This document shows positions 1 to 64,000 of a stretch of 64,000 nt of DNA, piece after piece. The stretch covers positions 62,001 through 126,000 of the forward strand of contig JAYWIR010000098.1 of the NCBI GenBank assembly GCA_036172245.1, in the 5' to 3' direction. The translations under genes were made by a program, and so were the position numbers. Source of the DNA: Raillietiella orientalis. Lineage: Eukaryota. Within the stretch, counting starts at the first letter, position 1. Each line of letters starts with the position of its first letter. A model generated the notes under the pieces. That model had not been told where the DNA came from. It searched no databases and worked only from the letters and a program-made list of their open reading frames with translations.

Positions 1-2432
1 GGTGTGGCGAACTGCAAGTCACAAGCCGATCGATCACGTCCTGCACAGCACCGAACTAGATTATCGCATTTAGGCTTTCCGAGACACATTGATTTCTCTG
101 TCCGATCACCCGTTGGTGCGGTTTTCCCTAAGAACGGAGAATCCTCGGCGGAGGCAAGGCACCAGAGCGGCGCTCATCAGCATACCCGCCTGCTTCGAAA
201 CCCATCCCGGACATCAGGCTGTTTTGGAGACGATTTTGAAGTCAACAAGAATCCGAAGAGTCGCCGACTAGGACTACTTGAAACACAGGACACACCTGTT
301 TGCAAATATGCAATTCGGGGATAGGCGCTTGAGGCAGAAGGCGTTCCGGGAGCTGAACATCCAAGATCGCACGCTCTCAAAGTACTTCGATCAGTCAGAG
401 AGTCGGTACGTCTTCAGCAACATAAAAGGGGAAGTCGGCGTGCAGCAGAAGAGAAATCTGGCAACAGATATCTTCTGCATCCAGTACGACGGTAAAGAGC
501 GACAGTCGTCGGTAGATATCGTGGAAGCCTTTCACAGGCATTACACGAAACACTTCAGGCGTCACCATCTCTGTCGCTCTAGTCAACAAGCCTTTCTGAG
601 CTATCTCGAGAAGAGGACCGTCGACTTCCAGCGGGACAGACTGGAGGAGGAATTCTCCGAAGTCGAGGTGAAGACTTCTTTTGGACAACTGCGCAAGGAT
701 GTGGCGGCAGGCCCTGACAGTGTACCCATCACGCACTATCAGCGGTACCTGCATTCCTTCCTGCGTTTGTTCCATCAGTTGACCCTCTGCATCCGTGAAG
801 AAGGCAGACTATCTGAGTCCTCCTACGAGAGTAGGATGAGATTGTTACCAAAAGGAGGCGTCCCAACCAAGATCGCTAAATGGAGGCCAATCTTAATACT
901 GAACTCCGATGCCAAGTGTTTCGCGAAGATCTGGTTCAACAGCTTAGGCAGGGTCATGTCGAAGCTCATCTCTCCGGTCCAAACGTGTGCAGTCCCTCTA
1001 CGTCACATGTCGGACAATGTCAAGTGTGCAAAGGCCACCGTCGGGCTCAGCCGATACGTCGGCGAGAACCTAGTGATTGTGTTCACTGACATGGAGAAGG
1101 CTTTTAACTACATCGACCATGGGATGCTGCTGAAGGTTCTGGAGAAGCTAGGCCTTGCTGAGCACTTCAGAAACTTCGTAAGGGTTATACTTCAAAACCA
1201 GTACTGCCGAATCAAAATCAACGGCCAGGAGACGGCAGCAATCCGGATGGAACGGAGAGTCCGGCAGGGCGATTCGCTAAGTCCGATGCTGTTCATCATC
1301 TACATGAAGGCGTTGTCGTCCTTTATCGAGAAGAGTGGACGAATACAACGCATGACTATCGATGGCCAGCGTCTCACCCATCTGGCATACGCTGATGATC
1401 TACTCTTCTTTATCAAGGGAGAGAGAAATCAACGAGCGCTTCTGGATGTAGTAGACCAGATGGATCTAGGCCTGGGTCTAAAGATCAACGCCCAGAAAAG
1501 CCAGCTCTTGCCCGTTGGAATGCTTGATCTCTCCGCTCTAGCGGGGAGAAGATTCCGAACGGTAGACAAGGTCAAGTACCTGGGTGTCTGCATTGGCAAC
1601 GACTCCGCGTCGAAGCTATTGTGGCCGGAGTTCCTGAGAAAAACAACCAAGGAAGCAGCCAAGTACACCGGAACGGACCTTGGAATGAAGCGGAAGGCCA
1701 ACATATGGAACGGAGTACTCCTTTTAAAAGTGCTCTTCGGGGCGGCCTTTGCAAGGATGAACAAGAACACCACGGGGGAGTTCGAAAAGCTGCAGAGAAA
1801 AACACTGTGGGGCACTATCGCCCAGGAGTTCGACTAAAACCCCTGCGTCGTCCCAAGGAAGAAGGCGGTTCCGGGATGAAGTCTCTTGCACACTCCATAG
1901 AAATCATGGATACGCGATACATCCTGCACATTGCCACTCACTGGGATGACTGGCCGTGTGCGGCGCACAGGGCCTACGCGCTTTTGTCGTACAACTTGAA
2001 AGGCCTGATGACTGCGCTGCTAGGTCGAGCAGAGGAATGAATAAAAATCGTCCCAACCTGGACGAGGAAGCAACGGCTGATGCGAAAGCACAAAATCAAG
2101 ATCGTGCACAGAAGTAAGGAACTCTGGCAGGACGAGAACATCCTTGTGATCCCTTGGATGCTTCCTGTCCCGCCGGACACGAGAAGCTGGATCCACCAGC
2201 GGTCCAGAGTTACCCTAGAACGAATCCAAGAGTGGAGGCGAGGAGGGTACCTACATCACACTCGTATACTTACGTATATAGAGATGATGTTAGGAAGGTA
2301 CACCTACATGATCCGCGAGGTGTGGATCAATCACAACGATCTCGCATGTTCTAGGTTAACCAAAATAAACCTCAGAATACTTATTCAAGAAGACTACCGT
2401 GACATCAGTGCCCTCCAGGAAGCCGTTGATTG
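1..2432 (+). mobile_element. Family-B non-LTR retrotransposon (L1/Tx1-like) ORF2 fragment: endonuclease end, RT and start of C-terminal region
   Basis: Endonuclease terminal motif 'LSDHPLV' at ~100, RT ORF 278-1837, and a C-terminal segment 'KELWQDENILVIPWMLPVPPDTRSWI' homologous to 62702-62953 (-). Cut at ~2432 by a family-A copy. Confidence 0.9.
278..1837 (+). pseudogene. Reverse transcriptase region of family-B LINE ORF2 (frameshifted at both ends)
   Basis: Motifs WRPILILNSDAK, DMEKAFN, RQGDSLSPMLF, YADD and KYLGV. Confidence 0.9.
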
Positions 2433-4148
2433 CCCAGGAGTGACACCTGGGCTCGCCTGTCGCCGTCGGATCCTTGAGGTTAGTTGGAATGTCAACGGGC
2501 TGCGCGACGACGGAAACAGACGGGACACAGCCGCCACGCTGCGTGATCTCGACCTGGCCCTGTTGCAGGCTACCCACGTGATCTCAGCGTCAGACGTCCA
2601 GAAGATGGAGTCAATCGCGGGTGGTCGGTTGTACTGGGAATGCAGTGCCTGCATTATCTGCGGGTTCGCGTTCTTCGTGAAGCCGGCCATCGACGCGGCC
2701 GTGAAGGGCGTGCGTTTCGATGACGATGGTCGGGTCGGTCAGCAGATTCTCAGGTGGTCCGACTCGAACGACTTAATCGTCGCAAAGCTGTACGCCCCGG
2801 GCAACATGAACGGGTGCCGGGAACTTATTGTGTTCCAGGAAACCCTTAAGCGCGACTTGCTGGCCCATACGAACGTGCGGAAGGCACACCTGATAGTTGG
2901 GGATTTTAATCTCCGTCTGCTGTCAGATGAGCCCCAAGCACAAGAACGCACAGCCAACCAGATATGCGCTGCCATGTGCACGCGCAACCTGTTGGCAGAC
3001 GCTGTGGGAATGGACCGCAGCATAGACCGTGTCTTCCTGGATGCTGACCTGCGCCTACAGATCGGCAAACGGGGAAAAGTTGCCTCGACGCTGTCGGACC
3101 ATTCCCTGCTGATTTTCGAGGTATGCGCGCGCGACAAGGGACCCCTGTCCAGGGCCTGACGCCGGCCTGGGGACTGAACGCGACAATTAGGTGGAAAAGA
3201 ACACCTTCTCCAATTTCTGAGAGGCGTCACCCTCCGGAATCTCAAGGTCTAAGACCATTTTAAGGAATCGGACCGCGAGTTCTGCGAGGATTTTTTCTTG
3301 CACCGCCTCTCCCCCGAGTTTGAAAAGGGGACTTGCAACAAAAGGGCCTACTTACAGGCCTGCCGTTATAAGAGAACCTCCAATGTCCGTCGCCTTGCCG
3401 AATAACGAGCCGGGGCCGAGCGTCAAGCCTGGCAATACGGGTCGCCCAGCTTGCTGGACGACGAGGGTAGCGAACCCTCGGCCCAACCCGCGAACAGGCA
3501 CCTCGTGCGACGGTTCTACTCGTCCCTCTACGCCAAAGCGCCACCGGATCAAGATGCCTCTCGGCAATAGCTTCCGGACGGAGCTCGGGTGATAGGGGAG
3601 GTGGAAATGAGAAGCCTCGACGAGCCTATTACTACCGTAAAAATTCTCGACGGTATAAAAAGGCTCAAGAGGCGTGAGGCGCCAGGGGAGGACATCTTGC
3701 CCGCAGAGTTTTTGCAATGCTTCGCGGAAGAGCTGGCCCCTCTGGTGCACGAGTTGACAAGGCTGGTCTGAGACCAAGGCGAAGTTCCCGCCTCGTTTCG
3801 TTCAGCCAGGCTGAGCCTCCTCCCGAAGGGAGGAGACCTCAGGAAACTTTGCAACTGGCGTCCGATCACGATTGTGAACAGGGACGCCAAGCTGATCGCG
3901 GCATGTGGGCGTCGCAATTGTGGCAGGTGTCCAATTCCATAATTAGCCCAGAGCAGACATACGCTGTTCCCGGGCGAAGTATGGATGCCAACCTCTTCTT
4001 CGCGAGCACATGGTTTCATCAACAACGGTATTTAAACCTGAATTTGCGAATAATTAACAATTCCACCTTAAAGGCGCTAGCTGGGCTGGGAATGGACATC
4101 CAGGAAAAGGGTGCTAGCGATCGCGGTCGATCTTCATAAGGCGTTCGA
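2433..4148 (+). mobile_element. Family-A LINE, left part (endonuclease and N-terminal RT); host of the 4149-9703 insertion
   Basis: SWNVNGLR, GDFN and LSDH endonuclease motifs, then WRPIT. Ends at 'VDLHKAFD' in the TSD aaggcgttcga and resumes at 9704. Confidence 0.9.
4138..4148. repeat. Left 11-bp TSD (aaggcgttcga)
   Basis: Identical copy at 9704-9714. The host RT reads across the site (KAFD-C-V). Confidence 0.9.
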
Positions 4149-5811
4149 TTTTCACCGGGATTTCGCCGGGGCGTTTCTTCTAAAATAAACATTTATAAGA
4201 ACGTGCAGTAACTGGACCACTGCTCCAGCCACGCACAAAGAAACACAGAGACTGCCGGGTCATTGGTTTGCAGAGTTGTACGGTCCACCACGGCAGCAGG
4301 GGGAAAGAGGAAAAACAAAATACAAAACAAAAAAAAAAAAGAAAAGTTGGGAGGGTAAGGGAAGGGATAACAGTTGCTGGTGGGGCCGTTGCATCCTTTG
4401 CAGGATGCCGGCAAGCTCCTTCTGTATTCCTGGATCCAGGTGGGGCCATCAACACCCTCCTCAGGAACTGGGAGGCTGGCTGGCTGGCACCCTGGTCGTG
4501 TGTTCCTCGTATAGCCTTGCTCCAGGCGGCGACGATCCCGCGAAGGCAGAACGGGGCTACTAACGAGGCCGCTGGCCGGAAGGCGTCGGCAACGAAGAGG
4601 GCTTTCACAACGTCCCTGGGGTTGCCGCAGGGGATTCCGATGGCGGCGGCAAAGCGGAACCAAAGGGGCCGAAGGGCAACACAATCCACAAGCAGGTGGG
4701 GGAGGGACTCCCGTTCCCCACGCCTGACGCAATTGGGGTCCAACGCTCCCTTGGTCCAGTGGTGTCAGCGGGCGCTGCAGATGAGTCTAAAGTGCTGCAA
4801 CAGGAGAGCCGTCTCCTGCCATTTTAAGAAGAGGGTGGAGGTGTTTATCAGTACCGGGGCCACTTCAAACGTTAAATGGGAACGTCGAGCAGCGCGCCCC
4901 AGCGAAGAAGTCCATGAGGAGGCGTACTCGGGGTGGCAGCGTCAGTTAGCTGATCCGTCTTTCACTCACCTATCTTCTTCAACTTCCCGAAGATTGTAAC
5001 TGCAACTTCCCACTTCGCCGCAACATCGCTGTCCAGATCTTCCATGAAAGAGGGCAGAGCAGCAGCGAGGGGGTTTCTCCCGTCCAGCACTCTCTTCTTT
5101 GGATCCTCCAGGATCTCGCGGAGCTTGCAACTTCTGTAACCCCCAAACAGGAACCTTCGTTCCTGTTGGGAGCGTTGCATGCCGAACTCTCCCCACGTTC
5201 GAACGGTTTCCTGCAGCCAAGCACTACCATTCAAAGGGCGACAGGTGACCAATCCTGAATTTTTTCGGTACAGCGCAGCCACTCTCCGTAGCTAGATTCC
5301 GCATCGGTTGACGCGATGACGGAGTTCAAGAAACGACGTCAGTCCCGTCTTACCGGTGGCTTGCTGGAGAGGGAGACGTGCAGGGACGCACTGACAGGTG
5401 CACCAGAACTCTGGAACAACTGCCGAAATTGGGAACTGCAGCTGAAGCTCCAGCCGTTTAGCGTCAGGAGGCCCAGACCACCGTCCCGACGAGGAGCGCA
5501 CAAGTACTTTGAGCAGACTCGGGCCCTCCCGTTGCCCCAAAGGGCGATACGGAGGAGGTCCTTAGACCGCTTTTTAATCCACTCTGGGGGAGGCAAACAA
5601 AAAGCAGGGGGCGGAGGAGAGGAGCCGCGAACGTGTTCGAAACCGCGGCTTGCCCAGGCAGGATTAACCTGCCGCCTCGGTACGGGCCGATCGCCGTCTC
5701 TTCTTTTTGGAGGCAGCAGGACCATGCTTCCGCAATGGTGTAGTCCCCCAACGGCACACCAAGGTACTTTAAGTCCCTCACCGTGGGGATCTTCAGACGG
5801 ACCCAGTCCTG

Positions 5812-7944
5812 CTATCCTGCCCACGCCGCACCAACTGGCATCACGGACGACTTAGCCCTGTTCACTGTAAGTCCGGTACCCCGATGCAGCAGGTCGAAGA
5901 ACTCCTCGACCGCCGAAGTTAAAGTGGACATAGGGAGCAGCAGCAGAAGGTCGTCCGCGTACGCTGAAACGGCCGGAGTACAGGCAAAGTCGTGAGGCAG
6001 GTGCGCCAGAGTTCCCTTGTACGCTCTCAGTACAATCTCAAAGTAGGTACTGAAGAGCAAGGGGCTCAGGCTGTCTCTCTGCCGGATCCCACGCCGCACC
6101 TGCACGCCGTGCACGGTCTGTCCGCTGAAGGTAACGTTGATGAGCGCTTCGCGACAGAAGGAGCGCAGATAGGCCACTAATAAGGCCGGGAACCCCAAGC
6201 GTTCCAGAAGCTTTAGAAGGAGATTCTCGTCGACCCAATCGAATGCTTTCCGTAAGTTGATTGCAACCGCAAGGGCTCCCTCCCCCACCCGACCATCCAA
6301 CCTCTTACCGGCGCACGCTTCGAAATTCCGGCTGCGCACCAAGCTCCTTTCATGTTGGAGCTTTAGCCAGGTGAAAGCGTGGAACAGGTTTGCCTCCATG
6401 CTTCGCCCGGGAACAGCATATGTCTTTTTTGGGCTGATGAATATGATGGCAACCCGTTTCAACCTCTCTGCCAAACCCTTAGCTAGCAACTTGGCGTCCG
6501 CATTCACTATTGTCATGGGACGCCAGTTGTTCATGCTCCTCAGATCTCCTACCATAGGGAGGAGCCGCACCTCTGCTGAACGAAACGAGGCGGGAACGTC
6601 ACCTGTCTCGCGTATCAGCAAGGTGAGTTGCTGTACCAGGAAGGTAAGCTCAGTCGCGAAAGTTTGGTAAAACTCCGCGGGCATGCCGTTCTCTCCTGGA
6701 GCCTTGCGCCTCTTGAGCTTTTCGATGGCCGAGAGGAGCTCGTCCATCGTGAAAGGCTCGTCGAAGGTCTTTCTCTGCAACTCCCCGATCGCTGGAGCGC
6801 CTTCCGGAAGCAGGAGTCGTAAGACGTTCCTCTTCATAGGTGCCCTGGCATACAGGGAGGAGTAGTAACTCCGCAGCAGTCCGCGGATTTCGGCGGGTGC
6901 CGAATGCTCCTGGCCCTGATCGTCCAGCAGGCTGTCCCATCCGGACCTCCAGGATTGCCTCTTAGCTCCCACTTTGTATTGCGCCAGCCTGCGGATGTCT
7001 AGGGTACTGGCGTAACGACGGACCTGCAGGTAGGTTCTTTCGTTACGAACCCCGGTCCCAAAACCCGTAGGTAGGCGGTGCAGAGGGAACTGGTCGCAAA
7101 GCTTTTGGACCGACCGCTTCAAGCGGTCACAATCTTGGAGTGTTTGCAGCCTGAAGCTCCCTATGAACGTGCGGAGATGTTCCGCCGCGTCCGGGAGCTT
7201 CAGCGAGCTCCCTGGGAGACGCCACGCTGACGAGGGAAGGCCCCTGTCGCGCGGATGGATCTCGAGGACTAGCTGGCGATGGTCGGACAGCTCGCACAGT
7301 AACTTGCCGCGCCTGCCCACGCGAGGGCACAGGTGCTCGTCAAGAAACACGTGGTCAATGCTGTCTTCCATCCCCGGTGCACTGGCCAACAAATTACGGG
7401 TGTGCACCGCCATGCACACCTCGTTGACCAGCTCACGCTCGAGATTCTGCCCATCTGGTTTCAGGCGAAAGTTGGAATCGCCTGCAACCAGATGGGCATT
7501 CCGCACGCCTGCTCCGGTCAGCCGGTCTCGGCGGAGGGCAAGGAAAAACTCTTTCCTCGCCCTCCTGGTCATCAGGTCCGCGCCGCTCGGTGCGTACACG
7601 TTCGTGACGATCAGATCGATCGAGTCGGACCACCTGAGAGTCAGCTGGCCGACACGACCGTGATCGTCGAACCGCACGCCCCGAGCCGCAGCCTCGACGG
7701 CTGGCCGAAGCAGGTAGGCGACACCGCAACTTTTCGCTCTCCCACACCTGTACCATAGCCGCCCTTCGGAGATCCGTTCGATCTCTTGCGCTTGTTCTGC
7801 AGAGATCACGTGGATCTCCTGCAGCAGCGCAAGGTCGTAGGACTCCAGAAGGGCGGCCATGTCTCGTCTCCTGCCGGCGTCTGTCATGCCGTTCACGTTC
7901 CAAACGGCGATGCGCAGACGACGGCGGGAGGACATTCCCGGCAT
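5812..7944 (-). CDS. LINE ORF2 endonuclease plus RT (710 aa open; the rest is broken by a stop and frameshifts)
   Basis: VWNVNG, LQEIH, NVYAP, IDHVFL, LSDH, WRPMT, RKAFD, RQRDSLSPLLF and YADD. Confidence 0.9.
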   Translation of the reverse strand: MPGMSSRRRLRIAVWNVNGMTDAGRRRDMAALLESYDLALLQEIHVISAEQAQEIERISEGRLWYRCGRAKSCGVAYLLRPAVEAAARGVRFDDHGRVGQLTLRWSDSIDLIVTNVYAPSGADLMTRRARKEFFLALRRDRLTGAGVRNAHLVAGDSNFRLKPDGQNLERELVNEVCMAVHTRNLLASAPGMEDSIDHVFLDEHLCPRVGRRGKLLCELSDHRQLVLEIHPRDRGLPSSAWRLPGSSLKLPDAAEHLRTFIGSFRLQTLQDCDRLKRSVQKLCDQFPLHRLPTGFGTGVRNERTYLQVRRYASTLDIRRLAQYKVGAKRQSWRSGWDSLLDDQGQEHSAPAEIRGLLRSYYSSLYARAPMKRNVLRLLLPEGAPAIGELQRKTFDEPFTMDELLSAIEKLKRRKAPGENGMPAEFYQTFATELTFLVQQLTLLIRETGDVPASFRSAEVRLLPMVGDLRSMNNWRPMTIVNADAKLLAKGLAERLKRVAIIFISPKKTYAVPGRSMEANLFHAFTWLKLQHERSLVRSRNFEACAGKRLDGRVGEGALAVAINLRKAFDWVDENLLLKLLERLGFPALLVAYLRSFCREALINVTFSGQTVHGVQVRRGIRQRDSLSPLLFSTYFEIVLRAYKGTLAHLPHDFACTPAVSAYADDLLLLLPMSTLTSAVEEFFDLLHRGTGLTVNRAKSSVMPVGAAWAG

Positions 7945-9600
7945 TAGTGCTGGGAAGATTAAGGTGTGGGAGAGCCCGCCCCTTGCAAGGCGGGCGGGAT
8001 GTCCATGGTTGTTTCGGCCTTCTCAGGTACCTGAGGCACCTGTTCGGCCTCCACTCCCTCCATCCCCTCCGTGTCCGTGCATGGGGGTCTCTCAGGCGAA
8101 GGGTCCCGAGAGTTTCCCACGCTCATGGTACCCTCGCTTGCGAAAGCCATCTCTTCCCCTTCGACGGGGGAGACGAGCTTCCTTGGCTTTGTGGACTTAC
8201 GTCCAGCCTTCTTGCGCGGTGCCGTGGAAACGGAAGCTGTGCTTCCGGCCTCTACCTCGGGGTCGGAAGTGTGGTCTTCTGAGGGGAGGCCCGACGCCTT
8301 ACGGCATTCTTGCCAGCCTTGCAGGGTTCTGGCTGCAACGAGACTGCCAGCTCCTCCACGGCTCGCTTGAAGGCTACGTCACCGATGGTGGTGTCGATGA
8401 CGGACGCCGCCGGCGGCTCGCTCCCCTCGCTGTTGACAGTTTTATCAGAGGGTTTGTCGTTGGTAGTGGCGAGTTCTTTTCCGCATCGGTCGGGAATACG
8501 CTCCACAACAACGCTGTATTCTTTAATTTGCTCGCTTGCCTGCTGTGTTTTCTGGCGGTACGCTAGCTTTTTCTCCATCCTCCTCTCCTTGTTTGATTTT
8601 TTGGCCGTAGCCACCTGCCACTCAGGCTTCTGGCTAGTTTCCTCGACTTGTTCGGCGTTGTTCGTCGGGGTCTCAGGTGCGGCCTGGGCCTTGCGCTCGG
8701 GTGGCACAGCCTTCGCGGCAGCTTTCTCCGCCACCCTTTTCTGCAGAAGCCGGGCACGTTTTTTAAGGTTTCTCTTGGAAACCACCCGCACTGGTGCTTT
8801 AGGACACATCTCCCTGGTGTGTCCCATGGTTTTGCACACTTAGCACTGCACATTGGGACACCTCTTTTTGAGGTGGCCCGACGTATTGCAGAAGCCACAG
8901 TATTTCGGCTTCCCCACATATCAGAGGTCGACGGTTTCGCCTCCGACCACCAATTTGTGGGGAAGAGTGCAGCTTTCCCTAAAAATCACGCGCGCAGCCG
9001 TGAGGCCGTGTTGCAGCCCCGTGTAGTCCTCGAAAGGACTAACTTTCGTTCACTGCGCGTGGAGCGTTCCAAATTGTTCTAGCCCGGCGCGAACCTGTTC
9101 TTTGCACATTCGCGCGGTTACACCTAACAGTTGGACCACCATGCTGCAATCCGCCGTAGTGGGGAGGAGCCTGCGCGTCCCCATCACAACGGGGGTTTTA
9201 AGCAGTCGTTGGGCCAGCTCTGCTTGTTTGCAGATGACCTCAACGTACTGACTCCCGCTGCGGATGATCATAGCGCTGAGCTCCTCCTCTTTCACATCGA
9301 GAGCGCGAAGGTCTTTCGAGAAGGCGCGCGCGCTCTCTAAAGAATATAAATTGCCTACCTTGTAGTACAATGAGAAGTTGTACCCCTCCTCTACATAGGC
9401 CGACAATTCCGCCGCGGCTGCAGGTGATGGGTCCGACACAACGGCGCTCCACGCCCGCGCTGCAGCATGGACCGATTCTGTGGAAGCGGATGCCCCCACC
9501 TCCATCGCCTCTGGGGGCGACGTTGCCGCCGCCTTCTGGCTGTGCATCGCCTCTGGGGGCGGCGTTGCCGCTGCCCCTGGCCATCCCTGGTGGTCGCGTC
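7944..9600 (-). pseudogene. LINE ORF1 (gag-like, CCHC knuckles, basic and low-complexity C-terminus), disrupted
   Basis: ORF pieces 9050-9547, 8252-8839 and 7959-8150, with CGFCNTSGH and CKTMGHTREMC knuckles. Homologous to 17106-18857. Confidence 0.85.
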
Positions 9601-9703
9601 AGGCATCGCTGCTTGATCGACCACCGAACCACATGACGCTTGCACTGGGAGAGACTTCCTGGCACGAGGAGCACCAAGAAAACACGTCCACCCTTGAGCA
9701 CGC

Positions 9704-11799
9704 AAGGCGTTCGACTGCGTAGACCAGGATCTCCTGCTGGAGCTTCTGGGTTTCTTGGGCTTCTCACCTTCCCTTCTCTTCTACCTGCGCACATGCTGAC
9801 GCTGAGCGCTGATTAATGTACATTACATTGGAATCACAGCGTACGGCGTGCCGTTGCGGCGGGGCATACGTCAGGGCGACAGCCTTAGTCCCCTGCTTTT
9901 TAGCACCTTCTTGGAGTTGGTGCTGAGAGAGTACAGGGTGACTTTGGCTCGCTCGCCCAGTTCGTGCTTCGGCATGCCCGCTGTTGCACCATACGCCTAC
10001 GATCTTCTGCTGATGTTGCTCATGTCCATCCCGGCAGCCGCAGTCGAGGATTACTTGGATCTGCTAAGCCACGGGACTGGACTGCGTGTTAACAAGGCGA
10101 AGTCGTCGATGGTAGCGGTTGGTGCGACCTTGGTCGGACGGCCTAACTGGATCCGCTTGGGGATCCCCACGGCCAGGTGCCTGAAGTACCTGGATGTCCC
10201 GTTGGAGGAATTTTGCTTTGCAGAAGCCTGGTCAGGTCGTCTCCAAAAGGTAGCGCTGGCGATCGTCCCGTTCCTGGAAGGCAAGTTCCTTCTGCCGGAA
10301 CGGGCCGCGGTTTGAAACGCATTCGCGGCCCCCATTCTACGCTACTACATTTTGTTTTCATAATCCCTATTCTGTCGAAAAAACGGACGAAGGACCTTCT
10401 ATGTATTGCCATTTGGGGCAGCGGAAGGTCCCGAGTGAACTTGAAAGACATAAGCGCTCCTCGTCGGCACGGCGGTCTCGGCCTCCTGAGGCTGGAGCGC
10501 TTGGAGTTCCAGCTACGATGGCGCACTTTGGTCATCGCAGCGAAGCTGTGGAATACCTCTTGGTGGGTTACGGCCCGTTTTCTTGTCAGCCTTGTTTTCG
10601 GGACGCAGGGACAATCTTCTGTGCCGCGGCCGGAAGGTTAGAAGATGCGGCCTCCTCCTCGGAAGCATGGAAGCCCAGGTGAGAGAGAACGGTTGGATAG
10701 TATGCAGCCCTGCCAACTCCTCCTCTTGGTTGGAGGAAACCCTTGGAACGTCAGCAAAGTTGAACAACACTTGAGAGGTAATCTGCAGCCGCCTGCGATT
10801 CGGCAGTAACGCCTGCTGCACTCTGCGGTCCACTTTGCTGTGTCCCATCAGAAGCAAGTAGGCGGAGACCAGGCCTTTAGCTACGGAGCTGCCCTCTCTG
10901 TGTAGGGCTATTACCAGCGGCCGTACGCCGAAGTGGCATGTCTCCTGCCGGATCTCAGGACGAGAGAAGATGTTAAACGGTTGGACCAAGGGTGTACTGG
11001 CGGATGCCACGTCCCCGAGTGCCCTTTCGCGAGGACTTGCAAGATGGAACGAGCTGCTTGGCATCCCGTCAGATGAATTGAAGTTGCCCCGGGTTTTAAT
11101 TGGAGCCAGGATTCTCCCCCAGAAGTGGCAAGATTCGGCGCTGCTGACGTTGCATTGGGGCCTGAACTGCAATGCGCGCTGCTTCCACTAGACCCGAGAG
11201 AGAGTGAATCCTCAGTGTGCCCGGTGTGGGGAGAAGGAGTCGCTCTCCCACCTTGTTGTTGAATGTGCTGCCCTCCGACCCTTGTGGGAACGGTTTGGGA
11301 CGACCCTAAGACTCCCTACGGGCAGCGCGCCCAGAGACTTTTTCCGCCTCCTATTCGTGCGGGACGCCCGGCAGCCAGCCGCAGCCGTGGCAGGATTATG
11401 CTGCATTCGCGGCATCGTTGCGGCGTGAAGTGATACACGCGACGAAGAAGTGGACCAGAACGGGAGGGACGTCATCCCGTATGCTGTTCGCTTCCTGACG
11501 AGAGCTTCTGGATGGCCCTAACTGGATACAATTCGGATGGACTTAAAGGGATTCCTTCAAAGGAAATGTTCTCCTCTCAGTGCACAGTGATCCATTTTTA
11601 GCCCTCCAGCTTCTGTTTGTTCTCCTTACTTTTTTTTTTTTTTGTTTTCTCCCCATACTTTCCACTGCCAAGGAGAGCCACGTCGGGCTGCGTCCCGGCA
11701 TCCCGGCAGGTCCTCTGTTGTATGGCCGTTAGTAAGGCCTCGTACCACGTTTGTAGAATGTTTTTTTAATAAACGCCCAGAAAATACCCGGGTGGAAAA
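9704..11799 (+). mobile_element. Family-A LINE, right part of the host copy (RT, C-terminus, 3' UTR)
   Basis: Starts at the right TSD. Contains RRGIRQGDSLSPLLF and CARCGEKESLSHLVVEC, and ends aataaacgcccagaaaatacccgggtggaaaa. Confidence 0.9.
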
Positions 11800-12425
11800 C
11801 ACAACGAAGGTGTTGGGCTTTCGCCACATCGCGAAAACGCTGGCGAATTTTCAATTTCAGCGCGGATGGCGTTCTCATCAATCCGCACTGTTGTCCCGGT
11901 AAGGTGAACCACAATGGAGTGGTCCACAGTGTGGGGGAGTGAATTCCTGCCCTCAAATTGTGCGGGCGTGCAGAGCATTTTGTATGTAAGAGCTGCATCC
12001 TTGCGGATGAGCTCCGCCAACTGCCCTCCACTCCGTATCGAGAGGCAAAGAATTTCATGGTCGCAATGCCGATCTTTTTGATGGCATTGCCGAACTTTCG
12101 CGCCCTTAACGGGGAATATAGATTTCCCACCTTGTACAGGAGGGCTGAATTGTAGCCTTCCTGGATGTAGGATTGTATTTCGGCGGCGACATCGGGCGTT
12201 CTCGTCGCTCCCACCACGCTTCAGGCCCACGCCGTAGTGGCTAGGGAAGATTGAGAAGTGGTGGTGTGGCGTGATCTCATTTCCTTCGGCTTGGGAGACG
12301 CGGTCTTTTTGCCTCTCTCACCTGGAACTGCGGCGTACACAGGCATTTCTGCCTGTCAACGGCTGCAAAACACACACGAAACATCAAAAAAGAAAAACTC
12401 CCTATGCACAGAGCGCACAAAATTT
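11800..12425 (-). mobile_element. 5' UTR and N-terminal ORF1 fragment of a family-A LINE
   Basis: 'IQEGYNSALLYKVGNLYS' is homologous to the ORF1 N-terminus at 9050-9547. Confidence 0.8.
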
Positions 12426-12435
12426 GCGTCCGGCG

Positions 12436-15423
12436 TTTGTAACCCGGATATGCCGGGGCATTTATTATTCTAAATTTTTACAAAAACTAGATAATAAAGT
12501 CTTTAAAAAGATGTTTTCTGTGGGGAAACACTGTGTCCTCCCACCTTGCTTGACGTGTTCGTTGCCGGTGCATAGACCGGTTAGGTCCATTCCTCAGGCG
12601 CATGGGAAGGGAAAACTAGAACAAAAACAAACAAAAAGACACATAACAAGGAGGGAAACAGTTATATGGGAAGAGAAGGGGGGCATAGCAGAATTACTGG
12701 ACGCCTAAGTCGGTCTTTCGCATCCTGTTGAGGATGCAGTCAAGCTCGGTTTTTATGGTGAAAGGTAGACGCCACCTTGTCGCCGTCTCTAAAGAGATCG
12801 TCGTCCAGTGGATGGCGTCCCTGCATCTTAGGGCTCCTCTTCTGGCGTGCTACCTTTGCACAATGCCGCGCACGCAGCAAAAGAAATGCTAGAGACGCAG
12901 CGGGGCGCAGGCCGTCACGCAGAAAGAGGCGACGGTAAATTTCCTTATGGTCGCCTACTGGAAGATAGAGGATTGGGGCGATTCGACTCCAGAGTCCATC
13001 CAGGGCGACACACTCGAGGGTGAGATGCGGGAAGGTTTCTCTTTCTCCGCACTCGACAAAGCGGGCATCCACATTCCCCAGTGTCCAGTGAGACAGGCGT
13101 GCTCTGCTTAACAGTCCCCAGTGCAGAAATAGCAACGCCGTCTCCTGCCAATTCAAAGAAAGTGTTCCGCAATTTAAACACGCTGGGGGCCACTTCACCT
13201 CCTCCGGAGGTATTGCGAACAGCTCTCCCCAGCGCGCAAGTCCGTGAAACGGGAAGCTCGGGCTGGCAGCGTCCGTGATCTCCCGAGTCGTCCACGCCTT
13301 TAAAGGTTTATTCCTGCCTCGGATGAGGCAGGACACTTCCCACGATGCCCGCTCGTTGCTGCTCCTAGTGTTTTTTAGGGAGGACAGAACAAGGGCAAGG
13401 GGGCTGAAAGAAGCCCACAGAAACTTCCGGGCGTGTTGATAATCTCCTGCAGCGGCTGTCGAGCGTACGGTCCTCGTCGTAGGCAGTTGTATTCCGCCTC
13501 GCTCGTGCCGCTGATCTTAGCCCACGCGGAAGCTGACTCCTGAAGCCAGGCAGTGCAGTTCGCGGGGAGGCAGGAGATGCAGGTATTCTCCCTCATCAGG
13601 GCGACCATTTGGCGCAAATCGGAGCCACAGTTGGAGAGGCTGTGCTGGTAGGCCACGGAGAGCGAGGGCAATCCCTCGCAGCCGGTCGCTCTTCTGGCGT
13701 GGAGACGAGTCGGTACGCATCATGGCGTCATCCATTAGTTAGCCGCTAGGACTAGCTTCCGTATTGTTGTTTGTAGTTGGATGCGCTCCAACGTAAGGTG
13801 GCCCAAGCCATCATCCCTGCATGGAGCGCACAAGTCTTTCAATCGGACTCGCAACCTCGCTTTGCCCTAAAGGGCAGTCCTCAAGAGGGCTTTGGTCCGT
13901 CTCTGTATGTAAGAGGGGCGAAGAAAACAAAAAGTGAGGGGCGAAGGAGGGGGGCCGCGAACGCGTTCCACACCGCGGCCCGCTCCTGCAAGTAAAACTT
14001 GCCGTTCCGGAACGGGCCGATCGCCAACTCCACCTATTGGAGACGGTCGGACCAGGCCTTTGCAACGCAGAAGTCTCCCGATGGAACGCCTAGGTACTTG
14101 AAGCACCTGCCCGTGGGAATCCCCAAGCGGAGTCAGTCAGACCGTCTGGCACACGCCGTATTGCTTAAAAGTAGTGGTGATGTAGGAACGATGGAAGATT
14201 TCTCTCTGTTCACCTCTAGGCCCGTCCCGCGGCGCAGCAACTCAAAGAAATCTTCGAATGACGACGCCGGGGTGGACCCGGGGAGCAGGAGCAGAAGGTG
14301 GTCGGCGTCAGTCGACACGGCAGGCGTACCGTGACACGAGCTTACAGGGTTGCCCGAGTCTCCCCGTATGCCCTCAGCAACAGCTCGAAGTAGATGCTGA
14401 AGAGCAAGGGGCTCAGACTGTCACCCTGCCTTATGCAACGCCGAACCGGCACGCCGTACACGTGCCGGCCGCTAAAAGAGATGTTTATCAGAGCGAAGTG
14501 CCAGCAGGAGCGCAGCTTAGCCCGGAAGACGGCCGGGAATTTCAAGCGTTCCAGGAGCTCCAGAAGGAGTTCCTGGTCGGCGCAATCGAACGCTTTACGC
14601 AGAACGACTGCGACCGCAAGGGCACCGGGCGCGGCTCTTCCATAAAGGGCGTCCCCTCCCTGGTCACAGGAGAATCCAGGATTCTCTTGACCTACCTGGT
14701 GTTCGCTTTGTTGCAAGTGCCACTATGTACTGGCGAGGAACAGGTTGGCCTCCATGCTTCGTCCGGGAACAGCATATGACTGCTCCGGACTTACCACGGA
14801 TTCCGCCACCCGTCCCTGTCGCTCAGCCCAAAGCTTGGAAAGCATCTTGGCATCCGCATTCACTGCTGTGATAAGACGCCAGTTGCCTACGTAGCGATTG
14901 TCTCCTTCTTTCGTCAGGAGACGTACTCTAGCTTACCGGAACGATTTGGGGACGTCCCCTTGTTCTCGGATCAGCATGCAAAGTCGATGCACCAGGAGGG
15001 CCAGCTCCGCCACGAAGCCTTTGTAGAACTCCGCATGCAGACCGTCTTCTCCAGGTGCTTTCCTCTTTCTGAGCTTTCCGATGGCGGAGACGATCTTTGC
15101 CATCGAGAAAGGCTCCTCGAGTTAATGTGTCTGCTCCTCCTGCAGCGCGGGGGCGCCTTGCGGCAGCGAGCGCTGCGCCACGGCGCGCTCCGTTGTTCTA
15201 CGCGCGTACAAGTGGACGTAATAGTCCCGCAAGGTGCAATTTATTTTCGCAGGAGGTGAGCATTCCTGGCCTAGGGCGTCCAGAAAGCTGGCCGACCCGG
15301 ATTGACAGGTCTGTCGCTCAGCCCAGTTTTATACTCCGCCAGGCATCGAACGTCGAGAGTCCAAGACTAAAGACGTGCGTCGTAGTATGCCCGGTCGTTC
15401 CTCAGCCCTTCGCCGAAACCTGG
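12436..15423 (-). mobile_element. Family-A LINE, 3' part of a host copy (linker, RT, C-terminus, 3' UTR); continues at 22677
   Basis: RKAFD, RQGDSLSPLLF and ECGERETFPHLTLEC, with a terminal hairpin at ~12440-12460. Breaks at 'PGFGEG'. Confidence 0.88.
15410..15423. repeat. 14-bp TSD copy 1 (tcgccgaaacctgg)
   Basis: Identical at 16991-17004; one mismatch at 22677-22690 (tcgccgaatcctgg). Confidence 0.88.
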
Positions 15424-16990
15424 TCGAGACGGCGATCGGCCCGTTCCTGGAAGGCAAGTTTCACTCGCCGGAACGGGCCGCGGTTTGGAACGCCTTCGCG
15501 GCCCCCATACTCCGCCCCTTGCTTTTTGTTTGCCCCGCCCCCGTGGAATCGAAAAAGCGGACGAAGGACCTCCTCCGCATAGCTCTTTGGGGCAAGGGGA
15601 GGCCCCGAGTCCCTTTGAAGGACTTGTGCGCTCCGCGTCGGGACGGCGGTCTCAGCATCCTGACGCTGGAGCGCGTGGAAATCCAGCTGCGATGGCGGAC
15701 CCTCGCCATCGCAGCGAAGATGTGGAGCACCGCTTGGTGCATTCCGGCCCGTCTCCTGGCCATGCGTGTGTCCCGCTGCGAAGGACACGCATCGTTTCTT
15801 CTGTGCCCTGGCCGGAAGATTCGAAGATGCGGTCTACTGCTCGGCCGCATGGCAACCCTGGCAAAGGAGAACGACTGGATGGTTTGTGGCTCTGCCAACT
15901 CCTTTGCTTGGCTGGAAGAGACTGCTGGCACCTGGGCCAAGCTGAACCAGAGGTGCGAAGACCAGATGAACTGCCTGCGAGTCGGCTTTTACGCCCGCCG
16001 AACTCTCCGTGAAATACTTGAATTTCCACCGAGTTGCACGTGGGCGGAAGGCACACCCCTTGTTACGGCGATGCCCTTCCTCCAAAGGGCGCTTCACGAA
16101 AGCCGGAAGCCAAGGTGGCAAGTCTGCTGCCGTATCGCAGGCAGAGAGAAGACGATGAGCGGCTGGACCATGGGAGAGTTGACAGATGCAACGACCCCTA
16201 GTATCCAGCCGCGTGGATTAAGAAGATGGGGCGAGCTGCTCGGCATTCGATTGGATGACCTGAAGTGGCCCCCGGTTCTACTTGGATCCAGGATTCTTCC
16301 CCTGAAGTGGCAAGAATCGGCGCTTCTGTGGCTGCATTGGGGTCTACCCTGCAACGCGCGCCGCTTCCACTGGACGCGGGGAAGAGTAAATCCTGCGTGT
16401 GCCAGGTGTGGGGAGCGGGAGTCGCTCCCCCACCTCTTAGTTGAATGCCCTGCCGTCCGGATTCTTTGGGAACGTCTTCAAACGGCACTTGGGATACCGG
16501 ATGCTGGCAATGGTGGATGTATCTTCAGTCTTGTCTTCGTGCGGGACGCCCTCAGTCCAGCTGCAGCCCTGGCAGCACTTTGCTGCATTCGTGGTATAGT
16601 GGCGGCCTGGAGTGATGCCGAAGATGAAGACTGCATCGTGAGGGATGTCATCGAGTATGCTTCTCGCTTCCTGCAGAGAGCTACCCGATGGACCCATCTA
16701 GGAAGGATGAAAAAGGAACTAGAAGGCATCCTGCAAAGGATGGGCCCTCCCAACAGTTTTCTGTGATCCCTTCCCGGCCCTCCAAACTTTTTTTTGTTTT
16801 TTGTTTTTCTCTTTTATTTTATTTTTGTTTTCTCCCCCATCCCCCTCCACTGCTGAGGAGAGCCACACCGAGCTGCGTCCCGGTGTCCCGGCAGTTCCGG
16901 TATTGCGTGGCCGTCAGTGGGGCCTTGTACCACGTTCTGTATTGACCGTTGAAATGTTTTTAATAAACGTCCCGGCGTATCCGGGTGGCA
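15424..16990 (+). mobile_element. 5'-truncated family-A LINE (ORF2 C-terminal region still open to 16766, plus 3' UTR)
   Basis: ORF 15375-16766 contains CARCGERESLPHLLVEC. Closely similar to 21102-22676 and flanked by TSD copies 1 and 2. Confidence 0.92.
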
Positions 16991-17004
16991 TCGCCGAAAC
17001 CTGG

Positions 17005-20000
17005 TGTGAATGGACGTGTTTTTTGGGCGCTCCGCCAGCGCTTGTCTGGGAAGCAACCGGAGTTTTAACTGTAGTTAGGTGTCAAGTGTGGGTCGTCGGT
17101 GTCCGATGGCAGTTGTGCCAGAGGACACCGCGATGGATGTAGTTGAGGGGGAGGCAAGTCCTTCCACAAGATTTACAGCTATGGGGGCAATAGTCCCTGG
17201 AACGTGTTCGCAGCCGGTGAAGACTTGGAGTGAAATGGTCGCCGCCCCCAGTGCGGAGGCCATGGCCGAGGAAGCCGCCTATCGAGCCTCTGAATACAAG
17301 CCGTCGCTTGTATTCAAGGTAGGCCCTTTGTTTGCAGGAAACACGGCGCGCTCTTTCAGCAGAGCCCTTCAAAATGTTAATGTCCGTAAGGTAGATCTGG
17401 AAGGTCTGTGCGTGCTCAGCGGGGCGCAGCGGGTTCAGCTGGTGTGCAAGAGCATCAGCCTAGCCGATCGCCTTATAGATACCCCGCTGATCAAGGACGG
17501 CCGTAAGATCTTCCCCGTCTCAATGGACCACTCGGTTGTGGTCCACTTGACAGGTATATCCAACCGCATGACGCGCACTGCCGTCAAAGACGGATTAAGC
17601 AAGTACGGGGACGTACACGCGCTGTGGCCGGAGCCCACAATCTTTGAGGGCTACGGACGCCACTTCGAGGGCCTCGCCGCGGCACGTGTAACCCCAAAAG
17701 ACGAAGAGAAGCTACCTTACAAACTTGAGGTCGCGGGAGAACCGGTAGACCTCTGGTATGCGGGCAAGCTACGGTATTGCGGCTACTGCGATGCGGTCGG
17801 ACACATCCGAAAGAGGTGCCCAAACATCGTATGCCACTTGTGCGGGGAGAAGGGACACGTCCGTCGCGTGTGCTTTAAACGCCTTACCCAGATTCCCTCG
17901 GCCGCCAAAAAGGCGCAAGGGAGACGCGCTGGGAAAAAAAAATTGGAGAACCGTGAAACTGGCCGAGAAAAGCTGCAAATAACCTAAGCTTCAAGCGCGG
18001 CATCGGAGAAAAATCTTCCCGGAACCGCAGAGGGAGAAAAGGGCTGGCAGCTAGTCAAAGCCAGGAAAGAGAAAAAGGACAAGCATGTCCCGAAGGAAGG
18101 AGAGAAGGCGGCGGTCGGAGCAGAAGCTAAATTCGTGTCGCGCGTAAACACTCTCCGAGAATGCATGGTAACGCCGGAGCGCACTGACTTTCCCGCCGAC
18201 ACCACCGGAGGCGATGCAGCTTCGATCGATTTTCCCGCCGCGACGAATGCGCGCGTAAACCCACTACCTGCTTGCGAAGAGGGTCAGCCGGACGACAAAG
18301 TCGCCGAAACCGAGGACGCAGCCTTCGAGAAGGCCGCGGAGGAGCTGGCGGCAACGCTTGCCGAACGTTAGAACCCTTCGCGAAAGGGGATGCGTAGGCC
18401 GAAAGCGGCTAAAATGGCCCTTGCAGGTGAGTCGGACCGGGAAACAGGAAGTGCATTTTCCTCTGCGGAAGCACCATCAAGAAAAGCGGGGCGAAAATCC
18501 CAGAAACCCCGAAGGTGCATTCCGCCTCCGCGCGAGGGGGATCCAATGGAGGAGTTACCAGTGGATGAAAGCGTGGGAGACCAAGTCGGGCATCACCAAC
18601 GTGGGGCAACCGACGAGAAGGCGACTCAAATGGAGGAAGGTAACCAGGGGTCAGCAATGCCCTCTGAAACCGGCGAACCTGAACCACCGGCACCGATGGA
18701 AGTGGGCCAACAGGTACGAACAACACCACCTTCGCACGGGCAGCCGGAGACGTCGGCACGTAAGAAGGATGGGGAGTTGGTGGGCAAGACGCCAGCCCCG
18801 TCCAGCGACTCGCCCCAAAAGGTGGCAGGAGCACCACCGCCAGGTTCCCAGGAATAACACCTGGACTCGCCTGTCGCCGTCGGATCCGCGCAGCCAGCTG
18901 GAATGTTAACGGGCTGCGCGACGATGGAAACAGACGAGATACAGCCGCCACCTTGCGACATTTCGACCTGGTTCTTTTGCAGGAGATCCACGTGATCACC
19001 GCAAAAGACGCACAGAAGATCGAAACGATCGCGGGAGGGCGGTTGTACTGGCGATGCGGCGCCCGCAACACTTCTGGGGTCGCGTTATTCCTAAAGTCAG
19101 CCATTAACGCGGCCTTGAAGAGCGTGCGCTTTGGGGACGACGGACGGATCGGCCAACTGATTCTCAGAGGGTCCGATGCGATCGACCTCATCGTCACCAA
19201 TGTGTACGCTCCTAGAGGTAAATAGGGATACCAGCAGGGCAACGCGTTACTGGAAACCTAGAAGCGCGAATGGCTGGTGGACGCAGACGTGCGAAAGTTG
19301 CATCTGATAGCAGGGGATTTCAACGTCCGTCTGCTCTCAGATCAGCCCGGAGCACAGGGGAACGCGATCAACGAGTTGTGCGTCGCCATGCGCGCGCGCA
19401 ACTTGTTGACAGAAATAAGCGGGATGGTCAACAGCGTGGACCACCTCTTCCTCGACGAAGACCTGTGCAGACGGGTCGGAAAACGAGGAAAACTTGGATC
19501 GACGCTTTCTGACCATTCCCGGTTATTATTCGAGATGCGCCCGCGCGACAAGGGATCGCCATCCAGGGATTGGCGTATGCCAGGGGACTGGACGGGCCTG
19601 TCAGGTGCGAAAGAACATCTTCGCGAATTCCAGCGAGGCGTCACCCTCCAGTGTCTCGCGGATTGGGAACTATTTAAGGACTCGGTCCGGGAGTTCTGCG
19701 AACAGTTCCCTGTGCAACGTCTGCTCCGGTGATTCCGCGATGGAGCTTGCAAAGAACGCGCGTATTTGCACGCGCGTCGTCACAAAAGTAACCCCAATGT
19801 CCGTCGCCTGGCCGAATACCGCGCCGGAGCCGAACCATAAGGCTGGCAGTCCGGGTCAGCCAGCATGCTGGATGACCTGGGCCGGGGAACGTTCGTCCCC
19901 ATCTGCGGTACGGAATCTCGTGCGGGGTTTTTATTCCTCCCTTTACGCGAAAACTCCACCCGAACAAAACGCCTCGCGACGATTGCTCATGAGTGGTTCC

Positions 20001-22676
20001 GTGGCGCTAGGGGAGGAGGAGGAAGAAATGCTCGATGAGTCTTTCACGACCGGTGAAATTCTCGGCGGTCTCAAAAGGCTCAAGAGGCGTAAGGCGCCGG
20101 GGGAGGACGGCTTGCCCGCGGAGTTCTTTTAGAGTTTCGCGGAAGAGCTGGACCACCTGGTATTCGAGTTTACAAGGCGAATCCGAGACGAAGGCGATGT
20201 TCCCGCCTCGTTTCGGTCAGCCAGGGTGAGCCTCCTCCCGAATTGAGGAGACCTCAGGAAACTTTGCAACTGGCGTCCGATCACGATTCTGAACACGGAC
20301 GCCAAGTTGATTGGCGGGCTGTGGGCGTCGCGATTAGGGCAGGTGTCCAATTCCATAATTAGCCCGGAGCAGACATACGGTGTTCCCGGGCGAAGTATGA
20401 ACGACAACCCTTTCTTCGCGAGCACATGGATACAGGCGAAGCGGAGTAAGAAAGAAGGGAAAAGGAAAATTTTGAACCCTTCTTTGGGGCCGCCAGTAGG
20501 ACAGGGTAGGGACGCTCGTGCGGTAAAGGGGGCCTTAGCGTTCGCAGTCGACCTCCATAAGGCATTCGACTGTGTTGACCAGGAACTCCTCTTGGAGCTT
20601 TTGGGTCGCATGGGCTTCCCACCCTCTTTGATGACCTACGTGCGCTCTTGCTGACGGAACGCGATAATCTCGATTACTTTTAGTGGACAAAAGGTGTATG
20701 GCGTGCTGGTTTGGCTAAGCATAAGGCAGAGCGACAGCCTCAGCCCCTGAATTTTAGCACCTACGCTGAGTTGGTGCTGAGAGCGTACAGGGTGACTTTG
20801 GCCCCCTTGCCGAGCTCGTGCCCCGGCACGCCAGCCGCAGTGGCGTATGCCGACGATCTTCTGCTCCTCTTACCTATGTACCCTGGCGAAGGAGGTCGGA
20901 GATTTCTTCGACCTGCTTAGCCGTGAGGCCGGATAACAGGTTAACAGGGCGAAGTCGTCAGTGTTGCCAGTTGGAGCGACGTGGGCAGGGTAGCAGGACT
21001 GGGTCCGTCTGGGGATCCCCACGGTGAGCTGCATCAAGTAGCTCGGGGTGCCGACGGGGGAATTCTCCCCTACCGAAGCGTGGTCCAGCTGCCTCCAAAA
21101 AGTCAAGACGGCGATGGGCCCGTTCCTGGAATGTAAGTTTCACTTGCTGGAACGGGCCGCGGTTGGGATCGCCTTCGCGGCCTCCATCCTCCGCACCGTG
21201 CTTCTTGTTTGCCCCGCCCCAGTGGAATCTAAAAAGCGGACGAAGGACCTCCTCCGCATAACTCCTTGGGGCAAGGGGAGGCCCCGAGTCCCTTTGAAGG
21301 ACTTGTGCGCTCCGCGTCGGGACGGCGGTCTCAGCATCCTGACGCTAGAGCGCGTGGAAATCCAGCTGCGATGGCGGACCCTCGCCATCGCAGCGAAGAT
21401 GTGGAGCACCGCTTGGTGCATTCCGGCCCGCCTCCCGGCCAGGCGTGTTTCTTGCTGCAAAGGACTCGCATCGATTCTTCTGTGCTCAGGCCGGAAGATT
21501 CGAAGATGCGGTCTACTGCTCGGCCGCATGGCAACCCTGGCAAATGAGAACGACTGGAGGGTTTGTGGCCCTGCCAACTCCTCCGCTTGGCTGGAAGAGA
21601 CTGCTGGCACCTGGGCCAAGCAGAACCAGAGTTGCGGAGACCCGATGAACTGTTTGCGAGTCGGCTTTTACTCTCGCCGAACTCTTCGTGAAATACTTGA
21701 ATTTCCACCGCGTTGCACGTGAGCGGAAGGCACACTTCTTGTTTCGGTGATGCCCTTCCTCCAAAGGGCGCTTCACGAAACCAGGAAGCCAAGGTGGCAA
21801 GTCTGCTGCCCTATCGCAGGCAGAGAGAAGATGATGGGCGGCTGGACCATGGGAGAGTTGATAGATGCAACGACCCCTAGTCTCCAGCTGCGTGGATTAA
21901 GAAGATGGGGCGAGCTGCTCGGCATTTGATTGAATGACCTGAAGTGGCCCCCGGTTCTACTTGGATCCAGGATTCTTCCCCTCAAGTGGCAAGAATCGGC
22001 GCTTCTGTGGATGCATTGGGGTCTACCCTGCAACGCGCGCCGCTCCCACTGGACGCGAGAAAGAGTAAATCCAGCGTGTGCCAGGTGTGGGGAGCGGGAG
22101 TCGCTCCCCCACCTCTTAGTTGAATGCCCTGCCGTGCGGATTCTTTGGGATCGTCTCAGAACGGCCCTTGGGATACCGGATGGTGGCAACCCCAGAGACG
22201 TGTACAGTCTTGTCTTCGTGCGGGGCGCCCTCAGTCCAGCCGCAGCCCTGGCAGCACTTTGCATCATTCGTGGTATAGGCGCGGACTGGACTGATGCCGA
22301 AGATGAAGACTGCATCGTGGGGGATGTCATCGAGTATGCTTCTCGCTTCCTGCAGAGAGCTATCCGATGGCCCCATGTAGGAAAACTGAAAAGGGAACTA
22401 GAAGGCATCCTGCAAAGTATGGGCCCTCCCAGCAGTTTTCTGTGATCCCTTCCCGGCCTTCCAAACTTTTTTTTTTTTTTTGTGGTTTGTTTTTCTCTTT
22501 TATTTTATTTTTGTTTTCTCCCCCATACCCCTTCATTGCCGAGGAGAGCCACACCGAGCTGCGTCCCGGTGTCCCGGCAGTTCCGGTATTGCGTGGCCGT
22601 CAGTGGGGCTTTGTACCACGTTCTCTATTGACTGTTGAAATGTTTTTAATAAACGTCCCGGCGTATCCGGTTGGCA
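17005..22676 (+). mobile_element. Full-length (~5.67 kb) family-A LINE with decayed ORFs, flanked by TSD copies 2 and 3
   Basis: 5' UTR tggacgtgtttt, ORF1 17106-18857, ORF2 ~18854-22445 (SWNVNG, GDFN, SDH, KAFD, YADD, CARC..H..C) and a 3' terminal hairpin. Confidence 0.93.
17106..18857 (+). pseudogene. LINE ORF1 with two CCHC zinc knuckles (internal stops)
   Basis: CGYCDAVGHIRKRC and CHLCGEKGHVRRVC. Confidence 0.88.
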
Positions 22677-24059
22677 TCGCCGAATCCTGGAGGGAGACGG
22701 TTTTTGGGAAACTGGTCGCAGAGCTCGCGGACTGAGCTCTTCAAGTCGTCTTAGTCCGCGAGCGACTGCAGATGGAAGACTTGCAGGAACGAGCGAAGAT
22801 GTTGCGCTGCTCCTGCGAGGCGCAACCAGTCCCCTGGCAAACGCCACGCTGTGGAGGGTGGACCTCTACCGCGCGGGTGTATTTCTATCACGAGCCGGGG
22901 ATGGTCGGAAAGTTCGGATGGCACTGCCCCTCGATTTCCCACCTGCAAACACAGGTGGTTGTCGAGGAACATGTGGTCGATCCTCGTCTCCGTCCCGGCG
23001 TCACCGGCCAACGAGTTGCGCGCGTGCTTGGCAGCGCACATCTCGTTTACCAGCTGTGTGCGAATGTCGGGCGCACCTGCCAGCAGGCGGATGTTAAAGT
23101 CCCCGGCAATGAAGTGCGCCTTTCGCATCTCTGCTTCGGCCAGCCAATCTCGCCGCTGGCTTTTGAAGAACGCAGTGCGTTCCTTGCGCCTGTGGCTCGT
23201 GTCGGGCGCTTACACGTTGGTCACGACGAGGTCGATCGCGTCGGACCACTTGGCAACAAGCTGCGCGATTTGATTTTCCTCGTCGAAGTGCACGTCGCGC
23301 AGCGCTTTAACGACGGCTGGCTTCAGCATGAAAGCCACACCGCGGGTGCGTTCGCTCCCGTTCTCGTATAGGAGCCGCCCGCCTGCGATCCGTTCGAATT
23401 CCTGGGCCTCCTCTGCGTGGAGCACGTGCGTCTCCTGCAGAAGCGCCAGGTCGAAGTCCCGCAGGCTAACGGCCACTTCTCTGCTCTTGCCCTCGTCGCG
23501 CAACCCGTTGACGTTCCAACAGATTACGCGCAGTCGCCGGCAGGAGGAGAGTCCACGCGTTGGTGTGTTTATGGTGTTTGCTTACCGTACTTCGCCTGCT
23601 GTTCAGCAGGCGGGAGTTGTGTATCCATTGCGACGGGCTGTTCCTCGCAAGGAAGCGGTCCGTCGGTGGTTGTGGTGGTGGTTGGAGGATCCTGCTTGGT
23701 TAGGGTTGCCTCCGGCGAGGAGTCGCGAGACCTCGCGGACATCGCCTCCCCGTCGTCGTGGTCCGACCGCATTTCCTCCTCCGCCGGTGGAGGTGCGGAG
23801 CGCCGCGGGTTGCTTACCTTGCGGCCCGCTTTGCTCTTCGGGAGAGCGACAGCCGGAGCGTTGCCGGCTTTGGCTTCGGACTCGGAAGTCTCCGGTCCTT
23901 TCGCCTCAGCCGGACGCCTCAAGGCCTTTTTCTCGGCCTTGGGAGGTTGCTGTAGCATGGCTGCCAACTCTTCCGCCGCCTTTTTGTAATCCCGGTCGTC
24001 GCTGCTCACGCTGGACCCGCGACTTTGTCGCGGCGTCGTCGTTCGCGCGGCGGCATGTT
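22677..24059 (-). mobile_element. 5' part of the host LINE (ORF1 C-terminus, endonuclease, linker) whose 3' part is at 12436-15423
   Basis: CWNVNG, LQETH, GDFN and SDH. The linker '..DQFPKNRLPPGFG' joins 'EGLRNDRAY' across the TSD. Confidence 0.87.
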
Positions 24060-27000
24060 GTTCACACCCGGATGTGCCGGGGCATTTATTTCTTAGAAAT
24101 AAAATAACAGAAAAAATCTCGCGTGGCGAACCCGAAGGTTCACCACTCCAAAACAGCTTGCTGGTCAACGGCTCCGTGCCGGAGAGGTCCTTCCGATGCG
24201 CGGCGATGGGAAATAAACAAAAACAAAAAGAAACAAAAAGTTCAAATGTAGGGGGGAACAAATGTTGTAGGGGTGGGAGGGCGGGGAAGGGATCACGGTG
24301 CGCGTGGAGAGGTCCTCTAGATCCTATTCAGGATCCGCACAACCTGAGTCCTTTCAGCGCCTAAGTGGCGCCACTTGCAGACACTTCGCGCGAAAACGCG
24401 AGTCCAGTGTAAGGCGTTGCCGGTTGGCTGACGCCTTCTTCTGGTGGCGTTCCAAGCCGCCACTATTCCTCTGATGCAGCAGAGGACTGCTAAACTAGCG
24501 GGCGGGGACAAGGCGTCACTACAGAAGAGGCGCCTGAAAACGTCCTTTGGGCCGCATCCGCGCAAGTCCAGGATCGCCGCGAGACGATCCCATAAAGGGC
24601 GGATGGCACTGCACTCGATGAGAAGGTGGGGGAAGGTCTGTTTTTCCCCGCACCGGTCACAATAAGGATCCACAGCCCCCCGGGTTGTGTGATGAAGGCG
24701 TGCTTTGAATGGAAGTCCCCAGAGGACCACAAGCAACGCCACATCCTGCCATTTCAGGGGGAGGGATGTACTGTTCCAGGACGCTGGGGGCTACTTCATC
24801 TCCTCCGGAGATAGTCCGAGTAGCTCGCCCCAGCGTCGAATTCCGTTGAGCGGGACACTCGGCGTCGCAGCGTCAGCTAGCTGCCGACATATCCACGCCT
24901 TTATCGATTGTGTCCTGCCGCCTATAGTGCAGGACACGGTCCATTTCACCTGCTTGCTACTGTCCCTGGCATTCACAAGGAAGGGCAGCACTGGGGCAAG
25001 GGGGGTTATCAAAGCCCACAGAAGCTTGTCGTGGGACTGCACGATCTCCTGCAGCGTCCAGCGGGCGTGCCTTTTCATACAAGTGTTCCTTGTGCCCGCC
25101 GGAACGTGGATCTTTTCCCAGGTGGAGACTGACTCGTGCAACCAGGCGGAGTAGTTCCCTGGGAGGCAGGAGATCCAGGCGTTCTCCCGAACCGCAACAA
25201 AGATGCTTCGCAGCATACAGCCACAGTATGGTCTTCTGCAGACGCGCGCAGACAGAAACGACAAAAGTCCGCTGATTCCGCAGGCTCGTTGGGCCAGGAG
25301 GCGTGCTGGAACGCACCAAGGCGTGTCCCACAATTCTGCCGCAAGGGCGAGAGTCCTGAATCGAAGTTGTATTTCGATGCGCTCCAGCGTAAGTAAGCCC
25401 AGTTCACCGTCCTTACGTGGAGCGCACAAGTCTTTGAGCCTCACACGGGACCTCCCTTTGCCCCAAAGGACTGTCCTCAGGAGGCATGCTGCTCGTTTCC
25501 GAATAAAATAAGGGGCGTGACAAACAAAAAGTAGGGAGCGAAGGAGCTGAGCCGCAAACGCGTTCCACACCGCGGCCCGTTCCTGCAAGTAGAACTTGCC
25601 TTCTAGGAACGGACCGATCGCCAACGCTGCCTTTTGGAGACGGTCGGACCAGGCTTCTGCTGCGCAGAGGTCCCCCAAAGGGTATGCCAAGGTACTTGAA
25701 GCACCTGCCCGTGGGGATCCCCAAGCGGATCCAGTCCGACCGTCCAGCCCACGCCGAACCGACGAAGACCATGGACGACTTCGCCATGTTCACCTCCAGG
25801 CCCGTCGCGCGGCGCAGCAACTCGAAGAAGTCCTCGAGTGCACTCGCCGGGGTGGACCCGGGAAGCAGCAGCAGAAGATCGTATGCATAGGCCGACACGG
25901 CAGGCGTGCCGGCACTCGAGCTCGGCAGGGTTGCCAGAGTTACCCTGTATGCCCTCAGCACCAACTCGAAGTAGATGCTGAAGAGCAAGGGGCTCAAGCT
26001 GTCACCCTGCCGGATGCCGCGGCGTACGGGCACGCCGTACACGTGCCTGCCGCTGAAACCGATATTGATTGACGCGTTGCGCCAGCAGGAGCGCAGGTAA
26101 GATTGAAGCACGGCAGGGAAACCCATGCGTTCCAGGAGCTCCAGAAGGAGATCCTGGTCGACGCAGTCGAATGCTTTGTGCAAATCGACCGCGACGTCAA
26201 AGGCTCCCGCCGAGTCCATCCCACCCTCTGCTTGATCTTCTTGGTCAGAGGGGGACGCGAGGCTCCCTTGACCGTCATGTGCAACGCGTTGTCGCAACTA
26301 CCACCATGAGCTGGCGAGGAGCAGGTTGGCCTCCATGGTTCGTCGGGGAACAGCATAGGTCTGCTTGGTACTCACCACGAAAGCGGCCACCCGCCCCAAA
26401 CGCTCAGCCCACAACTTGGCATACAACTTTGCGTCCGCATTCACTACTGTGATGGGACGCCAGTTGCCAATGTTGCGTAAGTCTCTTGACTTCGGCAGGA
26501 GACGTACTTTAGCTGAACGGAACGAGGCGGGAACTTCGCCGTGTTCGCGGATCAGCGCATTTAACCTGAGCACCAGGTGGGCCAGCTCTGGCGCGAAGCG
26601 ATGGTAAAACTCCGCGGGCAGGCCGTCCTCCCCTGGTGCCTTCCTTCTCTTGAGCCTGTTGATGGCGGAGATGATCTCCGCCATCGTGAACGGTTCCGCC
26701 AATCTGGAACGCTCCTCCTCCTTGAGCGCGGGAGCGCCATCCGGCAGCAGGCGCTGCGCGAAATGGCGCTCAGGTGATAGTGACGCGTACAAGGAGGAAT
26801 AAAACTCCCGCACGATGCGGCTTACCTGGGCTGGGCTGGAGCGTTCTTCGCCCTGATGATCCAGCAGGCAGGCCGAGCCTGACTGCCAGGCCTGCCTCTC
26901 CGCCTCAGCCTTGAATTCAGCCAGGCGACGGACGTCGGGACGCCGGGAATAACGGCGCGCCTGGAGGTACGCCCGCTCGTTCCTGACACCCTCACCGAAG

Positions 27001-27821
27001 CCCGGCGGAAGACGTTCCAGGGGAAACTGGTCGCAAAACTTACGGACTGAGCACTTCATTTCGTCCCAGTCCGCGAGCGTCTGAAGCTGGAATCCTCGCA
27101 AAAAACAGCGTAGATGTTCCGCCGCTCCTGCGAGGCGCAACCAATCCCCTGGCAGGCGCCATGTTTTCAGGGGAGGGCCCTTATTGCGCGGATGTAACTC
27201 GAGCACGAGCCGTGGATGGTCGGACAGCTCTGCCGGGAGCGTTCCTCGAGTTCCCACCCGCGTGCACAGGTGGTTGTCGAGGAACATGTGGTCGATGTTC
27301 CGATCTCTCCCGGCATCGCCGGCCAACAAGTCGCGCGCATGCATGGCTGCGCACAACTCGTTGACCAGCTGTGCTCGTCCGCTGGGCGCACCTGCCAGCA
27401 GGCGGAGATTGAAATCGCCCGCAATGAGGTGCGCCCTTCGCACGCCTGCTTCGGCCAGCCAGTATCGCCGCAAGGTTTCGAAGAACGCAGTGCGTTCCTC
27501 GGCCCTGTGGCTGCTCACCGGAGCGTACAGGTTCGTGACTACGAGGTCCATCGAGTCGGACCACTTGAACACAAGCTGCCCAACTCGACCATCCCCGTCG
27601 AACCGTGCACTGCGCAGTGAGTTGTCGACGGTTGGCTTTAGCAGAAAGGCCACTCCGCATGAGTTGTCCGTTCCGTTCCTCCACAGTAGCCGCCCTCCCG
27701 CGATTCTTTCGATTTCCTGGACATCTCCCGGTCGGAGAACGTGCGTCTCTTGCAGGAGCACCAGGTTGAAGTCTCGCAGTATGGCGGCTACATCTCGCCT
27801 CTTTCCGCCGTCGCGCAACCC
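24060..27821 (-). mobile_element. Family-A LINE from the endonuclease start to the 3' end (no ORF1)
   Basis: Endonuclease and RT motifs in 26298-27821, RQGDSLSPLLF, CDRCGEKQTFPHLLIEC, and a terminal hairpin at 24061-24090. Confidence 0.9.
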
Positions 27822-30800
27822 GACGCGGTCAAATGCTTTAAGGAAATCCACTGCTACTGCCAAGGCTCCCGGCATTTCTCCCGTCCGTCCGCACTTGCGG
27901 TCGCATTCGGCAGAAGGTCTCGCCTTTCTTCGGCTGTCCGCCGCAATGCGCTCTTGCAGATGAAACCAGGTGCGCGCGAAAAGAAGGTTCGCATCCATGG
28001 ATCTACCCGGTAAAGCGTAAGACTGCTCCGTGCTTACCACGGAATCCGCGACTTTCACTAGGCGCGTGACCCACAGCTTCGAAAACAACTTGACGTTTGT
28101 ATTCACTAACGTGATCGGACGCCAGTTGCTGAGTTGGCGCAGATCTCCTCCTCTCGGATGCAGACGCACTCTTGCTGAGCGGAAGGAAGAAGGGACATCG
28201 CCCGTCACTCTCATCAGCGTCGAGAGTATGAGCATCAGTGGGGCGAGTTCCGCCCCGAAGCTCTGATGAAACTCCGCGGGCAGCCCGTCCTCACCTGGCT
28301 TCTCCCGTTTCTTGAGTCCTGCGATGGCGGAAGAGACTTCCTCTAACGAGAAGGGCTCGTCAAGACGGGCGCGTTCCACCTCGCCGATGCAGTGTGCACC
28401 TCGCGGCAAAAGCATTTCCTAGAGGATTCTCTCCGTCGGGGATTTTGCGTAGAGCAAGATGAAGTGACGCTCCAGTGTTCGCCGTACTTGGGCAGGAGCC
28501 GTGCATTCCCGGCTTTGGACCTCGAGCAGAATAGCCGCTTGAGACTGCCAGACCTGGCGCTCAGCCCTCGCCTTGTACTCTGCGAGGTGCCGGACTTCCG
28601 CACGTCTAGAGAAGGTGCGCGCCTGCAGAAATTCTTTGCTATTGGCCACGCCTTCTCTAAAGCCGCGCGGTAAGAGGTGCAGGGCAACCGGTCGCAAAAT
28701 TCGGGAACCGATCTTTTAAGATGGTCCCAGTCTGCGAGCTGCCAGATGGTAAAGCCGCGAAGGAACTAGCGAAGATGTTCCTCCGCCTCAGGATGACTGA
28801 GCTAATCCGCTGGCATCCTTCGAACATTGTTCGAAGGTCCCTTGCCCGGCCAAAGTAGCTCGAACTTCAGCCTATCATGGTCCGATAACGTGGACGACAC
28901 CCTGCCTCTCCTTTCCACTAGTGAGAGTAGGTGTTCATCGAGGTAGAAGTGATCCACGCACCTTGCCATTCCAGACTTGCAAGCTTGCAAGTTACGCGCG
29001 TGCACCGACGTGCATGCCTCTTCCACCCGTGACTGTTCCGCCAGTGACCTCGTCTCGTTGGTAAGCAGGTTGACGTTGCAGTCCCCTGCGACGAGATGTG
29101 CCACTCTGGCTCCGGAGTTCCTGAGCCATTGGCTATCCAGCACATTGAAGAACTCGATACTTTCGGCGCCCCGATGAAAGCCGCTAAGCGCGTAGACGTT
29201 CGTCAGGACGAGGTCGATTGAATCTCACCACTTGAGTACAAGTTGGCCTAATCGCCCTTCCTGGTCGAATCGAACGCTGCGCACCGCTCCCGCCATCCTA
29301 CTATTAACTAGAAACCCGACTCCGCACGATTGTGCGGAACCTTCTCGCCAGTGAAATTTGCCTCCCGCGCGCTGTTCAATTTTGGCAGACTCCGCGTCCG
29401 AGATGTAATGCATCTCCTGAAGGATCGGCAAGTCGAAATGTCGCAGGGTGTCTGAAGCGCCGCGCTTCTTACCGTCCCTTCGCAGCCCGTTCACGTTCCA
29501 ACAGGCTACGCTGAACCGACGAAGAGAGGCGACTTCCTGCATTAAGGCTGGGTAGGTGAGCACAGGTCTCTCGCCTTGTCCGGCGAGTGGTTACGAGACA
29601 GAACGGAAGATCTTGGAGACTGGAAATCTCCATTCGAAGCCGCGTTGCTTGTTGCCGGTAGCTCAGAGGTGAGGCCCATTCCCTCCTCTTTGCTCCCCGC
29701 CTCTTCGGCAACCACGCGTTTGCGGGTCTTCGGGAGGCGATTAAGAGGTTTCGGGCGGTTTTCGCGCTGTGTGCTTATTCTGTCGTACTCTGGATCGGAA
29801 TTCGACAGTGGAACGCTTGTCAGGCGCTGCTTCTGTTTCCCGGAATTGGGGAAATCATTTGATGCCTGTTGCTTAGCGCTTTCTGCTGCTGCGGCTGGGA
29901 CTTTCGTCCTTTAAGCCGCAGCAGCAGCTTCTTGGTCCATTTGCGAGAGGACGACTGCACAGGAGGAAAAGAATGCAATCTCGTATGGGGATGGTTTCGC
30001 GGGTTTCTTTCGCCCACTCACCTTCACACAGAGCTGCGAGGACCTTGACGGTTTCTTTTTAATAACCTTTCTCACCTGTATCCAGCCGTCTTCCTCCGCG
30101 TCGCAGTTATGTTTGCCCTCCTGAGATGCCGCTTCGTCCGCGGATGTAAGAGGCGCTGCCTTGGCTGCCTTTTGAAGTGCTGCCTCCGCTCAGGCGTAAG
30201 CGACTCTCTTATCGATCGCAAGACGCGCTGCCTCTTGCAGATGGGAGGATTTGCGCTTTGCCTTTGCGACCGCTGGGGCCGCTGCTGTAGCGGATGTGCT
30301 CGCCGTAGCAGTTTCTTCCTTGGCCGCAGTAGGCGCTGCGTCCCTTCGCGAGTGTTGCGGGTTTGCCGGCTGTTTCTTCGCGGCACTGGGCTCCTGGGGC
30401 ACCTTGGCCGCAGTAGGTTTAGCCGGCACGGATTTCTTTGCCCGCGTGCGCGATTTTCCCGTATCGGGCGAGCGACCGCATTCCTCGCCACTTGCTGTGG
30501 CCTTGATAGGAGGCTTCGCGGTCGCGATGCCGACAGTGGGAGGCTTCTTGCTCTTCATCGCACTCTCTCCTGCTTTGAAAAATTCGCTGCGACGTCTCGG
30601 TGGAAGTTCGCATTCTTCGCGAGTTTCCTTTGGCTCAGTAGCCTGAGGCTTCGCCGCGACGCGTTTTTTTATGTTTTCCTCCCCTTTTTTGTGGAGGGGA
30701 GAAAGAGTTTTCTGAGCATGCGCGCTCGCGGTTTTCGCAACGCTCTCCGAAGTTTTGAGGTTTTTTCCCTCGATTCGCGGTGTTTATTTCGCGATGCGAT

Positions 30801-31630
30801 ACGCGCTTCGTTCTTTCGCTTTTCGTTTTTTAAAAGGAGCTCCGAACACGTTTCTTTTGTGTGCCCGGTCTTGTGACATTGACGGCAAGCGGCAGAGGGA
30901 CACATTGTAAGGCGATGACCCCCCTGCCCGCATTCCGCGCACACAAGCGTTTGCCCCGCAAAACACAGGCGGACGGTCATTCCATCCACCTGCGGTCGCG
31001 TGGGCAATGCTCGGCGATCCGCCATCGTCACTCGCACTTGCGCGAGCCCGCTTTGATGGTCTTCGAAACCCTCAGCAGGGTTTGGCAACCTTTAAAGAGC
31101 GTGAACGGAGGCGAATTTTTCAAGGGCTTCCAAGACCTGGCAGTCCAAAAGACCCTTGTTCACTCCACTTTGCCGGACAACGAACGACTGATCCGCAGTG
31201 GTGGCGAGCGTGTGCAGCAAATGCTGCGTGAGGAGAGCGTCCTTACTGGACATCTCTTAGTAGCCGCACCAACTCGTGGGAATGATGGTCTCCAGCTGGC
31301 CTTTCTGAACTCCGATCCGTTGGAGTTCCTGGCCGAACTCACGCCCAACCCTCTCAGGCATAAGAACACTTACCTTATACCTGAGTGCAGGCGTGTAGCC
31401 ATTTGCTACATACGCCTGCAGTTAAGGGCTGTCGGGCGAAGGTCTTATTGAAGCCGCAAGGACAGCAAACTGGGCGAACGTTTTCGCCATTTGCGAGGAC
31501 AGTGGCTCCTTGTTGGCAGCCGAAACCGCCATCTCAGGAGCAAGTACTATTCCCTTCTTGCGGCTGATGTTCCCCTTTGCTCCCATTGCAGCACACAAGC
31601 ACAGCAGAACAAAAACACACAAGAGTCAGC
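27822..31630 (-). mobile_element. Divergent family-A LINE 5' portion (ORF1, endonuclease, RT up to KAFD)
   Basis: CAECGQGGHRLTMC and CRQCHKTGHTKETC knuckles, CWNVNG, LSDH and WRPIT. Ends at 'DFLKAFDR'. Confidence 0.88.
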
Positions 31631-31659
31631 CTATTGCGGAGCGACGCAAAAGCACGTAC

Positions 31660-33960
31660 GTACGCGACTGGCGCTGATGCGGGAGACGGGAGATGCTCCC
31701 GCTAATTTCCGCTCAGCAAAGATGCGGCTCCTGCCGAAAGGCGGGGATTTGCGCCACCTCAGCAACTGTCGTCTGATCACCTTGGTGAATTCGGACATCA
31801 ATTTGTTCTGGAAGCTATGGGTTGCGCGGCTGCGGCGAATCGCGAAGTCCTTGGTAAGTCCGGAGCAGACTTTTGCTGTACCGGGGCGGACCATGGACGC
31901 GAATCTCTTCTTCGTGCGAACTTGGTTCGAGTTGCAGCAGCGCGTTGCTCAGGAGAGCCAAGCAGCCGAAATCGCAGCTTACAGAGGTAAGCGGCAGTGT
32001 TCAAGGCACGATGGAACGCCGAGGGCCTTAGTGGTAGCCGTCGAACTCTGCAAATCGTTCGACAGCGTAAACCAGAACCTCCTTCTGGAGATTCTGGGAC
32101 GCCTAGGTCTCCCTACGCATCTCATCGCCTACACGCGCTCCTGCTGGCGCCACGCGTTATGCTGTATCTCTTTCAGCGGCCGCCAAGTGTACGGCGTTGT
32201 CATACGGTTGGGTCTCACGCAGGGAGACAGCATAAGCCCCCGGCTCTTCAGCATCTTCTTTGAGTTGGTGCTGAGGGCGTACAGTCTGACGCTGGCCAAC
32301 CTAACGTGGCCTCCTATGCTGACGACCTTTTATTGTTGTTGCTTGTCTAAGGATTTCCACGGACAGGTGCTTTAAGTATCTCGGCGTTCCCTTGTGCGCC
32401 TTCTGTCCATCAGAAGCGTGGTCGGACAGCCTTCACGAGGCCGAGACTGCTCTGGGTTGGTTACAAGGCGTCAGGTTCCTCCTGTCGGAACGGGCCTTCG
32501 TATGGAACATTTTCGTTGCCCCTCTTCTTCGTGCCCTCTTTTTTGTTTGTCCCCCTCCCTACTAAACTAAGCGTAGGGCGCAACGCCATTTGGAAAACGC
32601 CTTGTGAGGACCGGCAAGGTCTAGGATACGCCTCAAGGACTTGGCGGCTCCTCGGCGGGATGCAGGATTGGCCATCCTGACGCTGGAGCGGATCGGACTG
32701 CTCGTGCATTTCCGCATGCTGGCACTTTGCGCCCAGCTATAGACTACTCCCTGGTGTGCTCCAGCGCGGCTGCTGCTACGGCGCTGCACGGCTGGCGACG
32801 GACTGCGTTCGTTGCATCTGCGCACGGAGTGCGCCCAGAGAGGATTCGGCTTCCCGCAGAAGCAGCTCTCCTCCCTGCTGGGAAAACATGCTTGGATCTC
32901 CTGCCGGCCGACGAACTTCGACGCCTGGAGGCAGTAAGCCTTATCGTCCTGGGCAGCGCATCAGGATGTGTCCCGTTTGGAACTCCGTTGCGTGAACCTT
33001 TAAACATACTGTCCAGTGGGGGAGTTGCTTGAAGACCAGGAACAGTGGACACGTGTAGCCGCTACGCCCCTCGCCGAAGCACTGTTTGCATTGATGGTGC
33101 GAGACGACAGTGATCTGCCGGCGAGGTAGGGGGGTCGCTTGCGAAATCGCAGGCGGAACCTGAATCCTGGGCGACTGGAGGACTAGCGGGGTGGCACACG
33201 CTGCCACGCCTCGACTCCGTGGCAAGGGACTTCTCCAGTAAAGCAAGCCCCTCGGGGTGCTCACTGATGAAATTGTGGAACCTTCTGCGTGTTTATACGC
33301 GACTGTCGTCCCCTTTCGGTGAAAACATGACGCATTTCTGCTGGTGCATTGGGGTTTGTACTGCAAGCAGCGCACGCACCTGGTTTTCTTAAGAGTTGCG
33401 TTCTTGAACTGTGTCAAATGCGGAGCGGTGGAATCGCTTCCGCATTTGCTGTTTGAATGCTAGCCCTCCAGTAGCTGTGGAGGCGGATGTCCTCAGAGCT
33501 ACATCATCCCTGACACACCATAATGGATTGAATGTGCCTCTCCTTTAGGCTTGGCGGTCTTTCTCTGGGAGCGGTCGTCGCAATCATCTGCTGTGTCCGC
33601 GCGATTGTCAAGGCCCGCCACGTATTGCAGATGCGAGCAGTCCCAACATCGGTCCCCTACACCGCAGCCTACAACCTGCAAATGGCTGCCGGGTGGCCAC
33701 ACTTTGGAGCAGAAGTAAGGACGGAGATCGGCGGCATTCACCGCCGGTTCTGAGAATAAAAACGGCTGGACTATAGAACCCTATTCCCACCCTCCCACCC
33801 AATTTATTTATTTCTTGTCCCCTCCCTCTCGTTCCGAACTCTCAGTGTTACCGGCCTGCGTGCCGGGGAGTCTAATCCCAATCTTTTGTTTCCCTTGCCT
33901 AGAAACACAGTTCCCAGATGTTTTTATCAACAAACTTCCCGGCGCAACCGGGTAATAAAC
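31660..33960 (+). mobile_element. Heavily decayed 5'-truncated family-A LINE (RT to 3' end)
   Basis: LLPKGGDLR, TQGDSISP, and terminal cccggcgcaaccgggtaataaa. Confidence 0.82.
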
Positions 33961-35092
33961 GATAACCGTGCATTCCTCAATCTTCTCGCTTGCCTGCTGT
34001 TTTTTCTGGCGGTACGCGAGGTTTTTCTTCAATCTTCTCTCCTTTTGGCTCTTTTTGTCCGTTCTTACCTGCCACCCAGGCTTCTGGCCGGATCCTTCGA
34101 CTTTTTTGGCGTTGTTTGCCGGGGTCTCGGGTGCGTTCTGGGCCTTGGGAGCGGGTGGCACAGCGTTCGCGGCAGCTTTCGCCGCCAGCCTTTTCTGCAG
34201 CAGCCCGCCGCGTTTTTTCAGGTTTCTTTTGGAAGCCAGCTGCACTGCTTCTTTTGGGCACACCTCCCTCTTGTGACTCATTGTGCCGCATACTTGGCAC
34301 TTCACGTTGCGGCACCTTATTTTCAGGTGGCCCGACGTATTGCAGAAGCCGCAGTATTTCGGCTTCCCCACATGCCATAGGTCCACGGTTTCGCTATCGA
34401 CCACCATTTTGTAAGGATGAGTGCAGCCCTTTCGTACGGTCACGTGTGCAGCCGTGAGGCCGTTCTGAAGCCTTGTGTAGTCCTCATAAGGACTAACTTC
34501 CGTCCACTGCGCGTGGACCGTACCGTATTGCTCCGACGCGCCGCGAACCTGTTCCTACCGCATCCGCGCTGTCACGCCTAATAGGTGGACCACCATGCTG
34601 CGGTCCGCCGTAATAGGGAGGAGCCTGCGCGTCCCCATCACCACGGGGGTTTTAAGCAGTCGTTGGGCCAGCTCTGCTTGTTTGCAAATGAGCTCAACGT
34701 ACTGACCCGCACTGCGGATGGTCATAGCGCTGAGCTCCTCCTCTTTCACATCGAGAGCGCGCATCCCTTTCGAGAAGGCGCGCGCGCTCTCTAAAGAATA
34801 TAGATTGCCTACCTTGTAGAAAAGCGAAGGGTTATACCCCTCTTCTACATAGGCCAACAATTAAGCCGCAACTGCAAACGATGGCGCTGACACGACGGCG
34901 CTCCATGCCCGCGCTGCAGCGGGAACCGATTCTGTGGGGGCGCATGCCCCCACCTCCATCGTCTCTGAAGGCGACGTTGCTGCCGCCCCCTAACTCTTCA
35001 TCGCCACTGGGGGCGGCGTTGCCGCTGCCCCTTGACCATTCCTGGTGGTCGCGTCAGGCATCGCTGCTTGATCGACTACGGAACCATACGAC
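33961..35092 (-). mobile_element. ORF1 fragment closely related to ~8510-9640
   Basis: YVEEGYNPSLFYKVGNLYSLESARAFSK and CGFCNTSGHLKIRC. Confidence 0.88.
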
Positions 35093-36806
35093 GTGGTGCC
35101 AGTTGGTGCGGCGTGGGCAGTGCAGCAGGACTGGGTCCGTTTGATGATCCCCACGGCGAGGTACCTTAGGTACCTTGGTGTGCTGTTTGGGGACTATTCC
35201 CCTTTGGATGCGTGGTCAGGCTGCCTCCAAAAAGTTGAGACGGCGATCAGCCCGTTCCAGGAAGACAAGTTTCTCCTTCCGGAATGGGCCGCGGTGTGGA
35301 ACGCGTTCGCAGCTCCCATCCTCCGCCTCCTGCTTTTTGTTTGTCACGTCTCCCAGGTGCTGAAGAAACGGACGAAGGACCTCCTAAGAATTGCCCTTTG
35401 GGGAAGAGGGAGGCCTCGATTCCTGTTGAAAAACTTGAGTGCTCCGCGTGGAGATGGCGATTTCGGCCTCTTAAAAGTGCTGCGAGTAGAGACTCAGCTG
35501 GGATGGCGCACCCTCGCTATCGCAGCGAAGTTATGGAGCACCCCAAGGTGCGTTCCGGCCCGACTGCTTTCCAGCCGTTTATCCGGGACGGAGAGTCTCG
35601 CGTCTCATCTTCTGTGCCGTGGCTCGAAGTTCAAGAGTTGCAGACTTCTCCTGGGACGCTGGCAACTCTGGCTAAGGAGAACAACTGGATAGTATGCAGC
35701 CCCGTCAACTTTTCCGCATGGCTTAAGGAGACGGCTGGCACTTGGGCTTAGATAAACCAGAGGAGTGAAGGTCCCATGAATTGTCTGCGTGTCGGCCCAT
35801 ACGTCCGCCGCACCCTGCGGGAAATACTTTTATTTTCCGCAAGTTGCTACTGAGCGGATACGATCCCCGTTGCTACGGCGATGCCCTACCTCCGAAGGGC
35901 GCTTCCCGGCAGCCAAAAGCCGAGGTGTCAAGTCTCCTGCCGAATCGCAGACAGGGAGATGTTAAGCGGCCGGACCTTAGGAGAACTGGCGGACGCCACG
36001 ACACCGAGCGTGCAGCCGAGAGGACTTTTGCGATGAGGCGAGCTGCTCGCCATCCCCATGGATGTGCTAAAGTGGCCCCCAGTGTTGTTGGTATCGAGGA
36101 TCCTGCCCCTTAAGTGGCAAGAATCGGCGCTGCTACTGTTGCATTGGGGTTTACGCTGCAACGCACGCCGCTTTTACTGAACAAGGGGAGCGCTGGATCC
36201 TCAGTGTGCCAGGTGCGGAGAGCGGGAATCGCTCTCCCACCTACTTGTTGACTGTGTTGCCCTTTGACCCCACTGGGAACGGTTTGGGACGACCCTTGGC
36301 CTCCCGGTGTGGAGCCAACCCAAAGACGTTCTCCGCCATCTCTTCGTGAGGGACGCCCTTTAGCCATTTGCATCCGTGGCAGCACTCTGCTGTATCCGAT
36401 GCATCGTGGCTGCCTGGAGAGATACCTGCGGCAAAGGAGTGGATTCAACCGCGATGGCTGTCATCCTGTATGCTGTTTGCTTCCTGCGGAGAGCTATTGG
36501 ATGGCCCCAGCTGGGAAACTTCAAGAAGGACCTCGAGGGTATCCTGATAAGGATGGACCCTCCTCCCAGTGGACTGTGATCCCTTCTTTTCCCCAAAAAA
36601 ACTCTATTTTTTTTGTTTTTGTTCACTGTTTCATTTTTCTTCTTGTTTTATCCCTCATCCCCCTCCACTGCCGAGGAGAGTCACACCGGGCTGCGTCCAG
36701 GTGTTTCGGCAGGACCGGTATTGCGTGGCCGTTAGTGTACCTTTTTCCACGTTCTGTACTGACAGATGAAGCGTTTTAATAAACGTCCCGGCGTACTTGG
36801 GTGACA
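35093..36806 (+). mobile_element. 3' part of a family-A LINE, same subfamily as 15424 and 17005
   Basis: Contains CARCGERESLSHLLVDC. The 3' UTR and end (aataaacgtcccggcgtacttgggtgaca) match 16962-16990. Confidence 0.88.
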
Positions 36807-37331
36807 TCACCAAATCCTTTCGGGAGACGATCCATGGGGAACTGCTGGCAGAACTATCGGACCGAGACTTTCAAATCGTCCCAGTTGTCGAGCGTCTGCA
36901 GGCTGAAACCTCGCAAGAGGCGCATCTTCGTTTTCGGAGGATTCCCCTTCCTCGGAGGAGACGATCCTCCTCTGGTTACGGATTTTCCATGCGGTCTTCC
37001 ATGGGGTTGCAGACACGGATGGTGCGTGTCCGGCCTCCGGGTCCGAGTCCGAGGTTCCGGTCCCCCTCCTTTGGGCCGGACGTCGAGCGGCCTTCTTCTC
37101 GCCCTTTGCGGGTGATTGCGGAACGGCGGCGGTGAGCTCCACGGCGGCTTTCGCAGAGTCCGCGCCAACGCGGCTTTCCCCCTCGCTGCAGCCCTCGGCT
37201 GCTGTTCGCACAGCGACGGGGCTGTCGGCGTTGTTGCACACGGCAACCGCCTGTTCGCACGTGACTTCGGCGTCTGTAAGGCGCTCCAGTGAGATCGTGC
37301 GTTTTTTCAGTCCATGCTTTTTCGCGGGTTT
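36807..37331 (-). mobile_element. Host LINE remnant: ORF1 C-terminus joined to the ORF2 linker (endonuclease deleted)
   Basis: The linker 'LRGFSLQTLDNWDDLKVSVR' (36854-36915) follows ORF1-like low-complexity sequence. ORF1 continues from 39991. Confidence 0.75.
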
Positions 37332-39990
37332 TTCACCCGGGTGAGCCAGGGCTTTTATTATTAAAATTTTCCAAAATACAAAATAAAATTTCATAATAAA
37401 GTCATGAGTTGTTGTTGTTTTTTTTTTTTTTTTTTTTTTTTGTGGTGGTTGTTCTTGTTTTTCAGTCGGGACATATGACCCGACTGTCTTGGGGCACTTG
37501 TCCTTACCGACCCTAAGGCCGATAAGGTCCTCCACACTGGCGAAGGGGCAGGGAAAACCAAAAATAAACAAAAAAAGAAAATGCCTGGGGGGAACAATGT
37601 ACTTTAGGGGGGGGGAGGGAAGGGAAGGAATCACGGTACGCCGTGAGGAGGCCTATGCATTCCGTCACGGATGCGGACGAGCGCCTGTAAGTGTTTTTTA
37701 AGTCCGCGCCAACGGCAGGCCTTCTCCAAGGAGATGGTTGCTCAGTGGATGGCATTCCGACCGGCATGTCCTCTCCTTGACGCGGTCCACTTGTCCAGTA
37801 TTCCGCGTATGCAACAGAGCACTGCTACACACCCGGAAGCTGGCAAGTCGTCCCGCATCAGGAGTCGAAAAATGTTCTTCGGGTCGCCCCGCAGAATGTT
37901 CAAGATCGACGAGAGTCGGTCCCACATATCGCGAAGGGCAACGCACTCAATGATCAAGTGAGGTAAGGTTGCTCTTTCCTCACAGTCTGGGCAATTAGCA
38001 TCCACACTTCCCCATGTCCAGTGAGACAAGCGCGCTCTGCTTAACAGTCCCCAATGGAGCAGAAGCAACGCCGTCTCCTGCCACTGCAGGGGAAGGGTGC
38101 CGTTATTCCACGACGCCGGGGGCGACTTCACCTCCTCCGGAGGTACTTCGAGCAGCGCGCCTTAGCGTGTAAGTCCATTCGGCCAGACACTCGGGGTACT
38201 AGCGTCCGCTAGTTCCCGGGACGTTCACGCCTTCAATAATTTTTTTCTGCCTCCGATGAGGCAGGACACTTCCCACGATGCCTCCTGCTGGCTGTCCCGA
38301 ACTTCCCTGAGGAAGGCAGCACTGGGGCAAGGGGGGTAAAGGAGGCCCACAGAAGCTTCCGTGGGTTGCTGACGATCTCCTGCAGTGGCTGACCAGCGTA
38401 CCTGCCTCTACGGAGGCAGGAGAAGTCCTCATCGCTAAAGCCGTTGATTTTAGCCCATGCGGAAACGGATTCCTGGAGCCAGGTAGTCCATTCCGCTGGG
38501 ATGCAGGAGATCCACGGATTGTCTGTCAACAGGGCAACTAATTCCCGCAGCTGAAAACCACAGTGGTTAAGGCTGCGGTCGTTGGCTACTAGGATTGCGG
38601 TCAATCCATGGCAGCCGGTTGCCCTGTGAGCCAGGAGTCGTGAAGGTGCACATCAGGGTGCGGTCCAGTACTTTGCCACAAGGGCAAGTTTACGGAATCG
38701 GAGCAGTCGCTCCATGCGCTCCAGCGTCAGGAGACCAAGTCCACCGTCCCTGCGTGGAGCGCACAAGTCTTTAAGACGGACGCGGGGCCTCCGATTGCCC
38801 CAGAGGGCTTTTCTAATGATGCCCCTTGTTCTTTGTCGAATTTGGGGAGGTATGGGGCATACAAAAAGTAGGGGGCGGAGGAGGGGGGCCGCAAAAGCGT
38901 TCCACACCGCGGCCCGTTCCTGCAAGTAAAACTTGCCGTCCCGGAACGGGCCGATCGTCAACCCCACCTTTTGGAGACGGCCGGACCAGGCTTCTGCAGC
39001 GCAGAAGTCCCCCAACGGAATGCCCAGGTACTTGAAGTACCCGCCCGTGAGGATCCCCAAGCGGATCCAGTCCGACCGTCCTGCCCGCCACGAGTTTGAA
39101 GAAATGATTGACGACTTCGCACTGTTTACCTCGAAGCCCGTCCCACGGTTCAGCAACTCAAAGAAATCATCGAGCGCCGATGCCGGGGTGGATCCGGGAA
39201 GCAGAAGCAGAAGGTCGTCGGCATAGGCCGACACGGCAGGCGTGCCGGGACATGAGCTCGGCAGGGTTGCCAAAGTCTCCCTGTATGCTCTCAGCACCAA
39301 CTCAAAGTAGATGCTGAAGAGCAGGGGGCTCAGGCTGTCACCCTGCCGGATGCCGCGACGAACCGGCACGCCGTACACGTGCCAGCCGCTGAAATTGATG
39401 TTAATTAGCGCGAAGCGCCAGCAAGAGCGCAGGTACGCCAGGAAGACGGCCGGTAATCCCAAGCGTTCCAGGAGCTCCAGGAGAAGCCCCTGGTCGACGC
39501 AATCGGAAGCTTTACGGAAATCGACTGCGACCGCAAGGGCTCCGGGCGCCGCATCCTCCCCCCGTCTTCCTACCCCCTTTTCGGTAAAGAGTTCAGGACT
39601 CTCCCGACCTAGCTGAGCCTCGCGCTGTTGCAACTGTTAAAAGGTGCTGGCGAGGAACAGGTTGGCCTCTATGGTTCGTCCGGGAACAGCGTAAGTCTAT
39701 TCCGGACTAACGACGGATTCCGCTTCCCGTCCCAGACGCTCAGCCCAGAGTTTGGCGAGCAACTTTGCGTCCACATTTACCCCAGTGATAGGACGCCAGT
39801 TGCCAACGTTGCGCAAGTCTCCTCCTTTAGGGAGGAGACGTACTCTAGCTGACCTGAACGAGTTGGGGACATCCCCGCGTTCACGGATCAGCAAACACAA
39901 TTTGAGCACCAGGGGAGCCAACTCTGCCGCGAAGTGTTGGTAGAATTCAGCTGGCAGGCCGTCTTTTCCTGGTGCTTTGTTTTTTTTTAG
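37332..39990 (-). mobile_element. 5'-truncated family-A LINE with a 14-bp TSD (tttttcgcgggttt at 37318-37331 and 39991-40004)
   Basis: RT ORF 38653-39633 (RQGDSLSPLLF, YADD), CPDCEERATLPHLIIEC, a terminal hairpin and an exact flanking repeat. Confidence 0.92.
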
Positions 39991-41100
39991 TTTTTCGCGG
40001 GTTTCGCGGATTTTGCAGGAACTTTATTCTTCTTTTTCAAGTTCCCTTTTTTGTAGCTGACCTTTTGCCAGTCCGGCTCTTCTCCTTCCGCCCCGGTTGC
40101 CTCCGTTTCCGCAGACGGGGTGTTAGGCACGGCCTTTTCGGCTGGCGTCGGGTCAACCTGTTTTTCAGACGTTGGTCAGGGCTTGCCATGCTTCTTGTTA
40201 TTTGCGTTCGTGCCTCTTGTGACAGCAGCCAGCGCGCGCGGAGACTTTTTCGGGCACATTTCTTCCGTGTGCCCGGTTGCCTTGCACTTGCGGCAGGTGA
40301 TGTTGGGGCAACGTTTCTTCACGTGTTCCGTAGCATCACAGAACGCGCAGTATTTGGGTTCACCCAAATACCAGATGTCGACAGTATCTCCGTTGACAAC
40401 CATTTTGTGGGTAATCCCCACGTCCTTGGCAACCGTGATGCGCGCAGCAGCGAGCCCGCTTAGAAGTCCGTTATAAGTACGGTGTCTGTTGGGCTTCGCC
40501 CACAGTGCGTGCACGGTGCCGAATTTGCACAATTCAGCCCTGACGGCACTCGGGGGCATCCGTAGGGTGATTCCGCGGAGGTGAACTATTGAGTTGTCTA
40601 CCGGGACAGGGAAGATCTGGCTGCCTTCGATCCTAACGGAAGTTCGCAGCAGTCTTTGCGCCAACCCTGCTTCTTTGCAGGTCAGCTCGAAATGCTGCCT
40701 TCCGCTGCGGATGGAGAGACCCAACAGATCCTCCTTGTTGACGTTCAAATGGTGCAGCTCCTTCTCAAAGGAGCGCGCCACACGATCATCGAATACCCGG
40801 CCTACCTTAAACAGCAGGCTGGGATTGCAATTATAGGCCTTGTAGGCCTGGGTCTCGGCCATGGCCGCTGCAGATGGCGCTGCGACCACGGCGCTGTAGT
40901 CCCTTGCTGGCGCGGGGGGTGAAGCTTTAGGGGCTAGTGCCCTTACCTCCATGGGGACGGGTGACGTTCGACCGTCGCCCCCCCTACATTCCTCAGTGGC
41001 GGGATCAGGCATTTTTGCCATCCTTCAACCACTGAATCACCGCACTACACCAATAAAAACGAAGCGAGTCAGGAGCGCGCGCAGAACACGTCCGACCGAC
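39991..41100 (-). mobile_element. Host LINE 5' end and ORF1 (ORF 40176-41021)
   Basis: CAFCDATEHVKKRC and CRKCKATGHTEEMC knuckles. Confidence 0.88.
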
Positions 41101-42240
41101 AGCACTACGCCGGTGTTGCTGCTAGTGTTCCATTGGGGACTCCTTTGCAAAGCATGCCTCTTCCATTGGACTCCAGGGACTGTGGATACCAATTGTTCAG
41201 GGTAAGGGGAACAAGAGACCTACTCCACCTCATAATCGAGTGTGTTGTCCTTCGACCCATGTGAGATCATCTATCAGCAATCTTGATAATTCCCGGGAAC
41301 GACCCGAAGCGCATTTTCCGTCGCCTATTCATTCAGGACTACCTGCCAGCAGCCGCATGTGTAGCAATTCTGTACTGCATGCAGGGGATCCTGACAAACT
41401 GAGCTTCGTTCTACAGAGGACATAACATCCGGAATGCCATCCATTGGGCGGCCTTCAACATTGAGAAAGCTTCTCGATGGTCCCTGCTCAGATCATTACG
41501 TCCGGAACTTATCCGCATCCTAAACAGGATTAAGAGAACCTCTCGGAGCGACCAGTGATCCCATTCTAGCCCTCCTCTCCCGAGAAAATTTGCCCTCTTC
41601 TTGGTTTTAATTTGATTTTTCGATTTTTTTGTTTGTAGTTTTCCCTTCTCCATCGCATCCGGGCAGGATCTCTGCTGCCTGCGAACTGGCAGCGGGAAGT
41701 GTATCAAGACAGGCACAGTCACGAGTTCCGCCCAAACTCCTTTCGAGAACGTTATTATCAAATTTGTATTATATGAAAATTTTAATCATAAATGTCCCGC
41801 GAAATCAGGGTGATAAATATACCGGCTGGTGCAGAGCATTCCAGGCTTTGTGGATCGAGCAAGCAAGATGCTCCAGACTGCCAGACCTGGCGCTCGGCTC
41901 TCGTCTTGTATTCCACAGGCCGGCTAACATACCCGCAGGCGCGTGTACGGTGTGCGGGATAGTAGTGGCAAAGTGATACACCGAGTGAGCAGGAGGAACA
42001 AGTAGGCTGCCCTTTACGTCACGCGCTTCCTGCAGATATCGTCGAGGTAGCTCTTCCTGGAAAGGGACGTGAAGGAGCTCTCCGACATCCTGCAACTGAA
42101 GCGGAAGCCTCACTTACCACGAGATTTGATCCCTTTCCGTCCCACAAGCTAATCTCGTTGTGGTTAACTTTTATTTTCATTATTTCCTTTTTTATCTAGT
42201 TTTGTTTTATCCATCTTCTTCTTCTTAGGCTCGATAAACC
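41101..42240. mobile_element. Short family-A fragments: 3' end (+, 41101-41820), antisense linker (~41821-41935), 3' fragment (+, ~41990-42240)
   Basis: LVFHWGLLCKACLFHWT, gtgatccc stop/UTR signatures and a degenerate terminal hairpin at 41785-41817. Confidence 0.72.
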
Positions 42241-44399
42241 TCGCTGGCTTTCACTTATTTCCACTGTGATAATCAGGATCATTTAGCCATCTGGCTTCAC
42301 TGATAACTCTAAGAGATATAATTGCCTAGGTGCACCCAAGTGCAAAACCATACTCAGGGTGGAGAGACCTTAAATAATTTTATTGCTTTACATCTATCTT
42401 CTGCATGAACAGCAGAACTTTCTACAACAGAATTTCCGCACACCTTAAAAATAAAACCGCGTTTGTAGCACTGTACCTAATAAGAGTTATGTTTCGCCCA
42501 AGCTGCCGCAGATGGAGTGACCATCTGCGCGCTCCAGATCTTTGCTTTGAGCGCGCAGGAGTGTGTGGGTTCGGCTACCTCCATAGTCGTGGGCGAAGAG
42601 TAAGAGAAGGAAATAGCCTCTTATTTTCAAACATCCATCGTTGTGTGCATAGGGAGCCTTGCTACTGCACACTCACTAAGAACACAAACACGCAGTAGAA
42701 AGTTGTCAAAGGTTACCATGAGATTGTTTCCATCCCCTTGGGTACACAAAACAATCATCTGATGTTTTTCTGATACATTTGGGCATTTGGTCATGGCTTC
42801 ACCATTCGAGCAATCCGAAAATACAAACGGAGCTCGAAATTTGAAAGTTCTCACAGAGCACGTGGTCAGAGTCACAACGCGGCGGTGTTTCAGGGATAGG
42901 CAGAACAAAAACAGTATTGCTTTCGGTTCAACGTTAGCTGGAAGTCCGAACTGGATCCGCTAAAGAAACTTTTCGAAGGGATCATTGAAGTATCTAGATG
43001 TTCCCTTAATGCAGTTCTGCATTAACGAAGCCTAGTGCATAAGACACCGCAAAGCAGAGTTAATGATCAGGTGTTTCTAGAGCACTGGTATGCCTCTCCG
43101 AACGAGCTACAGAGAGATAGGATACTGACACACGCCTGATGTCGGAAATGCAATCCGTTATAAAAATGAAGACAACATTGATCTCTGTTTTTGCGTACGG
43201 TTGTGAAGAAGACAGAAACCTTTGAAGGTCTTCCGTTTACCCTGTTCTAAAGAAAACTGTAGGTGCAACTTTGGCAGTGGGAAGTCCTTGCAAACGTCTT
43301 TAAGGAGCAAAAGCGCTACTAACTGTGCTGCTCTAGGATGCACATTTGAAGGTAGTGATGATCAGAAGCACGAGAAACGAGGAGACACATGGAGAAATTA
43401 TCCGTTTTCACCAGAAAACAACTGAAGAAAGAAACGCTGAGAGACTAATGAATTCTCATCTAATATAAAATTTTATTCCTAAAACGCGAGCATAGCGAGC
43501 GCATCTTCCAATAAATATGGTCTCGTAGAGAAATAACGCTGCAGCGGAGAATGAAACAAAATCTGTACCACATGATGCAATCTTCTTGCTATTTACTGCC
43601 AAAGTTGAAGATCTCAAAGTACTTGCAGCCAATAATTTTCTTAATGTTTTGTCAGCGAGAAATGACCTCCTCACGTGAAAATTTAGGACTCCAAAGTGGT
43701 AACAACGTCTGTAGAATGCAGCCGCTTGTGCAGGGCATTCGTTACTTGTGGATCCACTGCAGCTATGCACTTTACTTAGTAATAGATATCTTTGCAACTT
43801 CAATCCACTTCATCGTTTGAAGTCACTCCCCGTTGTGGCTTAAAAGCTCCCATTCCCTACTCTTTCATCATCTTTTGTGTTCCCCCATGGTGAGTGATGA
43901 AAATTGGAGCGTGAAAATGGACAAAGAACGTAGGCAATATTTCGGAGCGCACTATTATGTGTTTACCAAATCCATGTAATGACAAAATGGCTCAACATTT
44001 GCATTCTCCGCTACTGCATGCTAATAATAAAGTATTTTTCAATCCCTTTCGTATCCTAAGCAGTTTGGGTAAGAGAAGACTTTAGAGTCTCCCTACTTTA
44101 TGTGATTTCCTTGTTGATTCACTTTCCGAATGATTAATATAACGTGTCATCCTCGTCTCCTCAAGCCGTACCCTGTAATTATCCACAGAAAGTATAATCA
44201 ACTTAAATACTGAAGCAGACTCGTATGCCACTTATTCCCATGGTTTTGACTAACGCAACGAGTGACCCAGAAGACTAGTTTGAAAGCACGTATCAATCAC
44301 AGCTTAGAAAGTCAGTGTAATGATTTAACTATAATGGAATGATAAGTGCGACAAAAACATTTTTGTCCTCAAGGAAATACACTTGTGATAGAAAGTGGT

Positions 44400-46150
44400 G
44401 TTTGAACCACATAAGATGGGAATGACGCTATACTCGTACTCTAAACACAAGGCTGATAGAAAAGGACAGTGTTGAATAGGATCAGAGAGATGTTAAGATC
44501 ATCTGAAAGAAACTTTAAGGTGACTTATTGATCGATGGGAAGGCGATGGAGTTGTTCTGAGGAGGTACGAAAGAGACCTCTTAGTCTGAAATTACTAAAA
44601 AGCAGGAGAGCCATCGAGAACATGTCTACAGGTTAACCTGGTTAGAGACGCAATACCATATATCGGAAGTGCTGACGGATGATGGGACCAAGAGGTATCG
44701 ATTTGTTTATTTCTACGGTAGCATTTATGCTATTTTGACACCAGATTTCAGTGTAGAAAAGGAAATACAACCTGCGCAGCATTCATTTCGGATGCATATC
44801 AAGTCGCTCGGGCGAATATCTTGAAAATGGCACTACTCCAGCTACTGCGAAGACATGAATGCACTTGATTGATTTTGATCCCAATGGAATGGATTCCAAG
44901 GATGCGTGATATGTATGCTGCACAGATCGCAAACTTATCAACAGCAGATGCGAAGCACGTGCTGATCAAGATGAGTTTCATAGACCGTTTCGACAAGCAG
45001 AGAACTTAAAGCGGTGCTGCAGAATATTTAAAACGATGATTCCTAAGACACAGAGAAAGAGGCTAACCGACAGAGAGCGAACTGGACTGGAATCTCAATG
45101 AACAGATGAACGTTTGTCATGAAAAGGGAAACTCGAACATGCGGTTTCCGTCTGCAAACAGAATGGTCCTGAACGAACTCGTGGATCCGCTTGTGTGATA
45201 TATATTTCTTTGGTGCCTATGTCATGGAACACGAAACTTCTAGATCCGTTTTCATTTCATAGTAAACTAACGCCATTTGTTTGCAATTTCAACAGAACAC
45301 AGCATTTTCTCTCCCTCAATGTAAGGAATATTCATACATATATATATACATCCTCACTCCTCTTTGGATATTCCAAACGCCATTTTAACTGACACTGCTC
45401 GTATGGACGTACCGCACTCAGTATATTCTCCCAGAGTGTAAAAACTGATTCCGAAATGTGAAAGCGAAAGCAAGGAGAAAGAAATCTGATAGAAAAGGAC
45501 ACCAGACAAACGTGCAAAGGTCAATCAAGGCATCCCAGGATATGTCAAGCATGTACTAGGATTGACAGGAATTGAAGTGCTATCAGCGAAAACGACCTTT
45601 ACGGAATTTCATATGGCAGTCCAATTCTCAAAAGGGAGCATATCAAAAAGATTTTCGTATTAATGTATTCTGAAACCCAGGGCAGTGATCTAAATGGTGA
45701 ATAGAGGAAAAAATAGATCGTGTTCTTCTATCATCATAGAATAATCGATTCGAAGTGCTCATTTAAATATACATTCAGATTTAAAAGGTGTACGCAGTAA
45801 AGTAAAGAGTTTATCAAAATGAAGACATCATGAGATTCTTCTTTAGAGTGTGGCGAAGTAGAATTCTGTAGCAAACCCTCTTTTACTTACTAGACTTTCA
45901 AGTAAGGTTGAGTGGTTTTTCATGAGAACGACAAGTTTGCAGTGAAGCAAGTGGAATTAAGAGACAAGAAGACTCTTTCCAACAGGTGTATTGGGAGGGT
46001 CTAAAGAGATCTGCTATGTGCATCAGCTTTGTTCTTAATGTACCCATTTTTAAATTGCAAAGCATGAAGTTAAGTTATTATCAATTAAGCGTGTTGGGAT
46101 GGGAAACGAATGCATCCTTCAGTTTGAAAATTTATGGAATGTTAGGAAAG
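44400..46150 (+). pseudogene. Possible highly decayed Ty1/copia-like gag-integrase relic
   Basis: Only short motifs in copia order: knuckle-like 'VCHEKGN' (~45113), 'ICQAC' (~45540) and integrase-like 'IHSDLKG' (~45770). No LTRs or PBS identified. Confidence 0.33.
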
Positions 46151-47349
46151 GTGAGTCTCCTCACCATGCGTCTTATACTTACCTGTAACGCAGATTCACA
46201 CAGAAAATCTCAAGGTGAAATAAAGAAATTCTTTTATTATTCGCAGATGCAAAAGCACAAGGAATCTATGAGCTCCTCAATCCTTGACGATGACATTCAG
46301 TAAGGTGCCTGCTTGCCAGTAACAAGATAACGTGGTTGGTATTCTTCCAGCATTTGGACCGACGACGAGTCTAAGGAGAAAAAGTATCAGTTTTATCCCT
46401 TAACCTTTGAATATCAAGTATCTGGTACTTTTGAATAGTTCTTCTATCATGGACCCGTTCTCTAGTTGAAAAAAGTTAAAGAAAAGCTTCAGTTATGCTG
46501 TCATGCTGTCAATGACACATGCATCAGAAACGAAAAAAAGGGAAAGTTCAAATACCACGGAACATTCTAGCAGAGTTCTTGGAACCTCTCTCATATTCAA
46601 AACGAAAATAAAGTCACAAGGTTGCACGATTTAAAAGGCGTCTAAAATCTGTCAACTTTTACAGATCTGCACATTACATATTTCAAAGAACTCCTCAAAT
46701 TGATTCCATAAAATTTCAACGATTGTGCATCAGTTGAAGGAACACAACCAAAAAGAAGCTTTCAATAATATTCTTCAAAGCCACAACAAAATTAATAGTG
46801 AAGCAAATACCTGAAACGTCATACCTCTGTCTCCTATCAGGGTAAACGAGGTCACAAGTACCATTGAATGCTGTCAAAACAAAATTAGCCATCATAGGTT
46901 CACGACTTTCTTTGACCTAAAATTATCAATAGTTTTCGAACAGTGCAAAAACATGCTTACATATAGTTCCGAATAGCATTGACCTTGACCTAGTCCATGC
47001 GAACGACTATTGATAGACAATTCACATGTGGCGTACCTGTTGTCGAAGGTATATTGACATCCTCCAACAGGAGGACGCAGACCAATGACGCGTGGCAAAA
47101 CTTTAAGCCCTACAGAATTAAAGTCTTCCACCAGATAGTCAGAAGTTCCCATTGCCTGGCAAAACAGGAGTACAACAACCTAAAACGAAAAGCACTACAG
47201 TAAATACTTGAATTCAAGTGAGCAAAGGACTAGTAAAATTGCAAAAGTTCCAAGAATCACACAAGAGTCTTCCTTTTGAAATTTAAGTGCAGCAGCCATA
47301 CAAAGCTCATCAAAAAGCACCGCAAACGACAGCGCTTGCTCCATTAGCA

Positions 47350-48850
47350 GCATAAACTTGCTCCTGTACCAGCCTTTCGAAAAACTTTAAGACTCTTTCA
47401 AGACCCTAAACACGTAAGATCCAGAGAAACTATACCTTTGCATACATTATCAATATTTACGCGTGCAAAATGGCAAACAGTTATGAAAGGAAATCAAGAA
47501 AAAAACAAGATATATCCAGGAGAGCAGAAGGAACAACAAGAGCAACGAATCTCTCATAACAAATAAATCAGATAGAAAACAAAGAAGGTTCCAAACCACG
47601 AGATGATACACTAGTCAGAAATTCTCTAAGGGAAAGTTAAGAAACCGAAAATGCAACGAGAGTAACGGATCAAGGGAAAAAATGCAAGTACCACGAATTC
47701 ATTCAAATGCCAATCAAAGCAGCAGATACATCACTAAGCAACTCTAATAGTCACTAGTCGAACTAATTGTACCACAACGCGCTGTGTAATATTGAATCAA
47801 CGATCCAATTGCAAATTGCCAAAAACAGCTTGCATACGAAAGAAGACCTGAAGTTCCACGATGAACATCCTTTCAAGAACCAAATACTGCTTACGAAGTT
47901 GAATAGAATTGATGGCATCCTTTCACTCGAAATGCTAGCCGATCAAGGAGCAGAATGGAGCATCACATTGAGAGGAGAACGCTGCTCCGGTGGGTTTTAT
48001 ACAGAGTCACTTGCGGTTTCATACAACACATGATATTCCCTTGCCCCTCCTTGCCCTACGCCGTTCTCCCAACAAGTGCTGGAATCTCTCTTTCATGATG
48101 CGCAAAACAACGGATGATTTACTTTTCCACATCCAGGACGTTCTCGGCAGAACAAAGGCGGAAGAAATCTTAGCATTAATGAGAAAAATAGCTCACATCA
48201 GTGTCAACGAAATGTTTTCGAAGAAAGAAGGAAACTAGACGAGTTTACAGATTAGCATGCGTCTTAAAGGAACGGTGAGATGCCCGGACCACTGATAGCT
48301 TTCAAGTATGGTAGGAAAGAGCATTGAACGAGGTAGGCGACGTGGGAAAAAGGATTGCGATGAGAGACAATATGGAGCAGACGAGAAACGAGAGCACCGT
48401 CACCAAAGGTTGAGATACGGTTCCGATGAACACGTGGAGATCCTGCAGAAGCAAGTAGAATGAGAGCAGATTTGAGAATAACATGTGCAAGCGCATCAAG
48501 ATAGGAGCATCCCACCTGTACCATCACAGCAAACGCACTAATGCGAGCAGCCGGCAACTGCAAACAGAAAAGCACGTACTATAAGCGCGTAGAAAAAAGA
48601 ACCGCGGGCACAAAGTGCGAAGGCATAACAGCTGCAAGGAAACTTTAATTCTGCCAACCCAAACCGCTCTTTGGAGGCGGCAGCTATTTGTGCATTCGGC
48701 GCTCACCGAAGTGCCAAGGGGTTCTTTGCGTGGCTCACTCACTTCCAGAAGGGAAGGAAACTGCGGCTACACAAGAGAAAACTTGGATCCATTGCCGACA
48801 GCAATTCCAATTCCAAATTCGGGGAGGTATATGGACATAACTGTCGGATC
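47350..48850 (+). repeat. Left arm of the outer inverted repeat (partner ~52350-53820)
   Basis: ORFs 48264-48575 (-) and 52577-52936 (+), and ORFs 47990-48238 (+) and 52962-53246 (-), give near-identical translations. Similarity fades outward. Confidence 0.9.
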
Positions 48851-51800
48851 CAGGTTTTCTCTATATGCGAAATTTCAATGCAGGCTAAATGGCTTACCAG
48901 TCTCCTCCTGCTTTGGTCAACTTTTTGTATTGCTGCAGACTGCTTGCATTCTGGAAACCCTGCAAGTCTGTTTCCTGGGCAGCGTCTGCGGTTTGCTCGA
49001 ACATTCTGGATGATCCAACGTTTTGTTCACAGCTTGCCTCTCGTGCCTTCCCAACGCATCCACGATTCTTCATTCAGGTAAAAACAAGAAAACAGTCTAT
49101 TAATGTGGTCAACACCAGGGGCCACGGAAATCAAGAATAACCTTGTAGAAAGAAATCTATTCAAATCGCACGATTTCAGAGAGAACAATTCGTTAGCTCG
49201 AAAAGAATCGACCTGCGGTCCTTATGTCAGATGGACCAGTCTCCCATTGCATGCAAGCAAATCTTCAGGAGCACTCGAATAGAAAGTGGTATCATGGCTA
49301 AGAAAGAGCATTGCAAAATGGTATTTGCATTTCATCGATGCATCTCGCCAGGTTCTCCGCTAATTTGATTCAGGATGCGTGACAATCGGATTACACTCAG
49401 TATGGAAATAAATAATATCCTTGTACTCGCGTTCGGCACAACAGCAAGATCAACTCTATCTGTTTCCCTTTAAGGGATCCTGAAGATGCCCAGCATTCTG
49501 GACATAACCGCAGGAACATAAGCGAGTGCCGAGTGTTGTGGCAGTGGTTCTACATCGCATGTTTTGTTGTGCAGATCGAATTCGGACTGCTGATCTTTCG
49601 GACATCTCCACATTCCTTATATCTCAAAGTATCTAGCAGGAAAAGCAAGTATTATACAAAGCAAACAATGCTTGCGTGTGTGTTTTGCACGTATCTAACA
49701 CGTGCTTCCGTCGTGCTTCCCGTGTTGGTTCAAAAGGAACTGAACGTTCTTTTATTCGTTCCGTACAAAATTTTCCTAATCGACTGCGTTGATTAGCGCG
49801 GTTAATAAGCTACTATAGTTCTTGCAATGTTCCAAAGCTAGTGACGGCTATTTGGCTATCAGCTTCACCAGATGATGACCTCTATTAAATACCACGCACA
49901 GATTCTCTCTACGCTGAGGTGCTCCAAAGAGGAAACCCTGTTCTCCATGCCTTCTAAAGGCTAAAATGCACTTCCTGAGTACAACGTTCTGGACACAGAC
50001 AACTTTTTTACTGTGATTCCTTCGTGGCAACGTAGTAGTACAGACAGACAGAATATGGCTACATAGAATTTACACTGCTACGTCGCATTAAGGATGCAGA
50101 TGTTGAAATGCTGAGCGGTGAGTCTAGCGCTTATATATTCCCCTTATCTATCCTATTTGTAGGAATTCAGCGGAGCAATCGAGATCCCGTTGCCAGCATT
50201 GAAGATCTCCAAGTGGTTGTGCGACGAATGTATGCTTCTTCTCAGATGGAAAATTTCTTCTTCGCGACTGTTGCATTCAGGCAACCCATGGAACGCGAAT
50301 TCAAGTAGTTGATAAGAAACTTCATGTGCATTTTCTTTTACAAAACGCCAAAAAAGCATTGTGATTGAATTTTGTGAGGGTAATACACAAAAATGTCATA
50401 ATCACTTGTTAGTTACTCATCACCAAGATCTCCGAGGTGCTGCATTGAAATGATTTTGACTGTTATGACATCTTGGCAAACAACAAACAAATGGCTGTTT
50501 TTCTGCACAACTACCGATTTGCAACGAGATGCGTCCTTGAAGACACACTTTATTGAATTAAGCTATGGATAAACAGCATGAGAAGTGCGTTGATCAAATG
50601 ATTATTACACTGCAAGTCGTCTAGGGAAACCGATTTTCGTTTGAGCTTCTTAAGCATAAGAGGAGAACCATTGCAATGTTACTCATGTGAGCCCAGTGCG
50701 TCACTGCAATTATTACTCCTCGTTTCCAAGAAATTATAAAAAACCAGCACTTGAACATTCTCCAAAAGTGAGTCAAGCTGAAGGTGCCATTTGCTGATTT
50801 GTTTGGCAGATTCGCATGTCTCTGAGCCGCAACTTTGCATTTTGCGTCGCAAATGTTCGTCCCATCTTTTGAAACAAGCAGCAATCAAACCCTGAATTGC
50901 GTGTGCTTATGTAAAACTGTGGGGCTGTGAGCATCCTTAAAATAAACGCAATGCTTAGCAGGGACTCCCTGCTTTCTGAAGCATCTAGCAGGTGCTTCCA
51001 AAGTGAAATACTTCTGCATTCTGGAAGAGAGGTTCCGCGCAGTTATCACTACATATGTGAATTGCAGCAAGGTGTCCTTGCTCTTTCGTGCTCTTCTTAC
51101 GTATATGCGCTGACACTCTTCTTTCATGAGATGGAGGCCATCACATCGCGAGTTCTAACCAGAGTTCACGCAAACATGGCATGGCGTGCAACAGATGATC
51201 CTTGAATCAGAGTAAGAGGCAAACAAGTTCATAATGGCGCCACTCGGCCAAGAATTTCAAAAAAGAGTGTTTTCAACTTGTTTGCTTCCTACTCAGATTC
51301 AGAGTTCATCTGTTGCATGTCATGCCGTCTTTGCATGTATTGTGGTTAGCACCCGCACTGAAGCATCCTGGATATCATGAAAGAAGCGGTATGCGGAGTC
51401 CCTACAGCGCATCTACGTAAGAAGAGCACGAAAGAGCAAGGACACCTTGCTGCAATTCACAGATGTAGTGATAACTGCGCGGAACCTCTCTTCCAGAATC
51501 CAGAAGTATTTCACTTTGGAGGCACCTGCTAAATGCTTCTGAAAGCAGGGAGTCCCTGCCAGGCATTGCGTTTATTTTAAGGATGCTCACAGCCCCACAG
51601 TTTTACATAAGCACACGCAATCCAGGGTTTGATTGCTGCTTGTTCCAAAAGATGGGACGAACACTTGCGACGCAAAATGCAAAGTTGCGGCTCAGAGACA
51701 TGCGAATCTGCCAAACAAATCAGCAAATGGCACCTTCAGCTTGACTCACTTTTGGAAAATGTTCAAGTGCTGGTTTTTTATAATTTCTTGGAAACGAGGA

Positions 51801-51965
51801 GTAATAATTGCAGTGACGCACTGGGCTCACATGAGTAACATTGCAATGGTTCTCCTCTTATGCTTAAGAAGCTCAACTGGAAATCGGTTTCCCTAGACGA
51901 CTTGCAGTGTAATAATTATTTGATTAACGCTCTTCTCATGCTGTTTATCCATAGCTTAATTCAAT
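48200..51965. pseudogene. Possible decayed Mutator-like (MULE) transposase pieces
   Basis: On +: 'IHDSSFR..VVNTRGHG' (~49058-49130) and 'RPAVLMSD' (~49209). A SWIM-like 'TC..F.KQGVP(A/C)RHC' occurs in both inner-repeat arms. Motif-level evidence only. Confidence 0.4.
50552..51965. repeat. Inner inverted repeat: arms ~50552-51229 and ~51275-51965, spacer ~45 bp
   Basis: ORFs 50621-50884 (-) and 51633-51896 (+) are near-identical. Inner ends are aaacaagtt and aacttgttt. Confidence 0.92.
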
Positions 51966-52349
51966 TAAGTGTGTCTACAGGACGGATCTCGTGGCAAAGC
52001 GGTAGTCGGGTTGCAAAACAGACGAGATGTTTGCTGTTTGCGAAGATCTCATAAAATGCTTCCATATAGTTCGCAGCGAGCTCTAATTTTGCAGCATCTT
52101 TGACAGGATGAGAAAAACCGAAGCTGACAAGCTGTGATTTTTTCCCCACCTCTTAATAATTTTAGTGCGTTGTTCTTTAATTACTGATTTCTTTTATGTT
52201 TCTTGCACCACTGTTTAATGTCCTCGAACGACCCTCTTCTGCGAACTGTTTCAGCCAAACCATTGCTGAGAAAAGTCTCAAAGATCTTTTTGCTATCATC
52301 ACAGAAGAACGTACAGATCTAGTAATAAAATACCTATTATTGTGTAGGA

Positions 52350-53820
52350 TCACCTCTAAGGGAGTTTTTTTTGCATACCTTTCGGAAGTTGGAAATGGAA
52401 ATGTTCTCAGCGACGCATCGACGTTTTCTAATGACAAGCAATAGTTTTATTTCCTTCTGGAAGTGACTGTGCCACCAAAGGAACCCCCTAGCTTTTCCGT
52501 AAGCGCCGAATGTACAAATAGCCACCACATCCATAAAGTGAATTGGGATCGCGAAAGCTAAGGTCGCTTCCAAATTTTGTGCCTTCCCACATTGTGCCCG
52601 TGGATATTTTTTGCGCCACAATACGCGCTTTGCTGTTTGCAGTTGCCGGCTGCTCGCATTGGTGCGTTTGCTGTGATGGTACAGGTGGGATGCTCCTATC
52701 TTGATGCGCTTGCACATGTTATTCTCAAATCTGCTCTCATTCTACTTGCTTCTGCAGGATCTCCACGTGTTCATCGGACCCGTATCTCAACCTTTGGTGA
52801 CGGTGCTCTCGTTTCTCGTCTGCTCCATATTGTCTCTCATCTCAATCCTTTTTCCCACGTCGCCTACCTCGTTCAATGCTCTTTCCTACCATACTTGAAA
52901 GCTATCAGTGGTCCGGGCATCTCACCGCTCCTTTAATACGCATGCTAATCTGTAAACTCGTCTAGTTTCCTTCTTTCTCCGAAAACATTTCGTTGACACT
53001 GATGTGGGTTATTTTCCTCATTAATGCTAAGATTTCTTCCGCCTTCGTTCTGCCGAGAACGTCCTGGATGTGGAAAAGTAAATCATCCGTTATTTTGCGC
53101 ATCATGAAAGAGAGATTCCAGCACTTGTTGGGAGAAGGGCGTAGGAAGAGGAGGGAGCGAGGGAATATCATGTGTTGTAGGAAACCGCAAGTGATTCTGT
53201 ATAAAACCCATCGGAGCGGCGTTCTGCTCTCAATGTTCTGCTTCATTCTGAGCCTTTTTTGTCTGGTATTTCGAGAGAAAGGATGCTGTCACTTCTATTC
53301 AACATCGTAAGGAGTATTTGGATATTGAATTGATGTTGTTCGTAGGATTTCAGTTGTTCTTTTGCATGCAAGACTTAGTAGGAAATTTTCTGTTGTTAAC
53401 AGCGCGTTGTGGTCCCATTTTTGTAAAAACTCAGTTTAAGAGTTTCTTAGTGATGTAGCTGTTGCTGTTATTTGCTCGTTGATGACTTCGTGATACTTTG
53501 ATTTCTTCCCATGATTTGTTGCTTCCGTTGAAGTTCTGGTTTCTTAATTCCCTTTTTGGGATTTTCGAACAATTATGTCATCTTGTGGTTTTCGACTTCT
53601 TTTTCTCCATGTGCTTTATTTGTCCTGAGAGATTCGTTCCTCTTCTTGTTTTTGCTTTCCTAAATTCAACTTTTTTCTTTTGTTCCTTTTCATCAGTGTT
53701 TGCTATTTTGCACTCGTTGATCTAGATGCTGAAGGCGAAGGAAGTGTTGTTTGTGGAACTAACGTATTTTGTGTCTCGAAGGAGTCGTGTAATCTTTGAG
53801 CAGGTTGGTACAGGGGTAAA
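52350..53820 (-). repeat. Right arm of the outer inverted repeat
   Basis: Reverse complement of ~47350-48850, with the best-matching core at ~52625-53250. Confidence 0.9.
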
Positions 53821-54499
53821 TTTTATATCGGTCTGCACTTCGGGAAGGTTCTGATTTGTGCTCTTTGTCTTCCGCCATCAATCAACGCTGCGCTATTATT
53901 ATGAAAGAGCATCTTCCGTGTGGATGTTTTCGTTGCTCCAGTCTTTCTACTCATTTTGTATATTCACTGCGATTGTTTTCTTAAGTATTTGTTTTCTAGG
54001 TTACTTCTGTACTGGTTTTCAGCTCCGCAATAATTTTTGCAGATGACCCATCAAGAAACATCTCTTCAGGAGCAGAAAGAGTGATTACCGATTTGCTTGA
54101 TTTTCGTCAGTTTTTAGGACCTTGTGATTTGTTCTTTGACAAGACGGCCGGACACTGCCAAGTTTCCTACGGTTCCGTGCGTCCTCTCCGTAGTGGCTGT
54201 GATTTAAGGATTGACGTGAGTAAATTACTGTATGTTTTGAAACGGAAAATGCATTCTAGGTAACGGGTCCTTTTGAAAGAGAGGACGTCCTTTTCTTTCT
54301 TCATGGATTGCCCAATAGTTGCTACCTCAGTTATGCGTTTAGCACGCATTGGTACGTCTTTCTCTCGTGTGCTTTTTGATGATGAGTGTATGGATGCTAA
54401 AACACAGTATTCTTCGTGTAAATTGCTCTAGATTTTTTTTCTATTTCGGAAGGTCATGTTGGTTCTCAAAATATGATGAATGGATGGTTAAGCATGGAT

Positions 54500-55100
54500 G
54501 AGTTCTGAGGAATATGGAAAAGTGTAGGGTTTTCCAATCCTTCAGTAACTTTGTTTCTTTGTGAAACGTTCTGTAAGCATCGAACAGTATTTGCTTTGTG
54601 GATTCCCATCTGTTTTTTTCCTAAATGTCATTCAACATTACGTAACATTTGCTCCAAAGAGGTAGGCTTTTATTTCTCGTTCTTTATCTTTTCAAGCATT
54701 ATTCTTGAAGCCATTTTGTTGTCCAGCGTCTTTTGCGTTTTAGGCTCTCTCCAGGCGCTAATGTTGGATCTGCGCCTTGCACTTTGCATTGCGTCCCTCT
54801 TCAGCTGTCATCACCCATGGTTGACATGAAAAGCTTATGATTCGGATGGATATGGCAAACTCAACTGCTGAGAATAAAGTTTCGTAGTTCCATTGTGCAG
54901 TTTGTTTTGCGAGTTGAAGTTGAGCTAAGCAAAGTTCACCAAAAGCGTATGGATAATGTAAGGTTTCTCTAGAAACAGGGATCAGACAAGCTAATAACTC
55001 GTCAGCAGTGTGTTCTCCTGAGATCACAAAAGGGCGACTCAGGTACTTTCCTTTAAAAGCTGCAAATTTAAAATAAACTCAATGCTTCTCATTTTCTGCA
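54500..55100 (-). pseudogene. Possible hAT-like transposase relic
   Basis: 'ISGEHTADELLACL' and 'KCKAQIQH' resemble the hAT HTxxN and CxxH motifs. Weak. Confidence 0.28.
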
Positions 55101-55849
55101 AATGTAATTTGTTCCTCCATCTAAGCATTCACTTCAGATTATGGAACATTACGTTCATGGAAGTTCTTTAAACCCATAGAATTTTTTGATACCAAGGATC
55201 TTTAGTAACTTCAAACATGCCGGTGCCTTTATTTCATAAAGTTCGAGGTTTGCGATAATAAAGTCCTCGTTCATGATTGAAGCTTGCATGATGAATTCAT
55301 ATCATTAGATGAATTCTGCAAAAAGCTTCCATAGAAGCAGATCTTAGATCTGTCATCAACGACAGTGTAAAATGAAGGTGATTTAAACTTACGAAAACTT
55401 GTTTTTTTTGAGAACCTTGTCTGGGGTGTGCTTTGTTCTTCATCACTGAATCCATCGTCTCTCTCAAAATGCGGAGGAAAACGCGAGAAAGCTACAGCCG
55501 ACGGCATTGGTCTCGACGGCAAAGTCTCGAGCGGCAGTTAAGGCGCTTGAAGGGCTCGTGGAAACACCGAAGGCCGCGCAACTTCTCAACTCCTCTACCG
55601 AGGTGGAGCTCAGAAAAGCTCTACCTAACGACCGCGAAAGTAGGCAGGCTCCATCGCAGTTAAGCGAAAAGCACAGCCTCTACTGCGCCGTATACTTTGA
55701 TGGCCACTTAGTCACGAAAACAGGAGCAGACTACTTCATTTTTCCATTCATACTACAGAACCCATTCACTCAAACAGAGGGTACAGATTCACTAAATGCT
55801 TTTTCTGTTGGTTGTTCACTTCCCTTCAGTTATTCGGATCACTGCACTT

Positions 55850-56900
55850 CACTGAGGATTTACACTTGAGAGGACTAAGCACTGCTTGAGTCTGGAAGAT
55901 GTCCGAAATCCTTTTCCGAATCTACCGGAAGATCCAGGTATGGACTTGCTTACAGTTCTGGATATGAATCTCCTTTTGAATAATCCATTCAAGGATTCAC
56001 ACAGGAAACATGGCTTCACTGGTTGTACTCAATTTCCACTATCGGATAAGGATGGCAGTGATGAATAGGGACATGATAGTCTTTGTCATCGGGTTGTAGA
56101 GGAAGACGTTCCCGAATCGCTAGAACATCCCATACAGGACTTCTATCTTTGAGTTGTTTGCCAGCCCGATTTTCTTTTTCCGAGTTTGCCATGTTGTTGC
56201 ATCTTTCGACAGGTCCAGTCGTAAAGATTCGGGTCCAAGTAACCAAATTCTTTGCTGTACCCTTCGCTTGTTTGCCCGTGAAGTACTCTATCCCGGAAAT
56301 ACTCCACATTACCCCTTAGTGCAACTTCTGATGGTCATCCTGGATGTTCGGAGACAGGTCCCTTTTCTCGATGGCCGTTTCATTCACCGATGTGACGACG
56401 GTGTCTTTTCCGTAGCGATTGGCAACTTTCTGGAGAGCATCGGTGTATTGATCGTATTCACGTATGAGATGATGAAGGTGTTTCGGGTTCATACTAGACC
56501 ATGCGCTGTCTCTGTCCTTTTGGCACAATTCGCATATTGTGTGATCAACTTCCTTCCCTTTATCTCGATATACTTGAGCATGGGATAGTGGTGGTAGTGA
56601 ACATCGCGTCTGCGCTGCATTATTCTTCTCAAGATAATCCTGGGCATTTGTTATATCCAGCTTCTTGTGTCTTTAGGGATAGGGATCAGCCAGCGGATTA
56701 CAAGGACAGTTCCACCTTCCAGAGTTCCTTGCGTCACTTTAGGGCAGGATCTCAAGTTGATGCTCCTGCTTTAGTGCGTATTTCTTTCTCTGGATCTCGT
56801 CGATAATGATTCCTTTCCTCGGCTTAACAGAGTCGTCATCAGACTTGTCAAGTTTTTCAACACTGAGTGAGCTCTGTGAGATGCTCATGGACAGTCCTCC
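55850..56900 (-). mobile_element. Old family-B LINE ORF2 C-terminal fragment
   Basis: Reading across frameshifts, 'KELWKVELS...WLIPIPKDTRSWI' matches 'KELWQDENILVIPWMLPVPPDTRSWI' at 2116-2193. Confidence 0.72.
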
Positions 56901-57253
56901 CATTTAACTGTGGTGTTCAGGGCTAAGTAGGTTGTGAACCCAACAACTCAAACGGAAAACTCCCTCTATTCCATTTTCTCAACTACTGAAAAGAGGAAAA
57001 CAAATGTAAGGCTGTGTATATAAATATAGTAAAAGAAGCCTCTTTGAAAGTGTTCTTACGAGTATGCTGAGCGGTCCAGTTCTCCCGATATCTTCAGCAT
57101 CTCGTGATCGGTAGGTGTCGAGCACCTCTTTGTCGGTGAAGCCCAGCCATGGTCTTCATCGACGTAACGGCTGTACTCAATGATGGTAGACTGACCCCAC
57201 TTGAATTGTCCGACATGTGGCCTCCGGCTACCACTCGACCGGAGCAATAAGAA

Positions 57254-57702
57254 GTGGCATGGTTTCACTCAAGCGGTTGGATCAGATCTTTGTCAACCAC
57301 TCGGTTTCGGTTCGCCAATTATCGCTTCATCCTCGGTGCAACATTTATCTTTGAAAAACATGGAAACTCTTTCATAATTGACGTTGCAAGACTTGCACAT
57401 TCAAACGCAAGGAAAACGTGTTCACGGATGCAGGGAAGAAGGAAGAAGGAAAGTATCCAATTCTAATCCACACCATCAAGCAGTACGGCAAAACTGCCAT
57501 CGTTCAAGCTCTCATCCTGCAAGCCTTAGGATTGTGCGATCCCAAGAAATGCAGCGCACTACGATTCCTAGGAATTAGAGAGAACAATGGAAAAAACTTG
57601 AGGAAGCTATGTGTTTCCTGCTGCAATAGGGCAAGCAGGGATATTTACTGGACTCGCAGACTGGTTCATCCACCTGACGATGAGGGCGACCCCATCATTT
57701 AA
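57254..57702 (+). pseudogene. Possible degenerate HNH-endonuclease-like coding relic
   Basis: 'IVQALILQAL...ENNGKNLRKLCVSCCN' resembles the NN..NL..LC..C pattern, but the catalytic His residues are absent. Confidence 0.25.
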
Positions 57703-58045
57703 TTTATGGAAGCACAATCCCAAGACCTATTATAGGGAAGTAAACATCAGATCGTAAATCGTAATCGAAAAGCAGGTGTGCAGGCAGACAAGAGCTGCGT
57801 TTGTTTTTTTCAGCCGAGGACTTTTCGTTTTTAGATAAAAACTGCACCAGTACATAATCTGACAGCAGTGTCTGTATATCTCGAAAATCTTGCATGCGAT
57901 TCCGCACTTCAAAGCTGTAAAGGACGTGAATAATACTGCAAAACCGTTCGAATAAAAATGAAGTGGATCGGATTGAGGCTTGTTGTTAAACACAACAGTC
58001 CGTATTTGTTAAAGAGTTGTTGATACGCAACTCTTCTCTTAAGAC

Positions 58046-59125
58046 TTTTTTTTTTTGGTTCGCTAAGTACCTCAGAGCCGGTCGCGTGCCTCGTGGCTCT
58101 TTTTAAACATTAACACACTGTTTCGTTTCCACGCCCCTCCGTCCGCGGCAACCCGAAGGTGGGCGTGTAATTCATCAGTAGAATTCTTCAGGATAGGGAG
58201 CACCCCTAAATGGGGGTCCGCCTTATGAATCCAGGAATGGCTCGGAGTCCGTTCCTCTCACGCTTGGGGAGGGATCCCCCCGGACGGGGGATCGCATCTC
58301 CCACCCTGGTTGTTTCCGAAGGGGAACCCTGAAGTGAATCTCCTTCCTCATTCTCTCTGGAGGGACATCTCCCAATGGGGAGGGGCTATCCTCTCCATTT
58401 CAACTTCATTTCAACTTCTCCGAAGGGAACATGGAAAGGATCCGCTAGTAGGAATTTCTTCTCCGGAGGGAACCCGCAAGGGAACCTCTCCTGTTCACTC
58501 CTCTGAAGAGAACCCCGAAGGGACGCTTCCAAATCTCAGAAGGGGCGCTGCAGCTTCCCGCAGGGACTCGCTCTCGCTTGCTTCCTTGTGCACACTCTGT
58601 GAAGAGGCCACGACTTGGAGGGTCCCCCGGTGGGGAGGGTCCGCTCTCCGTTGCACGGCAGGAGGGAGAACTCCCCATTCCTTGATTCCTGCAAGGACCC
58701 GAAGCTCGACTCCCATTGTTCCGCTCTTCATCGGGGGCCTCCGGATCAAACCAACTCAACTCAAACCAACCAACTTTGGCGTTCAAAGCGCGCCCGACCT
58801 CTTGCCGGATAACCATGTTGTCTGCTGGGATTTTTTGACACAACATGTGGTATAGCGCATCCGTACACTGATGTTTTCCTTGTAAATTCCGTACACGACC
58901 GCGAAGAACGTTGACTGACAAGTACATCCTCAGAGAGGCCTAACATTGCAAAGGGAATTCCCGACTGCGATTAAAAGCCTTGCGGTAAACTGCCTCTCCT
59001 TACGAGAGAACTCATGGAGATGCAGCGTTGTATCAGAACTGTCGCTCGAACCGCCCAAATGTGAAGTATGCCTTGGTGCAACGGACTGCAACGGACTTTC
59101 TTCCATGCTTGTAGCATGCAACTGC
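58046..59125 (-). other. A-tailed, hairpin-dense retroposed segment with a decayed ORF and a hammerhead-like core
   Basis: T11 on + at 58046-58056, GC-rich short hairpins at 58130-58640, a CTGATGA...GAAAC core on -, and ORF 58445-58927 (-). Confidence 0.5.
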
Positions 59126-59129
59126 AAAC

Positions 59130-60530
59130 TGAGACATTGCAGTCATCAGCTGCGTCGTATGGCTGCTGTGATTCAGAAGAACGTATGGATCTCTTGCCTC
59201 TCTGCGGAATGCACAGCCTGGCTGCAGGATTCAGTTTTCGCGTAAGGAACGATTCATGTCTCGAGAGACGGAGAGTACACCCGCCTGAGAAGGGGAAGAT
59301 ACACTCCTCGGACCCTGTGGGTGATGGTCGAGAACCTGCAGCATCAACCGTGAACCTCGTTTACCCCTCTAACTGCACAGCCACATAAAGTGTATGTGGC
59401 TGTGAAAGTCACAGCCACATACACTTTTGTAATACATTTGTGGAGTTCTTTGTAGCCCATTGCTTAGTTTCAAATTCTCCTCAATGCGTGGACGGTGGCG
59501 AATGGATGAGAACCAAATGATTTAGAGGCTCGAAACACGATCTCGTATCCTACTCAGCCAGACCAAGAACGATTAGTCCTTCGCTGAGGTGAATATCTCC
59601 TTTCCAAGAATGAGCAGTGGCACCTGCAACAGGAGCGACGGCAACAGAGCATCCATATAGGACACTTTCGAGTAGCCGCTACCACTCATGGGCATAGGCG
59701 TGTCTTTCGGAACTCAAATTCCTTGGAGATCTACATTAAACTCGTAGTCAACACTCTCAAGCACAAGGCCACTAACCCGACAACCGAATTCAAGCGTACG
59801 GCCATTTGCCACACCAACGTGCATCAGCAGCTTTTAGGGTTGAAGTGCTATTTATGCCGAAACGGCAGCGACATCAGCGATTGTTCCCGACGGTGGCGAG
59901 ACACTTTGCTCCTTCCTGGCAGCCCTAGGCTTTATCTCAGAAGCGCAATGGTTCCACTGGTATTCTTTCTTGCACCCGTTTTCCATACGGAAGCAATGGA
60001 ACAACGAGAAACAAAAAAAAATCATCCGCAGAGACGCAAACGAGCGTCTACACGTTTTGATCACTGAAGGGGGGAACAGATGTTCCTACCTGCATCGGCT
60101 AAGAGTTTCCGCATGTATTGCCGAAGGGCAGAGGCGTGTCATGCCTGAACAACTCCATTCGATCATCCTAGTAAACTCCAACGTGAGGTTATTTACCAAG
60201 CTTTAATTTGCACGGTTAAGAAGGTTCTCCGGGCCACCCATAAGAACGTATCCGATTTGTTTTTTTTTTTTAGACGTTCCATGAGATCAAATTGTCATTG
60301 TGCACGAACATGGATGCAGCCGCAAGATAACATAGCGCAGCAATGCCAAGAGGCGGCGAGAGTAGCAACTGCAGGGAAGGAGAACGAGCGTCAACAGCTG
60401 AGGGGGTGCTCGGTGCCTCTTTGGCTAAGTGGATGTACAGAGGACGTCCCAATGCATCAACCAGGCGCCCCTTTGTTAAGCTCGTTTAACTCCTTAGTCT
60501 CGCAGTGCTGGACTAAAACAAGTTGCCCTC
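59130..60530 (+). mobile_element. Decayed family-A fragments (~59130-59375 C-terminal region; ~59990-60530 RT N-terminus)
   Basis: 'HCSHQLRRMAAVIQKNVWISCLSAECTAWLQDSV' and 'SIILVNSNVRLFTKL'. Confidence 0.65.
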
Positions 60531-60538
60531 TAGCTGGT

Positions 60539-61356
60539 TTTTCACCCGGGTGAGCAGGAACTTTTATTATTAAAACATTTTACAAGAAAAAATTCTATAA
60601 TAAAGTCCGTTTTCTTTTTCACTGTTTGAATGAGTTTTTTCAGCCGCAACACGTTTCGACTGTATTGAAGAACTTGACATTACCGACCCGTGGGCCGATA
60701 AAGTCCTCCACACTGACGCAGAAGCGGGAAAAAAAAAGTAAAGCAAAAAAGAAAAAAACCTGGGGAGACAATGTTTTTTGGGAAGGGAGGGAAGGGAGGG
60801 GATCACGGTACGCCGTGAGGAGGCCTTTGAATCCGGTTTCGGATACGAACAAGTGCCGGCAAATCTTTTTTAAGTCGGCGCCAACGGGAAGCTTTCTTCA
60901 AAGGGATGGATGCACGGTGAATGGCATTCCGACTGGTGCGACCTCTCCTAGACGCGGTGCACTTATCCAGGATTCCGCGTATGCAACAGAGCACTGCTAC
61001 ACACCCGAAGGCTGGCATGGCGACCCGCATTAGGAGGCGTCTAAAAATGTTCTTGGGGTCGCCCACCGGAATGCTCAGGATCGACGAGAGTCGATCCCAC
61101 GTCTGACGGAGGGCAACACACTCGATGATTCAGTGGTGGAAGGTCTCCCTTTTCCCGCACTCTGCGCAGTTGGCATCCACACTCCCCGATGTCCAGTGAG
61201 ACTGGCGTGCTCTGCTTAAAAGTCCCCAGTGGAGTAGAAGCAACGCCGTCTCCTGCCACTGCAGGGGAAAGGAACCGTTGACCGAAGACGCTGGGGGCCA
61301 CTTTACCTTCTGCGGAGGCATGTACAGCAGCACGTCCCAACGTGCAAGTCCATTCG
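60539..61356 (-). mobile_element. Family-A 3' fragment, close relative of 37332-38200
   Basis: WQETALLLLHWGLLSRAR and CAECGKRET, with a matching 3' UTR and terminal motif. Confidence 0.88.
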
Positions 61357-61379
61357 GCGAGAAAAAAGGAGGCCGCTAG

Positions 61380-64000
61380 ACTTTGGAGCGTTAAAGAGAG
61401 CTCTGAAAAGAAAGCAGCAGCCTCAAGGAAACGAGGAGACGCGCGAATGCCTGCCAAAAAACCGGACAGGGACGTGGCGTTTTAAGAGGTTTCTTCTGCC
61501 GCAAAGCCACGAAAGGGAAATCAATCGGCAGGCAAGCCTATTTAAAAAGGGCGCGAGGGCTGCGCGTGTGCCTTCACTGATCCCATAGCGGAAAGCGCAG
61601 TTACCGCTCCGGGAATGGGGTCAGTGAAGTTAGTTACACCGTGAGGCAGCGCGACACGGGGACACGCGAATCGCACTTGTGCGACAACCGTCTCCTTGAG
61701 ACCCTTGTCCATTTCGGGGGCCTTATTAAGAAACCCCCCTAAAAAGGCGGATGGAATTCCGGCGAGAAAAGCCGGGGAAAGTGGCGACGAGTTGTTTGAA
61801 AACTTGCCGCTACCAGCCGTATCCTACCCAACAAGGCAGTTTTTCCCCTGTCCGACTTGCGGAGGGGAGAATTTATTTATCCATACACTTCTAAATCGCA
61901 TCTCACTTTCCGTATTTACGCTTTTTCTCACTTTTCTTAATGTTCTGGAATCCTCTGCAAGATATGGCAGTACATCCAAGTTGGAATTCCTCCACAGCTT
62001 CTGATTCCAATTTCCCTTTTCAAAAGACCTTTCAATATTTCCATGGCAGGCACCTGGCTCATTTCTGCCCGCATTTTGGTCCTCTTTATCACGATGCTCT
62101 TGATAAAGAGGGCGATGGTAGAGCGGACCATCGGGTTGTATCGTGGAACTTTGCCTTCCCCTTCGAACACGCCAGCGAGAATCTCCATCTTCCGCAACGG
62201 CTGCAAGTCTATCACCTTCTTGAGACTGGTCCAGTCCTGGCGCAGAGAGGGGCAGATGAGTACGTGAAGTTGGATTTCTCTGGTTCCACAGGCATTGCAC
62301 TTCTTCTCCTGCAGATTTCCGGTCCAGTGTTTGGTCCTAGTGCCTCTCTGAATGCCCCTGTGATAAAACATGAGGAGCTCATCCTGAATGTCGAGTGGTA
62401 AGTCGCTCGCTCAGACCGTGGTTCCAACCACCAGCGGTTTTACCTGGTGGCATCCGTATCGGTAAGCGGCCGCAGACAGAGCGTTGTCGTCGTTTGGTTC
62501 CTTCATAAGTGCTTCTTCCATGTTTCCCCTGGTTATCAGGCGCCAGCAGCTAGATTCCTGATTGGTCCAGATCTCTCGATATTTGTGGGTGAATCTTCCT
62601 ATTATTTCCGTGGTTAGCCGATACAGCCGCATTTACTGTTAAATGTCACTTAATGCAAACTGCTTGCACTCCTTCATGGTGATCCTTGGATTCACGGATA
62701 TTCACTTCCCGCTGTCCGAAGGAACGTGCAAAAACCATGGGATAATCCGAACCAGTTCGCTCTCCCAAATTACTTTACTCCTAGGCACTATTTTGAGGTG
62801 ATGGGTGTTCACCGGTGCCTGTTTCCGTATCCAAGTAAGGTCGATGTTTCTCCACTGTCCTTGTTTGCCTATTAGGGCGGACATTAGGCCTCTCGAATTG
62901 TTGACCAGCTGCGAGTAGGCTCTGTGCGCCGCATAAGGCCACTCTGATCCCATTTGTTGGCAAGATCCAGGAGTTGTTGCACGTCCAGCAGATGCACGGA
63001 CCGTTTGAGCAATTTCATCCCGGTCCCGCCTTTGTTACGCGGTCGGCACAAGAGTTTCAGCCTGAACCGCGGCTTAAACTCGCTCCATAAAATTCTCCGT
63101 TGTAGTTGTTCCACCTGACGGCACGTTTCATCGTCCACTCGACAAAAGGCTGCTGCGAAGAGCACCTTAGGAAGAAGTTCGTTCCACATGTTTGCCCTTC
63201 GCTTTAGGCAGAAGTGGAGTCGTACGTATTTTGCAGCCTCTGCTCTTGTTTTACCCAGGATTCCCTTCCACATTTCCTGCGAAGCCGAGGCATCGCCGAT
63301 GTGGACTCCCAGGTACTTGATGTTATCCACTACTCGGAATCCTGCTTCCTCTAAGGCGGTAAGGTCCAGGATTCCGATGGGCAACAGCTGGAATTTATGG
63401 GCGTTGATCTTCAAGCCCAAACCATTCTCCATAGATTCGACGACACCAAGGAACGTATGCTGATCCTTGTCTTCCTTCAAGAAGAAGAGCAGATCATCCG
63501 CATACGCCAGGTGCATCAACCTGTCGTCTTCAAGGCGTATTCCTTGGATACGTCTGCCATGGTGGACAAGTGACGAAACCGCTTCCATATAAACTACGAA
63601 TAGCATCGGACTAAGAGCGTCTCCCTGATGGATTCCCCTTTCCATCCTGATGTCTGCAGTATCATTTCCGTTGATTCTTATTTTGCAGTACTGTCCTTTG
63701 AGATTCTTCTCGTAGTCGGCGAAGTATTCTGGGTAGCCCAGTTTCCTCAGTATTTTCAGCAACATTTCATGTCCACTGTATCGAACACCTTCTCCATATC
63801 CGTGCAGACCAGCACCAGGTTGTCGCCTATGTGGCGACTGTAACCTAACGTTGCTTGTACACACTTCACATTGTCAGAAATGCTACGTACGGGCACCGCT
63901 CACGTCTGCATTGAAGAAATGACGGATGGCAACGTCTTGCTTAAACGGTTAGCCCAGATCTTGGCGAACCATTTGGCGTCCGTGTTCATGATGGAGATGG
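61380..64000 (-). mobile_element. Family-B LINE: RT, C-terminal Cys/His region and long structured 3' UTR (runs off the window)
   Basis: ORF 62884-63864 (HQGDALSPMLF, HLAYADD, KYLGV) and CNACGTREIQLHVLIC. The 3' boundary is approximate. Confidence 0.9.

Follow-up and report, generated by a model that had tools for sequence, protein, structure and literature searches.

About 41 kb of the window (the whole 64,000-nt stretch of DNA that was analysed) consists of LINE nested in LINE, with a GC content of 54-61% compared to 38-46% in the adjoining DNA. The copies central to this analysis are four of a family that we call alpha (T, F, M and a fourth split into parts B and D) and the beta or beta-like copies H, I and N, listed with their associated features in Table 1. 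As in a Zepp-type cluster, the L1-type copies are localised and nested, new in old, and nested junctions carry duplications. Most nestings are antisense, and the junctions other than those at the site shared by T, F and M (the PGFG site) fall at other element positions: element C, flanked by an 11-nt duplication, interrupts B/D at 3555-3566; L interrupts M near 3950 and K interrupts L near 1100; D entered ORF1 of G, and O entered P/N. In a nest this dense, any insertion is likely to strike a LINE. Twin priming was considered for the head-to-head pairs and rejected, because where these overlap the sequences are not inverted repeats of near identity.

Table 1. Positions in the window of the alpha-family copies, their hosts and the associated sites.
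Feature	Position	Strand	Remarks
B, 5' part of fourth alpha-family copy	2408-4149		split from D by element C
D, 3' part of fourth alpha-family copy	9704..11797	+	3' flank is ORF1 of minus-strand element G, not the PGFG site
H (beta family), 3' part	12438..15409	-	RT, C-terminal region, 3' end
TSD copy 1	15410..15423		TCGCCGAAACCTGG; host H sequence; exact repeat of 14 nt on both sides of T
T, 5'-truncated alpha-family LINE copy	15424..16990	+	element positions 4098-5672
TSD copy 2	16991..17004		TCGCCGAAACCTGG, identical to copy 1; between T 3' end and F 5' end
F, full-length alpha-family LINE	17005..22676	+	ORF2 frameshifted; GGACGTGTTTT..GCGCTCC motif at 5' end
F ORF1	17079..17987	+	302 codons; CCHC zinc-knuckle-like motif at Pfam threshold
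Conserved 3' terminus	22648..22676	+	AATAAA, 5-bp CCCGG/CCGGG hairpin, ..GGCA, no poly(A)
TSD copy 3	22677..22690		TCGCCGAATCCTGG; from 14-mer search
H, 5' part	22691..24060	-	endonuclease domain and upstream region
I (beta copy), unoccupied homologous site	26992..27005	-	TCACCGAAGCCCGG
M, third alpha-family copy, diverged lineage	35086..36806	+	73-75% to F/T
N, second beta-like host	36807..37330	-	homologous target TCACCAAATCCTTT at 36807-36820

Searching the window for TCGCCGAAWCCTGG with at most one mismatch returned exactly three matches, which are the three TSD copies of Table 1; the expectation from shuffled sequence was 0.08, and none of 100 shuffles reached three. The 14-mers bracket T and F, which are 92.5% identical when 15423-16990 is aligned to positions 4098-5672 of 17005-22676 and 92.9% in a second comparison, and the spacer between the two elements is exactly 14 nt, one duplication length. 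The truncated 5' end of T adjoins the 14-mer exactly, like that of a fresh 5'-truncated insertion, and T keeps a single open frame of 486 codons (15306-16766). A sequence-only reading of this DNA had described a tripled 14-mer around one 5'-truncated and one full-length copy, and the 14-mer search together with the T/F alignment bears this out. Its full-length copy is full-length in extent, with a 5'-end motif common to other full-length copies, and is not intact, as ORF2 of F is broken across many frames. Two successive insertions at one target, which that reading had also proposed, are the best explanation of the tandem given a spacer of precisely one duplication.

When both inserts and two of the 14-mers are excised, H regains a single minus-strand frame that reads ...CDQFPKNRLPPGFGEGLRNDRAYYDARL followed by a stop, matching the restored ORF2 quoted in the earlier reading. 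H is collinear over the gap, with 23561 to 22675 corresponding to element positions 1852-2738 and 15121 to 13823 to positions 3027-4309 (minus strand). The copy is 5'-truncated and adjoins the 3' end of copy I. Stops occur near the restored junction, so H is itself degenerate. The possibility that the 14-mer is the terminus of the alpha element was ruled out by the host frame, which is restored with one copy, and by the homologous stretch in I, where it stands uninterrupted; the 14-mer is thus the host's own sequence, as had been assumed.

M adds a third insertion in a second host. It ends in ...GGGTGACA and continues directly into TCACCAAATCCTTTCGGGAGACG, while F ends in ...GGTTGGCA and continues into TCGCCGAATCCTGGAGGGAGACG; the two junctions coincide to the nucleotide in the host alignment, and both inserts lie antisense. 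At least 11 nt are conserved between the two occupied targets, and both differences in the first 11 nt of the flanks read as CpG-to-CpA changes. The 5' junction of M and its duplication are not visible because minus-strand element L, with its 5' end, truncates the left edge of the copy (+/- 6 nt), and the combination of a constant duplication with a tandem separated by one copy of it is seen at T/F, with its three 14-mers. N resumes past the insertion of O, which has a 14-nt duplication of its own, as P (40005-~41100), and about 960 nt of its endonuclease region are deleted relative to H. We considered that M might have carried the host flank along by 3' transduction and rejected this, as N extends into a complete 5' region with the 5'-end motif at the boundary with the neighbouring element.

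Three of the four alpha 3' ends in the window (T, F and M) have the site as their flank and one (D, at 11797) lies elsewhere. The flank is absent from all seven of the remaining 3' ends of the window, which are those of C, H, I, K and O and two more at 41816 and 60540. Of the empty host sites the one in I is the most similar, with slight differences from those that are occupied, and F itself contains an exact 11-mer, TCGCCGAAACC (18301-18311), that is likewise unoccupied. The fixed-site targeting put forward in the sequence-only reading consequently agrees with three of four alpha 3' ends and fails as a strict rule, since D lies in ORF1 of another LINE. As D is about as near to T as M is, specificity either varies within the alpha family or is leaky. 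The companion claim of one site that is always entered in antisense gains a third case at the same nucleotide from M in N, and "always" here stands for three of three events.

The coding capacity of these elements points to the L1 superfamily. Among solved structures the endonuclease-RT protein of the group is nearest to human L1 ORF2p (best PDB match, E 4.1e-39, compared to 1e-9 or weaker for R2 proteins), and the layout is ORF1/ORF2; the zinc knuckle of ORF1 and the C-terminal zf-RVT-like motif of ORF2, the latter under the Pfam cut-off in the open frame of T that runs to 16766, are both weak. Exo_endo_phos was found with E 1.5e-8 in the ORF at 2041-3159 of alpha copy B, and the alpha RT region is homologous (52-60% aa) to ORFs scoring RVT_1, copy F itself being frameshifted. 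One protein search gave 2 matches, and the only named relative was a rabbit L1 at 25%; another gave 20585 matches at E up to 0.001, the only close ones being P0001 (68%) and P0019 (60%, a 132-aa protein), and none of the 6 matches in a profile search was informative for clade.

The 3'-terminus motif of F is also found at 16962-16990 and 36778-36806 and is present in 11 of 11 LINE 3' ends of the window. Termini like those of T and F end ...CCGGGTGGCA and those like that of M end ...GGGTGACA, giving an alpha terminus of the form AATAAACGTCCCGGCGTA..GGGTGRCA, and the 29-nt 3' end quoted in the earlier reading has just two occurrences in the window, 16962-16990 and 22648-22676 (1 mismatch). The 5-bp stem of the putative hairpin is conserved, with covariation at none of its five pairs.

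Taken as a whole, the locus is best read as the product of a target-specific APE-type LINE lineage within the LINE nest, which we regard as probable. Alpha (T, F and M) is on this reading an L1-superfamily lineage with a zinc-knuckle ORF1, an APE-type endonuclease, an RT and a 3' hairpin without poly(A), and would integrate preferentially at 5'-GGATTCGGCGA^AGGG-3' on the sense strand of beta LINEs (H, N, I), the target being the endonuclease-RT linker that encodes PGFGE. A first nick after ...GGCGA on the host sense strand would let that strand prime reverse transcription from the ...GGCA 3' end of the element RNA, and with the host sense strand as primer the insert would always come to lie antisense to the host. 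A second nick 14 nt off would produce the 14-bp duplication, and because each insertion would regenerate the site on one side, a second element could enter and leave one more duplication copy, the third, between the pair; F was probably the earlier insertion and T the later. The element endonuclease, not RNA pairing or chromatin, presumably picks the site, and the preference seen in this one window may extend genome-wide.

The divergence of the copies bears on whether the shared site could instead reflect shared ancestry, with one old insertion copied locally from F/H to M/N and the T-F tandem formed by unequal exchange at the 14-mers plus a deletion. T and F are near neutral to each other (dN/dS 0.782, 0.535-1.224), an interval that includes 1 as for an in-place duplicate, and the identities of M to F (1130/1546, 73%) and of N to H (67%, 197/296) are of the same order. 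F and M, however, have a dN/dS of 0.317 (95% bootstrap interval 0.247-0.408) at dS 0.82 over 431 codons, and with an upper bound of 0.41 they would therefore have diverged as active elements; T and M give a similar picture (dN/dS 0.294, dS 0.74), and D is about as near to T (dS 0.63) as M is. The M lineage thus appears to have separated from T/F under purifying selection, which argues against a neutral segmental duplicate. H also shares 75.8% identity with the unoccupied copy I as against 65.0% with N, and N is no nearer to H than to I, although the identities of N are slightly off, as the segment used began at 36796 and included 11 nt of the M terminus. N has a deletion and an insertion absent from H, and a deletion between T and F would need to stop at the precise base where the 5' end of T meets the 14-mer. 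Local duplication is thus already disfavoured and seems highly improbable, and T, F and M are better taken as three apparently independent insertions on one site.

Two further explanations were weighed. All LINE families could be steered to one chromosomal nest, like the Zepp and ZeppL clusters at putative green-algal centromeres, in which a few structurally favoured spots are nicked by the endonuclease of any family, making the site no property of alpha. The extent of LINE-in-LINE sequence and the prevalence of antisense nestings fit this, and two unrelated breakpoints no more than about 10 nt apart at KAFD codons indicate that hotspots not specific to alpha exist. The available part of PMC3446292 reports Zepp clusters that span 1.5-42.3 kb and have an elevated GC content. 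Regional steering alone, however, gives no nucleotide-level identity, all three insertions at the PGFG site are of the alpha family with no such flank at the seven other 3' ends, and two C-family insertions differ in position, making this explanation unlikely. Read-through RNA has a role in rDNA elements such as R1, and a template RNA of alpha that reads into the downstream target could likewise anneal at the nicked site, with a weakly specific endonuclease. Elements without poly(A) that end a few bases past AATAAA and a hairpin could have transcripts running into the flank, and the outcome predicted is the same, a single site and tandems spaced by target sequence. Against it, no complementarity can be read in the sequence between ..GGCA, where the element ends, and ..GGCGA, where the primer ends, and the T-F spacer is exactly the 14 nt that sequential insertion predicts, so that guidance by RNA looks quite improbable.

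The reading preferred here has a more far-reaching form that we hold tentatively and place somewhat short of an even chance: a LINE lineage whose integration has become truly sequence-specific, directed at one nucleotide within coding sequence of a competing LINE family and always antisense, that has kept its aim across a dS of about 0.8 and lives on and disables another retrotransposon. The statement in the sequence-only reading that alpha parasitises and inactivates related LINEs goes too far, as both hosts are already defective copies, and specificity of this kind is usually read, in the accessible text of PMC4640811, as aimed at repeats that the genome can spare. If true, the proposal would offer a testable mechanism for the growth of LINE-only nests, including candidate green-algal centromeres, and repeated insertions of this sort would contribute to Zepp-like nests of the type that some algae use as centromere DNA. 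It would also provide a further example of retrotransposon families in competition, and an APE endonuclease that is compact and whose recognition site is apparently long (at least 11 nt).

Searches beyond the window covered DNA and protein. In genome_contigs and viral_contigs the 3'-terminus motif had no matches, and a protein-guided scan with the frame of T returned no relatives in genome_contigs (35 pattern matches) and no loci in viral_contigs. A metagenome scan with the same motif gave 15 loci, which were set aside as chance matches since none of the 15 has a blastn match to the window. Contigs of a DNA run, X1 (0.05 of sampled words), were compared with 12000-25000 at 80% likeness, and 447 of them matched this interval: 8 at >=99%, 36 at 95-99%, 121 at 90-95%, and the other 282 at less than 90%. 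Among the pieces listed, lengths are about 280-600 nt, and none among the 13 joints listed connects 15409/15423 to 22677/22691, a result that weighs neither way on empty sites or on the uniformity of junctions. A limited full-text literature search found no report of such a LINE target, which does not prove its absence.

LINEs with a fixed target have been described for rRNA and snRNA genes, for microsatellites and telomeres, and for a small number of DNA transposons. Alpha appears to resemble both the elements that target other transposons, Tx1 and SINEU-3, and those that nest in their own kind, Zepp and Cnl1. In the available text of PMC4494074, Tx1 inserts into the Tx1D transposon, and 313 of 347 SINEU-3 copies lie in Mariner-N4_AMi, with tandems "sandwiching a TSD" read as sequential insertions. 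Alpha would share with Tx1L/SINEU-3 the APE-type machinery, one target sequence inside another transposon family, the TSD-sandwiching tandems and a fixed long duplication (16 bp in SINEU-3, 14 bp in alpha), but its target is the coding region of a related LINE instead of a DNA transposon, and its specificity is supported by three of four junctions in one window compared to the 313 of 347.

Zepp of Coccomyxa/Chlorella and ZeppL of Chlamydomonas likewise form L1-type nests of tens of kb with GC above the surroundings, new copies inside old, many 5'-truncated 3' parts and head-to-tail runs, according to the portions of PMC3446292 and PMC8226300 at hand, which do not describe a fixed nucleotide target or antisense rule for Zepp. 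Here, the nest holds several diverged families and the recurrent site is in a family other than the invader. The Cnl1 LINE of Cryptococcus "inserts preferentially within itself" and forms nested arrays (PMC9942834, in part), but nests in tandem (sense) near telomeres, whereas alpha lies antisense in the ORF2 linker of another family. As far as these sources go, self-nesting is known without a defined nucleotide target, and a codon-level site in a sister LINE would, if true, join both phenomena.

R1/R2 and Utopia/Keno also return to a single nucleotide of a multicopy target and now and then form tandems (Utopia-1_NVit; PMC4640811, in part), but their targets are host RNA genes (rDNA, U2 snRNA genes), and R2 and Utopia have a restriction-like endonuclease, unlike the APE type found here. 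Human LINE-1 provides the best solved-structure match, ORF2p, and the same ORF1/ORF2 layout, at an identity of about 25-30%, while alpha has no poly(A) tail and ends in a hairpin. L1 cuts at loosely defined TTTT/AA sites and lacks site specificity, as stated in the available part of PMC8565326.

The 14-mer pattern TCGCCGAAWCCTGG has three matches in the window, against 0.08 expected from shuffles (at least three in 0/100), bearing out the triplication around a 5'-truncated LINE copy (T) and a longer one (F) described by the sequence-only reading. In-silico excision of T, F and two 14-mers gave, as that reading had claimed, a continuous minus-strand frame ...NRLPPGFGEGLRNDRAY... of the host LINE (H), which lies on both flanks and is judged a dead copy from stops elsewhere in it. 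The sister copy I holds the homologous stretch TCACCGAAGCCCGG uninterrupted, indicating that the 14-mer belongs to host sequence and not to the terminus of the inserted elements. F extends to a 5' motif, GGACGTG-T-rich-GCGCTCC, common to other full-length copies, so its description as full-length holds for extent but not for coding, its ORF2 being split across many frames. T has kept a single open frame.

Alignment of T with F gave 92.5% identity, covering F positions 4098-5672. Their dN/dS of 0.782 (interval 0.535-1.224) is near neutral, so this pair alone is compatible with duplication in place. The truncated 5' end of T abuts the 14-mer exactly and the T-F spacer is exactly one duplication length, as predicted by two sequential insertions and not by duplication followed by deletion. 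An order in which F would be older, with T entering F's left duplication, fits the intact frame of T and the two identical 14-mers on its sides.

Copies were grouped by identity across their last 1.5 kb. The alpha group, the invading lineage, comprises T, F, a third copy M and a fourth copy B/D split by element C (69-93% identity), and the beta group, the host family, comprises H, I and O (62-68%). A second beta-like host, N, was placed nearest H and I by its linker, and C (with L) and K are separate from both groups. Aiming at the host stretch coding PGFG, in the linker between endonuclease and RT, predicts the same flank at other alpha 3' ends, four of which are present in the window. T and F carry this flank. 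After the M end, ...GGGTGACA, comes TCACCAAATCCTTTCGGGAGACG, where H after F reads TCGCCGAATCCTGGAGGGAGACG; a multiple alignment of host linkers puts the M/N and F/H junctions in the same column and the same antisense orientation. Both differences in the first 11 nt of the two targets are CpG-to-CpA changes, so the targets may have started out identical across that stretch. Unlike these three, the D end is flanked by antisense ORF1 of element G. The PGFG site is shared by 3/4 alpha 3' ends and was found at 0/7 of the other 3' ends in the window.

In principle, M and F could be one insertion copied by segmental duplication, which would predict neutral divergence. Instead, F and M differ with dS 0.82 and dN 0.26, a dN/dS of 0.317 (bootstrap 95% interval 0.247-0.408; 431 codons, T's frame), and T and M with a dN/dS of 0.294; these low ratios point to most F-M divergence having arisen under selection, while both lineages were active elements. 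Differences extend to host structure: N is without ~960 nt of endonuclease region present in H and is interrupted by element O, flanked by O's own 14-nt duplication AAACCCGCGAAAAA. Linker identity is 75.8% between H and the unoccupied I and 65.0% between H and N, and N-H identity is 197/296 vs 1130/1546 for M-F, with N segments that include 11 nt of the M end, so that the N identities are slightly off and the junction is unaffected. The independent third hit by M strengthens the target-specific reading. Assuming random landing in LINE DNA, anywhere along ~5.7 kb and in either orientation, we estimate the chance of the M junction matching that of F at ~1 in 11,000, with two alpha ends available for the test, and a second hit on the same physical site, as by T and F, would be rarer still. 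Other nested junctions, serving as a control, are scattered over element positions.

Several findings count against site specificity. D inserted elsewhere though D and M are equally close to T, and both an exact 11-mer TCGCCGAAACC and the similar site in copy I are empty. Hotspots unspecific to alpha may exist, since C and J breaks both lie near KAFD codons: the 11-nt duplication AAGGCGTTCGA around full-length C encodes this conserved RT motif, and the break in element J coincides exactly with the start of copy I, 7 nt downstream of J's KAFD codons, with one 706-codon frame spanning the junction. Nestings are mostly antisense irrespective of family, a bias that could arise if the families all prefer to nick the purine-rich sense strand. 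With alpha specificity sampled in one window, we consider a target-specific LINE aiming at its sister's coding linker the probable reading, not uniform across the family; the fixed-site targeting proposed earlier gains from M at the same nucleotide and loses, as a family-wide rule, from D.

On the usual geometry of target-primed reverse transcription, the host sense strand would be nicked first, after ...GGATTCGGCGA, and the nicked end would prime cDNA synthesis off a ...GGCA-3' RNA. With the second nick 14 nt away, the insert would lie antisense to the host between 14-bp flanks. A second element could then enter the regenerated site, as one flank would be unchanged, giving copy-TSD-copy. In line with a general statement in PMC4494074, the endonuclease would set the target.

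Target-specific APE LINEs are described mainly in the Tx1 and R1 clades (PMC4640811). Tx1 itself is inserted in a DNA transposon, and Tx1-mobilised SINEU-3 has target flanks in Mariner-N4_AMi at 313/347 copies, with tandem copies 'sandwiching a TSD', the same pattern as T-F (PMC4494074). LINEs entering their own kind are already known. Zepp nests are given as 1.5-42.3 kb, with GC above the genome and one per chromosome (PMC3446292), and ZeppL clusters mark Chlamydomonas centromeres (10.1101/2022.06.16.496473, PMC11005252). Neither a fixed nucleotide target nor an antisense rule was seen for Zepp/ZeppL in passages of PMC3446292, 10.1101/2022.06.16.496473, PMC11005252 and 10.1101/2025.03.28.645958. 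In layout and GC, the window looks like a Zepp-type nest.

Coordinates of features and nested junctions (letters denote LINE copies)
Feature	Window position	Element position	Orientation	Remark
14-mer matches	15410-15423, 16991-17004, 22677-22690
T, aligned segment	15423-16990		+
T, open frame	15306-16766
F	17005-22676		+
H flanks	23561->22675; 15121->13823	1852-2738; 3027-4309	minus
F and T in H			antisense
I, homologous stretch	26992-27005
M (~35086-36806) in N			antisense
N vs H, endonuclease region	36930-37150 vs 22790-23800
D in G	11797 (D 3' end)	ORF1	antisense
C in B/D	~4152-9703	3555-3566	antisense (C minus)	11-nt duplication TCGAACGCCTT
AAGGCGTTCGA copies in B/D	4139-4149, 9704-9714
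L in M		~3950	antisense
K in L		~1100	antisense
J against K			antisense
P/N against copy ending at 41816			antisense
O in P/N			sense	nested junction
Run J-I-H-G			sense
J-I junction	27822-27870
706-codon frame	26298-28418
Empty 11-mer	18301
LINE nest	1 to ~42,300
Example 3' termini	16962-16990, 12438-12466, 37331-37359
Diverged RT frames	272-1837; 62884-63873
Near O and P	40053-40245	~878, ~3012
Spacerless abutments	12420-12470, 24040-24100		minus
Inverted-repeat structure	47590-53600
Its arms	50538-51112/51405-51979; 48045-48578/52622-53155

The nest of L1-like LINEs has 54-61% GC and is followed by DNA of 38-46% GC. It forms a chain in which each LINE interrupts the previous one, mostly antisense (~9 antisense nestings), and the halves missing from interrupted elements are expected beyond the left edge of the window. 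Its longer frames match Exo_endo_phos and RVT_1 (Pfam), with weak matches to an ORF1 zinc knuckle and a C-terminal zf-RVT motif; the closest solved structure is human L1 ORF2p (E 4.1e-39), with R2 proteins at ~1e-9. Protein searches gave few neighbours, one public DNA run matched only in short diverged contigs, and scans of metagenome, genome and viral contigs found no relatives. All 11/11 recognisable 3' ends carry AATAAA, a hairpin with a 5-bp CCCGG/CCGGG stem and a short tail ending in A, without poly(A). This terminus (AATAAA, CCCGG-loop-CCGGG, T..A) spans all the diverged nest families, which, with poly(A) absent, suggests that their reverse transcriptases recognise a common 3' hairpin; the hairpin is conserved, with covariation at 0/5 pairs.

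Two much more diverged RT frames (RVT_1 E 9.5e-31 and 5.7e-15; ~36% amino acid identity to F) mark what we read as LINE remnants at both window edges, including past the AT-rich stretch. Near O and P, two distant element positions lie only 190 nt apart, which is explained by O insertion and truncation. Some head-to-tail abutments are without target spacer, unlike the T-F junction: the 3' end of H (..GGGTTACA) is directly joined to the 5'-end motif of G, and that of I to the truncated 5' end of H. Possible origins are a switch of RNA template or repeated insertion at the ends of elements. The AT-richer flank holds a large nested inverted-repeat structure with two pairs of arms, both 97% complementary, as well as weaker outer ones. 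None of its frames is Pfam-positive, and a foldback or palindromic element is a possible identity.

Follow-up and report, generated by a model that had tools for sequence, protein, structure and literature searches.

An APE-type non-LTR retrotransposon lineage, referred to here as the E clade, has probably homed repeatedly to a single site within copies of a sister lineage, with the insertion designated E3 probably constituting an independent event of its own. The same 14-base spot in old copies of a related LINE was used three times, which points to homing rather than to chance or to a copied junction. The observations that carry this reading are 3′ junctions on the same nucleotide, three copies of a 14-bp target-site duplication (TSD) around insertions E1 and E2, an empty paralogous site, and a signature of selection in the comparison of E3 with E1 and E2. 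The targeting claim is based on a sample of three events in one 64-kb window (the whole stretch of DNA that was analysed).

Alignment with nhmmer across the window revealed a near-continuous nest of copies of one APE/RT non-LTR retrotransposon family at approximately 2.4–41.9 kb, with a further patch of the same LINE family at 58.9–64 kb. The copy map came from self-comparison and from an nhmmer profile (5462 positions) that was built iteratively out of the copies in the window itself. GC content in the nest was 0.52–0.61 (~57%), against 0.38–0.46 (~40%) at 42–58 kb. The copy map included the following elements.

2423–4148 and 9704–11801, plus strand: copy A
4149–9703, minus strand: copy B, full length
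11802–12433, minus strand: copy C
24058–27822, minus strand: copy V, 5′-truncated
27823–29603, minus strand: copy Q
31672–33958, plus strand: copy Y, 5′-truncated

Pfam domains PF03372 (Exo_endo_phos, APE; 1.7e-10 and 1.5e-08) and PF00078 (RVT_1; down to 3.4e-14) were identified in ORFs of family copies, and the domain order APE, linker, RT was visible in copy V. The family has two ORFs, of which ORF1 gave a borderline zf-CCHC match (20.8 bits at a cut-off of 20.8) and ORF2 a zf-RVT-like C-terminal cysteine motif scoring 20 bits, under the cut-off of 27.5. Truncation at the 5′ end was seen in E1, E3, V, W and Y alike, and TSDs of 14, 11 and 11 bp were present in the nest, both being part of LINE architecture. 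The poly(A) tail typical of L1 was represented by no long A-run at any of the 11 3′ ends; E copies end in ...GGCA, with AATAAA preceding the end yet no A-tail of the L1 type, and the remaining 3′ ends carry at most 5 A. The family is an APE-type LINE with L1/Tx1-like architecture. It also gave weak L1-like matches.

A search of 1.84 billion protein representatives returned 20585 matches at E ≤ 1e-3. Among the best 150 of these, only P0001 (68%) and P0030 (60%, a 132-aa fragment) exceeded 40% identity, all others being at or below 36%, and the linker region was covered by neither of the two. Two further protein searches returned 2 and 11 matches, nearly all of them to unnamed proteins. The LINE family is nearly absent from public protein sets. 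A look-up in the protein-cluster Atlas gave generic LINE clusters only, and Rfam produced no match anywhere in the window.

The clearest case of repeated use of one site was found in host copy H12, which carries both E1 and E2.

12434–15423, minus strand: H12, 3′ part (profile positions 2515–5461)
15410–15423: TSD copy 1, TCGCCGAAACCTGG, left of E1
15424–16990, plus strand: E1, 5′-truncated copy (profile positions 3893–5462) with 447 codons still open
16991–17004: TSD copy 2, TCGCCGAAACCTGG, between E1 and E2
17005–22676, plus strand: E2, full-length copy of 5672 bp, 92.5–92.9% identical to E1
22677–22690: TSD copy 3, TCGCCGAATCCTGG, right of E2
22677–24057, minus strand: H12, 5′ part with APE and linker (profile positions 1195–2527)
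26992–27005, minus strand: empty target site TCACCGAAGCCCGG in the paralogue V

H12 was contiguous across the combined E1 and E2 insert, with profile positions 2515–5461 on the left and 1195–2527 on the right. The first two TSD copies are identical and the third differs from them by one base; accordingly, the exact 14-mer TCGCCGAAACCTGG occurred twice in the window (0.0005 expected), with the third copy one base off. Uninterrupted family members contain the 14-mer once only, and in V the empty site reads ...gacaccc TCACCGAAGCCCGG cggaagacg. Since the halves of H12 meet at the 14-mer and three TSD copies are present, the locus is read as host-TSD-E1-TSD-E2-TSD-host, which shows E1 and E2 to be two insertions in H12 with identical nick positions on both strands. 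This arrangement in H12 independently shows site specificity. E2 appears to have been inserted first, E1 then entering its left TSD, because TSD copies 1 and 2 are the same but copy 3 differs, and because E1 is still open while the reading frame of E2 is broken by stops and indels. A 14-bp TSD is also made by R1.

The third insertion, E3, lies in a different host copy, H3, and the features around it were delineated as follows.

33959–35092, minus strand: X2, the 5′ part of a copy, whose 5′ end lies against the 5′ truncation point of E3 and masks the left junction of E3
35093–36806, plus strand: E3, decayed 5′-truncated LINE copy (profile positions 3750–5462 of 5462 by nhmmer)
36778–36806, plus strand: 3′ terminus of E3, with AATAAA, the short inverted repeat CCCGG-N-(C/T)TGGG and the end ...GACA, without A-tail
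36807–36820, minus strand: homologue of the 14-bp target, TCACCAAATCCTTT on the plus strand and ...GGATTTGGTGA^ on the host sense strand
36807–36925, minus strand: H3a, the EN-RT linker of H3, ending in codons RLPKGFG (profile positions ~2416–2527)
36926–37317, minus strand: H3b, upstream part of H3 (profile positions ~1086–1491), homologous to H12 at 23800–23985
37329–39990, minus strand: W, 5′-truncated LINE in sense orientation in H3, flanked by the 11-bp TSD TTTTTCGCGGG (37318–37328 and 39991–40001)
40002–41100, minus strand: 5′ part of H3 (profile positions 2 to ~1060), whose full-length 5′ end lies near 41100

A sequence-only reading of this stretch had already delimited a diverged copy at 35093–36806, and both methods agreed with it, blastn placing E3 at 35093–36795 (72.1% over 1721 columns versus the full-length copy) and nhmmer aligning it to profile positions 3750–5462. 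In comparison with E1, E3 carries 6 stops in 443 codons. Its terminus reads ...GGGTGACA (also written ...AATAAACGTCCCGGCGTACTTGGGTGACA at 36806), so that the junction consists of ...aataaacgtcccggcgtacttgggtgaca up to 36806, directly followed by tcaccaaatcctttcgggagacg. The reverse complement of 36809–36925 translates to MRLLRGFSLQTLDNWDDLKVSVR*FCQQFPMDRLPKGFG, where FCQQFPMDRLPKGFG is the EN-RT linker of the LINE family (compare ...FPLERLPPGFG in V and ...FPKNRLPPGFG in H12). Sequence and translation thus bear out the earlier statement that the end of E3 adjoins the antisense PxGFG linker of another host copy. That the junction falls in the same nucleotide register as those at 16991 and 22677 was likewise confirmed in the family alignment: the host sense strand ends in GGATTCGGCGA^ at 16991 and 22677 and in GGATTTGGTGA^ at 36807, and the three junctions, listed as GGTTTCGGCGA^, GGATTCGGCGA^ and GGATTTGGTGA^, represent one nucleotide of that alignment. 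Insertion was therefore recurrent, with three 3′ junctions on the same nucleotide in two host copies, and a 14-bp TSD for two of the three. GGATTTGGTGA probably arose from GGATTCGGCGA through CpG decay: between TTCGGCGA and the H3 site TTTGGTGA there are two CpG-to-TpG changes, and these look like decay after insertion.

The 18-mer AATAAACGTCCCGGCGTA, taken from the E 3′ end, was found exactly at three places (16962, 22648 and 36778) and, when up to 3 mismatches were allowed, at 6 places in the window compared to 0.02 expected. A metagenome scan with the same 18-mer yielded four loci (L001–L004), all without the rest of the element; these were rejected as family copies and regarded as chance matches. 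As the sequence-only reading had noted, no left TSD is visible for E3, the bases to the left of 35093 being the 5′ end of X2.

H3 itself is one minus-strand copy, split by W in sense orientation and by E3 in antisense. Profile positions ~1491–2416 (~925 positions, the APE region) are missing between H3b and H3a, a gap that starts just 119 nt from E3, and the linker homology of the E3 right flank stops near 36925, in line with the coordinates given by the sequence-only reading. These features could be explained by 3′ transduction, whereby the source of E3 would have resided at the linker site of another H-clade copy and read-through would have carried its 119-nt flank (36807–36925) to approximately profile position 1491 of H3. 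Such an origin would account for the jump from ~1491 to ~2416 exactly at the end of flank homology; the left junction of E3, on which the matter turns, is lost. However, E1, the only insertion of the clade with a testable 3′ flank, carries no transduced sequence, no AATAAA or A-run occurs near 36925, internal deletions are known in the nest (copy Y lacks profile positions 3664–3796 by nhmmer), and H3a and H3b are both most like H-clade copies, as for one copy. We consider transduction unlikely; were it true, E3 itself would not be at the target, and the site would still have been occupied a third time, by the source of E3.

Alternatively, the junction between E3 and H3 could go back to one E|H junction that was copied in an old segmental duplication and then diverged neutrally. 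E3 is 71.5–74.0% identical to E2 and E1, and raw divergence of the insert (26–28%) roughly matches that of the host flank (34%), as a duplication would have it; a minus-strand copy (V or W) also lies to the right of the host at both loci. Raw divergence alone would not decide between the two possibilities, but the pattern of differences does. Differences between E1 and E3 by codon position 1, 2 and 3 were 107/445, 80/446 and 172/446 (chi-square p = 8.5e-12), with dN/dS of 0.29 over 437 codons, whereas the control pair E1–E2 gave a flat distribution of 33, 35 and 33 of 447 (p = 0.96; dN/dS 0.78), its divergence being neutral decay. The third-position excess and the low dN/dS indicate that most of the E1–E3 divergence arose in lineages which were still coding, and hence that E3 and E1/E2 came from different active sources rather than being neutral copies of one dead junction.

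On the host side of the junction, H3a and H12 were 66.4% identical over 119 nt, compared to 75.6% for H12 and V, and H12 was closer to the empty-site copy V than to H3 in 98.3% of 5000 bootstrap resamples; local support for the (H12,V) grouping in FastTree was only 0.73, and codon-position differences between H12 and H3a (13/10/17, 39 sites each) were too few for a signal of selection to emerge. Homology between the V|H12 and W|H3 junctions, and with it a common arrangement of the two, was rejected: in family coordinates ~100 nt separate them, and inside H3 the copy W is bounded by an 11-bp TSD of its own. A common TSD joining V, H12 and C as a tandem array was looked for, and none was found. 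In view of the codon-position pattern, the proximity of H12 to V and the differing neighbour junctions, duplication of one junction is very improbable, and the earlier claim of a separate event is supported. In the comparison of insert–insert with host–host divergence, which that claim had called for, the raw values roughly matched, but the pattern of differences favoured a separate event. Its description of E3 as belonging to the same subfamily was loose, E3 being only 72–74% identical to E1/E2 and pairing in the tree with copy A, located at another site.

Eleven 3′ ends were readable in the window, of which three (E1, E2 and E3) lie at the linker site and the other eight, from other sub-lineages, elsewhere. 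A tree of the 3′ 1.57 kb contained the clades {E1, E2, E3, A} and {H12, W, V}, with B and Y apart. Three quarters of E-clade insertions in the window (3/4) therefore used the linker site, the exception being A, which terminates on its 3′ side at profile position 618 of copy C. The linker is carried by seven copies (H12, H3, V, Q, B, E2 and A); two are occupied, by three insertions, and both belong to the H clade. The five empty linkers (V, Q, B, E2 and A) depart in sequence from GGATTCGGCGA, those of the E clade's own copies included, and the motif in E2 is altered to GGTGATTCCGCGA. Antisense junctions made up 8 of the 11, a bias that was not significant (p = 0.23). A 3′ end at 41812 was rejected as a fourth insertion at the site, as it maps to profile position ~2697, 170 nt away.

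A looser preference was evident across the whole family. At 4 of the 10 distinct sites (E1/E2, A, B and W) the nick came 1–4 nt after the end of a TTCG, against a background of 3.4% (p = 2.5e-4), which shows a TTCG nick preference general to the family and lends something to the view that the three insertions coincide by chance under this preference, or through local accessibility. With 413 TTCG sites in the nest (209 + 204), however, the preference alone does not explain three insertions on one nucleotide; two of them share the nick as well as the 14-bp stagger, and the third falls on the homologous nucleotide, for odds of roughly 1/400 × 1/40. We hold coincidence to be highly implausible.

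A further alternative is that sequence similarity led the E 3′ end and the host linker to recombine or undergo gene conversion; in its favour, nhmmer host alignments over-extended 32–46 nt into the E 3′ end. Local alignments of E 3′ ends with the displaced host sequence were no better than those of shuffled sequences (527 to 1614 of 2000 shuffles scored as well), from which it follows that homology-driven recombination was not the cause. Moreover, the three 14-bp direct repeats, perfect or nearly so, match the prediction of target-primed reverse transcription (TPRT) with staggered cuts, and this last alternative is scarcely credible.

A terminal inverted repeat, CCCGG-N5-CCGGG, was present in all eight 3′ ends that were folded. 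The corresponding hairpin, predicted in each of the eight, was thermodynamically unexceptional, with z-scores of −0.9 to +0.3 in six of the eight (−1.56 and −2.26 in H12 and V) and no covariation; it was rejected as a structured element, leaving a conserved inverted repeat only.

In the preferred reading of site-specific homing, the junction at 36807 would mark the 3′ side of a third retrotransposition, carried out by an APE-type LINE lineage with target specificity. The E clade (E1, E2 and E3) would home to a single position within copies of the H clade (H12, H3 and V), the putative target being the P-x-G-F-G codons between the endonuclease and the reverse transcriptase. The E-clade endonuclease would nick the sense strand of the host copy after 5′-GGATTCGGCGA-3′, and reverse transcription would be primed by the freed 3′-OH, starting from the extreme end of the E RNA (...GGUGGCA), which lies 5 nt beyond the conserved short inverted repeat and ~23 nt beyond AAUAAA. 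No A-tail would be copied, and cutting of the other strand 14 bp away would create the 14-bp TSD. Specificity would be carried by the endonuclease, and the apparent entry of E1 into the left TSD of E2 suggests that the recognition determinants reside in the 14-mer together with host sequence 3′ of the nick. Counting against this reading are the lost left junction of E3, the H3 gap beside the flank, the location of A elsewhere, the low number of codon-position differences between H12 and H3a, the modest local support for (H12,V) and the sample of just three events in the window.

A broader interpretation, which we put forward tentatively and regard as somewhat doubtful, is that the E clade is a 'hyperparasite': its endonuclease would recognise the PxGFG motif (GGATTCGGCGA) of a rival LINE lineage, its own motif being altered, such that it would live only in rival copies and, together with the TTCG preference, would build GC-rich Zepp-like LINE islands in a genome of ~40% GC. 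If true genome-wide, homing would provide a sequence-level mechanism for the growth of self-nesting Zepp-type LINE islands, a case of a retrotransposon lineage that finds its safe harbour in a motif conserved in its rival, and a natural APE endonuclease, new to the repertoire, that recognises 11–14 bp.

The known targets of site-specific APE LINEs comprise rDNA, telomeric repeats, small RNA genes, microsatellites and one DNA transposon. In the literature consulted, target-specific non-LTR elements with APE endonucleases are assigned mainly to the Tx1 and R1 clades, and the endonucleases of R1Bm, TRAS1 and Tx1L are described as recognising ~10 bp (PMC1919474, PMC6719617). Within the sources covered by a limited search, there was no target-specific APE LINE that had both a fixed 14-bp TSD and a defined nucleotide target within coding sequence of a different LINE lineage.

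Tx1L, a Tx1-clade element of Xenopus laevis that is described as inserting into the DNA transposon Tx1D, resembles the E clade in being an APE-type LINE with ORF1 and ORF2 and sequence-specific insertion into another transposable element (PMC1919474, PMC6719617). The E clade differs from Tx1L in its TSD of 14 bp and in its apparent target, the linker that a sister LINE lineage encodes, entered in antisense. Members of the R1 clade (R1Bm in 28S rDNA, TRAS1/SART1 in telomeric repeats) are, in the descriptions cited, similarly APE LINEs that insert recurrently, and with precise junctions, into a repeated target (PMC1919474). The E-clade target differs from theirs in being a transposon rather than a host multicopy gene, and the family has a sub-threshold, C-terminal zf-RVT-like motif and weak L1-like matches. 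R2, in 28S rDNA, is comparable with regard to site-specific TPRT into a conserved multicopy target (PMC4640811 for the specificity). It also shares the tandem or repeated use of one site, but has a restriction-like endonuclease and a single ORF, unlike the present family with its APE domain and two ORFs.

In green algae, the L1 elements Zepp and ZeppL build GC-rich clusters of nested copies, which the reports cited ascribe to insertion into existing copies (PMC8226300, PMC3446292, PMC9940879). The present nest is similar in its nested clusters of 5′-truncated L1-type LINEs and GC-rich islands (PMC8226300, PMC3446292), and nested clusters of the element itself with local GC peaks, the mark of Zepp, were found in the 2.4–41.9 kb nest. 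The E clade differs from Zepp, as described there without a defined target, in having a defined nucleotide target and a fixed TSD; its copies also end without an A-tail, although AATAAA precedes the end. The mode of action is like that of known systems; besides the 14-bp TSD and the lack of an A-tail behind a conserved AATAAA, what differs is the target, a motif conserved in the coding sequence of a sister LINE lineage and entered in antisense.

Insertion of one copy into another within the nest, the near-continuous run of copies of a single APE/RT LINE family, was examined at minus-strand copies B and W, both flanked by target-site duplications (TSDs):

4149–9703, minus strand: B, full-length LINE copy
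4138–4148 and 9704–9714: TSDs of B, 11 bp, AAGGCGTTCGA
37318–37328 and 39991–40001: TSDs on both sides of W (37329–39990), 11 bp, TTTTTCGCGGG

B carries a 736-codon open frame (5812–8022), may be among the youngest elements of the nest and sits antisense in the plus-strand copy A, within the RT 'KAFD' codons. Presence of the 11-bp TSD on both sides of W shows that segments 36926–37317 and 40002–41100 constitute a single host copy, H3. Internal deletions were identified in H3 (at 36926) and in the plus-strand copy Y (at 32346). On the 5462-position nhmmer profile built from the window's own copies, H3 is missing positions about 1491–2416, a deletion by which its endonuclease domain was lost, while Y is without positions 3664–3796.

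Copies V, H12 (host of insertions E1 and E2) and C are ordered head-to-tail on the minus strand (minus-strand 3' ends at 12434 and 24058): the truncated 5' end of H12 adjoins the 3' end of V, and the full-length 5' end of C adjoins the 3' end of H12. No common TSD was seen for this array. Additionally, truncated 5' ends of plus-strand copies adjoin 5' ends of minus-strand copies in four places:

Contacts between 5' ends (minus-strand copy/plus-strand copy)
9703/9704
31660/31672
35092/35093
41100/41118

These contacts are consistent with insertions that alternate in strand and are nested many layers deep, like a 'Russian doll', their left halves being expected past the left edge of the window; of the four, nesting is proven for B in A alone, by the TSD of B.

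Other features of the window included a 521-codon open frame (272–1837, plus strand; strong RVT_1 match, 9.5e-31) belonging to a different LINE family from that of the nest, with public relatives at ≤ 29% identity, and an inverted pair of 1.45-kb repeats (47354–48830 and 52375–53823, 81% identity) in an AT-rich part.

All 3' ends of the nest's family in the window share a conserved AATAAA or one-base variant ~ 23 nt ahead of the terminus. An inverted repeat, CCCGG-N5-CCGGG, lies 5–6 nt from the terminus, and an A-tail is absent (5 A at most). The cleavage site itself thus seems to be where reverse transcription begins.

Example 3' ends
12434–12466, minus strand
16962–16990, plus strand
22648–22676, plus strand
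24058–24094, minus strand
36778–36806, plus strand

On the priming strand, TTCG ended 1–4 nt ahead of the nick at 4/10 distinct insertion sites, versus a background of 3.4% (p = 2.5e-4), which looks like a nick preference common to the whole family.

3' junctions with TTCG near the nick
4148
11802
16991/22677
37328

Compared with the linker target in H12 (22677–22690), that in H3 (36807–36820) displays CpG-to-TpG changes on the sense strand, from TTCGGCGA to TTTGGTGA, a substitution pattern hinting at cytosine methylation of the nest.
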